Made by a program: the position numbers and the translations under genes | Shown here: in pieces, positions 1 to 43,379 of the stretch | How the letters are laid out: every line of letters starts with the position of its first letter | Position numbering within the stretch: the stretch's first letter is position 1 | Notes under the pieces: generated by a model | Databases searched by the model: none | Seen by the model: the letters and a program-made list of their open reading frames with translations, nothing else | Told to the model about the DNA's origin: nothing | NCBI GenBank assembly: GCA_001779055.1 | Contig: MFJA01000011.1 | Span: 23,102 to 66,480, forward strand | Reading direction: 5' to 3' | From: Candidatus Gottesmanbacteria bacterium RBG_16_37_8 | GTDB taxonomy: Bacteria; Patescibacteriota; Microgenomatia; 2-02-FULL-39-11 | DNA length: 43,379 nucleotides

Positions 1-301
1 TCAAAGAATTGAATGTCACAAAACTGATTAGCTGGACAATCCAGTATGAGGCAAAAATAATAACCAACCCCAGTACTGCATAAGTCAGGAAAGTTTTTGC
101 CTTTTCCTGGCTTTGAGGATTGTCGCTGCCGGCTCCGGCAATAACAGCTACTCCGGCTCCTATGGTTAATAAAAAGAAAATAATCCCGGCCAAAAGCAGA
201 ATTTTAGGTAAAAACGAGGATACCAGTCCGCCCAAAGTCTGCAGAGCTGGAATTTTTGCCGGCGGATAGGTTTTTGAAATATCAACCTGAGCAAGTATCA
301 T
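1..301 (-). CDS. TrbC/VirB2-like small two-TM 'pilin' protein, 3' end cut by the window edge
   Basis: Absent from the ORF track because no stop lies in the window. ATG at 301..299. Hand translation: MILAQVDISKTYPPAKIPALQTLGGLVSSFLPKILLLAGIIFFLLTIGAGVAVIAGAGSDNPQSQEKAKTFLTYAVLGLVIIFASYWIVQLISFVTFNSL... It has the same TM / short G-(D/N)-P loop / TM layout and the same IIF(A/T)SYWIVQL motif as ORF 35707..36033. Confidence 0.6.
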   Translation of the reverse strand, partial: MILAQVDISKTYPPAKIPALQTLGGLVSSFLPKILLLAGIIFFLLTIGAGVAVIAGAGSDNPQSQEKAKTFLTYAVLGLVIIFASYWIVQLISFVTFNSL

Positions 302-307
302 AAACCC

Positions 308-337
308 AGTGTAGTCATGTCACTCTCTCTTTGTCAA
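308..337 (-). promoter_or_regulatory. sigma70-like promoter of the pilin-like gene, probably giving a leaderless mRNA
   Basis: The minus strand reads TTGACA(337..332)-18 nt-TACACT(313..308)-6 nt-ATG(301). No SD-like purine run lies between them. Confidence 0.35.
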
Positions 338-374
338 TCTGACTGATTATTTAGCGGGGTGTAGTCGAAGGATT

Positions 375-383
375 TGTTATAAT
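375..383 (+). promoter_or_regulatory. extended -10 (TGTTATAAT) 6 nt upstream of the sigma-factor ATG
   Basis: TGTTATAAT at 375..383 and ATG at 390. This spacing places the transcription start at or next to the start codon. Confidence 0.35.
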
Positions 384-389
384 AGCAGA

Positions 390-983
390 ATGCGTGATCA
401 GGGTATTTTTGCCGACTCAATAAGAGTGAAAAAAAAGCAAGATGAGGAAAGGCAAATAGTAAGTCAAATATTGGCAGGTGATGAGAAAGCTTTAAATTAT
501 TTTTACAGGCACTATTATCACTCTATTTATACGTATATATCGCGAAAAATCAATGAAAAGGAGGATATTGAAGAAATTCTTCAGGACTCCTTTTTTGCCG
601 TTCTGGACGGTTTTCGTGATTTTGCTTTTAAATGTTCGCTTTTTACTTTTCTTTGCAGTATAGCTAATCACAAAATAATTGATTTTTACCGTAAAAAAAA
701 GATTAAAAAAATTGTCTTTTCCCAAGTTAAGGAAGTCGAACCTCTTTTAAGTTCTCTATTTGGACCCGAAGAAGCTTTGGATGAACAGTTGTTAAGACAG
801 AAAATTAAACAGACTTTTGCCAAACTGTCACCTTCTTATCAGCTTATATTAAAGCTTAAATACATTCAGGGATTTACGGTTGAAGAAATATCTCAAAAAA
901 TGACAATTACTTTTAAAAGTGCCGAAAGTCAGCTCTTTCGGGCACGAAAAGCTTTTGCTTTTGTCTTCAATTATGAAAAATGA
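390..983 (+). CDS. ECF-type sigma-70 family RNA polymerase sigma factor
   Basis: Region 2-like stretch: EDIEEILQDSFFAVLDGFRDF...FTFLCSIANHKIIDFYRKK. Region 4 HTH-like stretch: LSPSYQLILKLKYIQGFTVEEISQKMTITFKSAESQLFRARKAF. The size (197 aa) fits. Confidence 0.85.
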   Translation: MRDQGIFADSIRVKKKQDEERQIVSQILAGDEKALNYFYRHYYHSIYTYISRKINEKEDIEEILQDSFFAVLDGFRDFAFKCSLFTFLCSIANHKIIDFYRKKKIKKIVFSQVKEVEPLLSSLFGPEEALDEQLLRQKIKQTFAKLSPSYQLILKLKYIQGFTVEEISQKMTITFKSAESQLFRARKAFAFVFNYEK

Positions 984-1206
984 TTATTTTTACCAAAGAT
1001 TAGTGGACAAAATGCAACAGATGGCCGTAATTCCTCCTCAGACGGTCGGACCCCTGACTCCTTTATATAAACGTCTGGTTCCTCAGTTTAAATTTTTTCC
1101 TTTTAAAATATTAATTCCGGCATCATTTGTAGCCATTATTTTTGCCTATTTAATATTTGGTCTTAAATTAGTCAAGCTGGCTTCTTTACTCCAGCTTAGC
1201 TTCTGA
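973..1206 (+). CDS. small single-TM protein, putative anti-sigma factor
   Basis: The internal ATG at 973 overlaps the sigma-factor stop (ATGAAAAATGA). One C-terminal TM segment (ILIPASFVAIIFAYLIFGL). The assignment rests on position only. The track ORF starting at 919 would overlap the sigma gene by 65 nt. Confidence 0.4.
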   Translation: MKNDYFYQRLVDKMQQMAVIPPQTVGPLTPLYKRLVPQFKFFPFKILIPASFVAIIFAYLIFGLKLVKLASLLQLSF

Positions 1207-1210
1207 TGTC

Positions 1211-1828
1211 ATGTCTCTTATTAAACCTTTTATTCTTTTTCTTCGAAACTCTATCGGCACCATTACCTCGCCTTATGTTGCCTATCGGCAAATTTCTCAA
1301 ATTGGCCAGGATAAAAGACAGATAATTTTCATCCATCTTTTAATCTTTTTTTATTTTCTTCTCACCAGTGTCCTCAAAATCGGTCTTAAAAATCCGTTTC
1401 TCTTAACAGTTAAATTTAATAGTCTGTATTTTTCCGTTTATTTGGGATTTGCTTTAATGCTCTGTCTCTTTTATCTTGGATACCGCCTTCTTAGCTCTCA
1501 AACTTTTCCCTTTGTCCGTATCATACTTCTCTGGTCTTATTCTCTTTGGCCGACCTTGTTTTGGTTTTTTACCACCTCTTTTTTTTATTTGATCCTGCCT
1601 CCGCCAAGATCAATTTCTTATCCGGGCAAATTATACAGTCTTTCTTATCTTGCTTTTTCATTGACTTTGCTTTTTTGGAAAAGCATTCTTTATTATTTAA
1701 CCTTAAGATTTGGATTGAGGTTTGATTTATTTAAAATTATTCTTATTTCTCTGATTATCATCCCGTTGGTTTTTGTCTATTCAATATTTATGTATCGTTT
1801 AGGTATTTTTAAAATTCCCTTTATTTAG
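1211..1828 (+). CDS. polytopic membrane protein of unknown function
   Basis: 205-aa ORF with about 5-6 hydrophobic segments. It is tightly packed between the anti-sigma candidate and the HMG-CoA reductase gene. I recognised no motif. Confidence 0.55.
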   Translation: MSLIKPFILFLRNSIGTITSPYVAYRQISQIGQDKRQIIFIHLLIFFYFLLTSVLKIGLKNPFLLTVKFNSLYFSVYLGFALMLCLFYLGYRLLSSQTFPFVRIILLWSYSLWPTLFWFFTTSFFYLILPPPRSISYPGKLYSLSYLAFSLTLLFWKSILYYLTLRFGLRFDLFKIILISLIIIPLVFVYSIFMYRLGIFKIPFI

Positions 1829-1832
1829 ATCT

Positions 1833-2993
1833 ATGTCCCTTAGACAGTTAAAAACTATATCTGAAAGAAGAAAATATCTGGAAGAAAAATTAAAACTCAA
1901 GTTGAGTGCAACTGCAATTTTTCCTCAGGGACTAAATGATGCCCAGTATAAAAACTGTGAAAATATGATTGGTTGTACCCAAGTTCCTTTGGGAATTGCC
2001 GGTCCGTTAAAAATTACAGGAAATTACGCAAAAGGCAATTATTATCTTCCGCTGTCTACAACTGAAGGAGCTCTTGTTGCTTCTGTCAATCGGGGCTGTA
2101 AAGCAGTCACTTTAAGCGGTGGAGTTACAGCTTTTTGTCTCGATGTTGGCATTACCAGGGGCGCTGTTTTTAAAACAGGAAATATTAAACAAAGTGTTTC
2201 TTTGCAAAAATTTCTAGAGGAAAATATTTCGCTTTTAAAAAAGAAAGCAAGTTCAACTTCTTCGCATCTTCAATTAATTGGTCTCAAGATAAAAATTGTC
2301 GGGAAATTTGTTTTTGTTCGTTTTAACTTTGACAGTCAGGAAGCTATGGGAATGAATATGGCTACAATAGCCGCAGATAAATTAGTTCGAATAATTTCCG
2401 AAAAAACCCAAAACCGCTGTCTGTCATTAGCTGCTAATTTTGATATTGATAAAAAACCTTCTTATCTTAATTTTCTGGAAGGACGGGGCCGTCAGGTAAT
2501 GGCAGAGGCCATCATAACAGAATCAGTTGTCAGGCAAGTATTAAAAACTTCACCCCAAAAAATTGACGAAGTAGCTAAAGTTAAATGTTACTTAGGCAGT
2601 ATCGTTGCCGGCTCTCTTGGCTTTAATGCCCATTATGCCAATATTATTGCTGCTCTTTTTATTTCAACTGGACAGGATGTAGCCCATGTGGCAGAAGGAA
2701 GTATCGGTATAACCTCGACTGAAATTGTTGACAGCAATTTATATATCAGTGTTAGTTTGCCTGATTTGCCTTTGGGAACTGTTGGCGGTGGAACTTTGTT
2801 GCCTTCTCAACAGGAGAGTTTAAAAATATTAAAAGTTACCAAAGGTGTAAAAGGTGAAAAATCACGCGCTCTTGCTGAAATAATTGCCGCTGCTGTTCTT
2901 GCCGGAGAATTGTCGTTGCTCTCAGCTCTTTCTGTTGGGAGTCTATCCGAGTCTCATCAGAAATTTGCCAGGGCAAAAATAAAGCAGGGGTAA
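1833..2993 (+). CDS. hmgA: HMG-CoA reductase, class I (archaeal/eukaryotic-type catalytic domain, no membrane anchor)
   Basis: Motifs TTEGALVASVNRGCKA, QEAMGMNM (DAMGMNM-like) and LGTVGGGT. 386 aa. Confidence 0.9.
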   Translation: MSLRQLKTISERRKYLEEKLKLKLSATAIFPQGLNDAQYKNCENMIGCTQVPLGIAGPLKITGNYAKGNYYLPLSTTEGALVASVNRGCKAVTLSGGVTAFCLDVGITRGAVFKTGNIKQSVSLQKFLEENISLLKKKASSTSSHLQLIGLKIKIVGKFVFVRFNFDSQEAMGMNMATIAADKLVRIISEKTQNRCLSLAANFDIDKKPSYLNFLEGRGRQVMAEAIITESVVRQVLKTSPQKIDEVAKVKCYLGSIVAGSLGFNAHYANIIAALFISTGQDVAHVAEGSIGITSTEIVDSNLYISVSLPDLPLGTVGGGTLLPSQQESLKILKVTKGVKGEKSRALAEIIAAAVLAGELSLLSALSVGSLSESHQKFARAKIKQG

Positions 2994-3017
2994 GTTACAC
3001 CCTAAATAAATTAAATA

Positions 3018-4052
3018 ATGGAAGTAGGAATTTTAAGTTACGGGATATATATCCCTTTTTACCGTTTAAAAGCTGAGAGTATTGCCCAAATCTGGGGTAA
3101 GCAAGCCTCAGATATCCAAAATTCCTTAGGCGTTAGGGAAAAATCCGTTGCCGGTTTAGATGAAGATTCTGTCACTTTAGCGTATGAAGCAAGTATTAGG
3201 GCTCTGAAAAATTATCATCTGCCCGCCTCCTCAATTGAAGCCATCTTTGTTGGTTCCGAAAGCCATCCTTATGCTGTTAATCCTACCTCAACTATTTTGG
3301 GTGAATTCCTGGGGGTTGGCCATAATTATTTGGCAACAGATTTGCAGTTTGCCTGTAAAGCGGCAACAACTGCTATGATTTCGGTTGCTGGTCTAATTTC
3401 AGCAAAAATTATTAAATCAGGTTTAATTGTGGGAACAGACTGTGCCCAGGCTAAACCCCATGATATTCTGGAGTACACGGCTGCTTCTGCTGCAGCTGCA
3501 GTCATTCTAGGCAAAAACTCCGCTGATAGTCTGGCTAAAATAATTGATGTAGCTTCTGTTTCTTCCGATACTCCTGATTTTTGGCGCCGGGATGGAGTCC
3601 GCTTCCCCAGTCATGGAGGAAGATTTACCGGTGAACCGGCTTATTTCTATCATGTTGAGTTGGTAAGTCAAAATATTTTTAAAAAAACCGGATTAAAACC
3701 CCGGAATTTCAAATACTGTGTCTTTCATATGCCTAATGGTAAATTTCCCAGGATTGTAGCTGGAAGACTTGGTTTTACGCCTGCTCAGCTTGCTCCTTCC
3801 CTAATCATTGATCATATTGGTAATCCCTATTCCGCATCTTCACTTTTAGGATTATCAAAAGTTTTGGATATTGCCAATAAAGATGATCTTATTCTGCTTG
3901 TTTCTTATGGCTCCGGTGCGGGTTCGGATGCCGTGGTTTTAAAAGTTTTGAGAAGAAATGATCATAGTAAAAAAGAAAAATTTATCGATATTGTCAACCG
4001 CAAAAAATATATTAATTACGTGGAATATTTGAAATTCGGTCAAAAAATCTGA
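3018..4052 (+). CDS. HMG-CoA synthase, short archaeal type
   Basis: 344 aa. Motifs GSESHPYAVNPT, active-site-like LQFACKAATTAM, FHMPNGKFP and IGNPYSASS. It sits immediately upstream of a thiolase and a DUF35 protein. Confidence 0.85.
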   Translation: MEVGILSYGIYIPFYRLKAESIAQIWGKQASDIQNSLGVREKSVAGLDEDSVTLAYEASIRALKNYHLPASSIEAIFVGSESHPYAVNPTSTILGEFLGVGHNYLATDLQFACKAATTAMISVAGLISAKIIKSGLIVGTDCAQAKPHDILEYTAASAAAAVILGKNSADSLAKIIDVASVSSDTPDFWRRDGVRFPSHGGRFTGEPAYFYHVELVSQNIFKKTGLKPRNFKYCVFHMPNGKFPRIVAGRLGFTPAQLAPSLIIDHIGNPYSASSLLGLSKVLDIANKDDLILLVSYGSGAGSDAVVLKVLRRNDHSKKEKFIDIVNRKKYINYVEYLKFGQKI

Positions 4053-4053
4053 T

Positions 4054-5193
4054 ATGAATGTCCAAGTTTTAGGAGGTCTGACCTCCAATTTCGGCGAGTT
4101 ATGGGATACTTCTCCCCGTTCTCTTGTCAGGGAGACTTGTTACCAATTATTTAAAAATACATCTTTGCCAAAATCAAAAATTGATGCAGTCTTAGTTGCT
4201 AACATGCTGTCGTCCTCACTTGGCAATCAGGATCATCTTGGTGCGTTTTTTGCTGAAGAATTAGGTCTTAATGTTCCGGCTGTAAAAGTTGAGGCTGCTT
4301 GTGCTTCAGGCGGTATGGCTGTTCATTTGGCTGTTCTTTCAATTTTATCCGGACAATATAAAAATGTTTTAGTAGTGGGAGTTGAAAAAATGACTGATTA
4401 TAAGCCGGAGCTTGTAAATAAAGCTCTCATGGGTGCCGGCAGCGAAGGCGAAAGAGAAGCCGGAGCAACCTTTTCATCACTCTATGCCTTAATGGCAACG
4501 AAGTATATGGCTGAATATAAAACAAAAGAGGAAGAACTCGCTCAAGTAGCCGTAAAAAATCATTATCACGCATCACTTAGCTCTCATGCCCAATTTAAAA
4601 ACCAGATTACCATAGATGCGGTTCTTAAAAGTCCAATGATTGCCACACCTCTGAAAATTCTTGATTGTTCGCCGATTTCTGATGGTGCCGCTGCTCTGAT
4701 ACTTTCAAGTGATAATAAAAATAGTAAAGTTTCGATAGTTGCATCACAGTCGGGGAGCGATTCTTTGTCGTTATCTCAAAGAGAAAACTTAACCTCATTA
4801 AAAGCGGCTGTAATTTCTTCCCGTAATGCTTATAAACAGGCCGGTATTACACCTGAAGATATTGATGTTGCCGAAGTTCATGATTGTTTTACCATTGCTG
4901 AAATAATTGCCATGGAAGACTTAGGATTTTTTAAAAAAGGGGAAGCAGCTAAAAATATTTTTGCCAAAAAAACCTGGTTGGGATTTGGCCGGCCGGTTGT
5001 TAATACATCAGGAGGATTAAAAGCAGCCGGTCATCCGGTTGGAGCAACCGGAGTTAAACAGGTTGTTGAGATTTTCCATCAGTTGAATCAAACAGCAGGT
5101 AAAAAACAGGTCAGAAATGCCCGAATTGGCTTAACTCACAACGTCGGCGGTAGTGGTGGTACTTGTGTCATTCATATTTTAAAGAGGAATTAG
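4054..5193 (+). CDS. acetyl-CoA acetyltransferase (archaeal-type thiolase)
   Basis: Motifs VEAACASGG (nucleophile Cys), NTSGGLKAAGHPVGATG and THNVGGSGG. Its start lies 2 nt after the HMGCS stop. Confidence 0.85.
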   Translation: MNVQVLGGLTSNFGELWDTSPRSLVRETCYQLFKNTSLPKSKIDAVLVANMLSSSLGNQDHLGAFFAEELGLNVPAVKVEAACASGGMAVHLAVLSILSGQYKNVLVVGVEKMTDYKPELVNKALMGAGSEGEREAGATFSSLYALMATKYMAEYKTKEEELAQVAVKNHYHASLSSHAQFKNQITIDAVLKSPMIATPLKILDCSPISDGAAALILSSDNKNSKVSIVASQSGSDSLSLSQRENLTSLKAAVISSRNAYKQAGITPEDIDVAEVHDCFTIAEIIAMEDLGFFKKGEAAKNIFAKKTWLGFGRPVVNTSGGLKAAGHPVGATGVKQVVEIFHQLNQTAGKKQVRNARIGLTHNVGGSGGTCVIHILKRN

Positions 5194-5206
5194 AATTTAA
5201 TATCCT

Positions 5207-5509
5207 ATGTTATCTCCGGTTAAAATCTGGCGTAATCAAAAAAAAGTAAAAAGTCTTTTGAATTTAGAAGGAAAAATTCTCTCCTATACTAAAGTCTATG
5301 TGCCTCCTGCCGGTTTCGAACAGCAGGCTCCCTATGTTGTGGCTATAGCGGAGCTTGTTGGAGGAATCAAGGTAATTGCCCAATTAATTGAATGGCAGGA
5401 TAAAAATCTTAAAATCGGCCAAAAGATCTTGACAGTTTTAAGGAGAACAAAAGATCCTGGACTTGAAGGTATCATCCCCTACGGTATCAAATTTAAGCCT
5501 GTTGATTGA
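5207..5509 (+). CDS. DUF35-like OB-fold protein (thiolase/HMGCS scaffold homolog) lacking the zinc ribbon
   Basis: 100 aa. The OB-fold-like C-terminal pattern is ILSYTKVYVPPAGFEQQAPYVVAIAELVGGIKVIAQLIEW...IGQKI. It contains no Cys residue, so no CxxC zinc ribbon is possible. The position matches the archaeal three-gene arrangement. Confidence 0.6.
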   Translation: MLSPVKIWRNQKKVKSLLNLEGKILSYTKVYVPPAGFEQQAPYVVAIAELVGGIKVIAQLIEWQDKNLKIGQKILTVLRRTKDPGLEGIIPYGIKFKPVD

Positions 5510-5510
5510 T

Positions 5511-6452
5511 ATGCCAGTTTCAGTTTCCGCTCCGGGTAAAATTTATCTCTGTGGTGAACATTTTGTTGTCTATGGGGCTCCGGCCTTATTATCTGCGATT
5601 GATAAAAGGGTTACAGTCAAAATTGAAGACCATAAGGATAAATTATTGACCTACTCCCTCGATAACCGCTTTATTCGTCATATTATTAATGTTGTTAAAA
5701 ATCATTTTGGTCTGCGAAGTATCAGACCTTTTAAAATTACAGTCGCATCTCAAATAAAAAAAGGTTACCATTTAGGCTCTTCTGCAGCGGTTTCAGTAGC
5801 ATCGATTGGGGCTCTTCTTTATTATTTGAAAAGAGTCTGGAATCCTGATTTAGTTAATAAGCTTGCCTTTGAAGTTGAGAAAATTAAACATCATAACGCC
5901 TCAGGAGCTGATAACAGTGGAATAACTTACGGAGGATTAGTTTGGTACAGGAAAGAATTGGAGTTTTTAAAAAGCATTTGGCAATTATCTCTAAAAATTC
6001 CATCTAATCTTAATAAATTTTATCTGATAGATACAGGCACGCCTCTTGAGTCAACCGCTGCTATGGTTAAATTTGTAGCTAAAAAGTATGCCGAAAATAA
6101 AAGATTTTTTGATAGATTTATGGCTATAAACGAAATTCAAACAAAAAAAATTGCTTTAGCCTTAAAAGAAGGCAATGCCAATAACCTGGTTAATGCTCTC
6201 AAAGTATGCGAAAATACTTTGGAAAAAATAGGTGTTGTCAGTCAAAAAGTAATTCCAATAATTCGGGAGGTCGAAAAAAAAGGCGGCGCAGCAAAAATTC
6301 TAGGAGGGGGTGGAAGATCAAAAGGAGTAGGATACCTTCTTTGTTTTATTGCAGGTGAGAATTTATTGCCTGATTTGGTAAAACGCTATAACTTTAGTCT
6401 GGAAGCAATCTCCTTAGGTGAAGAAGGAATTAGATTAGAAAGTTCAAAATGA
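5511..6452 (+). CDS. mvk: mevalonate kinase (GHMP kinase)
   Basis: The ATG at 5511 lies 1 nt after the upstream stop. Motifs SAPGKIYLCGEHFVVYGAPAL, HLGSSAAVSVA, SGADNSGITYGG and KILGGGG. Confidence 0.8.
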   Translation: MPVSVSAPGKIYLCGEHFVVYGAPALLSAIDKRVTVKIEDHKDKLLTYSLDNRFIRHIINVVKNHFGLRSIRPFKITVASQIKKGYHLGSSAAVSVASIGALLYYLKRVWNPDLVNKLAFEVEKIKHHNASGADNSGITYGGLVWYRKELEFLKSIWQLSLKIPSNLNKFYLIDTGTPLESTAAMVKFVAKKYAENKRFFDRFMAINEIQTKKIALALKEGNANNLVNALKVCENTLEKIGVVSQKVIPIIREVEKKGGAAKILGGGGRSKGVGYLLCFIAGENLLPDLVKRYNFSLEAISLGEEGIRLESSK

Positions 6453-7414
6453 CGGATCAAGCGATTGCATCAGCCCCCGGAAAATTAATGCTTCTTGGCG
6501 AGCATGCCGTTGTTTACGGTTCTCCATGTCTGGTTGCCTCAATTAATAAAAGAATAACTGTTTTTATAAAAAGATTAACAGTCAATAAATTGCATCTTTC
6601 CTTGCCTGATTTAAAATTTGATAAAAAATTTAATCTTCGGGATTTATATATTCATTCTTCCCCGCACCAGGCAGTGTTTGTCATCTCCGCAGTTTCTCAC
6701 TTTTTCCATTATTTTCGTAAACAATCAGGACTGTCAATAAAAACCAAATCAGATTTTTTGCCCCAATTGGGTTTAGGATCATCTTCAGCTGTTACAGTTG
6801 CTACCTTAAAAGCTTTATCCCGAATCTTTGCTAAAACTATCAGCCATGAAAATTTATTTAATTTAGCTTTCCAAAGTGTTAAGGCTGTTCAAAAAAAAAT
6901 TTCCGGTTTTGATCTGGCTGCAGCTGTTTATGGAGGTATAATTTATTATCAATTAAACAAATCTGTTCTTAATTTGCCGAAAAAAAACATACCTCTCTTA
7001 ATAGTTTATTCCGGAATTAAAGCCGATACCGAAAAAATGGTAAATATGGTGTATCAATCGAAAAAAATTAATCCGCTAAAAGTAAACCGTCTTTTTGCTG
7101 CTATATCTCAACTTGTTGACAAGGCCAAAATCGCCTATAAAGAAGACAATTGGCCTCTCTTAGGTGATCTGTTTAATCAAAATCAAAAAATTTTAACTGA
7201 GCTTGGTGTTTCAACTGCTAAATTGAATTTGTTGGCAAAAACTGCCGTCTCAAGCGGTGCCTATGGTGCTAAATTATCTGGCGCAGGAGGAGGGGATTGT
7301 CTTATTGTTTTATATAAGGTAGAACGCAGAGCACAAATTATTGATGCTATTAAAAAAAACGGAGGCAGTCTTTTAGATGTATTTCCGGAGACACAAGGCG
7401 TAAAACTCTTATGA
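6449..7414 (+). CDS. second mevalonate-kinase-like GHMP kinase, probable phosphomevalonate kinase
   Basis: Motifs SAPGKLMLLGEHAVVYGSP, GLGSSSAVTVA, SGFDLAAAVYGG and KLSGAGGGDC. ATGA overlaps occur at both ends. The function is inferred from the pathway position. Confidence 0.55.
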   Translation: MTDQAIASAPGKLMLLGEHAVVYGSPCLVASINKRITVFIKRLTVNKLHLSLPDLKFDKKFNLRDLYIHSSPHQAVFVISAVSHFFHYFRKQSGLSIKTKSDFLPQLGLGSSSAVTVATLKALSRIFAKTISHENLFNLAFQSVKAVQKKISGFDLAAAVYGGIIYYQLNKSVLNLPKKNIPLLIVYSGIKADTEKMVNMVYQSKKINPLKVNRLFAAISQLVDKAKIAYKEDNWPLLGDLFNQNQKILTELGVSTAKLNLLAKTAVSSGAYGAKLSGAGGGDCLIVLYKVERRAQIIDAIKKNGGSLLDVFPETQGVKLL

Positions 7415-8388
7415 AAAAAACAGCTCTTGCCTATTCCAACATTGCGCTGATCAAATATTGGGGTAAAGTAGACTTTACAAATCGGCTTCCCGCCAATAAC
7501 AGTATCTCCATGAATTTAAGTAATTTAAAAACGATAACTACAGTTGAATTTCAACCTCAATTAAAAAAAGATGATGTTTTAATTGATGGAGCAAAAGTCG
7601 ATAAAGAGATAATAAGAGTTAAAAAGCATTTGGATAGGATCAGAAAAATTAACAATACCTTACTTTTCGCCAAAGTTGTTTCTCAAAACAATTTTCCCAA
7701 ATCAACCGGTCTGTCATCCTCAGCTTCAGGGTTTGCCGCTCTTACTCTTGCAGCAACCTCCGGTTTGAATTTAAATCTGTCAGAGAATAAATTATCACAT
7801 CTTGCCCGTCTTGCCTCGGGTTCAGCCTGCCGATCCATCCCCGGAGGATTTGTTGAATGGTATCAGTCTACTTCCCGCCATGATTCATTTGCCAAAACCA
7901 TATTTCCTGATAGTTACTGGAATATAGTTGATTTTGTGGCTGTTGTAGGCGGTCAAAAAAAAGATATTTCAACATCTTTCGCCCAGAGATCAGCTTTTTC
8001 CAGCCCTTTTTTGAAAGTCAGATTAAAAAATTTACCGTCAAAGTTAAAATATTTAAAGTTAGCTATCGAAGAAAAAAATTTCCCTGTCTTTGGAGAGATA
8101 ATTGAAGCAGAAGCGCTGGAAATGCATGCCATAATTATGACTCAAGCTCGACCCCTTATTTACTTTCTGCCGGAAACTCTGGCTCTTTTTCGGCAAGTAA
8201 GAATGTGGCGTCTTGAAGGCTTATTGGTATTTTTTACCCTTAATACCGGCCATGACGTGCATCTTTTTTGTCAGGAAAAAGATAAGGATATTTTAAATAA
8301 AAAACTTACTCTGTTGCCGTTTGTTAAAAGAATAATTATTAATTATCCGGCAGGTAAGGCCGCAATTATCAATAAACACTTATTTTAA
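7411..8388 (+). CDS. mvaD: diphosphomevalonate decarboxylase family enzyme
   Basis: Motifs AYSNIALIKYWGK, GLSSSASGFAALT and SGSACRSIPGGFVEW. Substrate preference (MVAPP versus MVAP) cannot be read from the sequence. Confidence 0.8.
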   Translation: MKKTALAYSNIALIKYWGKVDFTNRLPANNSISMNLSNLKTITTVEFQPQLKKDDVLIDGAKVDKEIIRVKKHLDRIRKINNTLLFAKVVSQNNFPKSTGLSSSASGFAALTLAATSGLNLNLSENKLSHLARLASGSACRSIPGGFVEWYQSTSRHDSFAKTIFPDSYWNIVDFVAVVGGQKKDISTSFAQRSAFSSPFLKVRLKNLPSKLKYLKLAIEEKNFPVFGEIIEAEALEMHAIIMTQARPLIYFLPETLALFRQVRMWRLEGLLVFFTLNTGHDVHLFCQEKDKDILNKKLTLLPFVKRIIINYPAGKAAIINKHLF

Positions 8389-8393
8389 AAAAA

Positions 8394-9083
8394 ATGTCCA
8401 ATTTGCCAAAACACATTGCTTTAATAATGGATGGTAACCGCCGCTTTGCCAAAAAACATCATTTGCCGGACTTTGAAGGACACCGCCATGGCGAAGAGAC
8501 GATCGAACCGCTTGTAGATACAGCTATCAAAATAGGTATCCCTTATCTGACTTTTTGGGCTTTTTCAACGGAAAACTGGTACAGGGACAAAATAGAGGTT
8601 AATTATCTTCTCAATCTTTTTCGTACAGTACTCGACCGAAAAATAGATATCTTTCACCGTAAAAACGTCCGTCTTATCTGTCTTGGCAATCTTGAAAGAT
8701 TTCCCCAAGATCTGATTGAAAAAACACGAAATTGGATGGGTAAAACAAAAAACAATACTGCCATTACTCTTAATCTTGCCTTAAGTTATGGCGGCCGTGA
8801 TGAGATTATTAGAAGTGTTAATAAATGGCATTTAAATAAAAAAAATAGATCTCAACCACTGACAAAGGAAATTTTGTCTGAGAATCTTGATACTGCCGGA
8901 CAACCGGATCCCGACTTATTAATAAGAACAGGTGGAGAAAAGAGACTGTCAGGTTTCCTTCTTTGGCAGATTGAATATGCAGAAATATATTTTACTGATG
9001 TTTTGTGGCCGGACTTCACACCGTCTGAATTTCGTAAAGCCATCAGATTTTATCAAAAAAGACATCGGCGTTTCGGCAGATGA
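8394..9083 (+). CDS. uppS: undecaprenyl-diphosphate synthase (cis-prenyltransferase)
   Basis: Motifs HIALIMDGNRRFAKK, LTFWAFSTENW, IRTGGEKRLSGFLLWQ..YAE and RRFG. Confidence 0.93.
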   Translation: MSNLPKHIALIMDGNRRFAKKHHLPDFEGHRHGEETIEPLVDTAIKIGIPYLTFWAFSTENWYRDKIEVNYLLNLFRTVLDRKIDIFHRKNVRLICLGNLERFPQDLIEKTRNWMGKTKNNTAITLNLALSYGGRDEIIRSVNKWHLNKKNRSQPLTKEILSENLDTAGQPDPDLLIRTGGEKRLSGFLLWQIEYAEIYFTDVLWPDFTPSEFRKAIRFYQKRHRRFGR

Positions 9084-9140
9084 TGACATCCAAGTATTTA
9101 TTGATAATATTAAGTCTTTAATTGTAAAATAATACCATCA

Positions 9141-9596
9141 ATGAATAAAAAATTTTTGATTATCATTCTTCTTATAACCGTTATTATTATGGCTGGTGTC
9201 TCCTTTTTCAAAAGCAAGTCTCAAAAACCAATTTCCAAAATATCTCCGCTTAACATCAATAATAGTTCAAAACTTCCTCCTGAAGTTGAGTCAGCTATTC
9301 AATCTGAAGGAATTTATCAGGAAACTTTCAATGTTAATTATTCAGATAAGGGATTTACTCCCCAAGAAGTTACTATCAAACTTGGTTCGGCAGTTACCTG
9401 GACTAATAATTCTAAAAAAAGTATGTATGTTGCCTCCAACGATCATCCCAGTCACGATCTCTATCCGCAGTTTGACCAATTAAGTGCTGTTGGTAATAGC
9501 GGTCAATATTCATTCGTTTTTGATAAAGTTGGCAGTTGGGGATATCATAACCACGCATCCCCTTCTGATACCGCTAGGGTAATTGTTACAGAATAA
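9141..9596 (+). CDS. membrane-anchored cupredoxin-like domain protein
   Basis: N-terminal TM segment. C-terminal pattern FTPQEVTIKLGSAVTWTNNS...HPSH...GSWGYHNHASP...ARVIV, reminiscent of plastocyanin/EfeO-type cupredoxin folds. Confidence 0.45.
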   Translation: MNKKFLIIILLITVIIMAGVSFFKSKSQKPISKISPLNINNSSKLPPEVESAIQSEGIYQETFNVNYSDKGFTPQEVTIKLGSAVTWTNNSKKSMYVASNDHPSHDLYPQFDQLSAVGNSGQYSFVFDKVGSWGYHNHASPSDTARVIVTE

Positions 9597-9603
9597 CAGG
9601 ATT

Positions 9604-11862
9604 TTACTGGGAGATTTTAACTGCTTCTGTTGGCAGCTTTTGGCAGGGATTTTCAGTTATTGTTCCTTCAATGAAGTACTCATCCCTTTGGTTGCATTTA
9701 ATAGTTATTAAACCGGGCGGTTTAATAAAAGGGGTAAAGGCCTTATCTTTTGATAATAACTCCATGATTTCCCGCCACATGGGTGCTGCTCCGGTCACAC
9801 CAGATGTCAGTCGGGGATTCATCGGGCTGTTGTCATTGTTACCAACCCAAACTGTCACCACCAAGTCAGGAGTATAACCAATGGTCCAATTGTCGCGTTT
9901 ATTATCACTGGTTCCTGTTTTAACAGCTATAGTTTTTCCCGGAATATTTAATAGTGAATTTCTGCCAAAAGCCGGAGTTCTTGCTTCATTGTCAGATAAG
10001 ATGCTGCTTAAAATATAGGCCACAGTTTCAGGGATAGTTCTTGTCGGTTTTTCAGTATTAGGTAAAGGAATATTTTTTCCGTTTAAGTCAGTAATTTTAA
10101 TAAAAGGAGTCAGATTTTGTCTAATTCCTCCATTGGCAAGTGTTCCGTAGACTTCAGCCATATCTATCATCGTTACTTCACCTCCGCCTAGAGTTAAAGA
10201 CAATCCAAAACGTTGTTCGTCAGACCAGCTGTCAATGCCCATTTTTTTTCCGGTCTCTATCATTTTTTTAACTCCTATTGAATTTAAGACTTTAACAGCA
10301 GGAACATTATATGATGATGCCAGAGCAGTTCTTAAAGTTACCCGTCCATGGAATTTTCCGTCGTAATTAACCGGTCTATAGGCAGGTTGTCCGGCTATCA
10401 TAAAACTGACAGGTGAATCATTAATAATTGATGCAGGAGTATATCCCTTTTGCAGAGCTGCTGCATAATTGACAACTTTGATAGATGATCCGGGTTGTCT
10501 CAAAGATAAAACTACATTAACATTGCCGTCATTATCTTTATTAAAATAATCTGCTGATCCGACCATGGCTAAAATCTCTCCGTTATTTGGCTGAGTTATT
10601 AAAGTAGCTCCATTACTGACAGCCAGGTCTTTAAGATTTTCAATTTCCGAACTCACGATTTTTTGTACTTGCTCCTGCAAATTCAGATCCAATGTCGTAT
10701 AAACTCTTAATCCTCCTGTCTCAGTTAATCTTGGTCCGTAATATTTATTGAGGATTTCCCTGATGTACATTACAAAATGCGGTGCCGCTATCGGCATCCT
10801 TGGTTTGATAAAATTAAACGGATAGGATATTGCCTGAGTATATTCATAATTACTGATAAAACCCTCATTAAGCATTCTTTTTAAAACTTCCTCCTGTCTT
10901 TTTTTATAATTATTATCCTTATTGCCGAATGGTTGGTATTTTGATGGGTTTGCCGGCAGACCTGCTAAAAAGGAAGCTTCAGCTAAATTCAATTCTGATG
11001 TTTTTTTATTAAAATAAGTCTTTGAAGCTGCCTCAATACCCCAGGCTGTCCCTCCGTAAGGCACCTGATTAAAATACATTTCCAGGATTTGATTTTTACT
11101 GTAAATTTGTTCAGCCCGAATTGATAATATTATCTCTTTTAATTTCCGTAAGATTGTTTTCTCCGGATTTAAATAAGTGCTCCTGATAAGCTGTTGGGTA
11201 ATCGTTGAGCCTCCTTCCAGTGAATCGGAAGTCAAATTATGAATTATTGCTCTTCCTATTCCTCGAAGAGATACTCCGTTATGCAAATAAAATTCCTGAT
11301 CCTCTATAGCTATAGTAGCTTCAATAACCTGTTTGGGAATTTCTGAAAGTGTAATGGGTGTTCTGTCATATCCTTCATAAATTTCATAAAGTAAGATTTC
11401 GTTGCGGTCGAATATTTTTGTGGTAGCTGGAAAACCTGCCAGTTTTATTTGTTGAGGATTAGGAAGGCTTGCAACAAAAGAATTGATCTGATAATAAATT
11501 ACAATTACACCCAAAAATAATATCCCCAGTAGAAAATATCTCGCTTTGATAAAAGCAAAGCGTAATCTTTTTCTTAATGCTCGATTTTTCTTTTTTTTAT
11601 TCTGTAATAATTCTTTAACTTTTGCCTCAGGCAGGGATTTTCTGCCAAGGGTGCTCTCAAGTCTGGAAAGAATATTAAAAGGCCAAATAAAAATTCGCCG
11701 GGGTAGTAGTAATATTTCTTTTAATAAAAATAAAAATAATTTATAGGTCTTCCAAATAGCTGAAAAAATATAAACTGCAGTGGTAATCAGCAATTCCCCG
11801 ATCAGTTTAAGGATATATAGGGGGATAATAATAAGATTAACTAACCCGTCTAACCTGCTCAT
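9604..11862 (-). CDS. class A penicillin-binding protein (PBP1A family: glycosyltransferase plus transpeptidase)
   Basis: GT51 motifs EDQEFYLHNGV, GGSTITQQL and RKLKE. Transpeptidase motifs QPGSSIK (SxxK) and KTGTS. It has a long N-terminal multi-TM extension. Confidence 0.9.
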   Translation of the reverse strand: MSRLDGLVNLIIIPLYILKLIGELLITTAVYIFSAIWKTYKLFLFLLKEILLLPRRIFIWPFNILSRLESTLGRKSLPEAKVKELLQNKKKKNRALRKRLRFAFIKARYFLLGILFLGVIVIYYQINSFVASLPNPQQIKLAGFPATTKIFDRNEILLYEIYEGYDRTPITLSEIPKQVIEATIAIEDQEFYLHNGVSLRGIGRAIIHNLTSDSLEGGSTITQQLIRSTYLNPEKTILRKLKEIILSIRAEQIYSKNQILEMYFNQVPYGGTAWGIEAASKTYFNKKTSELNLAEASFLAGLPANPSKYQPFGNKDNNYKKRQEEVLKRMLNEGFISNYEYTQAISYPFNFIKPRMPIAAPHFVMYIREILNKYYGPRLTETGGLRVYTTLDLNLQEQVQKIVSSEIENLKDLAVSNGATLITQPNNGEILAMVGSADYFNKDNDGNVNVVLSLRQPGSSIKVVNYAAALQKGYTPASIINDSPVSFMIAGQPAYRPVNYDGKFHGRVTLRTALASSYNVPAVKVLNSIGVKKMIETGKKMGIDSWSDEQRFGLSLTLGGGEVTMIDMAEVYGTLANGGIRQNLTPFIKITDLNGKNIPLPNTEKPTRTIPETVAYILSSILSDNEARTPAFGRNSLLNIPGKTIAVKTGTSDNKRDNWTIGYTPDLVVTVWVGNNDNSPMNPRLTSGVTGAAPMWREIMELLSKDKAFTPFIKPPGLITIKCNQRDEYFIEGTITENPCQKLPTEAVKISQ

Positions 11863-11922
11863 CTGCAGGAATATAGCATATTTATTTAGGCTGTGTAAAG
11901 AGAAAAATTATTCTTTGGAGCC

Positions 11923-12303
11923 CTACTGTCTAATAGGATAAAGTTCCAGGTTTTTAATCCGCTTGAAAGCTTTTTGATCCAAAGTCGCAAGAGGAAGGTT
12001 TAACTTAAGAGCCAAAGAGGCAACTAATGCATCGGTAATACTAAGCTGATGCTTATGACGTATTTCTCCGGCTCTGACAGCATCTTCCATATCAGGAATT
12101 CTTATCTCAATTCCTCCTAAAAGATAGTTTAATTTTTCTTTTCCGGTTTTAGTTTGTGCACTATTTCCCGAGAAAAGTTCGGCAACAGTGATTAAAGAAA
12201 TGGTTAAATTATTTTCCATATTTAATTGGTAAAAAATGCTTTTTTCAGGAAGTTTAGATCTTAAAAAATCAATAAGGATAGAAGTGTCGGCTACGACTTT
12301 CAT
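11923..12303 (-). CDS. vapC: PIN-domain toxin (VapC-like)
   Basis: 126 aa. Begins MKVVADTSILIDFL (PIN Asp) and also carries ...SITDALVASLA... It lies directly downstream of an AbrB-type antitoxin. Confidence 0.8.
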   Translation of the reverse strand: MKVVADTSILIDFLRSKLPEKSIFYQLNMENNLTISLITVAELFSGNSAQTKTGKEKLNYLLGGIEIRIPDMEDAVRAGEIRHKHQLSITDALVASLALKLNLPLATLDQKAFKRIKNLELYPIRQ

Positions 12304-12312
12304 AATATAAAG

Positions 12313-12618
12313 TTACCAGTTCCAATTTCTCTCTCTCTTCTTCATTTTGGTTCTTTCAGCTTCATCTTGTTTGCTCCATAAATCACCCTTGAACCTTCTT
12401 AAAAGCTCAAGATATTTTTCTTTAACAATTTTAGGTTTTATTACGGATGAAGAGAGATCGCCGATCATTTTTTTTAAAGGGATAATCACGACTCTGTCTC
12501 CTTCAAGAGTTACATTCAGAAGGGTATCTTTGGAAATTCCCAGTTTCTGCCTGAATTTCATAGGTAGGGTAATCTGGCCTCTTTCCATCGGTTTAACGAT
12601 AACATCCAGCATATTCAT
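12313..12618 (-). CDS. vapB: AbrB/MazE/SpoVT-type antitoxin (VapB-like)
   Basis: ERGQITLPMKFRQKLGISKDTLLNVTLEGDRVVIIP is a typical SpoVT-AbrB swapped-hairpin motif. It lies 9 nt upstream of the PIN gene. Confidence 0.75.
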   Translation of the reverse strand: MNMLDVIVKPMERGQITLPMKFRQKLGISKDTLLNVTLEGDRVVIIPLKKMIGDLSSSVIKPKIVKEKYLELLRRFKGDLWSKQDEAERTKMKKRERNWNW

Positions 12619-12624
12619 AATTTC

Positions 12625-12652
12625 ATATTACCATGATTTTCATATTTATCAA
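12625..12652 (-). promoter_or_regulatory. promoter of the vapBC module, probably giving a leaderless mRNA
   Basis: The minus strand reads TTGATA(12652..12647)-16 nt-TAATAT(12630..12625)-6 nt-ATG(12618). Confidence 0.4.
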
Positions 12653-12685
12653 TATTCCGCTCTCTTAGCTGCGTCTAAGTCTTAA

Positions 12686-14947
12686 TTACAGTCTCACATT
12701 GGTTACCGGTTCTCCGCCTTCATGAGTGCAATCCAAACAGAAGTCTCCGAACATATCAGAAACGATTTGTTTTTCCTGCTGTTCTACATTTTCAGGTTGG
12801 GTCGGACTGGCCAGTTTATTAATTGTTTTATCAACAGGAACGGATTTCTTTAAAACTTCCGCTTCTTTGGGCACGGTTCCGGCGATAAAGTACTCATAGC
12901 GGGTAGCGCATCCGCGGTCGTTAGCATTCGCATCATTATTGGGTGGCGCTTTACCTGATAGCGAACAAACATGTGCCCCGATAATACCTGCCGGCTGTTT
13001 GGGCCACAAATCCGGCTGGTTTTTTATAATTTCTTTCATAATTGTATTCCAGATTGGAGCAGCCCCGGTGACACCTGATGTCAGATAGGGATGCATCGGA
13101 CTGTTATCATTGTTGCCAACCCAAACTGCTGCCAGAAAGTTAGGAGTATACCCAATTGTCCAATTATCACGTTTGTCATCGGTTGTACCCGTTTTAACCG
13201 AAACGGCTTTATTGGCAAGATAAAGTAGTGATGAAGTTCCAAACATATTCGAACGCGCGTTATTATCAAGCAGGATATGGGAAATAAGAAATGAGGTTTC
13301 CGAAGATAGTACTCTTTCTCCGGGGATTAAAAGTGATGACGGATAATTGAGTTTACTTATTATATCCAAAATAAAATTTGGGTCCTGAAATTCTTCTAAA
13401 ATTTTTCCCTGGGCATTTTCAACTTTCAGGATGGAAGTTAACTCTCTTTTAATTCCGGTATTGGCAAAAACTCCAAATGCCTTGGCCATGTCAAGCATGG
13501 TTACTTCACCTCCGCCCAGAGTCAGCGAAAGTCCGTATCTTGAAGGATCTTTAAAAGAGGAGATACCGTAAGCTGAAGCAGAAGCGATCACCGTTTCTAC
13601 ACTGTTGACAGCCATCATTTTAACAGCCGGTATATTAAAGGAATTCCCTAAAGCAAATCTTAACTGAACCGGTCCGTGAAATTTTCCGTCATAATTAACC
13701 GGACAATAAGCTCTTTGACCCGGTACCATAAAACAGGTTGGAGTATCCAGATATAGAGTTGCGGGAGTTACTTTTTTCGTTTCCAATCCTACAGCATAAT
13801 TAAGGGGTTTTATTGCTGATCCCGGTTGCCTGAGAGATGTGGTTACATTGAAATTCCCGGAATCTGTGGCAAAATAATCTTTTGACCCAACCATTGCCAG
13901 AATTTCTCCCGTGGGGGGTCTGATAACAACTGCTGCACCGTTTGACACTTTTAATTTTTCCAAATCTGCTACTTCCGAAGCAACAGCCTGTTGGGCCATT
14001 TCCTGAAGTGATATATCCAGAGTAGTAGTAACCTTAAGACCTCCCTGGGCAACCATTTTTTCACCGTATTTCTCAACCAGTTTTTCCCGTGTATACATCA
14101 CAAAATGGGGAGCTTTGATATCAATTTTGGCCGGTTTTAGTCTAAGTTCCTGCTGCAAAGCTTTGTCTTTTTCATCTGTCGTTATATAAGAGTCCTCTAC
14201 CATTCTTTCCAAAACCGCAATCTGTCTTCTCTTGGCTCTTTCCGGATGTGATCCGTAAGGAGAGTAGGTGGTTGGTGCTGCCGGAAGTCCTGCTAAATAG
14301 GCAGATTCAGCCAGAGTTAAATCTTTAGCTTTTTTATTAAAATAAGTCTCCGCCGCTGCCTCAATTCCCCAGGCTGTCCCTCCGTAAGGTACCTGATTTA
14401 AATACATTTCCAGAATCTGGTCTTTGCTGTAAATAATCTCACTCCAGGTTGCCAGTATCATCTCTTTAATTTTTCGGCTGATAGTCCTCTCACTTGTTAA
14501 CAGGACATTTTTAACCAGTTGTTGGGTTATGGTAGAACCTCCCTGAAGTTTTTGTTTTAAAACCGTTTCTTTAATTGCCCGCAGTATTCCTCCGATAGGA
14601 TTAACTCCTTTATGCTTATAAAAATCTTTATCTTCAATTGCCACAGTTGCTTTTTTAATAGAATCAGGCAGATCTTTTAGGGCAACTATTGTTCTGTTTT
14701 GTTCGGTATATATTTCATATAAAAGTATGCCGTTCCGATCCAAGATTTTTGTTGTTTGCGGAATTTCAGTTGATTTTAATCTGGATGGCAAAGGTAAGTC
14801 TTTTAAAATAACAATATAAAAATAAATTATGGTCAAAATAGGAATAAAAAAAAGGGTGAAAATTTTAAATTTCCCCGATAATATCCGGGTTTTATTGAAA
14901 GTCTTTATTTCTTGGCTATTTTCAACTTGTTGTGGAGAACTATTCAT
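12686..14947 (-). CDS. class A penicillin-binding protein (PBP1A family), paralog of 9604..11862
   Basis: Motifs EDKDFYKHKGV, GGSTITQQL, QPGSAIK and KTGTT. The C-terminal extension contains Cys residues. One stretch is about 87 percent identical in nucleotide sequence to the other PBP gene (11002..11106 versus 14330..14434, compared by eye). Confidence 0.9.
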   Translation of the reverse strand: MNSSPQQVENSQEIKTFNKTRILSGKFKIFTLFFIPILTIIYFYIVILKDLPLPSRLKSTEIPQTTKILDRNGILLYEIYTEQNRTIVALKDLPDSIKKATVAIEDKDFYKHKGVNPIGGILRAIKETVLKQKLQGGSTITQQLVKNVLLTSERTISRKIKEMILATWSEIIYSKDQILEMYLNQVPYGGTAWGIEAAAETYFNKKAKDLTLAESAYLAGLPAAPTTYSPYGSHPERAKRRQIAVLERMVEDSYITTDEKDKALQQELRLKPAKIDIKAPHFVMYTREKLVEKYGEKMVAQGGLKVTTTLDISLQEMAQQAVASEVADLEKLKVSNGAAVVIRPPTGEILAMVGSKDYFATDSGNFNVTTSLRQPGSAIKPLNYAVGLETKKVTPATLYLDTPTCFMVPGQRAYCPVNYDGKFHGPVQLRFALGNSFNIPAVKMMAVNSVETVIASASAYGISSFKDPSRYGLSLTLGGGEVTMLDMAKAFGVFANTGIKRELTSILKVENAQGKILEEFQDPNFILDIISKLNYPSSLLIPGERVLSSETSFLISHILLDNNARSNMFGTSSLLYLANKAVSVKTGTTDDKRDNWTIGYTPNFLAAVWVGNNDNSPMHPYLTSGVTGAAPIWNTIMKEIIKNQPDLWPKQPAGIIGAHVCSLSGKAPPNNDANANDRGCATRYEYFIAGTVPKEAEVLKKSVPVDKTINKLASPTQPENVEQQEKQIVSDMFGDFCLDCTHEGGEPVTNVRL

Positions 14948-15032
14948 TTAAAAAAGTGATTTACTATTATAGCAAAGCCCATTATATTTTACCGTTTTTA
15001 ACTGCAACTTTACTGAGAATTGTAACTTGGTG

Positions 15033-15041
15033 TGATAAAAT
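15033..15041 (+). promoter_or_regulatory. extended -10 (TGATAAAAT) upstream of the cvpA-CAP gene
   Basis: TGaTAAAAT at 15033..15041, 10 nt before the ATG at 15052. Confidence 0.25.
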
Positions 15042-15051
15042 ATAGATCTTT

Positions 15052-16068
15052 ATGAACGCGGAGTTTTTCCAGGGTAATTGGCTGGATTTAATTATTCTTA
15101 TTACTTTTGCAATTTACCTGTTATCAGGTTGGGGAAGAGGTTTCTTTTTAGGAACACTTGATCTATTGGGCTTTTTATTTTCCTTTGTTTTTGCCTTAAA
15201 GTTATATGCTCAGGCGGGACTGCTTCTTAGAAATAATTTTGGCTTAACCAGAGGCATTGCCAATGCTTTGGGATTTTTCATCGCCGGTATATTGTCTGAA
15301 TTTATCTATTCTTTTGCAGTAAATTTTTCTGTAAATAAATTTTACTCAAAAGTGAGCGTTTTGCTTAATAATAAGAAGAGATTAAATTTGCTTAAAACAG
15401 TCGACAGCTGGTTGGGATTCATCCCTGCCATAGGAGAAGCAGTCATCTTTACTGCCTTTATTTTAACTCTACTGGTAACCTTGCCGATCCAGGGAAGAAT
15501 TAAAAAAGATATTGTTTCTTCCCGTATCGGAGGATTACTAGTTAAATCCACCCAAGGAATTGAAAACCAGTTAAATACAGTCTTTGGTGAAGCAGTCAAT
15601 GAAACTCTGACCTTTCTGACTATTAACTCCAGTCCGACATCCGCTGAGTCAATCGATCTTGGATTTATATATAAAGAAGGAAAAGTTGATACAGCTGCGG
15701 AAAATTCCATGTTAACACTGGTCAATATCGAAAGGCAAAAAAATAACCTGTCTCTTCTTCAATCATCAGCTGAATTGCAGGAACTGGCCAGAAATTATGC
15801 CCGTGATCTGTTTGGAGGAGGATATTTCTCTCATTATAATCCTGAAGGTGAATCTCCTTTCGACCGGATGAAAATAAATAATATATCCTTTTTGGCAGCC
15901 GGAGAAAATCTGGCTCTTGCACCTAATGTTGTCCTGGCTCACCAGGGTTTAATGAACTCATCAGGTCACCGGGCTAATATACTTTCAGCTGATTTTAATA
16001 AAGTCGGAATTGGCGTTATTGACGGCGGCATCTATGGACTTCTCTTTGTCCAGGAGTTTACCAACTGA
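15052..16068 (+). CDS. CvpA-family membrane domain fused to a CAP/SCP (YkwD-like) extracellular domain
   Basis: The N-terminal half has 4 TM segments and begins NWLDLIILITFAIYLLSGWGRGF (CvpA-like). The C-terminal half carries LARNYARDL...YFSHYNPEG.SPFDRM...GENLA...HQGLMNSSGHRANIL...VGIGV (CAP/PR-1 signature). Confidence 0.7.
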   Translation: MNAEFFQGNWLDLIILITFAIYLLSGWGRGFFLGTLDLLGFLFSFVFALKLYAQAGLLLRNNFGLTRGIANALGFFIAGILSEFIYSFAVNFSVNKFYSKVSVLLNNKKRLNLLKTVDSWLGFIPAIGEAVIFTAFILTLLVTLPIQGRIKKDIVSSRIGGLLVKSTQGIENQLNTVFGEAVNETLTFLTINSSPTSAESIDLGFIYKEGKVDTAAENSMLTLVNIERQKNNLSLLQSSAELQELARNYARDLFGGGYFSHYNPEGESPFDRMKINNISFLAAGENLALAPNVVLAHQGLMNSSGHRANILSADFNKVGIGVIDGGIYGLLFVQEFTN

Positions 16069-16991
16069 TGAATAATCTTCCCTTCCCTTACTTACAAAAT
16101 GTTTCTCTTTCCCAGCTGTCAACTTTTGCTATCGGTGGATTGGCTAAAAAATATATTCCGCTAGCAACAATTCCTGATTTAGTCAAAGTCTTAAATTATC
16201 TTTGGCAAAACAGTCTTCCTTTCCAAATATTTTCCGGAGGCAGCAATATAGTTTTCCCGGATCAAGGTCTTGATGAAATCCTGATTCATTTAAAGGATGG
16301 AACTCTGGAGGTTAGAGATAATCTGCTGACAGCCGATAGCGGAGTTAAATTATCGCAGGTTATAAATTTTGCCATAAAAAACGGTTTATCTGGTTTGGAA
16401 AATCTGTCAGGAATTCCCGGAAGTACTGGCGGAGCAGTAGTTGGTAATGCCGGAGCTTATGGCTCATCCGTATCTGATGTAATACAAGAGGTAAATATTT
16501 GGGATAAAGGCAGAGTTTACTGGATAAATAAAAAAGATTGTTATTTTACTTATCGTGAGAGTATTTTTAAGAAAAAAAAGCGGGTTATCCTAAAAGTCAA
16601 ACTCCGTTTTAAAAAGGGAAATAAAAATAATCTGTTATCAATTTCCCGTCAAATAATTAATAAGCGAAGAGTAAAATATAAAGAAGGATTGAGGTGTCCC
16701 GGTAGTTTCTTTAAAAATATATTAGTTACTGATCTGTTTCCATCGGTTTTAGAAAAAATTGACTCCTCAAAAATTGTCTTCGGAAAAATTCCTGCCGGTA
16801 TCTTGCTGGAAAGTGTCGGTGCCAAAGGCATGAAAATTGGCGAAATAGAAATTGCCTCTTTCCACGGTAATTTATTTATTAATAATGGTCAGGGGACTGC
16901 CGCTGATGTCAAAAAATTAGCTGAAATCTTAAAAAAGAAAGTCTATCAAAAATTTGGAATTTTGTTGGAGGAGGAGATAAGATACTTTTGA
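16068..16991 (+). CDS. murB: UDP-N-acetylenolpyruvoylglucosamine reductase
   Basis: Motifs LSTFAIGGLAK, GGSNIVF, SGIPGSTGGAVVGNAGAYG and GSFFKN. The start overlaps the upstream stop (TGATG). Confidence 0.9.
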   Translation: MNNLPFPYLQNVSLSQLSTFAIGGLAKKYIPLATIPDLVKVLNYLWQNSLPFQIFSGGSNIVFPDQGLDEILIHLKDGTLEVRDNLLTADSGVKLSQVINFAIKNGLSGLENLSGIPGSTGGAVVGNAGAYGSSVSDVIQEVNIWDKGRVYWINKKDCYFTYRESIFKKKKRVILKVKLRFKKGNKNNLLSISRQIINKRRVKYKEGLRCPGSFFKNILVTDLFPSVLEKIDSSKIVFGKIPAGILLESVGAKGMKIGEIEIASFHGNLFINNGQGTAADVKKLAEILKKKVYQKFGILLEEEIRYF

Positions 16992-17000
16992 AAATTTTCT

Positions 17001-17867
17001 TTACAGTTCTTCCAGTTTTATGCTGTCGCTTGTTTTCTCTTTTATAAGGTCCAAATATTTTTCTGTTGTTGACAGTCTTTTATGTCCAACCAGTCTGCTT
17101 ATTACAGTCAGAGGGGTTCCCGCTGAAAGATGATGGGCAATAAATGTATGTCTCAAATCGTTAACTTTGGCATTTTCAATTCCGGCGATTCTGAAATAGC
17201 GGTCAATGGTTGTCCTGATATTCCTGACCAGAAGCGGTTTTCCTGTTTTAGTAACAAATAAAGCATTGTTAGTCGATTTTGGTTTTATAGCCAGCCATCT
17301 GTCAAGTGCCTCCCGGGCTGCCTTATTTAAAGGTACGCTTCTTTGAGGATGACTCTCCTGTGCTTCAATTATTAGTTCTTTATCTTTGACATTCTCCACT
17401 TTTATATTGGAAAGTTCACCAATGCGTATTCCTGTTTGAAGAAAAAGTTCCACAATAGAATAGGTTCTTACATCCCCCCGGCAGGCATCTCTTAATGCTC
17501 TGTATTCCATTTTTGACAAAATTCTTGGCGGTTTCACCGTGTATTTGGGATGGGTAATATCAGCTGCCGGATTGCTTGTTACTATATTATTATTCTTTAA
17601 AAAGCGGTAGAAAGTCTTTATTGAGTTGATTTTCCTCGAAAGAGATTTGAGGGTATAGCCGTCAGAAGTAAGTTTCTTTAAGAATGCATCCAGATCGTCT
17701 TTTTCGATGCTGTTTAGGTTTTTTTTACCCATATCGGACAAAAAAGCCATCAATTGCTCAATATCTTTGCTGTAGGCAACTATTGTTGCCGAGGCTCGGT
17801 GTGCCTCTTGCAGGTATGCTATAAACTGTTGCTGGGGACCTTTAAGCTGTTCATTGCCTAAATTCAT
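17001..17867 (-). CDS. tyrosine recombinase, XerC/XerD-like
   Basis: SAM-like N-terminal domain. C-terminal catalytic pattern ...GIRIGEL...LRHTFIAHHLSAGTPLTVISRLVGHKRLSTTEKY. The track start at 17909 is a TTG. The ATG at 17867 sits 7 nt downstream of a consensus promoter and is preferred. Confidence 0.85.
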   Translation of the reverse strand: MNLGNEQLKGPQQQFIAYLQEAHRASATIVAYSKDIEQLMAFLSDMGKKNLNSIEKDDLDAFLKKLTSDGYTLKSLSRKINSIKTFYRFLKNNNIVTSNPAADITHPKYTVKPPRILSKMEYRALRDACRGDVRTYSIVELFLQTGIRIGELSNIKVENVKDKELIIEAQESHPQRSVPLNKAAREALDRWLAIKPKSTNNALFVTKTGKPLLVRNIRTTIDRYFRIAGIENAKVNDLRHTFIAHHLSAGTPLTVISRLVGHKRLSTTEKYLDLIKEKTSDSIKLEEL

Positions 17868-17874
17868 AGGGCCT

Positions 17875-17903
17875 ATAATACAATTAAACAGGTTTCTTGT
17901 CAA
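17875..17903 (-). promoter_or_regulatory. near-consensus promoter of the recombinase gene (leaderless)
   Basis: The minus strand reads TTGACA(17903..17898)-17 nt-TATTAT(17880..17875)-7 nt-ATG(17867). Confidence 0.45.
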
Positions 17904-18003
17904 ATTCAATCACTTTGTTGTAGAATAAATAACCTCATCATGTTCGGCCTATATGTAAAGCGTCAAAATATCAATGTAGATTTATATATTCTCTCGGCCT
18001 AAC

Positions 18004-18534
18004 ATGAAAAAAATAATCCTGATTTTTCTCTTAATTTTGTTGACTTTAGCCTCATCTTCCGGTCAAGCTTCAGCCGTTCAACCGGCCACCCCGACTCCTG
18101 TTGATTATCGATTGCCTTACCCTGGCATTCTTCCGGATCACCCTTTATACCCTGTTAAGAGATTCAGAGACTTTCTGCTGCTCACTTTTAATCGTCATCC
18201 GCTAAAAAAAATTGACCTTTTTCTTCTATTATCTGATAAGAAAATCGGTATGTCAGAGCTGCTGCTTTCTAAAAGAAAAGTTAATTTAGCCGTTGATACA
18301 CTTCTCGAGAGTCAATTTGATCTTCTTAAAGCTGCCTTTTATTTGCCGGATCTTTCCAAAAATAATCTGCTGCCTACCGGTCTTTCGGACAAAATTGAGT
18401 TATCTGCTAAAAAACATCAGGAAATAATCGGGCAAATATCTGTGTCTATAACCGATCTTAAACAAAAGGAAAAAATTAACCAGGCACTTCAATTAATTAG
18501 TCAGGCAAATACTTTAACTCAATCGGTAAAGTAA
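18004..18534 (+). CDS. secreted protein of unknown function (DUF5667-like)
   Basis: Signal peptide MKKIILIFLLILLTLASSSGQASA. It is followed by LPYPGILPDHPLYPVKRFRDF, which resembles the LP.sP.Y..Kr motif of DUF5667 proteins. Confidence 0.5.
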   Translation: MKKIILIFLLILLTLASSSGQASAVQPATPTPVDYRLPYPGILPDHPLYPVKRFRDFLLLTFNRHPLKKIDLFLLLSDKKIGMSELLLSKRKVNLAVDTLLESQFDLLKAAFYLPDLSKNNLLPTGLSDKIELSAKKHQEIIGQISVSITDLKQKEKINQALQLISQANTLTQSVK

Positions 18535-18649
18535 TATTACTTATTATTGAGCAATTAATTACTTCTTCAAGATTTAGGGCAGGGGAAGGTTTAGTGTAAT
18601 AATCGAACTTTTCCCGCATTATTAATCTCTTCGAGGCTAAAAAATGAAC

Positions 18650-18676
18650 TGATATAATATGATATAATATGATATC
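18650..18676. repeat. 10-bp tandem repeat (TGATATAATA, about 2.7 copies) abutting the nrdR -35 element
   Basis: tgatataata tgatataata tgatatc. Each full unit contains a TATAAT hexamer, and the units are spaced one helical turn apart. Confidence 0.8.
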
Positions 18677-18705
18677 TTGACAGCTGATATTTAGCGTCTT
18701 ACGAT
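18677..18705 (+). promoter_or_regulatory. sigma70-like promoter of the nrdR-nrdJ operon
   Basis: TTGACA(18677..18682)-17 nt-TACGAT(18700..18705). Confidence 0.5.
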
Positions 18706-18713
18706 TTGCAAGG

Positions 18714-18729
18714 ACACTATAGATAGGGT
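18714..18729 (+). promoter_or_regulatory. NrdR box
   Basis: ACACTATAGATAGGGT matches the published NrdR-box palindrome (acaCwAtATaTwGtgt) at about 14 of 16 positions. It lies just downstream of the -10, at the predicted transcription start. Confidence 0.55.
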
Positions 18730-18753
18730 TGTTTCTTTAGCGACACCAATATT

Positions 18754-19200
18754 ATGAGGTGCCCTTTTTGTGACCATCAGGATACCGAAGTTGTAGAAAC
18801 CAGGGACAGCGAAGACCTGGCTACGATAAGAAGAAGACGGGAATGCACTAAATGTACCAAACGTTTTACAACATATGAACGGGTAGAACGCATACCTTTG
18901 ATTGTTATCAAAAAAGACGGCCGTAAAGAGCAATTTGATCGGGATAAGTTAAAACACGGTATTTTGAAATCATGCGAGAAAACAATTGTCGGCATTGAGG
19001 ATATAGAGTCAATTGTTGAGGAAGTTGATAAGGAATTAAGAAGCTTGGATACAATTGAGGTAGATAGTAAAAAAATCGGTCAATTGGTTGCCCAGAAGCT
19101 TAAGAAAATCGATAAAATAGCCTATATCCGTTTTGCCAGCGTGTTCCGACGTTTTGTTGATCTTGAAGATTTTGAGAAAGAATTACAAAAGCTGCTTTAA
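18754..19200 (+). CDS. nrdR: transcriptional repressor NrdR (zinc ribbon plus ATP-cone)
   Basis: MRCPFCDHQDTEVVETRDSED...RRRRECTKCTKRFTTYERVE followed by an ATP-cone. Confidence 0.95.
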   Translation: MRCPFCDHQDTEVVETRDSEDLATIRRRRECTKCTKRFTTYERVERIPLIVIKKDGRKEQFDRDKLKHGILKSCEKTIVGIEDIESIVEEVDKELRSLDTIEVDSKKIGQLVAQKLKKIDKIAYIRFASVFRRFVDLEDFEKELQKLL

Positions 19201-19231
19201 AAAGGTTTATTAATAGAAGGGTGAAATATAA

Positions 19232-21571
19232 ATGAAATTAACAGGTATCAGACAGCAGGTTTTTTTGGATCGCTATTCATTGAAAAACGATAAAGGTCAG
19301 CCTGTTGAGAGTACTCCTGACAAGATGTGGGTAAGAGTAGCTAAAGGAATTGCTTCTGTTGAAAAAAAGGAAAGTAAAAACTTCTGGGAGAAAAAGTTTT
19401 ATCAGGTGATGGAAGATTTTAAGTTTGTCCCCGGAGGAAGAATACTATCCGGCGCAGGTTCCGGCTACAAAGTCACTTTCTATAATTGCTTTGTCATTCC
19501 CTCCCCCAAAGATTCCCGCGACGGCATTCTGGAAACATTAAAACAGATGGTGGAAATAATGGCCAGAGGCGGAGGAGTCGGTATTAATCTGTCATCATTA
19601 AGGCCCCGAGGGGCTAGGGTTAAAAAAGTTAACGGTTTTTCATCAGGGCCCTGCAACTGGGCGGAACTTTTTTCAGTTGCCACCAAAGATATTATCCAGC
19701 AGGGCGGTACAAGAAGGGGAGCTTTAATGCTCATGCTTTGGGATTGGCATCCTGATATTGAAGAATTTATTACCGTCAAAAGGGATTTAACGAGAATTAA
19801 TGGCGCTAATTTATCAGTCTGTGTTTCTGATAAATTTATGGAAGCAGTCAAAAAAGATGATGATTGGCAGCTTGTTTTCCCCGATATCTCCGACCGGGAG
19901 TATGACGGCAAATGGGATGGCTACTTGGATGATTGGGTTAAGTCAGGTAAAAAAGTTAAGGTCTATAAAACAGTTAAAGCCAGAAAGATCTGGGATTTGA
20001 TCAGTCAAGCTGCCTGGGCGTCAGCTGAACCGGGTGTTGTCTTCATGGAGAGATACAATAAATGGAATAATAATTGGTACTTCAATAAAATCAACTGCGT
20101 CAATCCGTGCGGAGAGGAAGGGCTGCCTGCTTATGGTGTATGTAATCTTTGTTCCATTAATTTGGCAGCTTTGGTTAAAAACGGTCATATAGATCTTAAA
20201 GAGCTGTCCCGTATTGCTAAAATCGGCGTCCGTTTTCAGGACAATGTCATAGATGCCGATTCTTATGTTTTTCCTCAAATAGAGAAAGTTCAAAAGCATG
20301 GTGAGCGCCGTATTGGTCTTGGCACCATGGGTCTGGGGGATGCTTTTATCAAAATGAAAATCCGCTATGGTTCAGATCAATCTTTAAAAGTTATCGATAA
20401 AATTTACCAAACAATAAGAGACGCAGCTTATGAGACTTCAGCTGAAATTGCCAAAGAAAAGGGAGCTTTTCCCAAATTTGATGCTGATAAATATCTCAAG
20501 GGTTACTTTGTCAGTCAGCTCCCGAAATCCGTTAAAGATAAAATCCGCAAATGGGGAATCAGAAACTCTGTTCTTCTTCAGCAGGCTCCCACAGGCTCCA
20601 CCTCGCTTTTATCCGGTGTTACCTCAGGTATTGAACCTGTTTATGAATTTTCCTTTATAAGACGCGACCGTTTAGGTGAACACCGTCTTTATCATCCTCT
20701 TTATGATGAATGGAAAAAGAAAAATCCAGATAAACCGGTGCCTGATTACTTTGTTTCCGCCAATGATTTGAATCCTGAAGATCATGTTCGGGTTCAGGCA
20801 GCTATTCAAAAATATGTTGATGCCTCAATATCCAAAACAGTCAATGCACCTAATACTCATACAGTTGCTGATGTTCAAAAGCTGTACCGTTTGGCTTACG
20901 AACTTGGTTGTAAAGGTATAACTTACATGCGCGACGGAAGCCGTCCCGGAGTTCTGGAAAGAATTGATCAGAAGAAGGAAGAAGCCAAAGCTGCCGTAGA
21001 TGAACTGACTAATGGTAACGGTAAAAAAACTCCTGAAATCACCCCCCGGCCTATGGTGGTTAAAGGTGCAACTTACCAGATTGATACTCCCGTTGGTGCA
21101 GCTTTTATCACCATTAATACGGATATTGCCAATGAACCGCTTGAATTATTTATTAATGTCGGTAAAGCCGGATCAGACGTTACCGCTATGGCTGAGGCAG
21201 TCGGCCGTTTAGCTTCACTTGTTTTGAGAATGCAATCGAGCGTCCCGGCTTCTGAAAGATCAAAACAGATCTTTAATCAACTTATTGGTATCGGCGGCAG
21301 TAAATCGCTCGGATTTGGAGAGAAAAAAGTCCGTTCATTGCCTGATGCCGTTGCTAAAATATTAGCCATGCATTTCGGCTATAAAGTTAAAAACGGCAAT
21401 GGTATTACCAAAGATGAAAAACTGCTTGATAAACCGGTTGCTGTTCTCACCCAAGAAGTTCTGCCGGTTGAAAAATCGGAATATGATTTATGTCCTTCTT
21501 GCGGAGAAGCAGCTCTGGCTTACGAGGAAGGCTGCAAGAAATGTTACAGCTGCGGCTACTCAGAATGCTGA
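19232..21571 (+). CDS. nrdJ: adenosylcobalamin-dependent ribonucleotide reductase (class II)
   Basis: 779 aa. Motifs NCFV, GGGVGINLSSLRPRG, NPCGEE and QQAPTGSTS. C-terminal CPSCG...CKKCYSCGYSEC zinc finger. GAAGGGTGA RBS upstream. Confidence 0.9.
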   Translation: MKLTGIRQQVFLDRYSLKNDKGQPVESTPDKMWVRVAKGIASVEKKESKNFWEKKFYQVMEDFKFVPGGRILSGAGSGYKVTFYNCFVIPSPKDSRDGILETLKQMVEIMARGGGVGINLSSLRPRGARVKKVNGFSSGPCNWAELFSVATKDIIQQGGTRRGALMLMLWDWHPDIEEFITVKRDLTRINGANLSVCVSDKFMEAVKKDDDWQLVFPDISDREYDGKWDGYLDDWVKSGKKVKVYKTVKARKIWDLISQAAWASAEPGVVFMERYNKWNNNWYFNKINCVNPCGEEGLPAYGVCNLCSINLAALVKNGHIDLKELSRIAKIGVRFQDNVIDADSYVFPQIEKVQKHGERRIGLGTMGLGDAFIKMKIRYGSDQSLKVIDKIYQTIRDAAYETSAEIAKEKGAFPKFDADKYLKGYFVSQLPKSVKDKIRKWGIRNSVLLQQAPTGSTSLLSGVTSGIEPVYEFSFIRRDRLGEHRLYHPLYDEWKKKNPDKPVPDYFVSANDLNPEDHVRVQAAIQKYVDASISKTVNAPNTHTVADVQKLYRLAYELGCKGITYMRDGSRPGVLERIDQKKEEAKAAVDELTNGNGKKTPEITPRPMVVKGATYQIDTPVGAAFITINTDIANEPLELFINVGKAGSDVTAMAEAVGRLASLVLRMQSSVPASERSKQIFNQLIGIGGSKSLGFGEKKVRSLPDAVAKILAMHFGYKVKNGNGITKDEKLLDKPVAVLTQEVLPVEKSEYDLCPSCGEAALAYEEGCKKCYSCGYSEC

Positions 21572-21621
21572 GCGTCAGCGAAGTCCCGATGAATATCGGG
21601 ATTGAACGGGTACAATGAACG

Positions 21622-22164
21622 ATGGTCAAAATCTACACCAGAACCGGTGATCAGGGAAAAACTTCCCTTTATGGAGGCAAGAGGGTCCTCAAATCACATC
21701 CGCGCGTCAATGCCTATGGTACGGTTGATGAATTAAATTCGCATTTGGGTTTGTTATTAGCCGCGCTTTCTAAAGAAAAAGAAATTATAAATTTCTTAAC
21801 TTCAATTCAATCCGATCTTTTCGTCATTGGCAGCCATTTATCAGGCGATAAAATACCTCTCCATTTATTAAGTAAAAGGATCAGACAAATGGAAAATTTG
21901 ATTGACCGTCTGGATAAAAACCTGCCGCCTTTAAAAAATTTTATCCTCCCTCTCGGATCTCCGGAGGCATCCTTAGCTCATATTGTCAGAACTGTCTGCC
22001 GAAGGAGTGAAAGACAAGTTATAGCTTTAATATCCGATGAAAAAAGTATCGACTTAGAGATTGTTGCCTATCTAAACCGTCTTTCTGATTTAATGTTTAT
22101 TATTGCCCGTTACCTCAATTCCCGTCGCGGGATAAAAGACGTTATTTGGAAAAAATTACTCTGA
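21622..22164 (+). CDS. PduO-type ATP:cob(I)alamin adenosyltransferase
   Basis: Begins MVKIYTRTGDQGKTSLYGG and carries ...RTVCRRSER... 180 aa. Confidence 0.88.
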   Translation: MVKIYTRTGDQGKTSLYGGKRVLKSHPRVNAYGTVDELNSHLGLLLAALSKEKEIINFLTSIQSDLFVIGSHLSGDKIPLHLLSKRIRQMENLIDRLDKNLPPLKNFILPLGSPEASLAHIVRTVCRRSERQVIALISDEKSIDLEIVAYLNRLSDLMFIIARYLNSRRGIKDVIWKKLL

Positions 22165-22233
22165 CATTCCCCTTGTCATTAAAGCCCAATATATGACAAA
22201 ATAGATGTGTTATAAAAATTCATTTGAATTTCT

Positions 22234-22701
22234 ATGAAAAGATTAAATTATAAGAGAAAAAGTAATCCGGTTTTAATCATCCTCTTTATTTTATTAGCTG
22301 TTATTTTGGTCATGCAGTTTACTGTCTTTAAGGGCAATAAATTTAATCTTGCCCCTGATAAAACTGATCAACGCCAGAGCCAAAATAACCAAAATCAGGC
22401 TATTCAGATGGAGGAAAATACTGTTACTGTCGATTTTGGTGATGGAAGGAAAATTGAAAAAAATGTTAAAGCAGAAACACCATTCCGGGCTTTGCAAATG
22501 GTTTCCGACAGCGAAGGTTTTGCAGTTTTAACAAAAGAGTATAAATACGGTTTGATTGTTGAAGAAATTAACAATGTTAAAAATAATTCGGGAAAATATT
22601 GGCTTTATTCAGTCAATAATCAGCCGGGTAAAATTGCCGCTGATCGTTATCAGTTAAATGCAGGTGATGTCGTTAAATGGGAATATACTAGTGCCAAATA
22701 A
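22234..22701 (+). CDS. membrane-anchored DUF4430-like protein (transcobalamin beta-domain-like fold), putative corrinoid binder
   Basis: N-terminal TM segment. C-terminal pattern VTVDFGDG...ETPFRALQMV...YGLIVEEINNVKNNSGKYWLYSVNNQPGKIAADRYQLNAGDVVKWEY is typical of DUF4430. Confidence 0.6.
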   Translation: MKRLNYKRKSNPVLIILFILLAVILVMQFTVFKGNKFNLAPDKTDQRQSQNNQNQAIQMEENTVTVDFGDGRKIEKNVKAETPFRALQMVSDSEGFAVLTKEYKYGLIVEEINNVKNNSGKYWLYSVNNQPGKIAADRYQLNAGDVVKWEYTSAK

Positions 22702-23314
22702 AATTGATAAAAAAAATCATCTGCCCATTTTTAATAATACCCCTTCTTTCAGGGTTTTTTTTGCCGTACTTTTGATTATTCTGGCAGTTTTAGGAAGAAC
22801 AATTTTTCATTTGGGTGAAAATATCGAGTTTGTAACTGCTGCCTCGCTTTTAGCAGGCAGTTTCCTTGGTTTATTTTGGTCAATAACAGTTCCGCTGGTT
22901 TCTATGGCCATTAGCGATCTGATAATCGGCAATACCCTGATTTTCCTTTTCACCTGGAGTGCTTATTTAATAATAGGTATTCTTGGTTTTATATTTTTAC
23001 GCTCCTCGAAAGGAATTGTTTCACAGACTATTAAAGCAACCTTTACCGGAGTTCTTGCCTCTTTTGTCTTTTTTCTTTGGACTAATTTTGGCGTCTGGTT
23101 GCTTGACAGTTTCGGTATGTATTCTGATGGTTTGTCCGGACTCATAGAGTCTTATATTTTCGGCCTGCCTTTTTTAAAGATGAATCTGTTGGGAAATTTA
23201 TTTTTAGTACCCCTCTCCTTTATTCTTTTTCACCTGTTTCTCATTTTTTATCCGTCAATCTTTAAGTCTGCATCAAAGACTGAAAGAAGTTATATTAAAA
23301 AAGGAAGTTATTAA
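22658..23314 (+). CDS. DUF6580-like polytopic membrane protein, putative vitamin (B12) uptake component
   Basis: Motifs ...NIEFVTAASLLAGSFLG... and ...FFLWTNFGVWLLD...GLSGLIESYIFGLPFLKMNLLGNLFLVP. An in-frame GTG at 22691 is an alternative start and would cut the overlap with the upstream gene to 11 nt. Confidence 0.5.
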   Translation: MQVMSLNGNILVPNKIDKKNHLPIFNNTPSFRVFFAVLLIILAVLGRTIFHLGENIEFVTAASLLAGSFLGLFWSITVPLVSMAISDLIIGNTLIFLFTWSAYLIIGILGFIFLRSSKGIVSQTIKATFTGVLASFVFFLWTNFGVWLLDSFGMYSDGLSGLIESYIFGLPFLKMNLLGNLFLVPLSFILFHLFLIFYPSIFKSASKTERSYIKKGSY

Positions 23315-23319
23315 TAATC

Positions 23320-23784
23320 ATGCCTGCCCAATCAGCAAATACCACATCTTCTGCCGATCCCAAGTTTCCAACATCGACTCCTTCCTCCCAACCCGCCAAT
23401 GCTCCTGCTCAGGCTTCTGTTTCAATCCATGGCAAGGAAGCAGAAAGCACCCCTGTTATTAAAGGAGAAATTTCAGCATCAGAATCCCAGGAATTTGAAA
23501 TTCCCAAAGAAGTGGCCAGTGTTGGTGTCCGGGAAATTAAAGGAACAATAGAACTCCCCCCGGATGTAAAAAGGTTGGGTGTTGCGCCGTCAGGCTCTCA
23601 GACACCGGTAGTTTCTCTCCCCACAGTCTCTCTGCCGTTAACTGATGATAAAATTCTTCAGGGGGTCAATGCTCCGCTTACTTCCGCTTTTAAATGGCTG
23701 GCAGTTTGGTGCATTAAAAAACTTCAAAAAGCTCATCTTGTCCTGAAAAACATACATGGTAAAATCATTCGGGTTAAAAATTAA
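23320..23784 (+). CDS. hypothetical protein with a P/S/A-rich N-terminus and a basic amphipathic C-terminus
   Basis: 154 aa. Low-complexity N-terminal third and C-terminal ...SAFKWLAVWCIKKLQKAHLVLKNIHGKIIRVKN. It ends 15 nt upstream of the ATPase gene. Confidence 0.5.
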   Translation: MPAQSANTTSSADPKFPTSTPSSQPANAPAQASVSIHGKEAESTPVIKGEISASESQEFEIPKEVASVGVREIKGTIELPPDVKRLGVAPSGSQTPVVSLPTVSLPLTDDKILQGVNAPLTSAFKWLAVWCIKKLQKAHLVLKNIHGKIIRVKN

Positions 23785-23799
23785 ATCATAATTCTAATT

Positions 23800-26145
23800 A
23801 TGGATGAAGGAACTTTCGAAATAGTCAATCTGTTGATTGATTTTGGAATAACTTTATTTATCCTGGTTCTATTCCTGGCCGGAATTGCCCTCTTTCTTTA
23901 TTTCTTCTTTTTATGGTGGAAATATAGAAATCGCGAAAAGCAAAGTTTGGAATTTGTTCTTCTGCAGGTTTCCGTTTCTAAAGATAATGAAGTCAAAATT
24001 GATGCTGCCGAGCAGTTTTTTACTGCTCTTTCTTCTCTTTCTCACGGAGGTTTTTTATCATTTTTAAAGCCTCAGGACTATATTGCTTTTGAGATTGTCG
24101 GTCGTCCAGGCGATATCCGCTTCTATGTTTCCGTTCATCATCACCTAAGGGATCTTATTGAAAAACAGATCTATGGAATGTATCCTGCCGCTGAAATCAG
24201 GGAAATTGATGAATATAATATTTTTAATGCTGTTGGTAAAGTTGCTTTTACTTCTTTTATTCTTAAAGATGCTGATTATCTGCCCATAAAAACCTACCGC
24301 GATCTGCCTATCGATTCTTTATCGGCCATTACCTCAACATTGGCTAAAATGCAGGATGGTGAAGGTGCCGTTATCCAAGTTCTGGTTACCCCCTCAGACG
24401 GCAAATGGAAAACAGCCGGTAAATCCCACATCTCCAATATAAAGAAAAATGAAGCTAATCCCGAAAAAGCGAAGTATAATGTTGATGCTAAATCTCTGGA
24501 AACAATTGAAAATAAGCTGACTAAACCTGGTTTTTTTACCACCATCCGTGTAGTTGTTACTTCATCAACAACAGAGTCGGCTAAAATGCATCTTCATAAT
24601 ATTGAATCAGTTTTTTCCCAATTTTCCTCGGACAAAAATCATTTTGGTTCAACAAAACAGCTGATAAAAAGTTCCTTTATGTTTGATTTTATCTACCGTT
24701 ATTTCCCTGTTAGTAATTGGCCGTATAAACAATATAGTGTTTTAACCAGTGAGGAGTTGGCAACAGTCTTTCACTTTCCCAATAAAAGTGTGGAAACACC
24801 CCATATTGACTGGGTGACTTCCAAAAAAGCTCCTGCTCCGGCGGATATTCCTACCACCGGTCTATATCTTGGTAAAAGTGCCTACCGGGGCATCTCCCGT
24901 CCGATACATATGCAGTTGGATGACAGAAGGCGTCATATCTATATTGTCGGCAAAACTGGTGTCGGCAAATCGGTACTTTTAAAAGATATGATTCTTCAGG
25001 ATATTAAATCCGGCCAAGGTGTTGCTGCTATCGATCCCCATGGAGATCTAATTGAAGGAATTTTACCCCTCATTCCTCCCGAAAGAGCCGAAGACGTTAT
25101 CTATTTTGATCCCTCTGATATAGAGCGTCCCATGGGATTAAATATGCTGGAAGCCTATACAGAAGAACAGAAACATTTCATTTGTACCTCAATTATCGGA
25201 CTGATGTATAAACTTTATGATCCGCAAAAAACAGGTATCATCGGCCCGAGGTTTGAGCATGCCATCAGAAATGCCATGTTAACCGTCATGGTCGAGCCAG
25301 GTGCATCTTTTGTCGAGGTGGTCAGAGTTTTGACCGATTCAGCCTTTGTCCAGGAGCTTCTTCCCAAGGTTACTGACCCGATCATCAGGCGTTATTGGAC
25401 CGACCAGATTGCTCAAACTTCCGATTTTCATAAATCCGAAGTTCTGGATTATATAGTTTCCAAATTCGGCCGTTTCGTCACCAACAAATTAATGCGTAAT
25501 ATTATCGGCCAATCCAAAAGCGCTTTTGACTTCAGAAAAATCATGGATGAAGGTAAAATACTTCTGGTAAATCTGGCCAAAGGCAAACTCGGTGAAGAAA
25601 ATTCATCATTTTTAGGCTTAATTCTTGTTCCCAAAATTCTGATTGCCGCCATGAGCCGTGTGGATACTCCCGAAGATGCCCGTCGTGACTTCTTTCTCTA
25701 TGTTGACGAGTTTCAGAATTTCGCTACTCCCGATTTTGCCCAGATATTATCAGAAGCAAGAAAATTCCGTCTCAACTTATGTGTTGCCAACCAGTTTATC
25801 GGCCAGATGGAAGAGGAAGTCAAAAATGCCGTGTTCGGCAATGTCGGTACCATCATTTCCTTCAGGATTGGCGTCACTGATGCTAATTATCTTCAGCACT
25901 GGTATACTTCGGTTTTTAACGAAAGCGATCTTATTAATGTCGATGTCTATAATGCCTATGTCACAACTATAATCGGCAATAAACCGGCTACTCCTTTTTC
26001 TGTTGACATGAGAAAAGACATAAGCGAGTTGAAAAAAATGGAGAATAAAGAAGTTGCCAAGGCAATTGTCCAATTATCCCGCCTCAAATACGGCCGTCCC
26101 CGCGAACTGGTCGAAGCCGAGATCTCCCGGCGTGCCAAGTTATAA
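23800..26145 (+). CDS. membrane-anchored VirD4/TraG/TraD-like (T4SS coupling-protein-like) P-loop ATPase
   Basis: N-terminal TM segment (ITLFILVLFLAGIALFLYFFFLWW), then about 300 aa of unknown domain. Walker A is YIVGKTGVGKS and the Walker B-like motif is FFLYVDEFQNF. SEARKFRLNLCVANQ resembles the TraG/TraD C-terminal module. Confidence 0.7.
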   Translation: MDEGTFEIVNLLIDFGITLFILVLFLAGIALFLYFFFLWWKYRNREKQSLEFVLLQVSVSKDNEVKIDAAEQFFTALSSLSHGGFLSFLKPQDYIAFEIVGRPGDIRFYVSVHHHLRDLIEKQIYGMYPAAEIREIDEYNIFNAVGKVAFTSFILKDADYLPIKTYRDLPIDSLSAITSTLAKMQDGEGAVIQVLVTPSDGKWKTAGKSHISNIKKNEANPEKAKYNVDAKSLETIENKLTKPGFFTTIRVVVTSSTTESAKMHLHNIESVFSQFSSDKNHFGSTKQLIKSSFMFDFIYRYFPVSNWPYKQYSVLTSEELATVFHFPNKSVETPHIDWVTSKKAPAPADIPTTGLYLGKSAYRGISRPIHMQLDDRRRHIYIVGKTGVGKSVLLKDMILQDIKSGQGVAAIDPHGDLIEGILPLIPPERAEDVIYFDPSDIERPMGLNMLEAYTEEQKHFICTSIIGLMYKLYDPQKTGIIGPRFEHAIRNAMLTVMVEPGASFVEVVRVLTDSAFVQELLPKVTDPIIRRYWTDQIAQTSDFHKSEVLDYIVSKFGRFVTNKLMRNIIGQSKSAFDFRKIMDEGKILLVNLAKGKLGEENSSFLGLILVPKILIAAMSRVDTPEDARRDFFLYVDEFQNFATPDFAQILSEARKFRLNLCVANQFIGQMEEEVKNAVFGNVGTIISFRIGVTDANYLQHWYTSVFNESDLINVDVYNAYVTTIIGNKPATPFSVDMRKDISELKKMENKEVAKAIVQLSRLKYGRPRELVEAEISRRAKL

Positions 26146-26171
26146 TAAAAATTTGCTATAATCCCTTTGAC

Positions 26172-26243
26172 GGACGCGTAGCTCAGTGGTAGAGCGCCAA
26201 CCTTATAAGTTGGAAGTCCTTGGTCCGATCCCAAGCGCGTCCA
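26172..26243 (+). tRNA. tRNA-Ile, anticodon UAU (reads AUA)
   Basis: Hand-folded cloverleaf. Acceptor stem GGACGCG/CGCGTCC; D stem GCTC/GAGC; anticodon stem CCAAC/GTTGG with loop CTTATAA (U33, anticodon TAT, A37); T stem CTTGG/CCAAG with loop TCCGATC; discriminator A. No CCA is encoded. Confidence 0.85.
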
Positions 26244-26250
26244 CAAATTT

Positions 26251-26511
26251 TTAATAAACATCTCCTCTATCTTCAATAATCCAAATTTTAATTTCTTTTT
26301 TCAGTTCATCAACCGTAAATAGAATTCTTCTTGATCCAACGCGTAATCTCACCATATTTTCAAATTTTCCTTTGAGCGCTTTTATGTCTAAATTTTTAAG
26401 TGTCTGAAGATAAGCAAGTTTGTTAATAGCGTCTGAAACTATGCGGTAGCTTTTTGGGTCAAGTTTGGAAAGAAATTTCACTGCTTTCTTACCAATGAGG
26501 ATTTTGTGCAT
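26251..26511 (-). CDS. relE: RelE/ParE-family toxin
   Basis: 86 aa. ...LKGKFENMVRLRVGSRRILFTVDELKKEIKIWIIEDRGDVY is a typical RelE/StbE C-terminus. It abuts the antitoxin gene with no gap. Confidence 0.75.
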   Translation of the reverse strand: MHKILIGKKAVKFLSKLDPKSYRIVSDAINKLAYLQTLKNLDIKALKGKFENMVRLRVGSRRILFTVDELKKEIKIWIIEDRGDVY

Positions 26512-26802
26512 TTAGGAATTTTTCAGCTTTTTCCGCTGTTTTTTGTCAAATGAAGCGAAATCTATAAATTTATCTCCTTTTTCAATTGATTTCTCCAGTT
26601 TTTTTGTTTCTTTTTCTTCCTCAAACTCTTCAAAAAGATTAATAATTTGTTGGTATTGAGTAGGGGATAGCATGACAGCTACAGTGTCGTTATCTCTTGT
26701 AACCACTACCGGCTGGTTTTGCTCTAAATGCTTAATGATATCTGCACTTTTGTACCGAAGATCGGTTATTGATTTGATAGTCGGAATTATTGGCAGTCTC
26801 AT
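26512..26802 (-). CDS. Phd/YefM-family antitoxin
   Basis: SITDLRYKSADIIKHLEQNQPVVVTRDNDTVAVMLSPTQYQQI is a Phd/YefM fold signature. The C-terminal tail is acidic and basic. Confidence 0.75.
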   Translation of the reverse strand: MRLPIIPTIKSITDLRYKSADIIKHLEQNQPVVVTRDNDTVAVMLSPTQYQQIINLFEEFEEEKETKKLEKSIEKGDKFIDFASFDKKQRKKLKNS

Positions 26803-26810
26803 ATATCATA

Positions 26811-26839
26811 ATTATGACTTATTTATAAGACATTGTCAA
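26811..26839 (-). promoter_or_regulatory. promoter of phd-relE (leaderless), overlapping a 12-bp palindrome
   Basis: The minus strand reads TTGACA(26839..26834)-17 nt-CATAAT(26816..26811)-8 nt-ATG(26802). The perfect palindrome TCATAATTATGA at 26806..26817 covers the -10 and is an operator candidate. Confidence 0.4.
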
Positions 26840-26904
26840 GATGGCCTACTATTTCTGCCCACGTGATTTTCACAATATGGTACACTTTTACTTAGAATTA
26901 AAAA

Positions 26905-27705
26905 ATGGAAAATCAAATAAATATGGGTGATCAAAATACCCAGCAAATAGGACAAAACCCTATTGGTAAACCTGCACCGGTTCCAGAAAAACCAAAAGTA
27001 AACTATTGGATGGTCACAACCATAATATTTGGTTTTCTATTTTTCGTAATATCAGCAATGTTTTTATTTAGGGCGAGATTTAATGAAAAATCTACACCTA
27101 TTATTCCTGCGCCAAGCCCATCATTAATACCAGTTGAGACAGACGACATTCAGATAGGAGACGATGAAAGTTATGTCGACTTTTCGACATGTGATCAATG
27201 GGCACAAAATGTGATAAATAAAAAGAGTCTTCCTCAACAGTTAATTCACTCATGTAAGTCGAGCCAGAAAATTCTTGATTCAGAAATAGTTAACCTAGTT
27301 GATATTTTTTTTGGACCACCAGATGACTGTCCCTCTGGATGCATTTATAAACGCTTTATAGGAGTTGTGAAGTTAGATAAATCTATTATTGAACAACTTC
27401 CATCCGGTCCAGAAGGAATTCTGAACTCGGTTTGGGCGCAGCCTCCTTTGGATACTGCCAGAAATTATTCTGGCTTTGAATGTCCATCTCAACTTGAGGA
27501 TTATATTGATGTTACGCTCGGAAAACTAGAAACTAAATATGGCTGGAATCTGAACTTTCAAAATCCTCTTACTTGTAGTTGGGAAGAATTTGATAATGTG
27601 AAGCAGACTGTTAATAAAAGATCTTTTACTCTGAATGGAAGTATGTTTGTATATTTAGATAATGGTGAGGAACGTTGGAATCGTGATAGGTTAATTGTAA
27701 AGTAG
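26905..27705 (+). CDS. membrane-anchored extracytoplasmic protein of unknown function
   Basis: 266 aa. One TM segment (WMVTTIIFGFLFFVISAMFLF), then a Cys-containing ectodomain. I recognised no motif. Confidence 0.5.
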   Translation: MENQINMGDQNTQQIGQNPIGKPAPVPEKPKVNYWMVTTIIFGFLFFVISAMFLFRARFNEKSTPIIPAPSPSLIPVETDDIQIGDDESYVDFSTCDQWAQNVINKKSLPQQLIHSCKSSQKILDSEIVNLVDIFFGPPDDCPSGCIYKRFIGVVKLDKSIIEQLPSGPEGILNSVWAQPPLDTARNYSGFECPSQLEDYIDVTLGKLETKYGWNLNFQNPLTCSWEEFDNVKQTVNKRSFTLNGSMFVYLDNGEERWNRDRLIVK

Positions 27706-27757
27706 ATTAACGAATTTATACTTCAATCCGATCATAGAAATCGCGCGCGCGAAATAA

Positions 27758-27785
27758 AGTCCGAATTTTTTCGTAAAGAGTCCAC
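27758..27785 (+). repeat. left copy of a perfect 28-bp direct repeat
   Basis: AGTCCGAATTTTTTCGTAAAGAGTCCAC, identical to 28549..28576. Confidence 0.95.
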
Positions 27786-27888
27786 AGCGTAAGAAATTTT
27801 TTCTTGAAAATTTCAACGCTGTTGGAACGTTTAAATCGAGGATTTATTACGTTCCACAGTTTTGAAGAAAAAGAATCATCTGGAAGAG

Positions 27889-28287
27889 TTATTCCAGTTT
27901 TAATAATTTTTTCTTTTCCTCAAATATTATTCTGAATCTTTTAAAGAATTCTTGTCTCCCCAGAAGATTAAAAGAAACTAAATATTCATGAGAAAAGACT
28001 ACCGGGCATAAAAATTCTTTTCCAGCGATTTGAATTTTTAATCTATGAATATATCCTTTAATATGTCCGCCAACTCCGCCCAAATAAATCTCTATACCTT
28101 TTTCAATCTCAATTCCCAACTGTTTTGCGACCTCTTTTTTAAAAACAGAGACAGTTGCTCCAGAATCAATTAAAGCCGCTGAATCAATAGTCGTGTTATT
28201 ATGATAAAAACGTAAAGGAATAATTGGGAAAGATTGGTTTTTAGCGTCTTGGCGATAGGGAAATACTTTTAAAGCGATTTTATCCAT
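27889..28287 (-). CDS. retropepsin-like (clan AA) aspartic protease
   Basis: 132 aa. The active-site motif ALIDSGATVSVF (D-S-G-A) and the single-lobe size are typical of homodimeric retropepsin-like proteins. Confidence 0.7.
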   Translation of the reverse strand: MDKIALKVFPYRQDAKNQSFPIIPLRFYHNNTTIDSAALIDSGATVSVFKKEVAKQLGIEIEKGIEIYLGGVGGHIKGYIHRLKIQIAGKEFLCPVVFSHEYLVSFNLLGRQEFFKRFRIIFEEKKKLLKLE

Positions 28288-28502
28288 AAAACATAAGGAC
28301 CTTCATCTTTTCTGGGCACTAAAAAAGAAAAGGGGGCTTCGCCTACTGGGGGTACTTTCTGATTTGTTGTGTGTGTTACCAGAGAAGCAATATCTTCTAA
28401 GGTTTCACCCACAGCTATTATTTTATCTTTTACAGGATCGATAACAATCCATTTACCTGCAAATTGCTCGATATCTTTGGTAGAAATATCTACTTTCTTC
28501 AT
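28269..28502 (-). CDS. small DUF5678-like protein, upstream partner of the protease
   Basis: 77 aa. FAGKWIVIDPVKDKIIAVGETLEDI resembles the GKWVA(I/V)...(I/V)(I/V)A.G pattern of DUF5678. It overlaps the protease gene by 19 nt. Confidence 0.55.
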   Translation of the reverse strand: MKKVDISTKDIEQFAGKWIVIDPVKDKIIAVGETLEDIASLVTHTTNQKVPPVGEAPFSFLVPRKDEGPYVLWIKSL

Positions 28503-28508
28503 AGGTTT

Positions 28509-28517
28509 ATTATAGCA
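28509..28517 (-). promoter_or_regulatory. extended -10 of the DUF5678/protease cassette (leaderless)
   Basis: The minus strand reads TGCTATAAT(28517..28509)-6 nt-ATG(28502). It lies inside the repeat-bounded segment. Confidence 0.4.
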
Positions 28518-28548
28518 TCTTCAGAAAGATAGCTTATCTTTGAAAATT

Positions 28549-28576
28549 AGTCCGAATTTTTTCGTAAAGAGTCCAC
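28549..28576 (+). repeat. right copy of the perfect 28-bp direct repeat
   Basis: AGTCCGAATTTTTTCGTAAAGAGTCCAC. Its last base is the first base of the stop-codon complement of gene 28576..29394. Confidence 0.95.
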
Positions 28577-29394
28577 TATTTTTCCCATCTCACACAGATT
28601 AGACTCCCGATCGGTGCCCAGGAAGATAATGTCAGATTTCCTTCCTCATCCCGGCTGTAGAAAAATGAGGCGCTTCCGCCGTCAAGATTGACCAACTCTT
28701 CCAAAGGAAAGATATTACCCTCTTTAAGTTGCCAGAAGATAACCGGAAGATCGGCTAAATGGGGACCGGCATCCAGATTATCCTTTTTGGTAATACTGAT
28801 AAAATACAAATTTCCCTGGAAGTCCTTTCCCAGTAATGATCTTCGTGCTCTTTCGTCTCTTATCAATCTAAGCTGGTTTTTATTGGGAAAAATATATGGG
28901 CCGGTCTGAAAAATAAAATCGGTAAACTGAAAATTTACAGGTGGTGTCCTGATAAATCTTAAATCACCTGCTTTATCCTGCCAGACAAAAGAATTTGCAA
29001 TACTGCTTTTAACGATTTTTCCGTATTGCTTCTCCCCGCTAAAAAAAAGTCCTAATGGTTGTTCATTGCCTTGGTAAAATCCTCCGTTTATCCCTAAATC
29101 GCAGTTATTCTCCTTAACCAGTTTTTCACCGGTAAATTTTTCCGAAAAATTGGCAATCAGAGATATTTTTGATAGATTTGGAATTTTTACCCCGAAGACT
29201 AAATATTTCACCCGCCCGTATTCTGTTTCCGTTATCGTTCCGTTAGGAAGTCTTAAAGGAGTCGGAGTTGCTTCAACTTTAATTCCCGTCGACAGGATAT
29301 TGCTTTCCTTAAATTGCCTGATTGTTTTAACGGCAACCGACCCGATAAGAAGCAGAATAATTATCAAAATTATAGGAACAGTATATTTTTGCAC
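28576..29394 (-). CDS. phosphodiester glycosidase family protein (DUF2233/NAGPA-like), membrane anchored
   Basis: N-terminal TM segment. Motifs CDLGINGGFY and VNLDGGSASFF are typical of this family. Confidence 0.65.
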   Translation of the reverse strand: MQKYTVPIILIIILLLIGSVAVKTIRQFKESNILSTGIKVEATPTPLRLPNGTITETEYGRVKYLVFGVKIPNLSKISLIANFSEKFTGEKLVKENNCDLGINGGFYQGNEQPLGLFFSGEKQYGKIVKSSIANSFVWQDKAGDLRFIRTPPVNFQFTDFIFQTGPYIFPNKNQLRLIRDERARRSLLGKDFQGNLYFISITKKDNLDAGPHLADLPVIFWQLKEGNIFPLEELVNLDGGSASFFYSRDEEGNLTLSSWAPIGSLICVRWEK

Positions 29395-29404
29395 CGTCTA
29401 ATTA

Positions 29405-29410
29405 TACAAT
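29405..29410 (+). promoter_or_regulatory. -10-like TACAAT 6 nt upstream of the hps-like ATG
   Basis: TACAAT at 29405..29410 and ATG at 29417. This supports the ATG rather than the TTG at 29411 used by the ORF track. Confidence 0.3.
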
Positions 29411-29416
29411 TTGTTT

Positions 29417-30091
29417 ATGCTGGATAAAAAAACACGCTATCTCCAGGTAGCTCTCAATAATACTCTTGATGAAGCCAGGGAAATAATTAGTTTACTTCCT
29501 CAAAGTCCCCGAATCATCATAGAAGCCGGAACTCCTCTGATCAAAAGGTACGGACTTGAGGCAATCCGCCAATTAAATAGCTTTTGGTCATATCAATTAA
29601 GCTCTCATAATTTAGAACCCTATATTGTTGCCGATGTCAAAACCATGGATAGGGGACAAACAGAAGTTTTGCTGGCCAAAGACGCCGGTGCATCGGCAGT
29701 TGTGGCCTTAGGATCAGCTCCAATTGAGACTATTAATATCTTCATTAAAACCTGCCATGAGAATAATTTGGACAGTATGGTAGATATGATGAATATAGAT
29801 CAACCGGTAAAAACCTTAAGAAATTTAAGAAAATTGCCGGATGTAGTTATTCTTCATCGCGGAGTTGATGAAGAAATGTTTAATAAAGATAAACCGATAC
29901 CTTATATTCAAATCAATAAAATAAGGGCCAGCTACAATACTTTAATTGCCATGGCCGGTGGTGATACTATCAGGGAAGTTCAAAGGGCAATATTCAATGA
30001 CGCCAATATAGTTGTTGTTTGGAAGGAGTTTTATAAATCAACCGAAAATACAGCCAAACTGGCAGAAGAATTTTTACGGGCAATTAAGTAA
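29417..30091 (+). CDS. 3-hexulose-6-phosphate synthase-like enzyme (OMP-decarboxylase superfamily)
   Basis: Motifs LQVALNNTLDEAREI...IIEAGTPLIKRYGLEAIRQL...IVADVKTMDRGQTEVLLAKDAGASAVVALG parallel the HPS/KGPDC signature LQVALD...EVGTPLIK...ADLKTMD. Confidence 0.65.
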   Translation: MLDKKTRYLQVALNNTLDEAREIISLLPQSPRIIIEAGTPLIKRYGLEAIRQLNSFWSYQLSSHNLEPYIVADVKTMDRGQTEVLLAKDAGASAVVALGSAPIETINIFIKTCHENNLDSMVDMMNIDQPVKTLRNLRKLPDVVILHRGVDEEMFNKDKPIPYIQINKIRASYNTLIAMAGGDTIREVQRAIFNDANIVVVWKEFYKSTENTAKLAEEFLRAIK

Positions 30092-30133
30092 TTACTCTCC
30101 TATTAGCCGGATTGGCAGTTTTTGCTTCGATTA
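30086..30133. repeat. decayed duplicate of the 3' end and downstream flank of the SPFH gene (relic fragment)
   Basis: aagtaattactct is identical to 30864..30876. tattagccggattggcagtttttgcttcgatt matches 30941..30972 at 28 of 32 positions. Relative to the intact copy, about 60 nt are missing between two 'tatt' microhomologies. Confidence 0.8.
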
Positions 30134-30162
30134 TTGACAAACTATTAATACTATAGTATATT
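30134..30162 (+). promoter_or_regulatory. consensus-like promoter with a palindromic operator candidate, for the second vapBC
   Basis: TTGACA(30134..30139)-17 nt-TATATT(30157..30162)-9 nt-ATG(30172). The perfect 12-bp palindrome ATACTATAGTAT (30148..30159) spans the spacer and the -10. Confidence 0.5.
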
Positions 30163-30171
30163 TAGTATGAT

Positions 30172-30438
30172 ATGAAACGAGTAATAACTACTAATTTACG
30201 AATGCCGGAAAATATGTGGTTACAGGTAAAATCCGCTGCTGGTGAATTAGGAATCAGTCTAAATGAATATTTAAATACAATTATCTGGGAAGTTTCCGGA
30301 AAAAAACAGTTAGGAATTAAACCGGAGAAAAAAAGAACGAGTGAAAAGAAATTTTGGGAATTATATAAATTAATGGACGATATCGAGTATAAACCAATGG
30401 GACTTTCTAAAGAGGATGAAATTATTTATGGAATTTAA
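30172..30438 (+). CDS. ribbon-helix-helix-type antitoxin (VapB-like)
   Basis: 88 aa. VITTNLRMPENMWLQVKSAAGELGISLNEYLNTII has an RHH-like beta-alpha-alpha pattern. It overlaps the downstream PIN gene. Confidence 0.6.
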   Translation: MKRVITTNLRMPENMWLQVKSAAGELGISLNEYLNTIIWEVSGKKQLGIKPEKKRTSEKKFWELYKLMDDIEYKPMGLSKEDEIIYGI

Positions 30439-30847
30439 TATTAATGAAGCTATTTTTTTAGACACAGCTTATTTTAAAGCCCTTATTGATAAAAAAGATG
30501 AATTTCATAAACAGGCTGTCAAGAAATGGAAAAGCATTGCTCAAAAAGATGTAAAGTTAATTACTACAAATTTTGTTTTAGATGAAACCTTTACACTAGT
30601 AAAAGTTAAATGCGGACTTAATGCCGTAATTGAGTTCAGAAACAGACTGGCAGCCGGATTAAAAAGAATGAAAATAATCAGAACGCTTCTGATTGATGAA
30701 GAGAAAGCCTGGGATTGGTTTCTAAAAGACTGGAGCAACCTTTCTTTTACTGATTGTGTTTCTTTTGCCGTAATGGAAAGACTAGAATTAAAACGTGTCG
30801 CCACTTTTGACCGTCATTTTTCCAAAGCAGGATTTACTATTGTCTAA
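30416..30847 (+). CDS. vapC: PIN-domain toxin (VapC-like)
   Basis: Motifs IFLDTAYFKALID (PIN Asp), TNFVLDETFTL and SFTDCVSFAVMERL..VATFDRHF. The ATG at 30428, 11 nt after AGAGGA, is an equally good start. Confidence 0.8.
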   Translation: MKLFMEFNINEAIFLDTAYFKALIDKKDEFHKQAVKKWKSIAQKDVKLITTNFVLDETFTLVKVKCGLNAVIEFRNRLAAGLKRMKIIRTLLIDEEKAWDWFLKDWSNLSFTDCVSFAVMERLELKRVATFDRHFSKAGFTIV

Positions 30848-30863
30848 GAGTTAATCCAGAAAC

Positions 30864-30972
30864 AAGTAATTACTCTTCTTATTTTCCTCCTAATTTCTTC
30901 AGTCCCTCGATTATTTCAATTGGTATTGCAAAAACAACCGTATTGGCCGGATTGGCAGTTGTTGCTTCAATC
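30864..30972. repeat. intact copy of the duplicated segment (downstream flank plus last ~31 codons of the SPFH gene)
   Basis: See 30086..30133. It encodes ...LQTIEATTANPANTV... on the minus strand. Confidence 0.8.
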
Positions 30973-31619
30973 GTCTGCAGCGTCCTTAAAGAAATTGCTC
31001 CGGATGAAGCCATCTGCTGCATTGCTTTTTTAAGGTTTTCTGAAGCTGACAGTTCTCCCTGCGATCTTATGATGGTAGCCCTTCTTTCCCTTTCTGCTTC
31101 AGCTTGTTTGGCCATTGCCCTTTTCATATCAGCCGGCAGTTCTATATCCTGAATTTTGATTGCCGTCACATCAACACCCCATTCCGTTGTTTCAATATCA
31201 ACAATTTTTTTAATCTCCTCGGCAATTTTCTGCCTGTCAATTAAAAGTGAATCAAGTTCCACTCCGCCGATAACATCCCTCAATGCTGTCTGGGCATATT
31301 GGGTCACCGCATAAGTATAATCCTGTATTTTCAAGACGGCATCTTCAGGTTTTGACACCTGAAAATAGACAACGGCATTAATGCCAACAGGCACATTATC
31401 GCGTGTAATCACTTCCTGTTGGGGAATGTCCGATGTGGTAATACGAATATCGACTTTAATCAGTCTTTGAACAAAAGGAATCAGTACTTTCAATCCGGGA
31501 GATAGGGTATAAGAATAAGAACCAAGTGTTAAGACAATCCCTCTTTCATATTGGTCTATGATAACTAGAGTTTTCACGAACAAAATTACGGCAAAAATAA
31601 TCAGTATCCAGATAAACAT
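30879..31619 (-). CDS. SPFH/band-7 (stomatin/slipin-like) membrane protein
   Basis: N-terminal TM segment. Motifs IVLTLG...L.PGL..LIPFVQRLIKVDIR, ITRDNVPV.INAVVYFQV and a C-terminal coiled AKQAEAERERRA. Confidence 0.88.
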   Translation of the reverse strand: MFIWILIIFAVILFVKTLVIIDQYERGIVLTLGSYSYTLSPGLKVLIPFVQRLIKVDIRITTSDIPQQEVITRDNVPVGINAVVYFQVSKPEDAVLKIQDYTYAVTQYAQTALRDVIGGVELDSLLIDRQKIAEEIKKIVDIETTEWGVDVTAIKIQDIELPADMKRAMAKQAEAERERRATIIRSQGELSASENLKKAMQQMASSGAISLRTLQTIEATTANPANTVVFAIPIEIIEGLKKLGGK

Positions 31620-31660
31620 GATTTTATTGTATCACTAAAATTGACTAGTAATCTATAATT

Positions 31661-32104
31661 ATGCTACCATATAACATGGTTCCTCAAAAATCATCATCAT
31701 CCACTATTTGTTTCTGCGGCAGTTTTAAATTTTATCATCAAATGGAGAATGTTGCGGCCAAATTAAGAAGCGCCGGATTTAAAGTTATCGTTCCTCAACC
31801 TTCTCACATCAGGCATGGAGCTAATCCGCAAATGTTAAAGGATAAATACGATATGAGTACCTTAACCAAATGGGAAGGCCAAGGTGCCTTCTCACACCTG
31901 GAAAATATCAGGAGAAGTGACATTGTTTACATTTTTAACAAAAACTCTTATTTGGGTCCGGCGGTTACCGTTGAAATAGGATTTGCTCTTGCCTTAAAAA
32001 AGAAATTATTTTCCTATGCCAAAATTGCTGATATAACCGTCACTAATTTTATTGAAAAAGTATTGTCACCCTCTCAATTGCTAAAATACTTAAAAACGAT
32101 TTAA
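31661..32104 (+). CDS. nucleoside 2-deoxyribosyltransferase-like protein
   Basis: Rossmann-like pattern ICFCGSFKF....VAAKLRSAGFKVIVP ... SDIVYIFN ... VTVEIGFALALKKKLF. The Glu in the E.G.A motif sits where NDT/Rcl-type enzymes carry their catalytic Glu. The start is uncertain (M1 or M6). Confidence 0.4.
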   Translation: MLPYNMVPQKSSSSTICFCGSFKFYHQMENVAAKLRSAGFKVIVPQPSHIRHGANPQMLKDKYDMSTLTKWEGQGAFSHLENIRRSDIVYIFNKNSYLGPAVTVEIGFALALKKKLFSYAKIADITVTNFIEKVLSPSQLLKYLKTI

Positions 32105-32121
32105 ATATTAAAAGGAGATAT

Positions 32122-33114
32122 ATGAAAACAACAGATACGGATTTCGGTACTCTTACTGAACTTCATGTTCATATCGGCTCTTCTGTTGATCCGGCCATCA
32201 TGTGGGAAATTGCCCATGATCAGGGTATAAAACTGCCGACCAAAAATTATTGGGAATTCCTCAAGCTTATTACCGTTCCCGATAAAACTACCTATCAGAA
32301 ATATCTTGATCTTTTTACCTGGACTGAGTTAATCCAGTCATCTCCTGAAGCAATTGATAAAAGTGTCTATTCTATTGCCTCAGGGGCTTATAGGAGAAAC
32401 AACATAACTACTTTGGAAATAAGGTTTAATCCCATGAAAAGAAACCGCGGTGGTGAAAGGGATCTGGATCATATTTTAATGTCTGCCATCCACGGTATGG
32501 AAAGAGCCATGCTGGCTTATCCGGTCAGAGTGGGCTTAATCATCTGTTTTGACAGAAGTTTTTCTACTGAATTAAATGCTATCCTGGCTCAAAAAGCCAT
32601 CAAATACAGTAAAAGGGGAGTCGTCGGTATTGATCTGGCCGGCAGAATTGATAAATCCTTCGAAGTTGCCTCTCTGGTTGATATGGTTAATGACTGCCGT
32701 AAGTCTGGTCTTGGCATAACCATCCATACAGGTGAAGCAACCGATAGTTTGGAAGTTACCAGAGTTGTCGAACTTTTATCTCCGGATCGTATCGGTCACG
32801 GAGTAAAATCGGTAACGGATGATAAACTGCTAAAGCTTTTAAGTGACAGAAAAATCGTTCTGGAAATCTGTCCTACCAGCAATCTCCATACCGGAGTTGT
32901 AGACAGTTGGGATAAATTCAGGAGTATTTTTGAAAAATTTAAAAAATATCAGGTTCCTTTTACTATTAATACCGACGGTCCGGAAATGCTAATTACCAAT
33001 TTAAGGCGGGAGTATCAATTGTTACTGGATAATAAAGTTTTAACAAAGGAAGATTTAGACAAGGCAACAGAAATTGCCTTCAAGTCCAGTTTTATTAAAG
33101 ATGGATCAATCTGA
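32122..33114 (+). CDS. add: adenosine deaminase family metallo-hydrolase
   Basis: Motifs TELHVHIGSS (HxH), IHTGE, RIGHGV and TINTDGPEM. The usual TDDP is replaced by TDGP. Strong AAAGGAG RBS upstream. Confidence 0.75.
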   Translation: MKTTDTDFGTLTELHVHIGSSVDPAIMWEIAHDQGIKLPTKNYWEFLKLITVPDKTTYQKYLDLFTWTELIQSSPEAIDKSVYSIASGAYRRNNITTLEIRFNPMKRNRGGERDLDHILMSAIHGMERAMLAYPVRVGLIICFDRSFSTELNAILAQKAIKYSKRGVVGIDLAGRIDKSFEVASLVDMVNDCRKSGLGITIHTGEATDSLEVTRVVELLSPDRIGHGVKSVTDDKLLKLLSDRKIVLEICPTSNLHTGVVDSWDKFRSIFEKFKKYQVPFTINTDGPEMLITNLRREYQLLLDNKVLTKEDLDKATEIAFKSSFIKDGSI

Positions 33115-34192
33115 CTTATACCAGCAAAAAATTTCATCTCAACAAGGACTCACCTTCGATGATGTTCTTCTTTTGCCAAATTATACCGAGATTAAGAGGG
33201 AGACAATTGATGTTTCCACCTGCCTGACAAAAAAAATAAAACTTCAAATTCCTCTTCTGTCAGCTCCAATGGATACCGTCACCGAAGACGAACTGGCTAT
33301 ATCACTTGGCAAATTGGGCGGTCTTGGGATTATCCACCGTAATTTGACCATCGTCAAACAGGTCAATGTAGTTGCCAAAGTTAAAAAAGAAATTGATTTG
33401 GTGGGAGCATCTGTTGGTATTGGCAGGGATTTACAGGAAAGGGTTATTGCGTTAGATAAGGCAGGTTGTAACGTCTTGGTTATTGACAGCGCCCACGGTT
33501 TTTCCAAATGGGTGATTGAGGCCACCCGTTATATCTCCGGCAAATTTCCTCATATTGAATTGATATCGGGAAGTGTAGCCACAGCGGGAGGTGCCAAAGC
33601 TTTAATTGAGGCTGGAGCAAAAGCTCTGCGGGTTGGCATGGGCCCCGGTTCAATTTGCACTACCAGATTAGTTGCCGGAATGGGTGTTCCCCAGATAACT
33701 GCTGTTTTGGAAACAGTCAAAATTGCCAGGAAATTTAATATCCCGGTTATTTCAGACGGCGGTTTGCGTTTCTCCGGCGATATCGTTAAAGCATTATCCT
33801 GCGGAGCCTCATCTGTTATGACCGGATCACTTCTGGCGGGAAGTAAGGAATCTCCCGGGAAAATAGTTACTCTTAAAGGTAAAAAGTATAAAAGTTACCG
33901 CGGTATGGGTTCGATAGCTGCTATGAGACAAGGCAGTGCTCAAAGATACGGTCAGGAGTATAGGAGAGGTCAGGAAAAAAAGCTGATCCCAGAAGGTGTT
34001 GAAGGTCTGGTTGCTTTTAAAGGTACCATCAAAGATATAGTTAATCAGTTAGTCGGCGGTTTAAAAACCGGCATGTACTACGCCGGTGTTAAAAATATAC
34101 GGGAACTTCAGGAGAATACACGTCTTATTAGGCTTACACAAGCGTCTTTAATCGAAAGCCACCCCCACAACATTATTGTAAAAGAATCATGA
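33101..34192 (+). CDS. guaB: IMP dehydrogenase lacking the CBS/Bateman subdomain
   Basis: Motifs LTFDDVLLLP, GIIHRN followed after only about 20 aa by VGASVG, GMGPGSICTTR (catalytic Cys), YRGMGS and EGVEG. The ATG at 33101 is preferred over the TTG at 33074. Confidence 0.85.
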   Translation: MDQSDLYQQKISSQQGLTFDDVLLLPNYTEIKRETIDVSTCLTKKIKLQIPLLSAPMDTVTEDELAISLGKLGGLGIIHRNLTIVKQVNVVAKVKKEIDLVGASVGIGRDLQERVIALDKAGCNVLVIDSAHGFSKWVIEATRYISGKFPHIELISGSVATAGGAKALIEAGAKALRVGMGPGSICTTRLVAGMGVPQITAVLETVKIARKFNIPVISDGGLRFSGDIVKALSCGASSVMTGSLLAGSKESPGKIVTLKGKKYKSYRGMGSIAAMRQGSAQRYGQEYRRGQEKKLIPEGVEGLVAFKGTIKDIVNQLVGGLKTGMYYAGVKNIRELQENTRLIRLTQASLIESHPHNIIVKES

Positions 34193-35706
34193 TATTAATA
34201 ATCGATTTCGGCTCTCAAACCTGTCATCTGATTAGCCGGCGAATAAAAGATCTGGGTGTTGCCACCGAGATTGTCCTGCCGCATAAAGTCTTATCCGTCC
34301 TCAAAGAAAAAAAACCCAAAGGGATAATTTTATCCGGAGGCCCCGCCTCGGTTTATGCCCCAAATGCGCTTCTGGTTGATGAAAAAATATTTGAACTGGC
34401 AGTTCCCGTCTTGGGAATCTGTTACGGTCTACAGATCATGGGGCAAATGTTGGGAGGAAAAGTTACTCCAGGGAGGAAAAAAGAATACGGCCCGACAATT
34501 TGCACTCTGAAATCAAATAATTCACTTTTTAAAGGACTGCCATCCAAAATGAAAGTCTGGATGAGTCATTTCGATACTGTCACCCTGCCTCCCCAAGGTG
34601 CAGCTATCATCGGTTCAACTCCCGAGGTTCCCGTGACCGCTATAGCTGATGAAAAGAAAAAATTTTACGGTGTCCAGTTTCACCCGGAAGTTCAACATAC
34701 GGAAAATGGCTCAATTATTCTAAAGAATTTTATTTTTCGAATCTGCGGAGAAACTTCAACAAAAAAAAATATCGATATAACTCAACTGGTAAAAAATATC
34801 AAAGAAACCATCAAAGATAGCCGTGCAGTTTGCGCTCTTTCAGGAGGAATTGATTCAACAGTTGCTGCAGTTTTAACTTATCAGGCAATCGGCAGTAGTC
34901 TGACCTGTTTTTATGTCGATACCGGTCTGATGCGTCTTGGTGAAACAGAAGAGGTAATAGAGAATTTTAAGAAAAATTTTAAATTTGATTTCCGGGTTAT
35001 CAATGCTGAAGAAATCTTCCTTTCAAAGCTTAAAGGCATCACCGATCCCGAGGAAAAAAGAAAAATCATCGGCGAAACCTTTATCAGAGTTTTTGAGTCA
35101 GAAGCCAAAAAATTAGCTGCCGAATTTCTTATCCAGGGAACAATTTATCCGGATGTTATAGAAAGCAAAGGTACTCTTCATGCTGAAAAAATAAAAACTC
35201 ATCATAATGTCGGCGGTTTGCCGGATAAACACGGATTTACCATAGTTGAACCTTTAAGAATGTTATATAAGGATGAAGTGAGACAAATAGCCAAAACATT
35301 GAAAATTCCCCAAAATATAATCCATCGTCACGTTTTTCCGGGTCCAGGCTTGGCTGTCAGAATAATCGGCGAAGTCAACAAAGAAAAACTGGAGATTTTA
35401 AGAAAGGCAGACTCAATTGTTATTGAAGAGATAAAAAAGGCAGGAATTTATGATGACATCTGGATGGCTTTTGCAGTTTTAACGGGAATTAAAACTACAG
35501 GTGTGGCCGGTGATGAAAGGAAATACGGTGAAACGATTGCCATAAGATGTATTGAGTCCAAAGATACCATGACCGCCGATTGGGTTCGTCTTCCCTATGA
35601 TTTGCTGGCCAGAATTTCAGAAAGAGTAGTCAATGAAGTCTTTGAGGTTGTCAGAGTGGTTTATGATATAACCACCAAACCTCCGTCAACCATGGAATGG
35701 GAATAA
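34189..35706 (+). CDS. guaA: GMP synthase (glutamine-hydrolysing)
   Basis: GATase motifs GICYGLQ and QFHPE. ATP-PPase P-loop ALSGGIDSTV. C-terminal KPPSTMEWE. Confidence 0.95.
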   Translation: MILIIDFGSQTCHLISRRIKDLGVATEIVLPHKVLSVLKEKKPKGIILSGGPASVYAPNALLVDEKIFELAVPVLGICYGLQIMGQMLGGKVTPGRKKEYGPTICTLKSNNSLFKGLPSKMKVWMSHFDTVTLPPQGAAIIGSTPEVPVTAIADEKKKFYGVQFHPEVQHTENGSIILKNFIFRICGETSTKKNIDITQLVKNIKETIKDSRAVCALSGGIDSTVAAVLTYQAIGSSLTCFYVDTGLMRLGETEEVIENFKKNFKFDFRVINAEEIFLSKLKGITDPEEKRKIIGETFIRVFESEAKKLAAEFLIQGTIYPDVIESKGTLHAEKIKTHHNVGGLPDKHGFTIVEPLRMLYKDEVRQIAKTLKIPQNIIHRHVFPGPGLAVRIIGEVNKEKLEILRKADSIVIEEIKKAGIYDDIWMAFAVLTGIKTTGVAGDERKYGETIAIRCIESKDTMTADWVRLPYDLLARISERVVNEVFEVVRVVYDITTKPPSTMEWE

Positions 35707-36033
35707 TTATAACCCCGCTCCTTTTAATCCGAAAAGGTAGGCTACCAATTGCACAATCCAATACGAGGTAAAAATTATAAAAAAACCGATTATTGCCTGA
35801 GTAATTTTTGTTTTCCCCATCTCCGTCTTTTTCGGGTCTCCCATCGAAGTCAGAAAATCAAATCCTCCCCAGATAAGATAAAGAAGAAGAGCAATGCCGG
35901 CCAAAGCCAATATCAGGGGAACAGCATTATTAACCAAAGACGCCAGATTAGTGAATTTTCCGGGTGGTAATGGTCCGCTTATTTTCCCTGTAACTCCGGG
36001 AATTATAAGTCCCTGTACTAATAAATAATCCAT
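35707..36033 (-). CDS. TrbC/VirB2-like small two-TM 'pilin' protein
   Basis: 108 aa. ...PLILALAGIALLLYLIWGGFDFLTSMGDPKKTEMGKTKITQAIIGFFIIFTSYWIVQLVAYL... It is a paralog of 1..301. Its stop abuts the guaA stop with no gap. Confidence 0.65.
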   Translation of the reverse strand: MDYLLVQGLIIPGVTGKISGPLPPGKFTNLASLVNNAVPLILALAGIALLLYLIWGGFDFLTSMGDPKKTEMGKTKITQAIIGFFIIFTSYWIVQLVAYLFGLKGAGL

Positions 36034-36047
36034 ATTTACCTTTATTA

Positions 36048-37481
36048 TTAATCAAATTCTGGTAAATCCAAAATATCAACGGCAATTATTCTCAAAAGAA
36101 AAATTGAAAAAATAATCAGCATCAGTCCTAACAAGGACGAAACGATAATTTCCTTGCCCATAGCTACCCTTTCCGGATTACCTCTTGATGTTAAGAAAAT
36201 AAACGCCCCGTATAGGAAGTACAGAAAGGCAATCGCCCCGGCAAATCCCAACCCTATCCCGAATAATTGGTCTTTAATAATGCTTCCCAGATCCGTTGAC
36301 AGACACCCGATAGCTGTCCATATTTTTGCTTTTTCTCCTTTACCCATGCAGTCCCAACATTTTCCTCTCAAATTATCCTCAGTTGTTAATTGATCACATA
36401 ATGGTGCCAGTGACTGATAAGGCGGAATTGACGGTTCCTCCGGTTGACAGAATGGGCATTTCTGTTTGCATATTGGAAAGTCACAACCGTTAACATCCGT
36501 ACATGGACTTGTCTTGCATTCAGCAGGAAGTGGCGGTTGACAGCAGACGAGCGTTCCTAAACAGAATTCATCACCCGGCGGAACCGGATCCGTACAGGAA
36601 TCATAGCGTTTGCATGAATTTGGAGAATTACATATATATGTACCTTTTTCCACTACTTCAAATGTTTTGGAGGCAAATATTGTATTCCCGAAACCATATT
36701 GAAGTTCAATAAGATGTGTACCCAAAGGTAATGGTTTTAAAACAAACCAAATATCCGATTTATCTGGACTAGTCATAGTACCGGGATCTTTTATAACAGG
36801 AGGACGAGGAAATCCACCGAGATTTTCATGGTCAAGTTTCGTTACATATACGGGTATATTTGCCTTATCGGCAAATGTGACAGTTATTTTCCATTCCGAA
36901 TCAAGATCATGTTTAAAATTTAAAGATTGGGCTTGGATATCAACATGAATATTACTTACCATGCTGTAATTTCCTTCACACAGGTTAAACTTGTCATTAT
37001 TAGAATCCCATGTCTGTAAATACAATTTAAAATCTCCTTCAGCCGAACGCCATCCAGCTGGTACAAAACCGCAATCATTAAACATCGGTCTTTCGTCAAT
37101 AATTTGGTCAGTCGTATTTTTTGGAGCTTGAGGGCGATTTCTGCAAATAGTATATCCAGCTTTAGGTGCCCAGGGAAAAGTTTGCAGGTTTTTTTCCAGG
37201 ATATCAGGAATTCCCTTATCCAGATCATAGAAGGTATATTTATTCCAGAATGATGTGGGAATTTTACTCAAATCAAATATAAATTTGACACTGTTTGTTC
37301 CCTGAGCAATTTTGTTTGTACTCTGATCCAGCATACAGTTCACCGGATCGATACATTGGACTTTAAAACCGCAGTCTGCATCAATAAAAGGAGCTTCTTG
37401 AGCTTTAACTTTTTCGTAAGGACGAAAAAGCAGAAATAGCGGAAGAAATATCAGAACGATAATAATTTTCAATATTTTCAT
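36048..37481 (-). CDS. secreted cysteine-rich protein with a C-terminal VirB2-like pilin module
   Basis: 477 aa. Signal peptide, then about 390 aa of ectodomain whose last third is packed with Cys (CNSPNSCKRYDSCTD...LVCCQPP...CKTSPCTDVNGCDFPICKQKCPFCQ). The C-terminus CWDC...WTAIGCLSTD...GAIAFLYFLYGAFIFLTSRGNPERVAMGKEIIVSSLLGLMLIIFSIFLLRIIAVDILDLPEF aligns with 37485..37967. Confidence 0.65.
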   Translation of the reverse strand: MKILKIIIVLIFLPLFLLFRPYEKVKAQEAPFIDADCGFKVQCIDPVNCMLDQSTNKIAQGTNSVKFIFDLSKIPTSFWNKYTFYDLDKGIPDILEKNLQTFPWAPKAGYTICRNRPQAPKNTTDQIIDERPMFNDCGFVPAGWRSAEGDFKLYLQTWDSNNDKFNLCEGNYSMVSNIHVDIQAQSLNFKHDLDSEWKITVTFADKANIPVYVTKLDHENLGGFPRPPVIKDPGTMTSPDKSDIWFVLKPLPLGTHLIELQYGFGNTIFASKTFEVVEKGTYICNSPNSCKRYDSCTDPVPPGDEFCLGTLVCCQPPLPAECKTSPCTDVNGCDFPICKQKCPFCQPEEPSIPPYQSLAPLCDQLTTEDNLRGKCWDCMGKGEKAKIWTAIGCLSTDLGSIIKDQLFGIGLGFAGAIAFLYFLYGAFIFLTSRGNPERVAMGKEIIVSSLLGLMLIIFSIFLLRIIAVDILDLPEFD

Positions 37482-37484
37482 TTT

Positions 37485-37967
37485 TTATCCGAATCCGGGA
37501 ATCTTTAGAATATCAAAGCCGATAACCCGCAGTAAAAATACCGAGAAAACAATAATCAGGATCCCCAAAATTGATGAGGTGATCATATCTTTTCCTGCCT
37601 GGATCTTTTCCGGATTGCCTGATGATGTCAGAACCGTCGCGCTTCCCCAAAGTACCGCCATAAAAGCAATTCCTCCGGCTGCTCCGAAAACAATGGTTAG
37701 TATCGACTGGACGAATTTTTCAGGCTTGGTAGAAAAACAGCCTAATACCGTATAGTAATTGCCTTTAAGTTCATTACCGCTTGAATCATAAAGGCATTGC
37801 CGGCAGGAGGTCCAGTCAGGGGGCTTGGGATTGATTGTCCGATTGCACCAGCCGCATAAATCACAGGTCGGTATTCCGGTTGGCGTCACTGCGGCAAAAA
37901 CAGGAGGATGAAAAAACCGGAATAATACAAATGTTAAGAATAAAAGAGGCAATAAAAGCCTGGGCAT
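37485..37967 (-). CDS. secreted Cys-containing protein with a C-terminal VirB2-like pilin module
   Basis: 160 aa. Signal peptide, CDLCGWC...CRQC...YTVLGCFSTKPE...GGIAFMAVLWGSATVLTSSGNPEKIQAGKDMITSSILGILIIVFSVFLLRVIGFDILKIPGF. Confidence 0.65.
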   Translation of the reverse strand: MPRLLLPLLFLTFVLFRFFHPPVFAAVTPTGIPTCDLCGWCNRTINPKPPDWTSCRQCLYDSSGNELKGNYYTVLGCFSTKPEKFVQSILTIVFGAAGGIAFMAVLWGSATVLTSSGNPEKIQAGKDMITSSILGILIIVFSVFLLRVIGFDILKIPGFG

Positions 37968-37974
37968 TAAAATT

Positions 37975-38004
37975 AGTGTAACAGATCGGGATCTGTTCCC
38001 TCAA
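37975..38004 (-). promoter_or_regulatory. promoter of the pilin operon (leaderless)
   Basis: The minus strand reads TTGAGG(38004..37999)-18 nt-TACACT(37980..37975)-7 nt-ATG(37967). It uses the same TACACT -10 as the pilin-like gene at 301. Confidence 0.35.
37980..37997. promoter_or_regulatory. perfect palindrome (operator candidate) in the divergent pilin/spoIID control region
   Basis: AACAGATC-GG-GATCTGTT. It lies in the spacer of the minus-strand promoter and over the -35 position of the plus-strand promoter. Confidence 0.45.
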
Positions 38005-38007
38005 CAT

Positions 38008-38015
38008 TGTATAAT
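38008..38015 (+). promoter_or_regulatory. -10 element (TGTATAAT) 7 nt upstream of the spoIID-like GTG start
   Basis: TATAAT at 38010..38015, preceded by TG. The GTG at 38023 opens a clear signal peptide, so it is the real start. Confidence 0.35.
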
Positions 38016-38022
38016 TAAACCT

Positions 38023-39744
38023 GTGCCCAAACTGAAAATAGTTTCCATATTCTTGTTTCTTGTTTCTTGTTTCTTGTTTCTTAATGCTCGTCTGGTTATG
38101 GCTGACGAGCTTGAAGAAATTGAAAAAAAATTATCTGATTTAAAGCGTGCTTTGCAAATGTCTATTGCCGCCACCTCCCCCCTGGAAAAAAACCTGACTA
38201 CTTTGCAAAAAAACCTCTCTGAAATCCAGAGTAAAATAACTATTATTGAAGCTGATGTAGTTTTGAAAGAAAAGGAAGTCTTGGAAGGCGAAAAACTGCT
38301 GATTTTAGCCCAGGAATTATTAGGCCAGAAGGTCCGCCAGATTTATATTTCTTCCTCTCAATTCAACAGTACCAAAGTACTTCTTCTTCTAGGAAAAAAT
38401 CTCAATCTGACACTAAGGCAGTTTGGCTACCAGAAAAAGGCTATCGAAAATGACCGCGATACCATAGTCAAAGTAGTTCTCTATATCAAAGACCTGGAAA
38501 ATAAGAAAAAAACTCTCGAAAGTGAAAAAGTCAGATTGGCAAGCGTCAAAAAAGAAACTGATAACCAGGCCCAGTTTTTACAAAAAGAAATAACCGGAGC
38601 CAAAAAATATCAGGGTACACTGTCTAGTCAGATAGCTCAGCTGTCTGCTCGCCAGCAACAGTTACTAGTCCAAAAGCTGGAAAGCCTGCATCTGCCGACA
38701 TCCTTAGGTGCAGGACCTCTCTTTTGTACTGATGACAGAAAGCTTGACCCCGGTTTTTCTCCTTCCTTTGCGGCATTTACATATGGCATACCCCACCGGG
38801 TGGGTATGAATCAGTATGGTGCTTTAGGACGAGCTAAATCCGGACAAAATCATAAGGACATCCTCAATGCCTATTATCAGGGGATTAGTTTTGAGACCAG
38901 AGACTCCAATATGAAAATTAAAGTCCAGGGCTACGGTGAAAAAAATCTGGATGAATACCTGCTGGGAATCTATGAAATGCCGGACAGTTGGCCGCTTGAA
39001 GCTTTAAAAGCTCAAGCTGTTGCCGCCCGTTCTTATGCTTTAGCCTATACCAATAACGGACAGAGTGAAATCTGCACCACCCAAGCCTGTCAGGTTTATA
39101 AGGGAGGCAACAAAGGCGGCAATTGGGAAAAAGCCGTCAATGATACCAAAGGTGAAATCATGGTCTATCAGGGGGAAATTGTTAAAGCCTGGTACGCTTC
39201 AACTTTCGGCGGTTTCTCTTTTACCTCAGGTGATGTCTGGGGTTCGGACCGGGGATATACCAGAAGAATGAGAGACACAAGTGGTGATGTTGGCAGTTTT
39301 TCCGATCTGTCAGAAAAAGCATATGACCGAGAATCTCCCTGTTTCTATGCCGCCCAGGGTTTTAGGAGTGAGTATGCCAAATCAGCCTGGCTCAAGTCTG
39401 ATGAAGTAGCCGATATAGTCAACGTGCTTCTTCTTGCCAAAAACGATGGGACAACCCAATCTCACTTATCTCAAATCGATAAACCAAATCCTGACGGTGT
39501 TGATACTTGGGATGCCGGTCGCGTTAAAAGTGAATTGAAAAACCGCGGGATTACCCCCTATAATTCCATCTCGCAGGCAAGTGTCGATTGGGATAAGGGA
39601 GGAGGCAAAGTCAACTCCATATCTATCCAGGGTGATGCAGGAACAAGTTCCTTCGATGGAACGGAATTCAGAAACTTTTTTAATTTGCGGGCACCGGCCA
39701 ATATTCAAATCGTCGGCCCGTTATATAATATTGAAAGAAAATAA
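38023..39744 (+). CDS. SpoIID/LytB-domain peptidoglycan-remodelling protein with an N-terminal coiled coil
   Basis: Signal peptide ending VMA|DE, then about 180 aa of heptad-rich coiled coil. SpoIID signature: GIPHRVGMNQYGALGRA...LEALKAQAVAARSYAL...CTTQACQVYKG. Confidence 0.8.
   Translation: MPKLKIVSIFLFLVSCFLFLNARLVMADELEEIEKKLSDLKRALQMSIAATSPLEKNLTTLQKNLSEIQSKITIIEADVVLKEKEVLEGEKLLILAQELLGQKVRQIYISSSQFNSTKVLLLLGKNLNLTLRQFGYQKKAIENDRDTIVKVVLYIKDLENKKKTLESEKVRLASVKKETDNQAQFLQKEITGAKKYQGTLSSQIAQLSARQQQLLVQKLESLHLPTSLGAGPLFCTDDRKLDPGFSPSFAAFTYGIPHRVGMNQYGALGRAKSGQNHKDILNAYYQGISFETRDSNMKIKVQGYGEKNLDEYLLGIYEMPDSWPLEALKAQAVAARSYALAYTNNGQSEICTTQACQVYKGGNKGGNWEKAVNDTKGEIMVYQGEIVKAWYASTFGGFSFTSGDVWGSDRGYTRRMRDTSGDVGSFSDLSEKAYDRESPCFYAAQGFRSEYAKSAWLKSDEVADIVNVLLLAKNDGTTQSHLSQIDKPNPDGVDTWDAGRVKSELKNRGITPYNSISQASVDWDKGGGKVNSISIQGDAGTSSFDGTEFRNFFNLRAPANIQIVGPLYNIERK
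38051..38082 (+). repeat. heptanucleotide tandem repeat (TCTTGTT, 4 copies plus a partial one) inside the spoIID-like signal-peptide codons
   Basis: tcttgtt tcttgtt tcttgtt tcttgtt tctt. It encodes FLFLVSCFLFL. Confidence 0.9.
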
Positions 39745-39745
39745 A

Positions 39746-40360
39746 ATGCCGGAAATATTTGTTTCACCAGACTCCAGTCACGCTCCTATAAAAACTGGCA
39801 ATTTAAATAAGCCTCATCCTTTATCTGCCTTCATGTTTATGCCAGACGGTATAAGCTTTGAGAATCAGGAGCCGGACGAAACCATAGTTCTTTTATTAAG
39901 AAAACATTTTATTACCAATCTTTCCTGGTTGTTTATAAGTTTTATTCTTCTGTTAATTCCAATTACTTTTTTCCCTTTTATTGTCATTAATAATCTCATT
40001 CCCCAGCTGCCGCTTGCTTTTTTCAGATTAGTAACTCCTGTCTGGTATCTTTTTACGGCAAGTTATATTCTGGTTAATTTTTTAATGTGGTATTTTACTA
40101 TCTCGATAGTCACTACCGAAAGAATTCTTGATATCGATTTTATTAATCTCTTAAATAAAAAAGTCGCTGAAACCAGATTGACAAAAGTCGAAGATGTTAC
40201 CCAGAGAACCGGCGGCTTTATGGAAGCTTTTTTTGACTACGGTAATGTCATTGTCCAAACCGCCGGAGCAGAAGCGGTTTTTCTTTTTCATGCTGTTCCC
40301 AAACCCCAGCAGGTTGTCAGGATTATCAATCAGCTTCTGGAAAGGGAAGAAGAACAGTAG
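39746..40360 (+). CDS. membrane protein, two TM segments followed by a bacterial PH-like (YdbT/DUF304-like) domain
   Basis: The ATG at 39746 lies 1 nt after the spoIID stop. ETIVLLLRKHFITNLSW, two TM segments, then ...IVTTERILDIDF...VEDVTQRTGGFMEAFFDYGNVIVQTAG. Confidence 0.55.
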   Translation: MPEIFVSPDSSHAPIKTGNLNKPHPLSAFMFMPDGISFENQEPDETIVLLLRKHFITNLSWLFISFILLLIPITFFPFIVINNLIPQLPLAFFRLVTPVWYLFTASYILVNFLMWYFTISIVTTERILDIDFINLLNKKVAETRLTKVEDVTQRTGGFMEAFFDYGNVIVQTAGAEAVFLFHAVPKPQQVVRIINQLLEREEEQ

Positions 40361-40364
40361 TTTT

Positions 40365-40616
40365 ATGCCTACAGATGAATTTATTCTGGATTTAATAAGC
40401 AAATTACCCTTTATCTTGATTAGAATTTTTACGGTAATTCTTCTTTTGATGCATCTTCTTTTCTCGGTAGTTATTGTCAGACAAACCAGAATTTTATCAA
40501 AAATTGTGGAAGCCAAATTCTCTCCGACTATCCAGTTAATCTCTGTTCTTCATTTAATGGCTTCACTTGGTGTTTTGCTTTTTACCATAATCTATTTGTT
40601 CTTTTTGAATCTATGA
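40365..40616 (+). CDS. small two-TM membrane protein
   Basis: The ATG at 40365 lies 4 nt after the upstream stop. 83 aa, MPTDEFILDLISKLPFILIRIFTVILLLMHLLFSVVIVRQ...; overlaps the next gene by ATGA. Confidence 0.5.
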   Translation: MPTDEFILDLISKLPFILIRIFTVILLLMHLLFSVVIVRQTRILSKIVEAKFSPTIQLISVLHLMASLGVLLFTIIYLFFLNL

Positions 40617-42400
40617 ATTATCAATACCGTTCAGCCAAAATAACTTCTCCTTCAACGGAAATTTATTGGGGCGGCTGTTTTGTTGAAAATGAACTGATAG
40701 TTCTATTGGAAATTGGTTGCGATGGTTCAATTCCGGCTTCTCATCTTGGAAAGAATGTTTTTGATTCTCTGCTTGCCTTATTCAAAGAGCTTCCTTCAAA
40801 AGATAAAGATGCTGTTAAAACTCTTCTTAAAGATATATCCGGTTTCTCCTTCATAAAAACAGCCTTAATAGGCATTATCTCTGATTCACGGATTTATCTT
40901 GGTTGTCAGGGTAAAGGTCAGGCGGTTCTCATAAGAGATGAAGAAGTAGGTGCCATAGTTTCAGGCGGCTTCATTTCTCAAGGTCAAGTAGAAATAAATG
41001 ACCGGATAATTTTCCATTCCGACCATCTGGCTGAAATTTTGGGTACAAAAACTTTGGACAAAATTTATCATGCCCAGCTCCTTGAAGATTTTGAAGAAGA
41101 ATTAGGCGGCATTCTGTCAAGTAGTGAAAAGGCCAAAGGCTTGGCTGTGCTTGAACTGGTTATTACCGCCAAAAAAACTTTACCGGAAATAAATAGTATC
41201 AATAAATTAACCGGACTTTCCGCCCAAAAGTATATCATCTCGTTTTTACTTGAAAAATATAATCAAATTAAAACTTTCTATACCCGTAAAACCGGACGCC
41301 AAAAATTTTTCCTGATAGCGCTCTTTATTCTTTTTGTTTTTTTTATACTTAATACCTTTTCAGGTTATATCCGTTCCAATAATTCTCAAAAATTAAAACA
41401 ATTAAACGAGTCGCTAAGTCAGGTTAATCAGCAATTCGAAGAAGCTGGAGCTCTTTTAGAGTTAAATCCGGTAAGGTCAAGAGAGCTTCTGGGAAGCGCC
41501 AAATTAACCGTCAGTCAACTTTTGTCAAAAACAAAAAAGAATTCCAGGGAATACAAACTCTTAGCTGAATGGTTTGAAAAAATATCATCATCAGAAATCG
41601 GTGCCTATAAAATCTATAAGTTAACAGCGGTTCCCGTCTTCTTTGATATTTCCTTAATCAAGCCGGAAGGCCGGGCTGATCTGATTTCAACTTATCAGGA
41701 TAAGAACGTCATTTTGGACCGCCAAAATAAAACCCTTTATTTTTTGGACACATCAACCAAGCAGTCGGCAGTTTTAGCCGGCAGTGATGTTGTTAAAAAT
41801 GCCCAAACAGTAGCCATTCACGGAAATAATGCTTATGTTCTCAGTGATGACGGTATCTTTACAATAGATATTGAAAAAAAGACTGCCGAAAAGGTTATAG
41901 AGCATGATAGCAGCTGGGGGGACATAGCTTCATTTCAGGCTTTTGCCGCTAATCTTTATCTTCTGGACAGGAAAAATAATACTATCTGGAAATATCTCTC
42001 AACAGAAACCGGTTTTTCAGATAGACGCAGTTATCTCAATGCCGGAATTGGAGTCAGTTTGGCCGCCATGACTCAAATGAATATAGACGGTTCTATCTAT
42101 GTAACCGGCGGCAATGAAATCATAAAATTTACACAAGGAGCAAAAGACCAGTTTTCTTTAAAAGGTTTGGCAGACACCGTTAGTAAAATTGACTCATTCT
42201 CAACCAGTGAAAATGATAAAAATATCTATATTTTGGATAAAACCTTAAAAAGAATTGTTGTTTTTGATAAAGAAGGTTTATATCATTCCCAATATCAATG
42301 GGAGGATTTAGGTCAGGCTCAATCAATCGTCGCCTCAGAATCCGCAGGTTTTATTTTTGTCCTGATCGGTAATAAAATCTACTCCATCGATATTAAATAA
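40613..42400 (+). CDS. bitopic membrane protein: cytoplasmic N-domain, one TM segment, extracytoplasmic beta-propeller-like repeats
   Basis: 595 aa. TM segment FFLIALFILFVFFILNTF near residue 235. The C-terminal half has about 6 repeats of a hydrophobic strand motif: LYFLD, AYVLSDDGIF, LYLLDRKNNTIW, IYVTGGNEI, IYILDKTLKRIVVFD and IFVLIGNKIYSID. Confidence 0.55.
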   Translation: MNYQYRSAKITSPSTEIYWGGCFVENELIVLLEIGCDGSIPASHLGKNVFDSLLALFKELPSKDKDAVKTLLKDISGFSFIKTALIGIISDSRIYLGCQGKGQAVLIRDEEVGAIVSGGFISQGQVEINDRIIFHSDHLAEILGTKTLDKIYHAQLLEDFEEELGGILSSSEKAKGLAVLELVITAKKTLPEINSINKLTGLSAQKYIISFLLEKYNQIKTFYTRKTGRQKFFLIALFILFVFFILNTFSGYIRSNNSQKLKQLNESLSQVNQQFEEAGALLELNPVRSRELLGSAKLTVSQLLSKTKKNSREYKLLAEWFEKISSSEIGAYKIYKLTAVPVFFDISLIKPEGRADLISTYQDKNVILDRQNKTLYFLDTSTKQSAVLAGSDVVKNAQTVAIHGNNAYVLSDDGIFTIDIEKKTAEKVIEHDSSWGDIASFQAFAANLYLLDRKNNTIWKYLSTETGFSDRRSYLNAGIGVSLAAMTQMNIDGSIYVTGGNEIIKFTQGAKDQFSLKGLADTVSKIDSFSTSENDKNIYILDKTLKRIVVFDKEGLYHSQYQWEDLGQAQSIVASESAGFIFVLIGNKIYSIDIK

Positions 42401-42408
42401 TTTGTTTT

Positions 42409-42867
42409 ATGAAAGTAGTCAACCGCCGCGCTTTACATGATTATCAGGTCTTGGAAACTTTTCAAACCGGAATTGTTTTAATCGGACCCGAAGTCAAATC
42501 AGTTAGAGGCGGTAAAATTTCTCTAGAAGGATCCTTTGTCAAAATTATTGGCAGTGAAATCTATCTGCTTAATGCCCAGATTTTCCCATATCCTTATGCC
42601 CGTCCGCCGGCTGGCGGATATGATCCGAAGCGTACCCGTAAACTTCTCATGCACAAACGGGAGATTATATCTTTAAAGACCAAACTTTCCTCAGCTGAAT
42701 TGACCTTAGTCCCCCTCGAATGTTATAATTCGGAAGGTCTTTTCAAGCTGACAATTGCTTTAGCCCGCGGTAAAAAAGAGTATCAGAAGCGGGAAAAATT
42801 AAGAAGACGAGCTATTGATAGGGAAACCGAAAGAGAATTGAAAAGTCATTTGCCGACTAAAGACTAA
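42409..42867 (+). CDS. smpB: SsrA-binding protein
   Basis: Motifs NRRALHDYQVLETFQTGIVLIGPEVKSVR, GSFV and KRTRKLLMHKREI. Confidence 0.95.
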   Translation: MKVVNRRALHDYQVLETFQTGIVLIGPEVKSVRGGKISLEGSFVKIIGSEIYLLNAQIFPYPYARPPAGGYDPKRTRKLLMHKREIISLKTKLSSAELTLVPLECYNSEGLFKLTIALARGKKEYQKREKLRRRAIDRETERELKSHLPTKD

Positions 42868-42872
42868 TTAAC

Positions 42873-43290
42873 GGGGATGAGACGATCGACGGGATAGTAC
42901 TTTAAAAACTGCAAGCCGAGGTGATTGTACTCGCAAAATCAATCAAAACAAAACTGTCAGTAATGATGGTGAAAAAGAAGATATTTTAGCTTTAGCTGAC
43001 CGAGTCCTCGGAAAGCTTGAAGCACGAAATGCTTCTTTAGCTTACGCTGCAAATTATTTGCAGGTCTAAGCTCATCTGTATTTGTCTTTTTCTGATGGGA
43101 TGATGCAGGTGTAAACACAGTCAGAATGCACCCCGGTAATTGACAGACATCGGGGTAAAGACTTTGTCTTACTTTTTTTATTGATTGTCCGTTGGGACAA
43201 TAAGAAAAGGACATTATAACAACGGACTACGCTTGTAGAAGTTTTTATAGTGCGTCTTCGGACTCCGGATCACCTCCGGACATCTCCACC
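42873..43290 (+). ncRNA. ssrA: tmRNA (SsrA)
   Basis: The 5' end GGGGATGAGACGATCGACGGGAT pairs with the 3' end CATCTCC-A-CC, including the G3:U wobble. T-arm TCCGG-ATCACCT-CCGGA. PK1 was hand-folded: CGAG/CTCG plus TGATTG/CAATCA at 42917..42945. It lies 5 nt after smpB. The tag ORF is not resolved. Confidence 0.85.
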
Positions 43291-43379
43291 CAGCAAAATC
43301 ACTCAAAACCCGCTTTATGGCGGGTTTTTCGTGATCGCTGGGCAAGCCCTGAATAACATGAAATAGATTTTGCTGGGTG
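43287..43379. repeat. 14-bp perfect inverted repeat bracketing the ssrA terminator
   Basis: CACCCAGCAAAATC (43287..43300, overlapping the tmRNA 3' end) and GATTTTGCTGGGTG (43366..43379, at the window edge). Confidence 0.8.
43306..43329 (+). terminator. rho-independent terminator after ssrA
   Basis: AAACCCGC-TTTATG-GCGGGTTT followed by a T-run. Confidence 0.7.

Follow-up and report, generated by a model that had tools for sequence, protein, structure and literature searches.

The window analysed here is a 43,379-nucleotide stretch of the genome of Candidatus Gottesmanbacteria bacterium RBG_16_37_8 (contig MFJA01000011.1). Positions 1833-9083 of its plus strand form one tightly packed operon of eight genes, running from an HMG-CoA reductase (HMGR) to an undecaprenyl-diphosphate synthase (UppS) (Table 1). 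The earlier note had proposed that a class I HMGR, a 344-aa HMG-CoA synthase (HMGS), an archaeal-type thiolase and a DUF35-like protein are encoded here; all four open reading frames are present on the plus strand, and their profile scores agree with these assignments. The thiolase begins 1 nt past the HMGS stop, the first GHMP kinase has its true start at ATG 5511, 1 nt past the DUF35 stop, and not at TTG 5463, and the mevalonate kinase start overlaps the stop of the kinase gene before it (ATGA). An IDI-1-like gene is found in the same genome, on another contig.

Table 1. Genes of the mevalonate operon, with the profile and structure matches that identify them.
Gene product	Coordinates	Strand	Matches
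HMG-CoA reductase of class I (NADPH type), 386 aa, first operon gene	1833..2993	+	PF00368 380 bits; TIGR00533 417.2 bits
Archaeal-type HMG-CoA synthase, 344 aa	3018..4052	+	TIGR00748 376.8 bits; NF003274 445.6 bits; 6esq_I 4e-99, full length
Archaeal-type (SCP2-like) acetoacetyl-CoA thiolase, 379 aa	4054..5193	+	NF004720 459 bits (cut-off 420); 6esq_A 2e-87
DUF35 partner without zinc ribbon, 100 aa, no Cys	5207..5509	+	PF01796 49.2 bits; 6esq_E 2.5e-15
GHMP kinase 1 (divergent mevalonate-kinase-like; candidate phosphomevalonate kinase)	5511..6452	+	PF00288; TIGR00549 148.7 bits (below cut-off 163)
Mevalonate kinase (GHMP kinase 2)	6449..7414	+	TIGR00549 194 bits (above cut-off 163)
Diphosphomevalonate decarboxylase (MDD)	7411..8388	+	TIGR01240 248.7 bits (cut-off 171); PF22700 and PF18376
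Undecaprenyl-diphosphate synthase (UppS), last operon gene	8394..9083	+	PF01255 268 bits; TIGR00055 255 bits

The first enzymes of the operon can be typed from their profiles. HMGR scores slightly below the equivalog cut-off of the class-I model TIGR00533 (417.2 bits against 441.8), versus 52.3 bits with the class-II model TIGR00532; judged by sequence, it fits the NADPH/class-I model and not the class-II degradative model. The HMGS lies above the cut-off of the archaeal HMGS equivalog TIGR00748 (353.35), and the bacterial mvaS model TIGR01835 gives it 104 bits, below a cut-off of 360. The best PDB match of the thiolase is chain A of the archaeal complex 6ESQ. Profile and PDB matches thus bear out the proposal that both enzymes belong to the archaeal/CPR type and are distinct from the ordinary bacterial mvaS and thiolase II. 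Alignment to 6esq_I finds the Glu, Cys, His and Asn positions of HMGS retained (SESHPY, FACKAAT, FHMPNGKF, GNPYS), as alignment to 6esq_A does for the thiolase motifs CAS (in EAACASGG), HDCF and GHP. By the motif definitions of PMC12960953 (the HMGS E-C-H-N tetrad, and CxS, HDxF and GHx for thiolase), the catalytic motifs of both enzymes are intact.

The thiolase/HMGS/DUF35 complex of Methanothermococcus thermolithotrophicus (6ESQ, 2018; as presented in PMC12960953 and PMC6392133) provides the best PDB match of all three window proteins (4e-99 for HMGS, 2e-87 for thiolase, 2.5e-15 for DUF35). Common to the two systems are the HMGS-thiolase-DUF35 gene order, the catalytic motifs, and a DUF35 protein built of a helix (WR) and an OB fold. 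Unlike the archaeal system, the trio in the window has a bacterial host and lies inside a bacterial-type operon (HMGR, then a possible phosphomevalonate kinase, mevalonate kinase, MDD and UppS), and its DUF35 protein lacks the entire Cys4 ribbon of about 31 residues, and with it the means to bind zinc there.

In Pseudomonas and Streptococcus, homologous trios have been put to other uses (PMC12960953), and the trio described here could in principle run in another direction or work outside mevalonate synthesis, for example in HMG-CoA cleavage or acyl transfer like that of PhlABC or MucABC. We consider this highly improbable. The repurposed complexes are without the E-C-H-N tetrad of HMGS and the HDxF motif of thiolase, whereas the window enzymes have both; HMGR flanks the trio on one side and the lower mevalonate genes and UppS on the other; and IspH was not found in the window's own genome, which is 85%-complete. 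PhlABC (Pseudomonas protegens, 5M3K) and MucABC (Streptococcus macacae, 9VBO/9VBT) share the tripartite architecture of HMGS-like, thiolase-like and DUF35 proteins and act in secondary metabolism. They have kept the ribbon and lost the tetrad and HDxF; the window shows the reverse, intact enzymes and a lost ribbon.

The identity of the 100-aa protein is supported by both profile and fold. PF01796 (OB_ChsH2_C) matches it above a cut-off of 27.1 bits, there is no match to PF12172 (zf-ChsH2), and the sequence contains no CxxC and zero cysteines, just as the earlier note had stated. The match to 6esq_E aligns query residues 18-99 with residues 48-128 of the chain. The AlphaFold (AF2) model is a confident, compact fold (pLDDT 92.6), in which an N-terminal helix (residues 4-17, containing W8-R9) is followed directly by a five-stranded OB fold (residues 21-98). 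Similarity to the DUF35 OB domain had been set beforehand as a refuting test; in a Foldseek search of the PDB the DUF35 chains of 6ESQ rank first (6esq_F, E 1.2e-8, rmsd 1.7 A, 44% identity), and the 17 best matches are all DUF35 chains. The model aligns with PhlB and MucC over helix and OB fold (TMq 0.80-0.85). The OB domains of ChsH2-DUF35/Ltp2 and BbsA/BbsB, which pair DUF35 with an SCP2-type thiolase or aldolase, are homologous as well (6ok1_B 0.0078, 7pxp_A 0.19; Foldseek E about 1e-5 to 1e-4); these pairs form binary, zinc-ribbon-bearing complexes whose substrates are steroid or benzylsuccinate CoA esters, and their sequences are far more distant. The 100-aa protein and the DUF35 subunit in the M. 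thermolithotrophicus complex are true orthologues.

Alignments define the deletion precisely. Among the best 150 matches in a set of 50%-identity representatives, 73 are proteins of about 100 aa that lack CxxC, and another 35, of 130-140 aa, have a CxxC...CxxC arrangement. In the alignment of these 108 sequences, the sole difference between the short and the long group is the spacing from the WR motif to Gly22 in the first strand: 11-13 residues in ribbon-less forms (12 in the window protein) versus 42-46 in ribbon-bearing forms. The WR motif aligns in a common column in 70-73 of the 73 short forms and in 33-34 of the 35 long ones, and W8, R9, G22, P42, Y43, Q59, G71, R79, Y92 and K95 are near-invariant in both. 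Helix 4-17 of the model corresponds to the short helix that precedes the ribbon elsewhere (alpha-1 in Trf and 6ET9). Two possibilities had been raised, a scaffold without its ribbon or an OB-only adaptor. The loss of the ribbon is upheld, and the OB-only description is not, since the helix with W8-R9 is retained: the protein is a helix plus OB fold from which a rubredoxin-like zinc ribbon of about 31 residues has been excised.

Could the short reading frame be a decaying remnant or a mis-called gene, either a functionless truncated DUF35 or one whose ribbon is encoded elsewhere? The protein falls 30 residues short of any characterised DUF35, and the metal site is missing. Nevertheless, an in-frame TAA at 5198-5200 lies two codons before the DUF35 ATG and the thiolase stop (5191-5193) 13 nt upstream, and therefore no ribbon is hidden upstream or in another frame. 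Supply of the ribbon in trans was likewise rejected: PF12172 has no match anywhere in the window's own genome, which has only one PF01796 locus. Across the class, PF12172 matches occur in 45 of 301 genomes, but the model is short and cross-matches generic zinc ribbons, so this tally carries no information. The compact fold of the model also speaks against decay, as does the conservation of the protein's length and N-terminus across its relatives. All 21 genomes from the window's family carry the ribbon-less form, in open frames 100-124 aa long. It makes up 202 clusters at 90% identity and occurs in at least 143 species genomes from Gottesman-, Roizman-, Woesebacteria and others; the last count is a lower bound, as the profile, built from a 14-sequence alignment, finds only SP[VI]K[IL]WR[NR]Q forms. 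Its dN/dS is about 0.055-0.097 at unsaturated dS (roughly 0.05-0.10). The ribbon-less protein is under purifying selection, the loss of the ribbon is not a local accident, and the remnant or mis-call reading is already effectively refuted.

The gene neighborhood is conserved along with the protein. The thiolase is followed by the short DUF35 in all 80 loci examined from the 143 species genomes, the full eight-gene order is kept in 48 of the 80, and the HMGS-thiolase-DUF35 order with gene junctions of 1-13 nt is common to all. The contiguity of the three genes, in the order known from archaea, had been part of the original proposal and is seen both in the window and in three archaeal loci (Thermofilum, Bathyarchaeota and Diapherotrites), where the ribbon is kept. 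Other families of Patescibacteria keep it too, in the identical order, and contigs P0160 and P0162 carry a ribbon-bearing DUF35 inside a CPR-type operon. Because archaea and other Patescibacteria retain the ribbon in the same gene order, its loss is the derived state. Ribbon-bearing lineages are basal in the thiolase tree, and grouping all 83 ribbon-less lineages into one clade is not rejected there (p-AU 0.68), compatible with one ancient deletion. Further DUF35 states within Patescibacteria comprise proteins with the ribbon kept, proteins with the ribbon kept and all cysteines lost, and proteins with the ribbon deleted and a guanylate-kinase-like domain gained. Two orphan DUF35 genes of the same class (L087 and L092) have no thiolase neighbours, and therefore the family can have other roles.

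The question of inter-domain transfer versus ancient inheritance, which the earlier note had left standing, had already been addressed by Hoshino & Gaucher 2018 (PMC6107057), who published the archaeal-type mevalonate module of CPR. Their AACT, HMGS and HMGR-I clades are CPR-wide, congruent with the species tree and sister to archaea, which argues for old vertical inheritance within CPR and against recent transfer. The window is a typical example of the pathway they describe. DUF35 is not mentioned in that paper (0 occurrences), and the ribbon-less fourth subunit is absent there; nor did we find any description of a ribbon-less DUF35 partner in the literature. The ribbon-less DUF35 is the new part; the archaeal-type entry enzymes of CPR are known, and the published picture of them is unchanged.

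We think it most likely that an old deletion of the ribbon left a helix plus OB partner that still bridges thiolase and HMGS for channeling towards mevalonate. An in-frame deletion would have removed the approximately 31 residues of the rubredoxin-like Cys4 zinc ribbon, which projects like a hairpin from the junction of the N-terminal helix with the first OB strand. The shortened DUF35 would be co-translated with HMGS and thiolase from the tightly packed operon and most likely still bridge them, such that exergonic HMG-CoA synthesis could pull the endergonic thiolase condensation. The resulting HMG-CoA would feed HMGR, the two GHMP kinases, MDD and UppS, leading to undecaprenyl phosphate for the cell wall. 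In 6ESQ, according to the account in PMC6392133, CoA is bound at the interface of all three proteins. The analysis shows homology, the anatomy of the deletion, fold, synteny, conservation across the lineage, purifying selection and the intact motifs of the two enzymes; for the ribbon-less partner we infer physical complex formation, channeling and zinc independence.

Alternatively, the short DUF35 may do no more than help the thiolase to fold or stay soluble, in a binary complex, with the HMGS bridge and channeling lost together with the ribbon and the enzymes working separately or in an assembly smaller than the archaeal dodecamer. The archaeal thiolase is insoluble alone (PMC12960953), and the DUF35 gene always lies directly 3' of the thiolase gene. 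Zinc is bound at an equivalent position in every structurally characterised DUF35 (PMC6996347), and therefore the ribbon may aid assembly; its presence in all solved scaffolding DUF35s means that one of the bridging contacts may come from it. We nonetheless regard this alternative as unlikely. The residues shared with ribbon-bearing forms are conserved across the whole helix and OB fold and not on one face, and HMGS stays within the conserved order and short junctions of every locus. Moreover, the buried, contact-making parts described for PhlB, its N-terminal segment and OB loops (PMC6392133), are both kept in the 100-aa protein. No compensating insertion was seen in alignments of thiolase and HMGS from ribbon-less lineages: HMGS is colinear with 6esq_I, and the sole variable thiolase loop (after LILS) varies in ribbon-less and ribbon-bearing groups. 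This absence is neutral, as it fits a dispensable ribbon and equally a different, smaller assembly.

The loss of the ribbon from a conserved partner suggests that the zinc-binding domain is not needed for that partner's job, in keeping with a bridging helix plus OB protein. A bolder proposal, plausible if on balance slightly the weaker bet, is that the ribbon is dispensable for scaffolding altogether, and that a helix plus OB fold of 100 residues is the minimal unit that assembles the thiolase/HMGS channeling complex. DUF35 would then be an evolvable adaptor, in some lineages tethering later steps of the pathway to the entry complex as a mevalonate metabolon.

The thiolase/HMGS/DUF35 complex is a textbook case of channeling that pulls an unfavourable Claisen condensation, and it also serves as a template when mevalonate and reverse-beta-oxidation pathways are engineered. 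The 100-aa protein offers a candidate scaffold that is smaller and free of cysteine and zinc. In addition, the deletion of the ribbon, a single indel, provides a clean molecular character with which to trace the pathway's history among Patescibacteria. A large bacterial lineage has long run this pathway with a partner that lacks the metal domain, and the ribbon-less lineage thereby represents a natural deletion experiment on the purpose of the ribbon.

The window DNA is bacterial; it carries a tmRNA (window 42873-43291) and genes for an ECF sigma factor and UppS, and its nearest relatives bear the name Candidatus Gottesmanbacteria. Eight plus-strand genes spanning 1833-9083 abut or overlap (see table), and the spacing at every junction of this operon, from -4 to +24 nt, points to coupled translation. 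The TTG at 5463 that an ORF finder proposed as the start of the first GHMP kinase, giving a 47-nt overlap into the DUF35 gene, was rejected: the conserved N-terminus MPVSVSAPGK... begins at the ATG, one base past the DUF35 stop.

Genes of the mevalonate operon (window positions) and the f16 fusion gene (locus positions)
Feature	Position	Strand	Remark
HMGR	1833-2993	+	class I
HMGS	3018-4052	+	archaeal type, 344 aa
Thiolase	4054-5193	+	SCP2-like/archaeal kind
100-aa ORF (DUF35)	5207-5509	+	
GHMP kinase 1	true start ATG 5511	+	
GHMP kinase 2	6449-7414	+	mevalonate kinase
Diphosphomevalonate decarboxylase	7411-8388	+	
UppS	8394-9083	+	
f16 OB/guanylate-kinase-like fusion	L100:2384-3301	-	also at loci L102, L103, L104, L106

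Pfam and NCBIfam profiles assign the enzymes unambiguously. HMGR scores 417 bits with TIGR00533 against 52 bits with the class-II model; HMGS scores 376.8 bits with the archaeal equivalog TIGR00748, above its cut-off of 353, and 104 bits with the bacterial equivalog, under its cut-off of 360; the thiolase scores 459 bits with NF004720 (cut-off 420). The top PDB match of all three trio proteins is the complex of Methanothermococcus thermolithotrophicus, 6ESQ/6ET9 (HMGS 4e-99, thiolase 2e-87, the 100-aa protein 2.5e-15). The Glu/Cys/His/Asn tetrad of HMGS and the CxS, HDxF and GHx motifs of the thiolase, positions that tell true HMGS and ACAT from repurposed homologues (PMC12960953), are all kept. 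Profile scores and 6ESQ matches thus bear out the archaeal-type enzyme set, with a class I HMGR, that the earlier note had read in this bacterium. Its count of 344 residues for HMGS also stands, but not its description of the enzyme as short, as this is an ordinary length for the archaeal type (349 aa in 6esq_I).

Such an archaeal module in a bacterium is already known. In CPR bacteria, archaeal-type AACT and HMGS have been described together with HMGR-I and a bacterial-type lower pathway, most commonly in Microgenomates, and presence in the CPR ancestor and a sister relation to archaea were inferred (Hoshino & Gaucher 2018, PMC6107057). DUF35 is not mentioned in that study, and our searches found nothing on CPR in literature joining DUF35, mevalonate and thiolase, and nothing relevant joining DUF35 and CPR. 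A review of structures states that zinc binding is common to every DUF35 protein characterised structurally (PMC6996347). As far as we could find, a ribbon-less scaffold is undescribed in papers; databases already label the ribbon-less protein 'OB-fold domain-containing protein'.

The 100-aa protein has no cysteine and is unmatched by PF12172. A ribbon hidden upstream was considered and rejected, given an in-frame TAA two codons ahead of the ATG and the thiolase stop only 13 nt away. Profile searches of its own genome found a single PF01796 locus and no zf-ChsH2 domain. An exhaustive HMMER search of 1.84 billion representatives returned 563 matches, and the best 150 include 73 proteins of about 100 aa that lack CxxC and 35 of 130-140 aa with CxxC...CxxC. 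In a joint alignment the short and long forms are colinear apart from one block: from the invariant Trp-Arg of the N-terminal helix to the Gly opening the first OB strand there are 42-46 residues in long forms and 11-13 in short ones. W8, R9, G22, P42, Y43, Q59, G71, R79, Y92 and K95 are near-invariant across both. The AlphaFold2 model, built with 66 short-form sequences (pLDDT 92.6), consists of a helix (4-17) followed by a five-stranded barrel. The earlier note had set structural likeness to the DUF35 OB domain as a test, and the top Foldseek matches are the three DUF35 chains of 6ESQ (44% identity, rmsd 1.7 A over 82 columns, E 1.2e-8); the DUF35 subunits of the acyltransferase complexes MucABC and PhlABC, MucC and PhlB, superpose on helix plus OB (TMq 0.80-0.85), leaving a gap at the position of their ribbon. 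Alignment, model and Foldseek together define the protein as a helix plus OB from which the ribbon has been cleanly excised. The observation of a cysteine-free, ribbon-less DUF35 is confirmed and its interpretation supported, except that the suggested reduction to an OB-only adaptor fails on the retained helix with its Trp-Arg. The ribbon of Trf is formed by two antiparallel strands around a zinc-binding loop (PMC6996347); its ends would therefore be adjacent, and it could probably be removed without disturbing the remainder.

The short form is widespread. A word-indexed search gave 202 clusters at 90% identity; nearly all of the 120 listed are 99-101 aa, and those with a named source are from Gottesmanbacteria or Patescibacteria. 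A one-genome-per-species scan with the peptide SP[VI]K[IL]WR[NR]Q only recovered at least 143 species, among them Gottesman-, Roizman- and Woesebacteria, Microgenomates and many MAGs titled 'uncultured Gammaproteobacteria'. These last TPA_asm assemblies (loci L004, L008, L013, L023 and about 30 more) have the Microgenomates-type operon, and their thiolases nest among Gottesman- and Roizmanbacteria, so the titles are evidently a placeholder or wrong taxonomy. The short DUF35 lies directly after the thiolase in 80 of 80 fetched loci, 48 of which keep the full eight-gene order. PF01796 matches once, and once only, in each of the 21 genomes of the window's GTDB family, and the stop-to-stop frames there measure 100-124 aa. 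Pairwise dN/dS is 0.055-0.097 at unsaturated dS; the gene is under strong purifying selection, and this, with its wide conservation, excludes a remnant. Two loci of the window's class (L087 in genome G245, L092 in G128) hold orphan DUF35 genes, with neither a thiolase nor an HMGS gene within 3 kb; they encode a ribbon-less protein of 97 aa and a ribbon-bearing one of 153 aa (PF12172 4.5e-7).

The contiguous HMGS-thiolase-DUF35 order is indeed archaeal, as the earlier note held: it occurs, with a ribbon-bearing DUF35, on one contig each of Thermofilum, Bathyarchaeota and Diapherotrites. Other families of the window's phylum (f32, f72 and f98) have this order with the ribbon retained, and so do contigs with a CPR-type lower pathway (in L084, DUF35 is followed by GHMP, GHMP, MDD and NUDIX). 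The 94 neighbouring thiolases were placed in a maximum-likelihood tree with the archaeal sequences as root. Lineages that bear a ribbon are basal in it, 77 short-form lineages form one group (SH-aLRT 83), and ribbon state changes at least twice. Uniting all 83 ribbon-less lineages gives a tree that scores slightly better still and is not rejected (p-AU 0.68). Basal ribbon-bearing lineages, shared gene order and this test indicate that the deletion is derived and old, and that one event could account for it. In other lineages the zinc ligands were lost separately, with no deletion. Full-length DUF35 proteins of 132-133 aa in HMGS-thiolase-DUF35 context (L086:3222-3623, L091 in genome G205, proteins P0194 and P0257) keep the ribbon segment with all four Cys replaced, an intermediate state of ligand loss, and the thiolases beside them group apart from the rest in a basal clade (SH-aLRT 98). 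In Patescibacteria family f16, the ribbon-less DUF35 OB (PF01796 7e-11) that follows HMGS-thiolase carries a fused guanylate-kinase-like P-loop domain (PF00625 1.3e-14); the fusion may hold a pathway kinase at the entry complex.

One presumably DPANN contig (L109, GCA_964354805.1) has a CPR-like order, HMGR-HMGS-(96 aa)-thiolase-DUF35. Its DUF35 (P0275) shares a 90%-identity cluster with a protein named Candidatus Diapherotrites archaeon, and its thiolase branches with Patescibacteria, apart from the other two of three archaeal sequences sampled. This placement does no more than hint at CPR-DPANN exchange.

The trio lies between HMGR on its upstream side and the genes for the lower pathway and UppS downstream, a context that supports a biosynthetic direction. 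A search of the genome, which is 85% complete, found no IspH (PF02401), so the operon appears to be the sole source of IPP; an IDI-1-like NUDIX gene lies on a separate contig (G000:C9:1120-1587, locus L110; TIGR02150 95.6 bits, below the cut-off of 105.8). In the archaeal complex, a fused CoA-binding site links the unfavourable thiolase step with the synthesis of HMG-CoA, and on their own the thiolase is insoluble and HMGS inactive (PMC12960953). CoA is bound in 6ESQ where all three proteins meet, and the buried contacts of PhlB are made by its N-terminal segment and two OB loops (PMC6392133). The window DUF35 keeps and conserves the matching parts, which favours scaffolding without the ribbon over a reduced role, as a partner of the thiolase only or in a smaller assembly, the main alternative and in our judgement an unlikely one. 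No compensating insertion was found in the thiolase or HMGS. Judged by these retained contacts, the short DUF35 most likely still scaffolds both enzymes, and the ribbon would be dispensable.

Follow-up and report, generated by a model that had tools for sequence, protein, structure and literature searches.

A DUF8128 coupling-protein-like ATPase and its small partner gene in Candidatus Gottesmanbacteria: architecture, distribution and candidate roles

The gene pair and its surroundings

The gene pair described here is found in an assembly of Candidatus Gottesmanbacteria (Patescibacteria/CPR) with a completeness of 85%, on a stretch of 43,379 nucleotides that is referred to as the window. It consists of a gene for a 781-aa ATPase and, directly upstream on the same strand, a gene for a small partner protein of 154 aa (Table 1). 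Both ORFs are real and conserved, and not chance ORFs, and the GC content of the pair is that of its surroundings. A gap of 26 nt separates the end of the ATPase gene from a tRNA-Ile gene that is followed by a stack of small cassettes, and an Xer-like tyrosine recombinase is encoded 6 kb upstream of the pair. In relatives, a recombinase gene lies directly 3' of the ATPase gene. Genes for VirB2-like pilins (T4SS_pilin) are present at 35707-37967, 9.6 kb downstream of the ATPase gene and with unrelated metabolism genes in between, and also just upstream of the window; together, they account for seven matches in at least five ORFs on the same contig. An earlier note, made from the sequence by itself, had placed the pilin genes about 10 kb away and had seen no other component of a type IV secretion system (T4SS) and no relaxase in the window. 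Both observations agree with the scan of the window ORFs, in which no other T4SS gene and no relaxase were found. A search of the window for RNA elements found only a tRNA and a tmRNA, and the idea that a cobalamin riboswitch, or RNA of another kind, controls this string of genes was rejected.

Table 1. Features of the gene pair (positions within the window; residues are those of the respective protein)
Feature	Position	Strand	Basis
Small partner protein, 154 aa	23320..23784	+	ORF; P/S/T/A/Q-rich low-complexity N-half, conserved C-half, soluble
Conserved C-terminal part of the partner	23503..23784	+	Alignment: invariant residues concentrated here
DUF8128 + VirD4/TrwB-type coupling-protein-like ATPase, 781 aa, type 1 paralog	23800..26145	+	
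Single N-terminal membrane helix, residues 3-41 (hydrophobic core 11-40), then KYRNREK	23806..23922	+	AF2 secondary structure, hydropathy
DUF8128 (PF26449), alpha/beta, residues 44-346	23929..24837	+	PF26449 in relatives; predicted VirB4-N-terminal-domain-like fold
T4CP-type P-loop ATPase domain, residues 347-740	24838..26019	+	Pfam, NCBIfam, PDB sequence matches, Foldseek
Walker A	24949-24972	+	
All-alpha insert, residues 455-569	25162-25506	+	Helices inside NBD in AF2 model
Walker B	25696-25722	+	
C-terminal helical tail, residues 741-781	26020..26142	+	AF2 helices 741-780

The partner protein consists for 42% of P, S, T, A and Q, ends in a basic tail and has no TM segment, as expected from the earlier description of a low-complexity protein with a basic amphipathic tail preceding the ATPase. 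It has no match in Pfam or NCBIfam. The 51 relatives in the database are all annotated as 'hypothetical', and conservation is found in the C-terminal 90 aa, which contain VGV...ELPPDV..LGV repeats, the motif LPLTD..I..G and a basic amphipathic helix with Trp and Cys (KWLAVWCIKKLQKAHLVLKNIHGKIIRV). In Gottesmanbacteria, the partner gene is conserved directly 5' of the ATPase gene, and with an HMM built from the partner, members of this family were recovered at 18 loci in Microgenomatia. In 54 of 78 related loci, the ATPase gene is preceded on its own strand by an ORF of 95-320 aa that ends -28 to +130 nt from the ATPase start. Together with the window's own partner, this gives a set of 55 partner proteins, 53 of which are without a TM segment and the majority of which are low-complexity proteins with a basic tail. 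The partner genes belong to class-specific families with no detectable mutual similarity: hhalign among the families A-D gave nothing significant, with A versus D as the best pair (E 0.0014 over 24 columns), and the four families are treated as putative positional analogues. Homology of the partner to PcfB/DUF3801 was also considered and ruled out, as a DUF3801 match was obtained for one of the 55 partners (E 0.017) and hhalign of the four families against PcfB gave nothing.

Domain architecture of the 781-aa protein

The AF2 model of the 781-aa protein has a pLDDT of 90.9 and a pTM of 0.80, and more than 7,700 relatives of the ATPase are present in the database. The single TM segment of the earlier note corresponds to the one N-terminal hydrophobic helix that was found, and hydropathy gives a single TM segment in 61 of 71 family members. 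By the positive-inside rule, an N-out/C-in topology is predicted, which would place the rest of the protein in the cytoplasm. The ATPase motifs listed previously are located at residues 384-391 (GKTGVGKS), 633-641 (LYVDEFQNF) and 653-665 (ARKFRLNLCVANQ), and the catalytic residues do not vary among 71 sequences.

The ATPase domain has the sequence signature of coupling proteins (T4CPs). Pfam TrwB_AAD_bind (PF10412) matches with 25.7 bits (cut-off 20.5), spanning just 49 residues, DUF87 also matches, and TraG-D_C remains just below its threshold. The NCBIfam model SXT_TraD matches at E 3.9e-14, which is far under the trusted score of this model. Close relatives and the paralog match PF10412, PF02534 and PF12696 more strongly than the window ATPase does. 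In PDB sequence searches, the best matches were TrwB and DotL, HerA was much weaker (E 0.03), and no FtsK chain was retrieved. In the predicted structure, the NBD contains an all-alpha insert and can be superposed on TrwB (Foldseek E 1e-12, TMt about 0.6, rmsd about 5 Å). The earlier proposal of a membrane-anchored VirD4/TraG-like ATPase with an extra N-domain was correct. A grouping with FtsK or HerA, which the same proposal had named as its possible undoing, was not observed: FtsK_SpoIIIE stays below its cut-off (E 0.016), a gamma domain is absent and a separate, genuine FtsK is encoded on contig C59, while HerA gives a weak sequence match and a general ATPase fold match, and the N-domain model matches VirB4 and not HerA. 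VirB4 signatures are likewise lacking in the ATPase domain (AAA_10 at E 0.083; no P-loop_TraG match). In profile comparisons to single references, the distance of the ATPase to TraD is about the same as that to the VirB4s, both matches being weak. A deep ATPase-domain tree with TraD, TraC, Tn916 Orf16, FtsK and the genome's own VirB4, from which several references had been left out by a Walker A filter, has long branches and is uninformative.

For the approximately 300 aa before the ATPase, which the earlier note could not assign, no match was obtained in the Pfam and NCBIfam libraries scanned, in which the PF26449 model was absent from the Pfam copy. Relatives from Gottesmanbacteria, which are 68-90% identical, all carry precomputed matches to PF26449 (DUF8128), so that membership of this family is shown by proxy, via these relatives. 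The AF2 model of the DUF8128 domain alone has a pLDDT of 93.8 and a pTM of 0.92. A structure search of the N-domain, as had been suggested, gave TrwK/VirB4 structures for all of the top 14 PDB matches in Foldseek (E 1e-8 to 1e-4, probability 1.0, TMq 0.43-0.54), and with the full-length model VirB4 was aligned over the whole length (E 1.5e-15). The predicted fold of DUF8128 thus resembles that of the VirB4 N-terminal domain. Profile comparison of DUF8128 with the N-domain of patescibacterial VirB4 gave no sequence similarity (E 0.13), and the likeness is in fold only. The same N-domain fold is found in Bacillus phage proteins in BFVD (E 4e-20 at best, TMq 0.76), namely phage G gp156, phage Slash U5Q0H6 and phage JL S5MSQ0 (E 4e-20 to 1e-18, TMq 0.72-0.76), and in gp156 the ATPase half matches the window protein as well. 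These proteins have an identity to the window protein of about 20% or less, and they are viral, without a T4SS in their surroundings. A relative encoded on a Rhodococcus plasmid (738 aa, annotated as DUF87) has an N-domain that gave no profile match to DUF8128.

The window protein combines properties of two known ATPases. Canonical T4CPs, such as TrwB of R388, VirD4, TraD of F, PcfC of pCF10, DotL and Cag-beta, are also membrane anchored with an all-alpha insert in a P-loop NBD, and its C-terminal half matches them best, in sequence as well as in structure. PcfC is likewise preceded by a small gene, pcfB, although this gene is unrelated to the partner in the window. Canonical T4CPs have two TM helices directly before the NBD and no VirB4-like domain, whereas the window protein has one TM helix followed by a folded, VirB4-like domain of 300 aa. 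Furthermore, unlike canonical T4CPs, it is not encoded with T4SS genes, and no match to the relaxase families PF03432 and PF02486 was found in its genome, which is 85% complete. VirB4 (TrwK of R388, PrgJ, TraC) has the same two-domain layout, with an N-terminal alpha/beta domain and a C-terminal ATPase. However, the N-domain of the window protein is without sequence similarity to that of VirB4, the ATPase is without VirB4 signatures and without a VirB3/PrgI neighbour, and the genome has a canonical VirB4 of its own. The TM helix fused ahead of a VirB4-type N-domain presumably recalls the VirB3-VirB4 fusions.

Distribution, paralogs and essentiality

Patescibacteria account for much of the diversity of bacteria, and they grow attached to the cells of a host. 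The DUF8128 ATPase family, in which a VirB4-like domain is placed on a coupling-type motor, an unusual combination, was detected in 301 of 301 sampled Patescibacteria genomes, including all 253 of high quality. The orphan VirD4-like T4CPs of Patescibacteria have already been published (Quinonero-Coronel et al. 2025, PMC12102498), with 5,713 of these proteins in 2,918 genomes, just 148 of them near virB4 and relaxases nearly absent (PMC12102498). The window ATPase belongs to this same family, which is chromosomal, far from virB4, without a detected relaxase and present in about two copies per genome, and no essential difference from it was found. The layout, a coupling-type motor without adjoining conjugation genes, is not peculiar to this genome and is the rule across the phylum, and the gene pair in the window adds a further copy to a family that is already on record. 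Also 'repurposing' of a coupling-type ATPase is a hypothesis that has already been raised, and is open, in the literature. In the literature search, no paper mentioning DUF8128 was found, and neither were the VirB4-like N-domain fold, the positionally conserved small partner or the type-1/type-2 split described below. The essential scoring of the Southlakia counterpart of type 1 was not found as a stated point either.

The description of the ATPase as an orphan holds for its neighbourhood, as no conjugation genes adjoin it, and no T4SS gene is present within 5 kb of the ATPase gene in 80 related loci. It does not hold for the genome. The whole-genome search for VirB4 that had been recommended found, on contig C76, a VirB4-like ATPase (P-loop_TraG at 3.6e-28, AAA_10), with a PrgI-family gene two genes off in the same cluster and two uncharacterised proteins, beside dnaA/dnaN. 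In addition to this cluster and the VirB2-like pilins, the genome encodes a second, anchorless paralog of the ATPase. The relaxase families Relaxase (PF03432) and Rep_trans (PF02486) were not found in this genome, which is 85% complete. VirB4 is present in 99 of 101 Patescibacteria genomes, so that VirB4 and the DUF8128 family co-occur almost everywhere. Two draft genomes, of which one has a marker-gene completeness of 100%, have no detectable VirB4 and contain three DUF8128 ATPases and 7-14 pilin genes.

The family splits into type-1 and type-2 paralogs, and the window gene is of type 1. Saccharibacterial loci with exactly the architecture of SEML1_0141/0142 group with the window type, outside the type-2 clade (support 98/100). 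In the synteny analysis, the ATPase gene is accompanied by core genes, namely RNR in 12 loci and an Xer-type recombinase in 19 loci. Since only Microgenomatia and Dojkabacteria have this synteny, the gene order was apparently inherited. Relatives of the ATPase domain also occur on 410 non-mobilizable plasmids.

The relaxase-less T4SS is essential in Southlakia epibionticum (PMC10633639), the sole species in which this has been tested. In the Tn-seq data of this species (Table S1), SEML1_0142, a 1019-aa protein with a 'TraM recognition domain', is called ES/ES/ES, and SEML1_0141, encoding 139 aa and located 12 nt upstream, has 0 insertions and the call GD/ES/ES, in which it resembles the genes for VirB4 and PrgI. 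SEML1_0293, which belongs to the other paralog type, is not scored essential (PMC10633639). SEML1_0141/0142 appears to be the counterpart of the window pair, judged by the matching architecture and by a tree that contains other Saccharibacteria and not the Southlakia sequence itself. In Saccharibacteria, the type-2 paralog is located behind an essential Sigma70_r4/HARE-HTH DNA-binding protein. The counterpart of the window ATPase and its partner thus appear essential, whereas 'the T4CP' is treated as dispensable in the literature. This pair provides a concrete handle on the cargo of the T4SS, which is genetically tractable in the laboratory co-culture of Southlakia epibionticum with Actinomyces israelii.

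Candidate roles of the motor

The reading that we prefer, and to which we give an even chance, is that the 781-aa protein is the substrate-feeding motor of a dispersed CPR type IV secretion system. The gene pair is the version, in Gottesmanbacteria, of a module that is passed on vertically and occurs across the Patescibacteria, and the dispersed, relaxase-less T4SS descends from monoderm conjugation machinery of the MPF-FATA class. In this genome, the system comprises the VirB4/PrgI cluster, on a contig other than that of the window, and the VirB2-like pilin genes. The motor may assemble as a ring at the membrane via its single helix, and its VirB4-like N-domain would dock it on the VirB3(PrgI)/VirB4 platform. 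The small partner would bind to the motor as a lineage-specific adaptor or regulator, and a substrate, protein or nucleic acid, would be passed on to the channel at the expense of ATP. In favour of this reading are the T4CP matches of the ATPase domain, the VirB4 matches of the N-domain, the T4SS genes elsewhere in the genome, the near-universal co-occurrence with VirB4, the essential scoring of the putative Southlakia counterpart and the recurrent small partner. Against coupling to the T4SS stand the missing linkage, in the 80 loci as well as in the published homologues (148 of 5,713 near virB4), the DUF8128 ATPases kept in the two VirB4-less genomes, the same architecture in T4SS-less Bacillus phages, the differences from canonical T4CPs in TM helices and N-domain, the similar distances of the ATPase to TraD and the VirB4s, and the lack of matches to the two relaxase families in the genome.

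The same observations fit a T4SS-independent translocase, a self-contained, membrane-anchored pump for nucleic acid or nucleoprotein in which the likeness to coupling proteins reflects ancestry only; we regard this as less likely, but as a serious rival. Such a pump could import or export DNA or RNA at the host contact site, or serve in housekeeping DNA handling. The presence in 301 of 301 genomes is consistent with it, but VirB4 itself is nearly universal, and independence from the T4SS can therefore not be read from the phyletic pattern. The two genomes without detected VirB4 retain the ATPases, although both also retain many T4SS pilins. The synteny with RNR and Xer-type recombinase genes also speaks for it but is limited to two lineages, and the N-domain and ATPase architecture of the phage proteins, the ATPase-domain relatives on non-mobilizable plasmids and the location of the Saccharibacterial type-2 paralog behind a DNA-binding protein point in the same direction. 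However, the VirB4-like N-domain is best known for T4SS docking and assembly, and DNA uptake, which the earlier note had also suggested, and segregation are already provided for by ComEC-type competence and the genuine FtsK (PMC10633639 and genome search).

A bolder version, which we consider unlikely, is that the type-1 DUF8128 ATPase and its fast-evolving partner constitute an essential phylum-wide machine apart from the T4SS. It would be a surviving VirB4/VirD4 intermediate that transports nucleic acid or protein through the membrane where cell and host meet, and it would also run the VirB2-like pilins where VirB4 is absent.

It is improbable that the protein works as an additional assembly ATPase of the VirB4 kind on VirB2-like pilins, as the earlier note had suggested for the pilins, in membrane extraction and pilus growth, beside or replacing VirB4. 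The top 14 PDB matches of the N-domain, which are all VirB4, the best alignment of the full-length model, also to VirB4, and the pilin arrays on the contig of the window gene would suit such a role, but the ATPase domain has the signatures of T4CPs and not those of VirB4, and the pilin genes are separated from it by unrelated metabolism genes. The genomes with pilins and DUF8128 ATPases and without detectable VirB4 also argue for it, although these are two draft assemblies only, and a canonical VirB4 with a PrgI neighbour is present in this genome, as VirB4 is in nearly all others.

That the pair is a remnant of a conjugative or mobilisable element integrated at tRNA-Ile is hardly credible: the position against the tRNA-Ile gene, the cassettes stacked behind it and the nearby tyrosine recombinase would fit, but the recombinase is Xer-like, the GC content does not deviate, no PF03432 or PF02486 relaxase match was found in the genome, and the element is effectively refuted by the conservation data, with the family in all sampled genomes, 68-90% identity across Gottesmanbacteria and conserved synteny with RNR and other core genes.

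The ATPase, its partner and their conserved gene order

Relatives of the ATPase at 68-90% identity belong to Candidatus Gottesmanbacteria (Patescibacteria/CPR, class Microgenomatia). Both open reading frames and the motifs quoted in the earlier note were verified, as were the nearby pilin genes, which are VirB2-like (table). The single transmembrane segment that had been described corresponds to one hydrophobic stretch at residues 11-40 of the ATPase, followed by KYRNREK. The partner is, as noted before, a low-complexity protein with a basic tail; 42% of its residues are P, S, T, A or Q, and no transmembrane segment and no family match in Pfam or NCBIfam were found.

The pair forms the end of a tight same-strand string of nrdR, class II ribonucleotide reductase (RNR), PduO-type adenosyltransferase, DUF4430, DUF6580, partner and ATPase. 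On this strand, the promoter-like site that scores best precedes nrdR; the string itself contains no convincing terminator, and its genes are presumably co-transcribed. A cobalamin riboswitch was looked for in the window and not found. A Shine-Dalgarno sequence is absent at the ATPase start codon (23785-23802), and a CATAAT hexamer ends 7 nt upstream of its ATG, a combination that may reflect a leaderless or internal start. The tRNA-Ile(UAU) gene has a TGCTATAAT box of its own, located directly after the ATPase stop codon (26146-26171).

Locations of the features discussed (positions refer to the window unless a locus or contig is named; L-numbers are related loci)
Feature	Location	Strand	Detail
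Partner ORF	23320-23784	+	154 aa
ATPase ORF	23800-26145	+	781 aa; 15 nt gap after partner
GKTGVGKS motif	ATPase residues 384-391
LYVDEFQNF motif	ATPase residues 633-641
ARKFRLNLCVANQ motif	ATPase residues 653-665
tRNA-Ile(UAU)	begins 26 nt past ATPase stop
Xer homologue	17001-17909	-	6 kb upstream of ATPase, not downstream
VirB2-like T4SS_pilin genes	35707-37967
tmRNA gene	42873-43291	+	Rfam RF00023, 109.9 bits
Type-2 paralog	L015, contig C41, 2048-4231	-	727 aa, 36% identity to ATPase; adjoins rpsB and tsf
T4SS core cluster	L016, contig C76, 2748-8520	-	beside dnaA and dnaN
Order RNR, PduO, (DUF4430, DUF6580), partner, ATPase	18754-26145; also L019-L023, L028, L034, L035, L037, L039, L045, L046
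Xer-like recombinase downstream of ATPase, examples	L020:8484-9386; L025:7497-8333
Sigma70_r4 + HARE-HTH protein preceding type 2 in Saccharibacteria	L169:4048-5097; L073:7993-9033		349 aa
Phage matches in BFVD with DUF8128-like fold	U5Q0H6, G3MBM2, S5MSQ0, G3MBM1

RNR and PduO are also found upstream of the ATPase in 12 Microgenomatia loci, and a convergent Xer-like tyrosine recombinase lies just downstream of it in 19 loci from Microgenomatia and Dojkabacteria. The window ATPase is instead followed by tRNA-Ile and stacked inserted cassettes. Rather than a mobile element, the neighbourhood is a stretch of core genes in conserved order.

In Gottesmanbacteria, the small gene is kept directly upstream of the ATPase; it evolves faster than the ATPase, and its invariant residues lie mostly in the C-terminal 90 aa. 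Only 51 database relatives were found, all annotated as hypothetical. Of 78 related loci spread over many CPR classes, 54 carry an ORF of 95-320 aa on the ATPase strand, with its end between -28 and +130 nt of the ATPase start. Together with the window's own, this gives 55 partner proteins, 53 of which lack a transmembrane segment, and most are of low complexity with a basic tail. By sequence, the partners sort into families that are each specific to a class and between which no similarity was detectable; none of the partners has a Pfam family. PcfB of pCF10 is likewise a small protein preceding a motor, PcfC, but no sequence relation to the partners was found. From its position and co-conservation, the partner is inferred to bind or regulate the motor.

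A coupling-type motor with a predicted VirB4-like N-domain

Pfam assigns TrwB_AAD_bind to the ATPase above the cut-off (25.7 bits), with only 49 residues aligned, in addition to DUF87 and a sub-threshold TraG-D_C match. The NCBIfam matches, SXT_TraD (E 3.9e-14) and other TraD/VirD4-like models, are all far below trusted scores. TrwB and DotL ranked first when the PDB was searched by sequence, both with the single protein and with a 71-sequence profile, and HerA reached E 0.03; no FtsK chain was listed, and the genome encodes a distinct FtsK that is complete (alpha, motor and gamma domains). Therefore, the grouping with FtsK/HerA families that had been named as a possible objection does not apply.

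The approximately 300 aa preceding the ATPase domain could not be assigned in the earlier note, and indeed gave no match in the Pfam and NCBIfam library copies searched, the Pfam copy being one without the PF26449 model. However, gene tables assign relatives of the ATPase to this recent family, PF26449 (DUF8128), of which no mention was found in the literature searched. A search with residues 1-350 against 1.84 billion cluster representatives gave 2,175 relatives. The confident full-length AlphaFold2 model (71-sequence alignment; pLDDT 90.9, pTM 0.80) opens with a single long helix at the N-terminus; an alpha/beta domain occupies residues 52-323, and the ATPase carries an all-alpha insert (455-569). 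In Foldseek searches against the PDB, its first match was full-length TrwK/VirB4 of R388 (E 1.5e-15, about 890 aligned columns), followed by HerA, with TrwB after it (TMt about 0.6, rmsd about 5 A). A separate model of the N-domain (pLDDT 93.8, pTM 0.92) was run in the same way; the top 14 PDB matches were exclusively TrwK/VirB4 (E 1.2e-8 to 1.2e-4, TMq 0.43-0.54), and unrelated folds began at E 8e-4. Profile comparison found no sequence similarity between DUF8128 and patescibacterial VirB4 N-domains. Based on these structure predictions and searches, DUF8128 is predicted to be a VirB4-N-terminal-like fold atop a coupling-protein-type motor.

Proposed relation to a dispersed type IV secretion system

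The ATPase had been described as an orphan, which is correct locally. In none of the 80 loci is a VirB4, PrgI or pilin gene found within 5 kb of it. The description does not hold for the genome as a whole (1.31-Mb assembly, 85% complete), which has a second paralog on contig C41, lacking a TM helix and an upstream partner, and a type IV secretion system (T4SS) core cluster on contig C76. This cluster encodes an enlarged PrgI-family protein (460 aa), an unknown of 225 aa, a 672-aa VirB4-like ATPase (P-loop_TraG 3.6e-28, also AAA_10) and an unknown of 555 aa. Matches to T4SS_pilin number seven (at least five ORFs); they are confined to contig C11, of which the window is 23102-66480, and flank the window region. 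The proposed genome search for VirB4 and VirB6 was thus positive for the former, but no TrbL/VirB6 Pfam match was found in the 85% complete genome, nor was a match to Relaxase or Rep_trans; the 555-aa protein could be an undetected VirB6 analogue. Patescibacteria T4SS derive from the MPF-FATA class, with virB4 often near dnaA, VirB2-like pilins in arrays, relaxases nearly absent and VirB6 hard to detect in Microgenomatia (Quinonero-Coronel et al. 2025, PMC12102498). Across 2,918 genomes, 5,713 VirD4-like coupling proteins (T4CPs) were counted, of which just 148 are near virB4 (PMC12102498). The dispersed layout in this genome is the one published for the phylum, and the family and its orphan placement have likewise already been published (PMC12102498).

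A near-full-length match to the family profile was found in all 301 sampled genomes of the phylum, including 253/253 high-quality genomes and 248/248 genera, usually with two to three copies per genome. The ATPase half also has relatives outside the phylum, on plasmids of Actinomycetota, Bacillus, haloarchaea and others (410 of 558 predicted non-mobilizable) and in 55 phage records (e.g. H26-H40), nearly all from phages of Bacillus or related Bacillota. In BFVD, the DUF8128 fold was matched by proteins of the Bacillus phages Slash, JL and G (gp156 and gp155), at E 4e-20 to 1e-9; these and about 50 other Bacillus phages have proteins with a DUF8128-like N-domain and/or a related ATPase.

The best supported reading, with about even confidence, is that the ATPase acts as a membrane-anchored, probably ring-forming coupling-type motor. 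Through its VirB4-like N-domain, it would dock onto the PrgI/VirB4 platform in the dispersed T4SS of CPR bacteria, and it would supply that system with substrate, with the partner serving as adaptor or regulator. A translocase independent of the T4SS is somewhat unlikely; in its favour are the phage homologues, the missing linkage to T4SS genes and the genomes without VirB4. The VirB4 type of the window genome is present in 99 of 101 genomes; in the other two (G058 and G021), VirB4 was undetected by protein search and by Pfam P-loop_TraG. This pair, one of which is 100% complete by marker genes, has 14 and 7 T4SS_pilin matches and three DUF8128 ATPases apiece. That the protein, with TrwK/VirB4 as its closest structural match, is a second VirB4-like ATPase acting on the pilins seems improbable. 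The conservation data all but exclude debris of a mobile element.

Paralog types and essentiality in Southlakia

In the tree, a clade supported at 98/100 (type 2) holds the C41 paralog and Saccharibacterial proteins encoded behind the Sigma70_r4/HARE-HTH gene. Outside it are the window type (type 1) and Saccharibacterial proteins with a small partner ahead. In Table S1 of Wang et al. 2023 (PMC10633639), Tn-seq data are given for both arrangements in Southlakia epibionticum. SEML1_0142 (1019 aa, TraM recognition domain) is scored ES/ES/ES, with 114 insertions in input DNA and 11/11/9 at T0/T1/T2, and the hypothetical SEML1_0141 (139 aa), ending 12 nt upstream of it, GD/ES/ES, with 9 and then 0/0/0 (PMC10633639). 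SEML1_0293 (921 aa, T4SS DNA-binding domain) is scored NE/NE/NE, with 82 and then 87/120/110, and the upstream SEML1_0294 (349 aa, 'RpoS') ES/ES/ES, with 24 and then 1/1/2 (PMC10633639). The Southlakia T4CP was called dispensable (PMC12102498); since SEML1_0142 and SEML1_0141 were scored essential (PMC10633639), this fits only SEML1_0293, the presumed type-2 gene. Judged by its architecture and its place in the tree, the window gene appears to be the counterpart of the essential type, as a presumed ortholog. The overlooked essentiality of this type-1 pair, assuming this orthology, the predicted VirB4-like fold and the positionally conserved partner go beyond the literature searched.

A separate clade (100/100 support), seen in Berkelbacteria and one Saccharibacterium, includes L073 (4917-7289) and L068. 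It may represent a third paralog type, in agreement with the three copies in many genomes. Many contigs among L021-L100 that are clearly Patescibacteria are publicly titled 'uncultured Gammaproteobacteria', 'Bathyarchaeia', 'Limisphaerales', 'Methylomirabilota' or 'Sulfotelmatobacter', and look like mislabelled MAGs.

Follow-up and report, generated by a model that had tools for sequence, protein, structure and literature searches.

Small recombinase-less gene cassettes and a 28-bp tRNA-end-like repeat behind a tRNA-Ile gene of a Gottesmanbacteria genome

The window, by which we mean the whole stretch of 43,379 nucleotides analysed here (Candidatus Gottesmanbacteria bacterium RBG_16_37_8), contains two exact copies of the 28-mer AGTCCGAATTTTTTCGTAAAGAGTCCAC, at 27758-27785 and 28549-28576. 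Both are on the plus strand and their starts are 791 bp apart, exactly as an earlier note on this DNA had described. There is no third copy in the window at up to 3 mismatches, and 100 shuffled controls gave 0 matches. The similarity between the copies reaches 7 nt further leftward (35 nt at 91%). Between them lie two genes on the minus strand which overlap, as also reported earlier, the overlap measuring 19 nt: a retropepsin-like aspartic protease of 132 aa with a DSGA active-site motif (27889-28287; Pfam PF13975/PF13650) and a DUF5678 protein of 77 aa (28269-28502; Pfam E=6.8e-6). The neighbour on the right is a NAGPA-family gene of the core-genome flank (28576-29394, minus strand). The final C of the right 28-mer is the first base of its stop codon (CTA, 28576-28578), an overlap of 1 nt which bears out the contact with a glycosidase stop codon noted before.

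The protease is matched in Pfam by gag-asp_proteas and Asp_protease_2, weakly by clan AA models in NCBIfam, and in PADLOC by the candidate profile PDC-M52B (E=4.9e-8) and also by PDC-M08B. For the DUF5678 protein 126 homologues were found, and their alignment shows an invariant C-terminal tail (VPRKDEGPYxL). Its AF2 model has a pLDDT of 88, but finds no matching fold in the PDB (best E about 1); PHROGs and NCBIfam return nothing for this protein, and a literature search on DUF5678 yielded no description of such a cassette system. The extended -10 box that had been proposed upstream, TGCTATAAT (28509-28517, minus strand), is indeed present when the sequence is read directly. As it lies 6 nt before the DUF5678 ATG, a leaderless or near-leaderless transcript is implied. 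A consensus promoter scan, which stayed at background level, made no call here because a -35 hexamer is absent. The pair thus has the layout of type II toxin-antitoxin (TA) modules and of the candidate defence pairs behind PDC-M52 and PDC-M08: two small overlapping genes, the small protein first, with their own promoter and in a mobile context among other TA pairs. Unlike in those pairs, the DUF5678 protein has no counterpart among antitoxin and PADLOC partner profiles or among solved folds, and the protease falls outside the classical toxin families. The cassette may act as an addiction or defence module, which would be a possible reason for its persistence.

Downstream of the protease gene the cassette continues in a tail module with two hairpins (27786-27857, plus strand). 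The second of these, GGAACGT...ACGTTCC followed by AC, resembles a 7-bp tRNA acceptor stem and the AC after it. The tail is kept in three other loci (L025, with 95.5% identity over window positions 27758-27869, L024 and L122), and in L025 its hairpin carries a compensatory change. It is followed by the remnant of a further module, which we call module E (AGTTTTGAAGAAAAAG..., 27858-27888, plus strand); a bidirectional terminator-like hairpin at 27880-27897 overlaps both this remnant and the protease stop codon. The description of 27786-27888 as a structured tail is supported by its predicted RNA fold (z = -3.8).

The two 28-mers differ in what stands before them, ATCGCGCGCGCGAAA on the left and CTTTGAAAATT on the right. 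These are different portions of one longer conserved element (EL), a modular intergenic sequence of 46-265 nt whose 3' core, the 28-mer, is invariant. On the left the 28-mer is part of a minimal EL (27738-27785, plus strand), matched by our nhmmer profile and composed of the 5' box AAATCGCGCGCGCGAAA, TAA and the 28-mer; it has none of the GC-rich hairpin modules, and other minimal forms occur in L015, L003, L001 and L111. The right copy belongs to a partial EL (28535-28576, plus strand) that consists only of the 3' 42 nt, ATCTTTGAAAATT and the 28-mer (model positions 83-124), with 90-97% identity to about 140 copies. This truncated element is the terminal boundary of the inserted DNA; in relatives further genes stand between the protease/DUF5678 cassette and the next element.

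The left end of the inserted DNA is set by a tRNA-Ile(UAU) gene (26172-26244, plus strand; ARAGORN, Rfam), which ends in ...GCGCGTCCAC and lies 1.5 kb to the left of the left 28-mer. Its last six bases, GTCCAC (26239-26244), recur exactly at the ends of both 28-mers, at 27780-27785 and 28571-28576. In four related loci (L114-L117) the end of this tRNA gene (...CCCAC) stands 4 nt from the NAGPA stop codon. Three of them (L115, L116 and L117) share the order VirD4-like gene, tRNA-Ile, then the convergent NAGPA gene, and it is exactly at this point that the window is interrupted. The EL profile finds no element in L114-L118. In the closest NAGPA relatives (L119-L121, 60-79% identity) the gene has another neighbour downstream; they are uninformative here. 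Relative to the empty sites the 2.33 kb at 26245-28576 is an insertion. The empty sites anticipated by the earlier note therefore exist, although as a tRNA-Ile gene set against the NAGPA stop codon, with no trace of the element. What was taken for a self-contained cassette of 0.8 kb is part of a two-unit mosaic at the tRNA-Ile gene, each unit being terminated by a 28-mer. The left copy is not the cassette's own bracket; it belongs to the preceding unit of the tandem.

This preceding unit (unit A) is composed of a RelE/Phd pair, a membrane-protein gene and the minimal EL. The pair (26251-26802, minus strand) has its own promoter and encodes a RelE-like protein (26251-26511) and a Phd/YefM antitoxin (26512-26802; Pfam Phd); it shows 82% nucleotide identity to L024, and in L070 it sits between two partial elements. 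The membrane-anchored protein (26905-27705, plus strand), which we call the NQ family, has no match in Pfam. Its promoter and N-terminus are conserved and its C-terminus is variable; proteins with a homologous N-terminus are encoded in 18 loci, as a rule with an equally oriented element behind them, and the gene is 75% identical in nucleotides to L045/L055. In the window, unit A has no module E at its left boundary. Unit B consists of the hairpin tail, the protease/DUF5678 pair and the partial EL. An exact-protein look-up of three window proteins gave no record. As claimed before for the cassette, no recombinase gene is present among the ORFs and Pfam matches of the insert 26245-28576.

The 28-mer was found in 113 other loci of CPR/Patescibacteria genomes and metagenomes. 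It is exactly kept in 19 GTDB species genomes, from several CPR classes, and in 94 metagenome loci, while the neighbouring proteins are only 37-75% identical. In each of the 19 genomes it is confined to one stretch, and contigs of 841 kb and 858 kb contain one match each. A dispersed REP, BIME or MITE repeat, the case that would have spoken against an integration footprint, is ruled out by this single stretch per genome and by the two copies in 43 kb. Conservation of the EL ends at ...CCAC in about two thirds of 139 copies, the usual limit being ...GTCCAC. Up to five copies are found within 14 kb, in both orientations, and their orientation is unbiased relative to the genes. The 28-mer is not a target-site duplication, for it comes with the element and does not vary between classes. 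Hence, of the two forms of integration footprint suggested earlier, att-type boundaries are right in kind and a long target duplication is not; at inverted EL pairs no target duplication was seen either. Viral contigs gave 0 matches to the 28-mer. The EL was also considered as the terminal repeat of an IS630-like transposase, a gene that lies between inverted elements in L058/L087, and this was rejected as the flanks are not TA duplications.

The 28-mer resembles the ends of tRNA genes over about 8 + 8 nt (GTCCGAAT...GAGTCCAC), with the best matches to tRNA-Ala, tRNA-Ile and tRNA-Val. It is not a true copy of the tRNA-Ile gene in the window; exact tRNA identity covers only about 6-9 nt. Module E stands behind at least 23 tRNA genes with a CCAC end, most of them for Ile, with Val, Leu, Ala and Lys also represented, and behind 40 of the 139 28-mers. 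The tRNAs trailed by module E score only slightly higher in their likeness to the 28-mer than others do (mean 4.3 against 3.0).

The same cassette can be seen behind either kind of end. In the window the junction (^) reads ...GAGTCCAC^AGCGTAAG, from the left 28-mer into the tail; in L122 it reads ...AGGTCCAC^AGCGTAAG, from the end of a tRNA-Ile(UAU) gene (...GGTCCAC^) into the same first cassette nucleotide, with 81% nucleotide identity to the window across the tail and both genes. In L078 and L125-L130 a tRNA-Val(CAC) gene is joined as ...GAGTCCAC^AG(G/T)TTTGGAG and then followed by the protease/DUF5678 cassette. On its far side the cassette is bounded in L078 by TTGAAACTC and a 28-mer, and in L003 there is no 28-mer. 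The RelE/Phd unit stands behind the tRNA-Ile end in the window and behind the tail hairpin (...GTTCCAC) in L024. Thus the junction nucleotide is identical at tRNA ends and 28-mers, and cassettes are swapped at this junction. The searches proposed in the earlier note were productive: the protease/DUF5678 cassette recurs at the same junction and with the same polarity in many other genomes, and other cassettes bounded by the 28-mer are found in L024, L055, L070, L015 and L047. An example is the RHH/PIN cassette of L055, placed between a full and a partial EL; further cargo between direct ELs occurs in L015, L047, L021, L070 and L067/L103. Around ...CCAC^AG the inverted symmetry is restricted to a weak TCCA-N6-TGGA dyad, and a consistent central dinucleotide for serine-recombinase crossover, which was sought there, was not found.

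A large serine recombinase (LSR) is associated with the element in 24 of 114 loci (21%), with 80-95% amino-acid identity. Its Pfam domains (Resolvase PF00239, Recombinase PF07508 and Zn_ribbon PF13408; L017, L046) are those of an LSR, and it matches the PHROG integrase phrog_95 with E=8.7e-75. On one side a 28-mer is always found at a distance of 150-270 bp from the gene; the opposite side, examined in 13 loci, is turned towards a tRNA end in 12 of them. The recombinase gene is the sole gene of a unit flanked by inverted repeats of 106-109 bp (97-99% complementary), and in all 24 loci the 28-mer core abuts these repeats. Moreover, the EL 5' box is identical to the final codons and stop of the recombinase gene, which links the ELs to the recombinase element. 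The window itself contains no serine recombinase. The only recombinase gene found there is a Xer-like tyrosine recombinase (17001-17909, minus strand; XerC/XerD/XerA-type scores in NCBIfam), a weaker candidate than the LSR for a factor acting in trans.

Taken together, we lean towards the view that recombinase-less cassettes accumulated in tandem, by site-specific accretion, at a site that resembles a tRNA end. The 2.33-kb island would have inserted precisely at the 3' end of the tRNA-Ile(UAU) gene, as two tandem units, and the 28-bp core would be the outer end of an EL carried along by the inserted DNA. GTCCAC, the last bases of the core, would copy the tRNA gene end and its first bases (GTCCGAAT) a tRNA T-loop. 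As the core mimics a tRNA end, an integrated unit would re-create an equivalent site at its far end, behind which the next unit can integrate. The two 28-mers would then be the distal ends of units A and B, and so come to stand as attL-like and attR-like boundaries of the cassette through tandem accretion. The protease/DUF5678 pair would be one of several small, self-promoted, TA-like cargo modules that fill such slots. The sequences at the junctions suggest that these arose by site-specific recombination. Most likely the enzyme is supplied in trans, the best candidate being the LSR found beside such sites elsewhere. Several observations speak against this reading. No recombinase gene lies in or beside the insert. 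The geometry is not uniform, as the LSR unit is flanked by inverted tRNA-like sites and the recombinase-less units by direct ones, and ELs point either way. The missing module E to the left of unit A, the missing 28-mer on the far side in L003, and the short tRNA likeness of the 28-mer with its small score difference count against it too.

A more far-reaching reading, possible though doubtful, is that CPR/Patescibacteria have an integron-like platform for cassette exchange that runs on a serine instead of a tyrosine recombinase. Here a compact recombinase element with inverted ends of about 100 bp would reside at tRNA-Ile/Val genes, the 28-bp tRNA-end mimic would serve as a regenerating docking site, and small TA/defence and surface-protein cassettes with promoters of their own would be captured behind it one after another, shuffled and exchanged across classes. 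Our searches of the literature on Patescibacteria islands and integrases and on CPR serine recombinases found no description of this system.

It might also be argued that the EL, modules E and M1 and the tail are relics of mobile DNA that now act as patches of homology, with cassettes gained, lost and rearranged through homologous recombination once DNA has been taken up. In that case the 28-mers would be two neighbouring copies of a locus-restricted repeat instead of active att sites. Homologous recombination between the many shared short modules could be the source of such a mosaic, and the modules are indeed mosaic region-wide at 70-95% identity. The occurrence of ELs in both orientations and in truncated, minimal and hairpin-expanded forms fits as well, as do the lack of a recombinase for the cassettes in the window and the deletions that apparently took place between short repeats (GAAA...GAAA, left copy). 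Nonetheless we regard this explanation as unlikely, because the junction is fixed to the same nucleotide after ...CCAC even where the sequences to its left are unrelated (tRNA-Ile, tRNA-Val, 28-mer and tail hairpin) and offer no homology. In addition, relics would hardly keep the 28-mer exact across classes next to such divergent proteins, nor a highly conserved serine recombinase physically linked in about a fifth of the loci.

An improbable alternative is that the EL is a functional RNA or transcription signal, either a minihelix resembling a tRNA, which RNase P/Z would process so as to punctuate transcripts, or, between convergent genes, an insulator or bidirectional terminator. The two copies would then do no more than end or process the transcription units beside them. 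The element lies about 30 nt past gene 3' ends on either side, and its predicted structure is stable (fold z = -2.9, next to the value given above for the tail). Hairpin C covaries among 44 unique copies, as the tail hairpin does in L025, and the hairpins finish with the acceptor-stem-like 7-bp stem and AC. A count of G:U against A:C mismatches in hairpin C, meant to reveal the transcribed strand, was uninformative, as it rested on one fixed G:T pair only. Against a signal of this kind, Rfam has no family for the EL (gathering thresholds for the window and 8 loci, permissive thresholds for L012), and the GC-rich hairpins are dispensable, as seen in the minimal forms of the window, L015 and L111. 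Nor is the outer stem ACTC/GAGT kept (ATAA and AATT in the window). Roles as 5'-UTR, riboswitch, promoter or terminator were rejected given the absence of a gene-orientation bias and the background level of the promoter scan. Nor would an RNA signal explain why the element is absent from close relatives, confined to one locus per genome and involved in cassette swaps at one and the same nucleotide.

We consider it very improbable that Xer acts on the 28-mer region as a dif-like site and that the unit is an IMEX- or pdif-module-like cassette, moved by the Xer-like recombinase at 17001-17909. When shifted by 4 nt the core can be read as ACTCAGTCCGA-ATTTTT-TCGTAAAGAGT, an 11-6-11 arrangement in which 8 of 11 positions are symmetric. 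Also, pdif modules and IMEXs are described as likewise without recombinases and often carrying TA genes. In 10 other loci a Xer-like gene lies within a few kb of the EL, and in the window the distance is about 10 kb, but this proximity is probably accounted for by the conserved synteny xer-divIC ... tRNA-Ile. A GC-skew switch is absent at 27.7-28.6 kb, and the copy number within 14 kb, in both orientations, does not suit a dif site. In L070 hairpins are inserted inside the putative left arm and centre, after AGTCCG, the outer left arm is variable, and elsewhere the 28-mer is replaced by real tRNA ends, which are without 11-6-11 structure. To our knowledge the core has no similarity to known dif consensus sequences, and a literature search on dif in CPR found no description. 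Equally far from convincing is movement as single-stranded DNA by an IS200/IS605- or REP/RAYT-like HUH enzyme with insertion 3' of CCAC beside a hairpin: insertions always directly 3' of YCCAC and without target duplication, subterminal hairpins and an orientation fixed relative to the target would agree with it, but no HUH gene recurs near the elements, the only Y1 transposase (IS200 TnpA, L045/L055) belongs to a separate IS inserted in the serine recombinase gene and was thus rejected as the mover of the EL, and the unit ends carry the CCAC of the target, as is usual for a common recombination core and not for IS200/IS605 ends.

Tandem accretion at a tRNA-end-like site, the reading we prefer, has a close counterpart in the composite islands of SCCmec, including the ccr-less pseudo-SCC elements at the 3' end of rlmH/orfX. 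There too, DNA is inserted at the 3' end of a conserved gene, segments stacked in tandem have a short integration-site sequence directly repeated at their ends, some of them are recombinase-less, and the associated enzyme (Ccr) is a large serine recombinase. The CPR enzyme has weak CcrB/CcrA/CcrC and XisF matches, with scores so far below the cut-offs that no orthology to Ccr is established. Differences lie in the target, which is a tRNA gene end (Ile, Val and others) rather than rlmH, in the unit size of 0.8-2.7 kb, in the repeat, a 28-bp tRNA-end mimic within a modular hairpin-rich element, and in the recombinase unit, which has near-perfect inverted repeats of 106-109 bp and contains the recombinase gene only.

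Similar tendencies are observed for tRNA/tmRNA islands of the Islander type and for cis-mobilizable elements (CIMEs) that arise by tandem accretion. The CPR island abuts an intact tRNA 3' end, has a distal tRNA-end-like repeat, and includes putatively att-flanked recombinase-less derivatives in tandem; the site is uninterrupted in relatives. Direct 28-mers flank unit B, and the same core, a candidate att site of the LSR, abuts the LSR units elsewhere; in CIMEs and pseudo-SCC elements the flanking repeats are the att core of a related autonomous element. Classical islands, however, encode a tyrosine integrase beside the tRNA gene and duplicate a true tRNA fragment of 15-60 nt, whereas the CPR insert has no integrase of its own and its tRNA identity is limited to about 6-9 nt, with a pseudo-tRNA end that is shared across classes and a linked serine recombinase. 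With integron attC cassettes, Acinetobacter pdif modules and Xer-dependent IMEXs the CPR units share small recombinase-less modules, mostly of one or two genes and often TA, that are bounded by a repeated structured site, in the CPR units a putative recombination site, and occur in arrays. Unlike integrons, there is no IntI, attI or R''/R' (GTTRRRY) core, and the EL is neither an attC-type bottom-strand hairpin nor an end-to-end palindrome; the tyrosine recombinase of the window scores as Xer type, far below the cut-off for integron integrases (NCBIfam). Unlike in dif and pdif sites, dif-like architecture does not appear to be preserved and there is no terminus signal.

Summarizing, CPR bacteria have tiny genomes and it is little understood how they acquire genes; the locus presents a concrete and recurrent route. 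A mimic of the tRNA end would let very small cassettes, such as TA-like pairs or a variable membrane protein, accumulate behind tRNA genes and swap between distant lineages. Should the LSR be the enzyme, its natural sites would be unusually well defined, a tRNA end or a 28-mer facing module E, and it would constitute a new family for genome-engineering tools based on serine integrases. In that case the 28-mer would also be a marker of variable regions in CPR metagenome bins.

The 28-mer AGTCCGAATTTTTTCGTAAAGAGTCCAC occurs in the window as two exact plus-strand copies, at 27758-27785 and 28549-28576, and a third was not found there at up to 3 mismatches (0 in 100 shuffles). Similarity between the repeats reaches 35 nt at 91%, and the right copy shares one base with the stop codon of a NAGPA-family gene, the core-genome flank on that side. 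What the earlier note had described of the repeats, the gene pair between them, its -10 box, its tail and the contact with the glycosidase gene was borne out throughout. Relatives of the NAGPA protein are present in the compared loci L115, L116, L117 (55% identity) and L114 (65%), which share with the window a VirD4-like gene, tRNA-Ile(UAU) and the convergent NAGPA gene. In these four loci the tRNA end (...CCCAC) lies 4 nt from the NAGPA stop, and none contains an EL, the modular intergenic element whose 3' core is the 28-mer. In the window tRNA-Ile ends ...GCGTCCAC at 26244 whereas the NAGPA stop begins at 28576, so the 2.33 kb in between represent an insertion. It comprises unit A (26245-27785: RelE-like/Phd pair, membrane-anchored NQ-family gene, minimal EL) and unit B (27786-28576: tail, remnant of the recurrent module E, protease/DUF5678 pair, partial EL). 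The minimal EL (27738-27785, plus strand) lacks the hairpins, so that 5' box and 28-mer adjoin, and of the partial one (28535-28576, plus strand) only the 3'-terminal 42 nt are present. GTCCAC terminates tRNA-Ile, unit A and unit B alike.

Several features of the surroundings may be added. Directly upstream of tRNA-Ile (19232-26145) lie a ribonucleotide-reductase-like 779-aa gene, DUF4430, DUF6580 and a VirD4/TraD-like 781-aa coupling-protein homologue, a block conserved in L115 and L117. At 26251-26511, beside the Phd/YefM antitoxin, an 86-aa gene without Pfam match has a position and size suggesting a RelE/ParE-like toxin. NQ-family proteins start with MENQINMGDQNTQQIGQNP...PEKPKVNYW and a TM helix; promoter and first ~50 codons are alike at the DNA level in 18 loci, with unrelated extracellular C-terminal parts. 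Their genes (window 26866-27705, L045 420-1259, L055 2480-3319, L012 3019-4197, also L074, L100, L077 and others) usually lie between elements in inverted orientation, a slot taken in L058 (947-2350) and L087 (2805-4208) by an IS630-like DDE_3 transposase and a 126-aa ORF. A second toxin-antitoxin hotspot, between OMP-decarboxylase and Band_7 genes, holds a CopG/HicB-like and PIN pair in the window (30172-30847) and a Phd and PIN pair in relatives (L114 3552-4185, L116 4591-5239, L118 3384-4032). Rfam places a full-length tmRNA at 42873-43291 (110 bits), where ARAGORN reports none in the window.

Judging from sequence comparison, the best-supported reading is that small units accreted serially and site-specifically at the tRNA end. 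Each unit would carry a mimic of the tRNA end at its far end, by which the docking site would be regenerated. The two 28-mers would bracket the second unit because both are the distal ends of stacked units. The earlier note had proposed attL/attR or a long target duplication. The former survives in that the repeats are of boundary type, but the left copy would close the unit before it, tRNA-Ile serves as the anchor and the right EL is truncated. A target duplication is contradicted by the 28-mer being carried by the element itself.

Between the 28-mers lie two overlapping minus-strand genes encoding DUF5678 (77 aa) and a retropepsin-like aspartic protease (132 aa, DSGA motif). The small gene comes first, the overlap is 19 nt and the cassette has its own near-leaderless promoter, whose extended -10 box, TGCTATAAT, precedes the first ATG by 6 nt; in layout it resembles a type II toxin-antitoxin pair. 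Its 103-nt tail has strong predicted structure (z = -3.8), and a terminator-like bidirectional hairpin overlaps the protease stop codon. Among PADLOC candidate-defence profiles, PDC-M52B and PDC-M08B match the protease. There are 126 close homologues of DUF5678, and its extended C-terminal tail (VPRKDEGPYxL) is invariant; its structure model is confident (pLDDT 88), and a search for solved structures resembling it found none. Our guess is that DUF5678 inhibits the protease or that its tail is the protease substrate; the persistence of the cassette in islands would be explained if it served in addiction or defence.

The protease stop is always the junction-proximal end of this pair, whichever sequence precedes it. 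The pair follows an EL 28-mer in the window, L003/L090, L015, L021, L027/L028/L047 and L111, and a true tRNA end elsewhere (Ile UAU in L122-L124, Ile GAU in L075 and L109, Val CAC in L078 and L125-L130). The closest relative of the window cassette, in L122 (81% nucleotide identity, tail included), begins after tRNA-Ile as ...AGGTCCAC/AGCGTAAG, and that of the window begins after the 28-mer as ...GAGTCCAC/AGCGTAAG; in L122 the promoter module M1, an NQ-like gene and an EL lie between cassette and boundary. Similarly, in the window the RelE/Phd unit comes after the tRNA end, and in L024 after the tail hairpin (...ACGTTCCAC), with 82% identity over 610 nt. Since the same cassettes follow the 28-mer, the tail hairpin or the tRNA end, these three are interchangeable left partners, and all of them are hairpins with YCCAC at the end. 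Where a full EL and a partial one stand in direct orientation, the cargo between them includes RHH/PIN (L055), RelE/Phd with a 474-aa gene (L070) and the cassette with an MFS transporter (L015), with further cases in L047, L021 and L067/L103. Homologous recombination among shared modules would account for this mosaicism, but it leaves the single-nucleotide junctions in contexts without homology unexplained and is in our view rather unlikely.

The search of other genomes proposed in the earlier note returned the exact 28-mer in 19 other species-level genomes. Most carry the label of one or another class of Patescibacteria (Woese-, Gottesman-, Collier-, Jorgensen- and Saccharibacteria), and Gammaproteobacteria is the label on a few MAG contigs with it. 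A slightly degenerate pattern gave 94 metagenome loci, mostly from groundwater, with one match each on contigs of 841 and 858 kb, and viral contigs gave 0 matches. The REP-like scatter that would have spoken against integration was not seen, the 28-mer being confined to one stretch in each of the 19 genomes. Alignment of its surroundings shows that it forms the 3' end of a longer EL: a 5' box (AAATCGCGCGCGCGAAACATAAG or GTCCGAGCCGACTTTTT), optional GC-rich covarying hairpins (for example GGCGCTGCGAGTG/CACTCGCAGCGCT versus GGGGCGGCGGCTG/CAGCCGCCGCCCT), CCTTTGAAAnnC and the 28-mer. Of 139 copies, about two thirds lose similarity directly after ...GTCCAC. Within the 28-mer, GTCCGAAT matches a T-loop, and GAGTCCAC matches the acceptor end in genes for tRNA-Ala, -Ile and -Val. 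GC-rich hairpins interrupt otherwise conserved AT-rich modules at many positions (L070 6192-6254 and 8674-8764, L003 ~1985-2040, L010 ~7160-7230), even within the 28-mer (after AGTCCG) and M1.

ELs match no Rfam family and are intergenic, without preferred orientation relative to neighbouring genes, which speaks against their being leaders, riboswitches or simple terminators. Were the EL an RNA or processing signal, the hairpin covariation would be explained, but not the absence from relatives, the confinement to a single locus in each genome or the swapping of cassettes, and we regard this reading as improbable. That the 28-mer is a dif-like Xer site is very improbable given the missing skew switch, the multiple inverted copies and the hairpins inserted inside the core in L070.

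For accretion at tRNA ends, the best candidate enzyme appears to be a large serine recombinase (LSR), because it is physically linked to the sites: of 114 loci, 24 carry it, at a distance of 150-270 bp past a 28-mer and in an orientation that never varies. Its domains are Resolvase, Recombinase and zinc-ribbon (PHROG integrase match, E=8.7e-75), and amino-acid identity among loci is 80-95%. Database homologues at ≥80% identity occur in Collier-, Woese- and Yonathbacteria and Microgenomates, which points to recent inter-class transfer; >7,900 members make up the wider family. The gene is flanked by inverted repeats of 106-109 bp (97-99% complementary) made of module E, a hairpin and GCAAAGCCCTGTTTATA. 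Such ends are unusually long for a serine-integrase element, and the LSR is the sole gene between them in L046 (2453-2561/4013-4121) and L027 (11093-11198/12648-12753). One outer end adjoins a tRNA gene ending ...CCAC, mostly tRNA-Ile, in 12 of 13 loci examined (the flank in L046 is not a tRNA), and the other adjoins an inverted 28-mer. The last codons and stop of the LSR gene are identical to the EL 5' box. This stop lies inside a 28-nt sequence that, when pieced together from copies in different loci, gives the perfect palindrome CTTATGTTTCGCGCGCGCGAAACATAAG, one half of which is the 5' box (L046 ~3933-3960; window 27738-27757).

With the tRNA on the plus strand, the typical layout is tRNA-Ile, LSR (opposite strand), minus EL, cargo, plus EL, protease and DUF5678 (opposite), plus EL, core genes. 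The window conforms, but has RelE/Phd in place of the LSR and minus EL; its 43 kb contain no LSR at all. Inverted tRNA-like sites lie on either side of the LSR unit, but direct ones on either side of the recombinase-less units; a consistent crossover dinucleotide was not located at the junctions, nor was an excision product seen. The Xer-like gene of the window (17001-17909) is a weaker candidate, as its closeness to ELs in other loci follows from conserved xer-divIC/tRNA-Ile synteny. An IS200/IS605-like mechanism would fit insertion 3' of a tetranucleotide, but a recurrent HUH enzyme is missing and the sole one found interrupts the LSR gene; we regard this mechanism as very improbable. In L045 (2580-3130) and L055 (630-1073) this interruption is an IS200-type IS with Y1 transposase and flanking hairpins.

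Judged by defining features, the EL does not fit the integron and REP/MITE families and does not clearly fit dif/IMEX or IS200, and the literature searched held no description of the EL, its 28-bp core or a compact LSR unit with ~100-bp inverted ends. Closest in working principle are integron or pdif cassette arrays, tRNA-targeting islands with cis-mobilizable elements, and SCCmec-type composite islands, which combine a serine recombinase, tandem segments bounded by repeats that are integration-site sequences, and recombinase-less pseudo-elements. The locus exposes a recurrent, testable route of gene capture in CPR bacteria, and with it natural sites that are candidates for use by a widespread family of serine integrases.

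What the first reader, a model, noticed from the sequence alone, without database searches (positions are those of the whole stretch)
35707..37967. Three tandem VirB2/TrbC-like 'pilin' paralogs, two fused to cysteine-rich ectodomains
The three consecutive minus-strand genes (160, 477 and 108 aa) all end in the same module. That module is TM helix, a short loop with S/T-x-G-(N/D)-P-(E/K), a GK motif, and a second TM helix. The two larger proteins share an extended alignment: C..C...W/Y T..GC(L/F)ST...G.AG.IAF...TS.GNPE...GK..I.SS.LG..II.FS.FLLR.I..DIL..P.F. They place this module behind signal-peptide-led ectodomains. The 477-aa protein carries roughly 30 Cys, most of them packed into about 90 residues. 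A fourth small paralog sits at 1..301 and has the same TACACT promoter geometry. One hairpin carrying ectodomains of very different size looks like a modular surface filament or adhesin family rather than a classical conjugative pilin. No VirB4, VirB6 or relaxase gene is nearby. For a likely episymbiotic, reduced bacterium this could be the host-attachment or DNA-uptake structure. As far as I know it has not been characterised functionally.
Basis: partly seen in the sequence, partly recalled or inferred. Interest (0 to 1): 0.8.

Follow-up and report, generated by a model that had tools for sequence, protein, structure and literature searches.

The report
Patescibacterial pilin operon with variable adhesin
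Three neighbouring genes of an ultra-small groundwater bacterium (Candidatus Gottesmanbacteria) encode members of an already catalogued family of secretion-system "pilin" proteins. The middle one is new in that it carries a large surface domain that is swapped between related species, as a host-recognition module would be.

Summary
Three minus-strand ORFs of 160, 477 and 108 aa lie at 35707..37967 and a cut fourth at 1..301. All end in the same two-helix hairpin. They match Pfam PF18895 (T4SS_pilin): three pass the curated cut-off and the 477-aa protein misses it by 0.8 bit. The Cys count was overstated (22, not about 30).

The window comes from Candidatus Gottesmanbacteria RBG_16_37_8. Tandem VirB2-like pilin arrays in Patescibacteria are published (Wang 2023; Quinonero-Coronel 2025), so the core finding is known.

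What I found beyond the literature I searched:
- The order 160 / large / ~105 aa is conserved in 10 species-level loci.
- The array is always paired divergently with a SpoIID–bPH–DUF5657–~600 aa block, also in more distant lineages.
- The 477-aa protein is bimodular: signal peptide, two Ig-like β-sandwiches, a Cys-rich stalk, then the hairpin.
- Its ectodomain is a replaced cassette: 22% identity across species against 53–61% for everything else, and no DNA similarity to the closest relative exactly over 36325..37474.

Direct homology to classical VirB2/TrbC is not demonstrated. No VirB4 gene lies within 10 kb in any locus examined.

Best model: minor, adhesin-bearing subunits of a VirB2/PrgF-like filament. 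This is inferred, not shown.

The parts
37485..37967 (-). p160: signal peptide (aa 1-25), small 5-Cys knob plus a conserved Cys before TM1 (CDLCGWC...CxxC...YTVLGC), then PF18895 hairpin ending KIPGFG. It is the conserved first gene of the operon.
   Evidence: PF18895, 31.3 bits; 130 homologs; 100% identical to A2W14_05750 of Gottesmanbacteria RBG_16_37_8; 61% mean identity across 10 species.
36048..37481 (-). p477: bimodular pilin. Signal peptide aa 1-27; β-rich ectodomain about aa 30-280; Cys-rich stalk aa 284-345; 4-Cys neck aa 356-397; hairpin helices aa 398-431 and 436-470.
   Evidence: PF18895, 25.8 bits; 22 Cys; 30 homologs of 340-517 aa; AlphaFold2, pLDDT 74; Foldseek: tandem Ig/FN3-like β-sandwiches.
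36325..37474 (-). Variable cassette inside p477, coding for aa ~3-385 (signal peptide, ectodomain and stalk). It has no nucleotide similarity to the closest relative, although both flanks align at 73-75% identity.
   Evidence: blastn window vs L009; BLASTP aligns only aa 305-477; ectodomain 22% vs C-terminal part 53% identity across 10 species; ectodomain detectable by phmmer in only 2 other species.
36051..36290 (-). Hairpin module of p477 (aa 398-477).
   Evidence: 46% identical to the p160 hairpin.
35707..36033 (-). p108: plain pilin with no signal peptide. It has a 28-aa N-tail and two helices, 30-61 and 67-100. Its stop codon abuts the stop codon of the convergent guaA.
   Evidence: PF18895, 44.9 bits; TrbC E=0.0027; NF045849, E=3.6e-7; AlphaFold2, pLDDT 83; 12,641 representative homologs.
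37968..38004 (-). Promoter-like site of the operon: TTGAGG (38004..37999), 18-nt spacer, TACACT (37980..37975), 7 nt, then ATG. The geometry suggests a leaderless or near-leaderless transcript. It shares a 55-bp divergent intergenic region with the SpoIID gene.
   Evidence: TGnTA(C/G)ACT conserved in L001, L003 and L007.
1..301 (-). p100: fourth paralog of the p108 type, with its C-terminus cut by the window edge. Its promoter TTGACA (337..332)-18-TACACT (313..308)-6-ATG lies just outside these coordinates.
   Evidence: PF18895, 28.3 bits; NF045849, E=4.4e-6; 41% identical to the p108 hairpin.
38023..42400 (+). Divergently transcribed conserved partner block. It comprises a SpoIID-type lytic transglycosylase with an N-terminal coiled coil (38023..39744), a bPH_2-like membrane protein (~39743..40360), a DUF5657 2-TM protein (~40380..40616), and a 595-aa protein with a cytoplasmic domain, one TM and a β-rich ectodomain (40613..42400).
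   Evidence: SpoIID; the same block lies divergent from a pilin array in every related locus, including non-Gottesmanbacteria lineages; TM predictions.
23800..26145 (+). T4SS coupling-protein-like ATPase (VirD4/TraD/TrwB-like) with an N-terminal TM region and Walker A GKTGVGKS. It is the 12th gene from p108. Treat it as context, not a demonstrated part.
   Evidence: (a T4CP at the same gene distance in GWA2_43_14).

Best explanation
The three genes are one operon of Candidatus Gottesmanbacteria RBG_16_37_8. It encodes three paralogs of the patescibacterial VirB2-like 'T4SS_pilin' family (Pfam PF18895).

Each protein inserts in the cytoplasmic membrane as a helical hairpin. The N- and C-termini face outside and the short positively charged loop faces the cytoplasm.

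Most likely model (inferred): the hairpins are extracted from the membrane and polymerised into a VirB2/PrgF-type filament. This would be done by the VirB4-based, monoderm-type T4SS that the genome encodes elsewhere.
- The plain 108-aa protein would be the bulk subunit.
- The 160-aa and 477-aa proteins would be low-copy or tip subunits. Pilin termini lie on the outer face of such filaments, so these subunits would display their N-terminal domains outward.
- The 477-aa protein would present two Ig-like domains on a Cys-rich stalk. This domain is exchanged between species, so it is the probable host-cell recognition/adhesion module.
- The divergently encoded SpoIID-type lytic transglycosylase is a candidate for opening the cell wall, the VirB1-like role.

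Shown: family membership, hairpin topology and fold, operon structure, conservation of the gene trio, cassette-like variability of the ectodomain, and linkage to the SpoIID block.

Inferred: polymerisation, dependence on VirB4, the roles of the three subunits, and the adhesin function.
For: - Family membership: PF18895 hits for all four paralogs; 12,641 representative homologs.
- Links to conjugative systems, all weak: NCBIfam Mbov_0395 'pilin-like conjugal transfer protein' of Mycoplasma ICEs at E=3.6e-7 to 3.2e-5 over almost the whole model; Pfam TrbC E=0.0027 for p108; hhalign of the family profile against pCF10 PrgF aligns the whole hairpin at E=0.0021.
- Fold: the AlphaFold2 model of p108 is a two-helix hairpin with pLDDT 83. 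The Foldseek hit with the highest probability is the Aeropyrum pernix conjugation pilus 8dfu (rank 2, TM 0.55/0.68).
- Literature: PF18895 pilins sit near virB4 in 1135 of 1948 assemblies, and arrays of 2-11 genes are common in Microgenomatia (PMC12102498). The source genome is scored VirB4-positive (Table S1). The pilin array is essential in S. epibionticum (PMC10633639). In solved pili the termini face outward and the loop faces the lumen, and Gram-positive PrgF behaves as a VirB2 (bioRxiv 10.64898/2025.12.18.695078).
- Constraint on the hairpin: it is as conserved as the neighbouring enzyme (53-61% vs SpoIID 56%), while the ectodomain is at 22%. This argues against a passive anchor.
- Cassette replacement of the ectodomain.
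- Ig/FN3-like ectodomain.
- Gene trio conserved in 10 of 10 species loci.
Against: - No VirB4, VirB6 or VirB3 gene lies in the 43-kb window. The ORFs I scanned next to the arrays in three related loci (L008, L018, L021) also gave no such Pfam hit.
- No related locus has a copy of the window's T4CP-type ATPase within ±10 kb of the array.
- Homology to bona fide VirB2 is not demonstrated. hhalign against an Agrobacterium VirB2 profile gives probability 0.3%. A profile search of PDB sequences finds no pilin. Foldseek E-values are all ≥1.
- A 40-kDa domain on every subunit could not pack on a VirB2-type filament, so the model needs sub-stoichiometric incorporation, which is untested.
- p108 has no signal or leader peptide, unlike classical VirB2/TraA.
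- There are no expression, localisation or imaging data for this organism.
Confidence: 0.5

Rival explanations
1. The hairpin is a conserved membrane anchor and oligomerisation module, not a filament subunit. The proteins stay in the cytoplasmic membrane. They display Cys-rich or Ig-like ectodomains as ordinary surface proteins (adhesins or receptors), independently of any T4SS.
For: - There are no T4SS channel genes within 10 kb in any of the ~15 loci with this array type.
- VirB2 homology is statistically unproven.
- Bulky ectodomains are hard to fit on a pilus.
- Many family members are poly-hairpin proteins with 2-6 modules per ORF, which look more like polytopic membrane proteins.
Against: - Hairpin sequences are far more conserved than a passive anchor needs.
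- Plain ~105-aa members with no ectodomain are always co-encoded. They would have nothing to anchor.
- Elsewhere in the phylum the same family is encoded next to virB4 and is essential (PMC12102498, PMC10633639).
Confidence: 0.28
2. The array and the divergent SpoIID–bPH_2–DUF5657–595-aa block form one conserved envelope module of Microgenomatia. It would be a cell-wall-spanning or cell-wall-remodelling structure, for example at the division site or the host-contact site. The hairpin proteins would be its membrane and surface components. Assembly would not involve VirB4.
For: - The divergent pairing is seen in every locus recovered, through a short shared intergenic region (55 bp in the window). 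This includes Daviesbacteria, UBA1449 and three unclassified lineages, while the opposite flank varies between guaA and the mevalonate cluster.
- A second lysozyme-like protein (SLT_3) follows the array in L008 and L023.
Against: - SmpB, a housekeeping gene, is part of the same conserved block, so the pairing may be inherited gene order within one class.
- The block contains no ATPase to energise assembly.
- The 595-aa, bPH_2-like and DUF5657 proteins have no known function.
Confidence: 0.15
3. The genes encode small pore-forming or lytic membrane proteins (holin- or bacteriocin-like). Alternatively, the resemblance among the ORFs is a compositional artefact of hydrophobic helices.
For: Small two-TM proteins encoded next to peptidoglycan hydrolases recall holin-endolysin pairs.
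Against: - The family HMM hits are specific, with conserved loop and neck motifs.
- The genes show conserved chromosomal synteny among housekeeping genes in 10 species.
- There are no phage genes in the window.
- Ig-like ectodomains with signal peptides are not holin features.
Confidence: 0.03

Closest known systems
Patescibacterial VirB2-like pilin arrays (Pfam PF18895 T4SS_pilin; Wang et al. 2023, PMC10633639; Quinonero-Coronel et al. 2025, PMC12102498)
   Same: - Same Pfam family.
- Same tandem arrangement of sequence-divergent paralogs. Cross-class hairpin identity here is 27-31% and within-class identity 41-46%, against the published mean of 25% and maximum of 54%.
- Same phylum and class (Microgenomatia).
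- No relaxase nearby.
   Different: - This array is not next to virB4. It is fixed beside a SpoIID block instead.
- It has a constant three-gene format.
- Its middle member is a 426-527-aa bimodular protein with a cassette-like Ig-type ectodomain. None of the papers I could search describes this feature.
- The orthologous trio of GWA2_43_14 (KKS95642-44) is absent from the stored copy of that paper's Table S3.
Classical conjugative pilins VirB2/TrbC/TraA (Pfam PF04956; T-, F- and RP4 pili)
   Same: Two hydrophobic helices joined by a short charged loop. Predicted N-out/C-out topology. The C-terminus ends in Gly, as in VirB2.
   Different: - No significant profile or structure match.
- The loop is longer, with a conserved G(N/D)P.
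- There are large N-terminal domains.
- There is no long leader peptide in p108.
- There is no adjacent VirB machinery.
- Cyclisation and lipid binding are unknown.
PrgF_B2 of pCF10 and the Mbov_0395 'pilin-like' proteins of Mycoplasma ICEs (VirB2-like proteins of monoderm MPF-FATA systems)
   Same: - Monoderm context. Patescibacterial VirB4 groups with MPF-FATA (PMC12102498).
- Full-length hairpin alignment, with the loop DP motif and the Y-x-I-x-Q motif in helix 2.
- NF045849 hits at E about 1e-6 to 1e-7.
   Different: The scores are below the curated cut-offs. Those proteins are 75-80 aa with no ectodomain. They are encoded inside conjugation operons on mobile elements.
Archaeal Ced/Ted DNA-import pili (CedA1/TedC; PDB 8dfu; PMC9905601)
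   Same: This is the most probable structural match for p108. It is a chromosomal, relaxase-free VirB2-like filament used for uptake rather than conjugation.
   Different: The match is not significant (E=2). Those pili are archaeal, have no ectodomain fusions, and are encoded with CedA and CedB.
Modular type IV pilins (e.g. Streptococcus sanguinis PilB and PilC) and VirB5 tip adhesins: functional analogues only, cited from my own knowledge
   Same: The concept is the same: a polymerisation module fused to, or capped by, an adhesive module, incorporated at low copy number.
   Different: The folds and machineries are unrelated. There is no class III signal peptide here. In those pilins the adhesive module is C-terminal, whereas here it is N-terminal.
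VirB2 paralog arrays of Bartonella and Anaplasma (cited in PMC12102498)
   Same: Tandem, divergent pilin paralogs thought to vary the surface or host interaction.
   Different: In those arrays the variation lies within the small pilin itself. Here the hairpin is conserved and an appended domain varies.

Membership tests
Pfam PF18895 T4SS_pilin (patescibacterial VirB2-like pilins) | Sequence scores above the curated gathering threshold (26.6 bits) | tested here: met
   p108 scores 44.9, p160 31.3 and p100 28.3 bits. p477 scores 25.8 bits, 0.8 below the threshold, but its homologs carry precomputed PF18895 hits and its hairpin is 46% identical to that of p160.
Pfam PF18895 T4SS_pilin (patescibacterial VirB2-like pilins) | Two-helix membrane hairpin with a short charged connecting loop | tested here: met
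   Hydropathy. AlphaFold2 helices at 30-61/67-100 in p108 and 398-431/436-470 in p477.
Patescibacterial pilin arrays (PMC12102498) | Two to eleven pilin genes in tandem, or separated by one non-pilin gene, with low identity among the paralogs | tested here: met
   Three adjacent genes. Hairpin identities are 29-46%. In L003 and L007 a NYN-domain gene is intercalated.
Patescibacterial pilin arrays (PMC12102498) | Encoded near virB4 (within ±20 CDS), true for 1135 of 1948 assemblies | tested here: not met
   - There is no VirB4-like ORF in the window, which extends about 35 kb on one side of the array and 5.4 kb on the other.
- The related loci L008, L018 and L021 gave no VirB4-like hit in the ORFs I scanned next to their arrays.
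- In the other related loci only a copy of the window's T4CP-type ATPase was searched for, and none lies within ±10 kb.
- The source genome is VirB4-positive elsewhere (Table S1).
VirB2/TrbC conjugative pilins (Pfam PF04956) | Score above the PF04956 gathering threshold (27.9 bits) | tested here: not met
   Only p108 hits, at 18.3 bits and E=0.0027, though it covers model positions 35-97 of 98.
VirB2/TrbC conjugative pilins (Pfam PF04956) | Profile-profile similarity to bona fide VirB2 | tested here: not met
   hhalign of the CPR pilin profile A3 against a profile of 32 Agrobacterium/Rhizobium-type VirB2 sequences (A6) gives probability 0.3% and E=0.21. The VirB2 profile is narrow, so this is a weak negative.
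VirB2/TrbC conjugative pilins (Pfam PF04956) | Fold match to solved conjugative pilus subunits | tested here: inconclusive
   Foldseek against the PDB gives no hit with E≤0.001. The A. pernix conjugation pilus 8dfu ranks 2nd (probability 0.85, TM 0.55/0.68). A helical hairpin is too simple a fold to discriminate.
VirB2/TrbC conjugative pilins (Pfam PF04956) | Polymerises into an extracellular, usually lipid-containing, helical filament on a VirB6 platform | not testable with these tools
   No multimer prediction was available and no experimental data exist.
Monoderm VirB2-like proteins (PrgF_B2; NCBIfam NF045849 Mbov_0395 family) | Score above the NF045849 cut-off (40 bits), or significant profile similarity to PrgF | tested here: inconclusive
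   NF045849 scores are 29.8 bits (p108), 26.3 (p100) and 23.5 (p160), with E from 3.6e-7 to 3.2e-5, all below the cut-off. hhalign of A3 against the single PrgF sequence gives E=0.0021 and probability 13% over 62 columns.
Type IV (class III signal peptide) pilins | N-terminal prepilin leader ending in G, followed by a hydrophobic helix with E5 | tested here: not met
   Direct reading of the four N-termini. They show Sec-type AXA signal peptides or no leader, and no G|F/M-xxxE motif.
Diversity-generating retroelement targets | A template/variable repeat pair and a reverse transcriptase near the variable region | tested here: not met
   No repeat involves 36325..37474 anywhere in the window. The Pfam scans found no RT gene.

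The most novel reading that the evidence does not exclude
Microgenomatia build a VirB2/PrgF-like filament from a conserved trio of subunits. One subunit is a 'modular T4SS pilin' that displays a hypervariable, horizontally exchangeable Ig-like adhesin on a disulfide-rich stalk. This module would determine which host cell the episymbiont attaches to. The adjacent SpoIID-type lytic transglycosylase block would be its dedicated cell-wall passage and assembly module, taking the place of VirB1 and working at a distance from VirB4.
Probability: 0.3. Interest if true: 0.75.

Novelty: new variant of a known kind. Interest (0 to 1): 0.5.

Why it matters
How ultra-small Patescibacteria recognise and exploit host cells is largely unknown. 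Their T4SS and pilin arrays are essential in the one genetically tractable species, but the function is described as completely unknown (PMC11665869).

If VirB2-like hairpins can carry large, species-specific Ig-like domains, three things follow:
- The variable cassette becomes a concrete candidate for the host-range determinant.
- It gives a handle for antibodies or binders to visualise the structure.
- It gives a marker for linking symbiont strains to hosts in metagenomes.

It would also extend the repertoire of T4SS pilins, so far thought to be ~70-residue proteins, to bimodular subunits. This parallels modular type IV pilins.

The constant SpoIID partner suggests where to look for the missing VirB1 function in this class.

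Tried and rejected
- **Exact look-ups of window proteins.** p477, p160 (P0031) and the sigma factor either were not on record or returned only 1-kb contigs, so I could not see beyond the window ends.
- **Profile of 53 CPR pilins against PDB sequences.** Only spurious hits came back: a designed repeat protein and GPCRs.
- **hhalign against an Agrobacterium-type VirB2 profile.** No relationship was found.
- **pCF10 PrgF against Pfam and NCBIfam.** Only sub-threshold hits to Maff2, DUF4134 and NF045849. This does not help to bridge the families.
- **Foldseek of the full p477 model.** It returns antibodies and FN3 modules, which shows generic tandem β-sandwiches and no specific adhesin family.
- **The search for related loci with a diverse alignment.** It failed for lack of a conserved stretch. 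The single-protein scan recovered only 13 loci.
- **A DGR as the cause of the variability.** Rejected, because no repeats involve the cassette.
- **ATPase co-occurrence.** A T4CP lies at the same gene distance in GWA2_43_14. It is absent within 10 kb wherever the flank is the mevalonate cluster, so this is collinearity and not functional linkage.
- **'VirB4 proximity' in Table S3 for GWA2_43_14.** It refers to a different pilin pair (#906/907) on another contig, not to this trio.
- **The 595-aa partner protein.** It has no Pfam, NCBIfam or PDB sequence match.


Full report
**Observation**

The region 35707..37967 holds three tightly packed minus-strand ORFs:
- p160 at 37485..37967
- p477 at 36048..37481
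- p108 at 35707..36033

The gaps between them are 3 nt and 14 nt. The p108 stop codon abuts the stop codon of the convergent guaA. A fourth paralog, p100, occupies 2..301(-) and is cut by the window edge.

Each protein ends in two strongly hydrophobic stretches joined by a short loop of the form (T/A)S.G(N/D)P..., followed by (G/A)K. p160 and p477 begin with Sec-type signal peptides. They share a four-Cys 'neck' (C-x12-13-CxxC-x14-18-(W/Y)TxxGC) and the C-terminal DILxxPxF(G/D).

p477 has 22 Cys, 16 of them in residues 284-393.

The promoter remark is correct. TTGAGG-18-TACACT-7-ATG precedes p160 and TTGACA-18-TACACT-6-ATG precedes p100. These are the only two TACACT-N4-9-ATG matches in the window. 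TGnTA(C/G)ACT is conserved upstream of p160 orthologs. The spacing implies a leaderless or nearly leaderless mRNA; this is an inference.

**What the proteins are**

All four match Pfam PF18895 'T4SS_pilin':
- p108: 44.9 bits
- p160: 31.3 bits
- p100: 28.3 bits
- p477: 25.8 bits, against a cut-off of 26.6

[quoted passage not shown] The rest of the window is an ordinary chromosome segment of such an organism. It carries a mevalonate pathway, two PBP1 genes, a class II RNR, purine salvage genes, SpoIID, SmpB and toxin-antitoxin pairs.

The family is very large. phmmer with p108 against 1.84 billion representatives gives 12,641 hits at E≤0.001.

**What is already known**

- Wang et al. 2023 (PMC10633639) found an essential series of predicted pilins in the T4SS cluster of Southlakia epibionticum.
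- Quinonero-Coronel et al. 2025 (PMC12102498) screened 3,035 Patescibacteria genomes with PF18895 and PF04956. The source genome was included and scored VirB4-positive.
  - They reported VirB2-like pilins in 1,948 VirB4-containing assemblies, and 441 arrays of 2-11 pilin genes.
  - The arrays were especially common in Microgenomatia and Saccharimonadia, with 25% mean identity within an array.
  - The systems are related to monoderm MPF-FATA T4SS and mostly lack relaxases. T4CP homologs are usually encoded far from virB4.
- A 2025 review calls these the only monoderm T4SS with potential pili (PMC12857230).
- A December 2025 preprint shows that Gram-positive PrgF is itself a VirB2-like, pilus-forming protein. 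In it the termini face outward and the loop faces the lumen.

So 'tandem VirB2-like pilin paralogs in a CPR genome' is a known phenomenon.

**Is the hairpin really VirB2-like?**

The tests give weak but mutually consistent signals. None is significant.
- Pfam TrbC/VirB2: E=0.0027 for p108 only, below the cut-off.
- NCBIfam Mbov_0395 'pilin-like conjugal transfer protein' of Mycoplasma ICEs: E=3.6e-7, 4.4e-6 and 3.2e-5 over almost the whole model, below the cut-off.
- hhalign of a 53-sequence family profile against pCF10 PrgF: E=0.0021, probability 13%. The full hairpin aligns, and the loop DP and helix-2 Y-x-I-x-Q motifs match.
- hhalign against an Agrobacterium-type VirB2 profile: probability 0.3%.
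- The same family profile against PDB sequences: no pilin.
- The AlphaFold2 model of p108 is a clean two-helix hairpin with pLDDT 83. Foldseek finds nothing at E≤0.001. The hit with the highest probability is the Aeropyrum pernix conjugation pilus 8dfu (rank 2, TM 0.55/0.68).

I therefore file the proteins under PF18895 with confidence. I treat 'homologous to VirB2' as plausible but untested. The link to T4SS rests mainly on published gene neighbourhoods elsewhere in the phylum.

**What this locus adds**

*(1) A conserved trio.* A scan of GTDB species genomes with p160, plus contig look-ups, recovered 10 distinct Gottesmanbacteria species-level loci. My ORF and HMM map shows the same order in all of them: ~160 aa, then a 426-527-aa protein, then ~105 aa. 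In L003 and L007 a NYN-domain gene is intercalated.

*(2) A constant partner.* The trio is always divergent from a block SpoIID–bPH_2-like–DUF5657–~600 aa–SmpB. The other flank is either guaA or the mevalonate/UPPS cluster. The same divergent pairing with arrays of 2-8 pilins recurs in Daviesbacteria (L018), UBA1449 (L020) and unclassified lineages (L008, L023, L024). In those loci the array starts with an N-extended, Cys-rich pilin. The SpoIID protein is a genuine homolog of the sporulation lytic transglycosylase.

*(3) A bimodular pilin.* The AlphaFold2 model of p477 (pLDDT 74) shows, in order:
- a signal peptide
- a β-rich ectodomain, most confident over residues ~150-280
- a Cys-rich segment at 284-345
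- two short helices and a β-hairpin at 359-395
- the hairpin helices at 398-431 and 436-470

Foldseek matches the ectodomain to two-domain Ig/FN3-like β-sandwiches: Fabs, the CbhA Fn3-like modules and the CbpF-CEACAM1 complex entry 9gh5_D.

*(4) Cassette-like variability.* Mean pairwise identities across the 10 species:

| Part | Mean identity |
|---|---|
| p160 | 61% |
| p108 | 55% |
| Last 125 residues of the large protein | 53% |
| SpoIID | 56% |
| N-terminal part of the large protein | 22% |

Only two other species have a phmmer-detectable homolog of the p477 ectodomain. In the database search, 4 of 30 homologs align over the full length at 43-50% identity. Three more cover 87-99% of the query at only 30-32% identity. 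Most of the rest share little beyond the C-terminal stalk and hairpin.

The closest relative, L009, has a p160 that is 89% identical. Against it, blastn aligns window 42853..37475 at 75% identity and 36324..34192 at 73%. Nothing aligns in between. BLASTP aligns only residues 305-477. The unalignable segment, 36325..37474, is the ectodomain-coding part. No repeat or DGR-like template explains it.

*(5) Family-wide modularity.* Among the 150 best representative hits to p108:
- 58 are plain ~100-130-aa pilins.
- 27 have N-terminal extensions of more than 60 aa with the hairpin at the extreme C-terminus. Two of these that I read (P0177, P0208) combine a signal peptide with a Cys-rich ectodomain.
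- 65 contain 2-6 hairpin modules in one ORF.

*(6) Missed by the census.* The orthologous trio of Gottesmanbacteria GWA2_43_14 (KKS95642-44) does not appear among the VirB2 homologs in the stored copy of Table S3 of PMC12102498. That table lists another pilin pair near that genome's VirB4. None of the papers I could search mentions ectodomain-bearing T4SS pilins, DUF5657 or the SpoIID pairing.

**Context genes**

The 781-aa ATPase at 23800..26145 is a T4SS coupling-protein homolog. It hits TrwB, TraD, CD1115-type VirD4 and DotL, and has an N-terminal TM region and a Walker A motif. It is the 12th gene from p108. A T4CP sits at the same gene distance in GWA2_43_14. It is not within 10 kb where the flank is the mevalonate cluster, so I read this as collinearity.

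The window contains no VirB4, VirB6, VirB3 or relaxase gene. ORFs next to the arrays in three related loci (L008, L018, L021) also gave none.

**Mechanism**

Topology follows from the signal peptides and the positively charged loop: N-out, C-out, loop in the cytoplasm. This is the topology of VirB2-type pilins before extraction.

In every solved VirB2-type pilus the termini lie on the outer surface. An N-terminal fusion would therefore be displayed outward. A ~40-kDa domain cannot sit on every subunit of such a filament. The economical model is:
- p108 is the bulk subunit.
- p160 and p477 are low-copy or tip subunits.
- The exchangeable Ig-like module of p477 serves host recognition.
- The SpoIID enzyme is a candidate for the VirB1 role that most of these genomes lack (PMC12102498).

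I give this model about 0.5.

Rivals:
- Non-polymerising surface proteins on a conserved hairpin anchor: 0.28.
- A T4SS-independent envelope module together with the SpoIID block: 0.15.
- A holin-like system or an artefact: about 0.03.

The high conservation of the hairpin relative to the ectodomain argues against a passive anchor. So does the obligatory presence of domain-less hairpins. The absence of nearby T4SS channel genes keeps the rivals alive.

**Verdict**

Its core, a pilin paralog array of a CPR bacterium, is already known and catalogued.

New at the level of a variant are the conserved trio, its SpoIID partner and the bimodular pilin with a replaceable Ig-like ectodomain. These give a testable candidate for a host-specificity determinant. 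Interest is 0.5.

Noticed in passing
P0151 (552 aa), P0152, P0154, P0159 and others among the hits: Many PF18895 family members are 'poly-pilins'. 65 of the 150 best representative hits carry 2-6 tandem hairpin modules in a single ORF. For example, P0151 is a signal peptide plus six modules joined by short linkers. Whether these are processed into monomers or act as polytopic proteins is unknown.
   Followed up: partly
window 38023..42867 (+); also L001, L003, L007-L020 and L024: The block SpoIID (with N-terminal coiled coil), bPH_2-like membrane protein, DUF5657 (2 TM), ~600-aa protein (cytoplasmic domain, 1 TM, β-rich ectodomain) and SmpB is conserved. In every related locus it is divergently paired with a pilin array, including Daviesbacteria and unclassified Patescibacteria. 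I found no literature on DUF5657 or on the 600-aa protein.
   Followed up: partly
window 37968..38004 (-) and 308..337 (-): Both pilin promoters place TACACT (extended TGnTACACT in orthologs) only 6-7 nt before the ATG, with no Shine-Dalgarno sequence. This predicts leaderless transcripts. By contrast, p108 has an AAAGG ribosome-binding site inside the operon.
   Followed up: partly
window 23320..26145 (+): A VirD4/TraD-like coupling-protein ATPase (781 aa, N-terminal TM region, Walker A GKTGVGKS) is preceded by a 154-aa Pro/Ser/Thr-rich ORF with no family match. It is the 12th gene from p108, and a T4CP lies at the same gene distance in Gottesmanbacteria GWA2_43_14.
   Followed up: partly
window 27751..28576: 35-nt direct repeats (91% identical) at 27751-27785 and 28542-28576 flank a retropepsin-like aspartyl protease gene (27889..28287, minus strand). 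This may be a small inserted element.
   Followed up: no
window 9604..14947: Two class A PBP paralogs (752 and 753 aa) share ~75% DNA identity over segments of up to 239 nt. They flank a MazE-like antitoxin / PIN toxin pair (11923..12618).
   Followed up: no
window 18754..23314: A cobalamin-linked cluster: NrdR, a class II ribonucleotide reductase with a TSCPD domain, a cobalamin adenosyltransferase, DUF4430 and DUF6580 (possible B12 uptake components).
   Followed up: no
window 1833..9083: A complete mevalonate-pathway gene cluster plus UPP synthase. In several relatives (L003, L007, L012, L024) this cluster directly abuts the pilin array, so the window shows a rearranged order. The lone pilin p100 lies next to the ECF sigma factor at the far end of the cluster.
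   Followed up: partly
L013, L015, L016, L021 (GTDB genome records): Records titled 'uncultured Gammaproteobacteria bacterium' carry loci collinear with Gottesmanbacteria, with 55-71% identical p160 orthologs in L013, L015 and L016. The taxonomy labels of these MAG records look wrong.
   Followed up: no
L003 19261..19623: A bAvd / 23S_rRNA_IVP-type gene (an accessory protein of diversity-generating retroelements) is inserted in the mevalonate cluster of a related Gottesmanbacteria genome. There is no DGR signature in the window itself.
   Followed up: no
L008 9108..11117 and L023 3970..5964: In the 8-pilin arrays of a more distant lineage, the last pilin gene is followed by a ~665-aa protein with a C-terminal SLT_3 lysozyme-like domain. 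The arrays there are therefore bracketed by two different peptidoglycan hydrolases.
   Followed up: no
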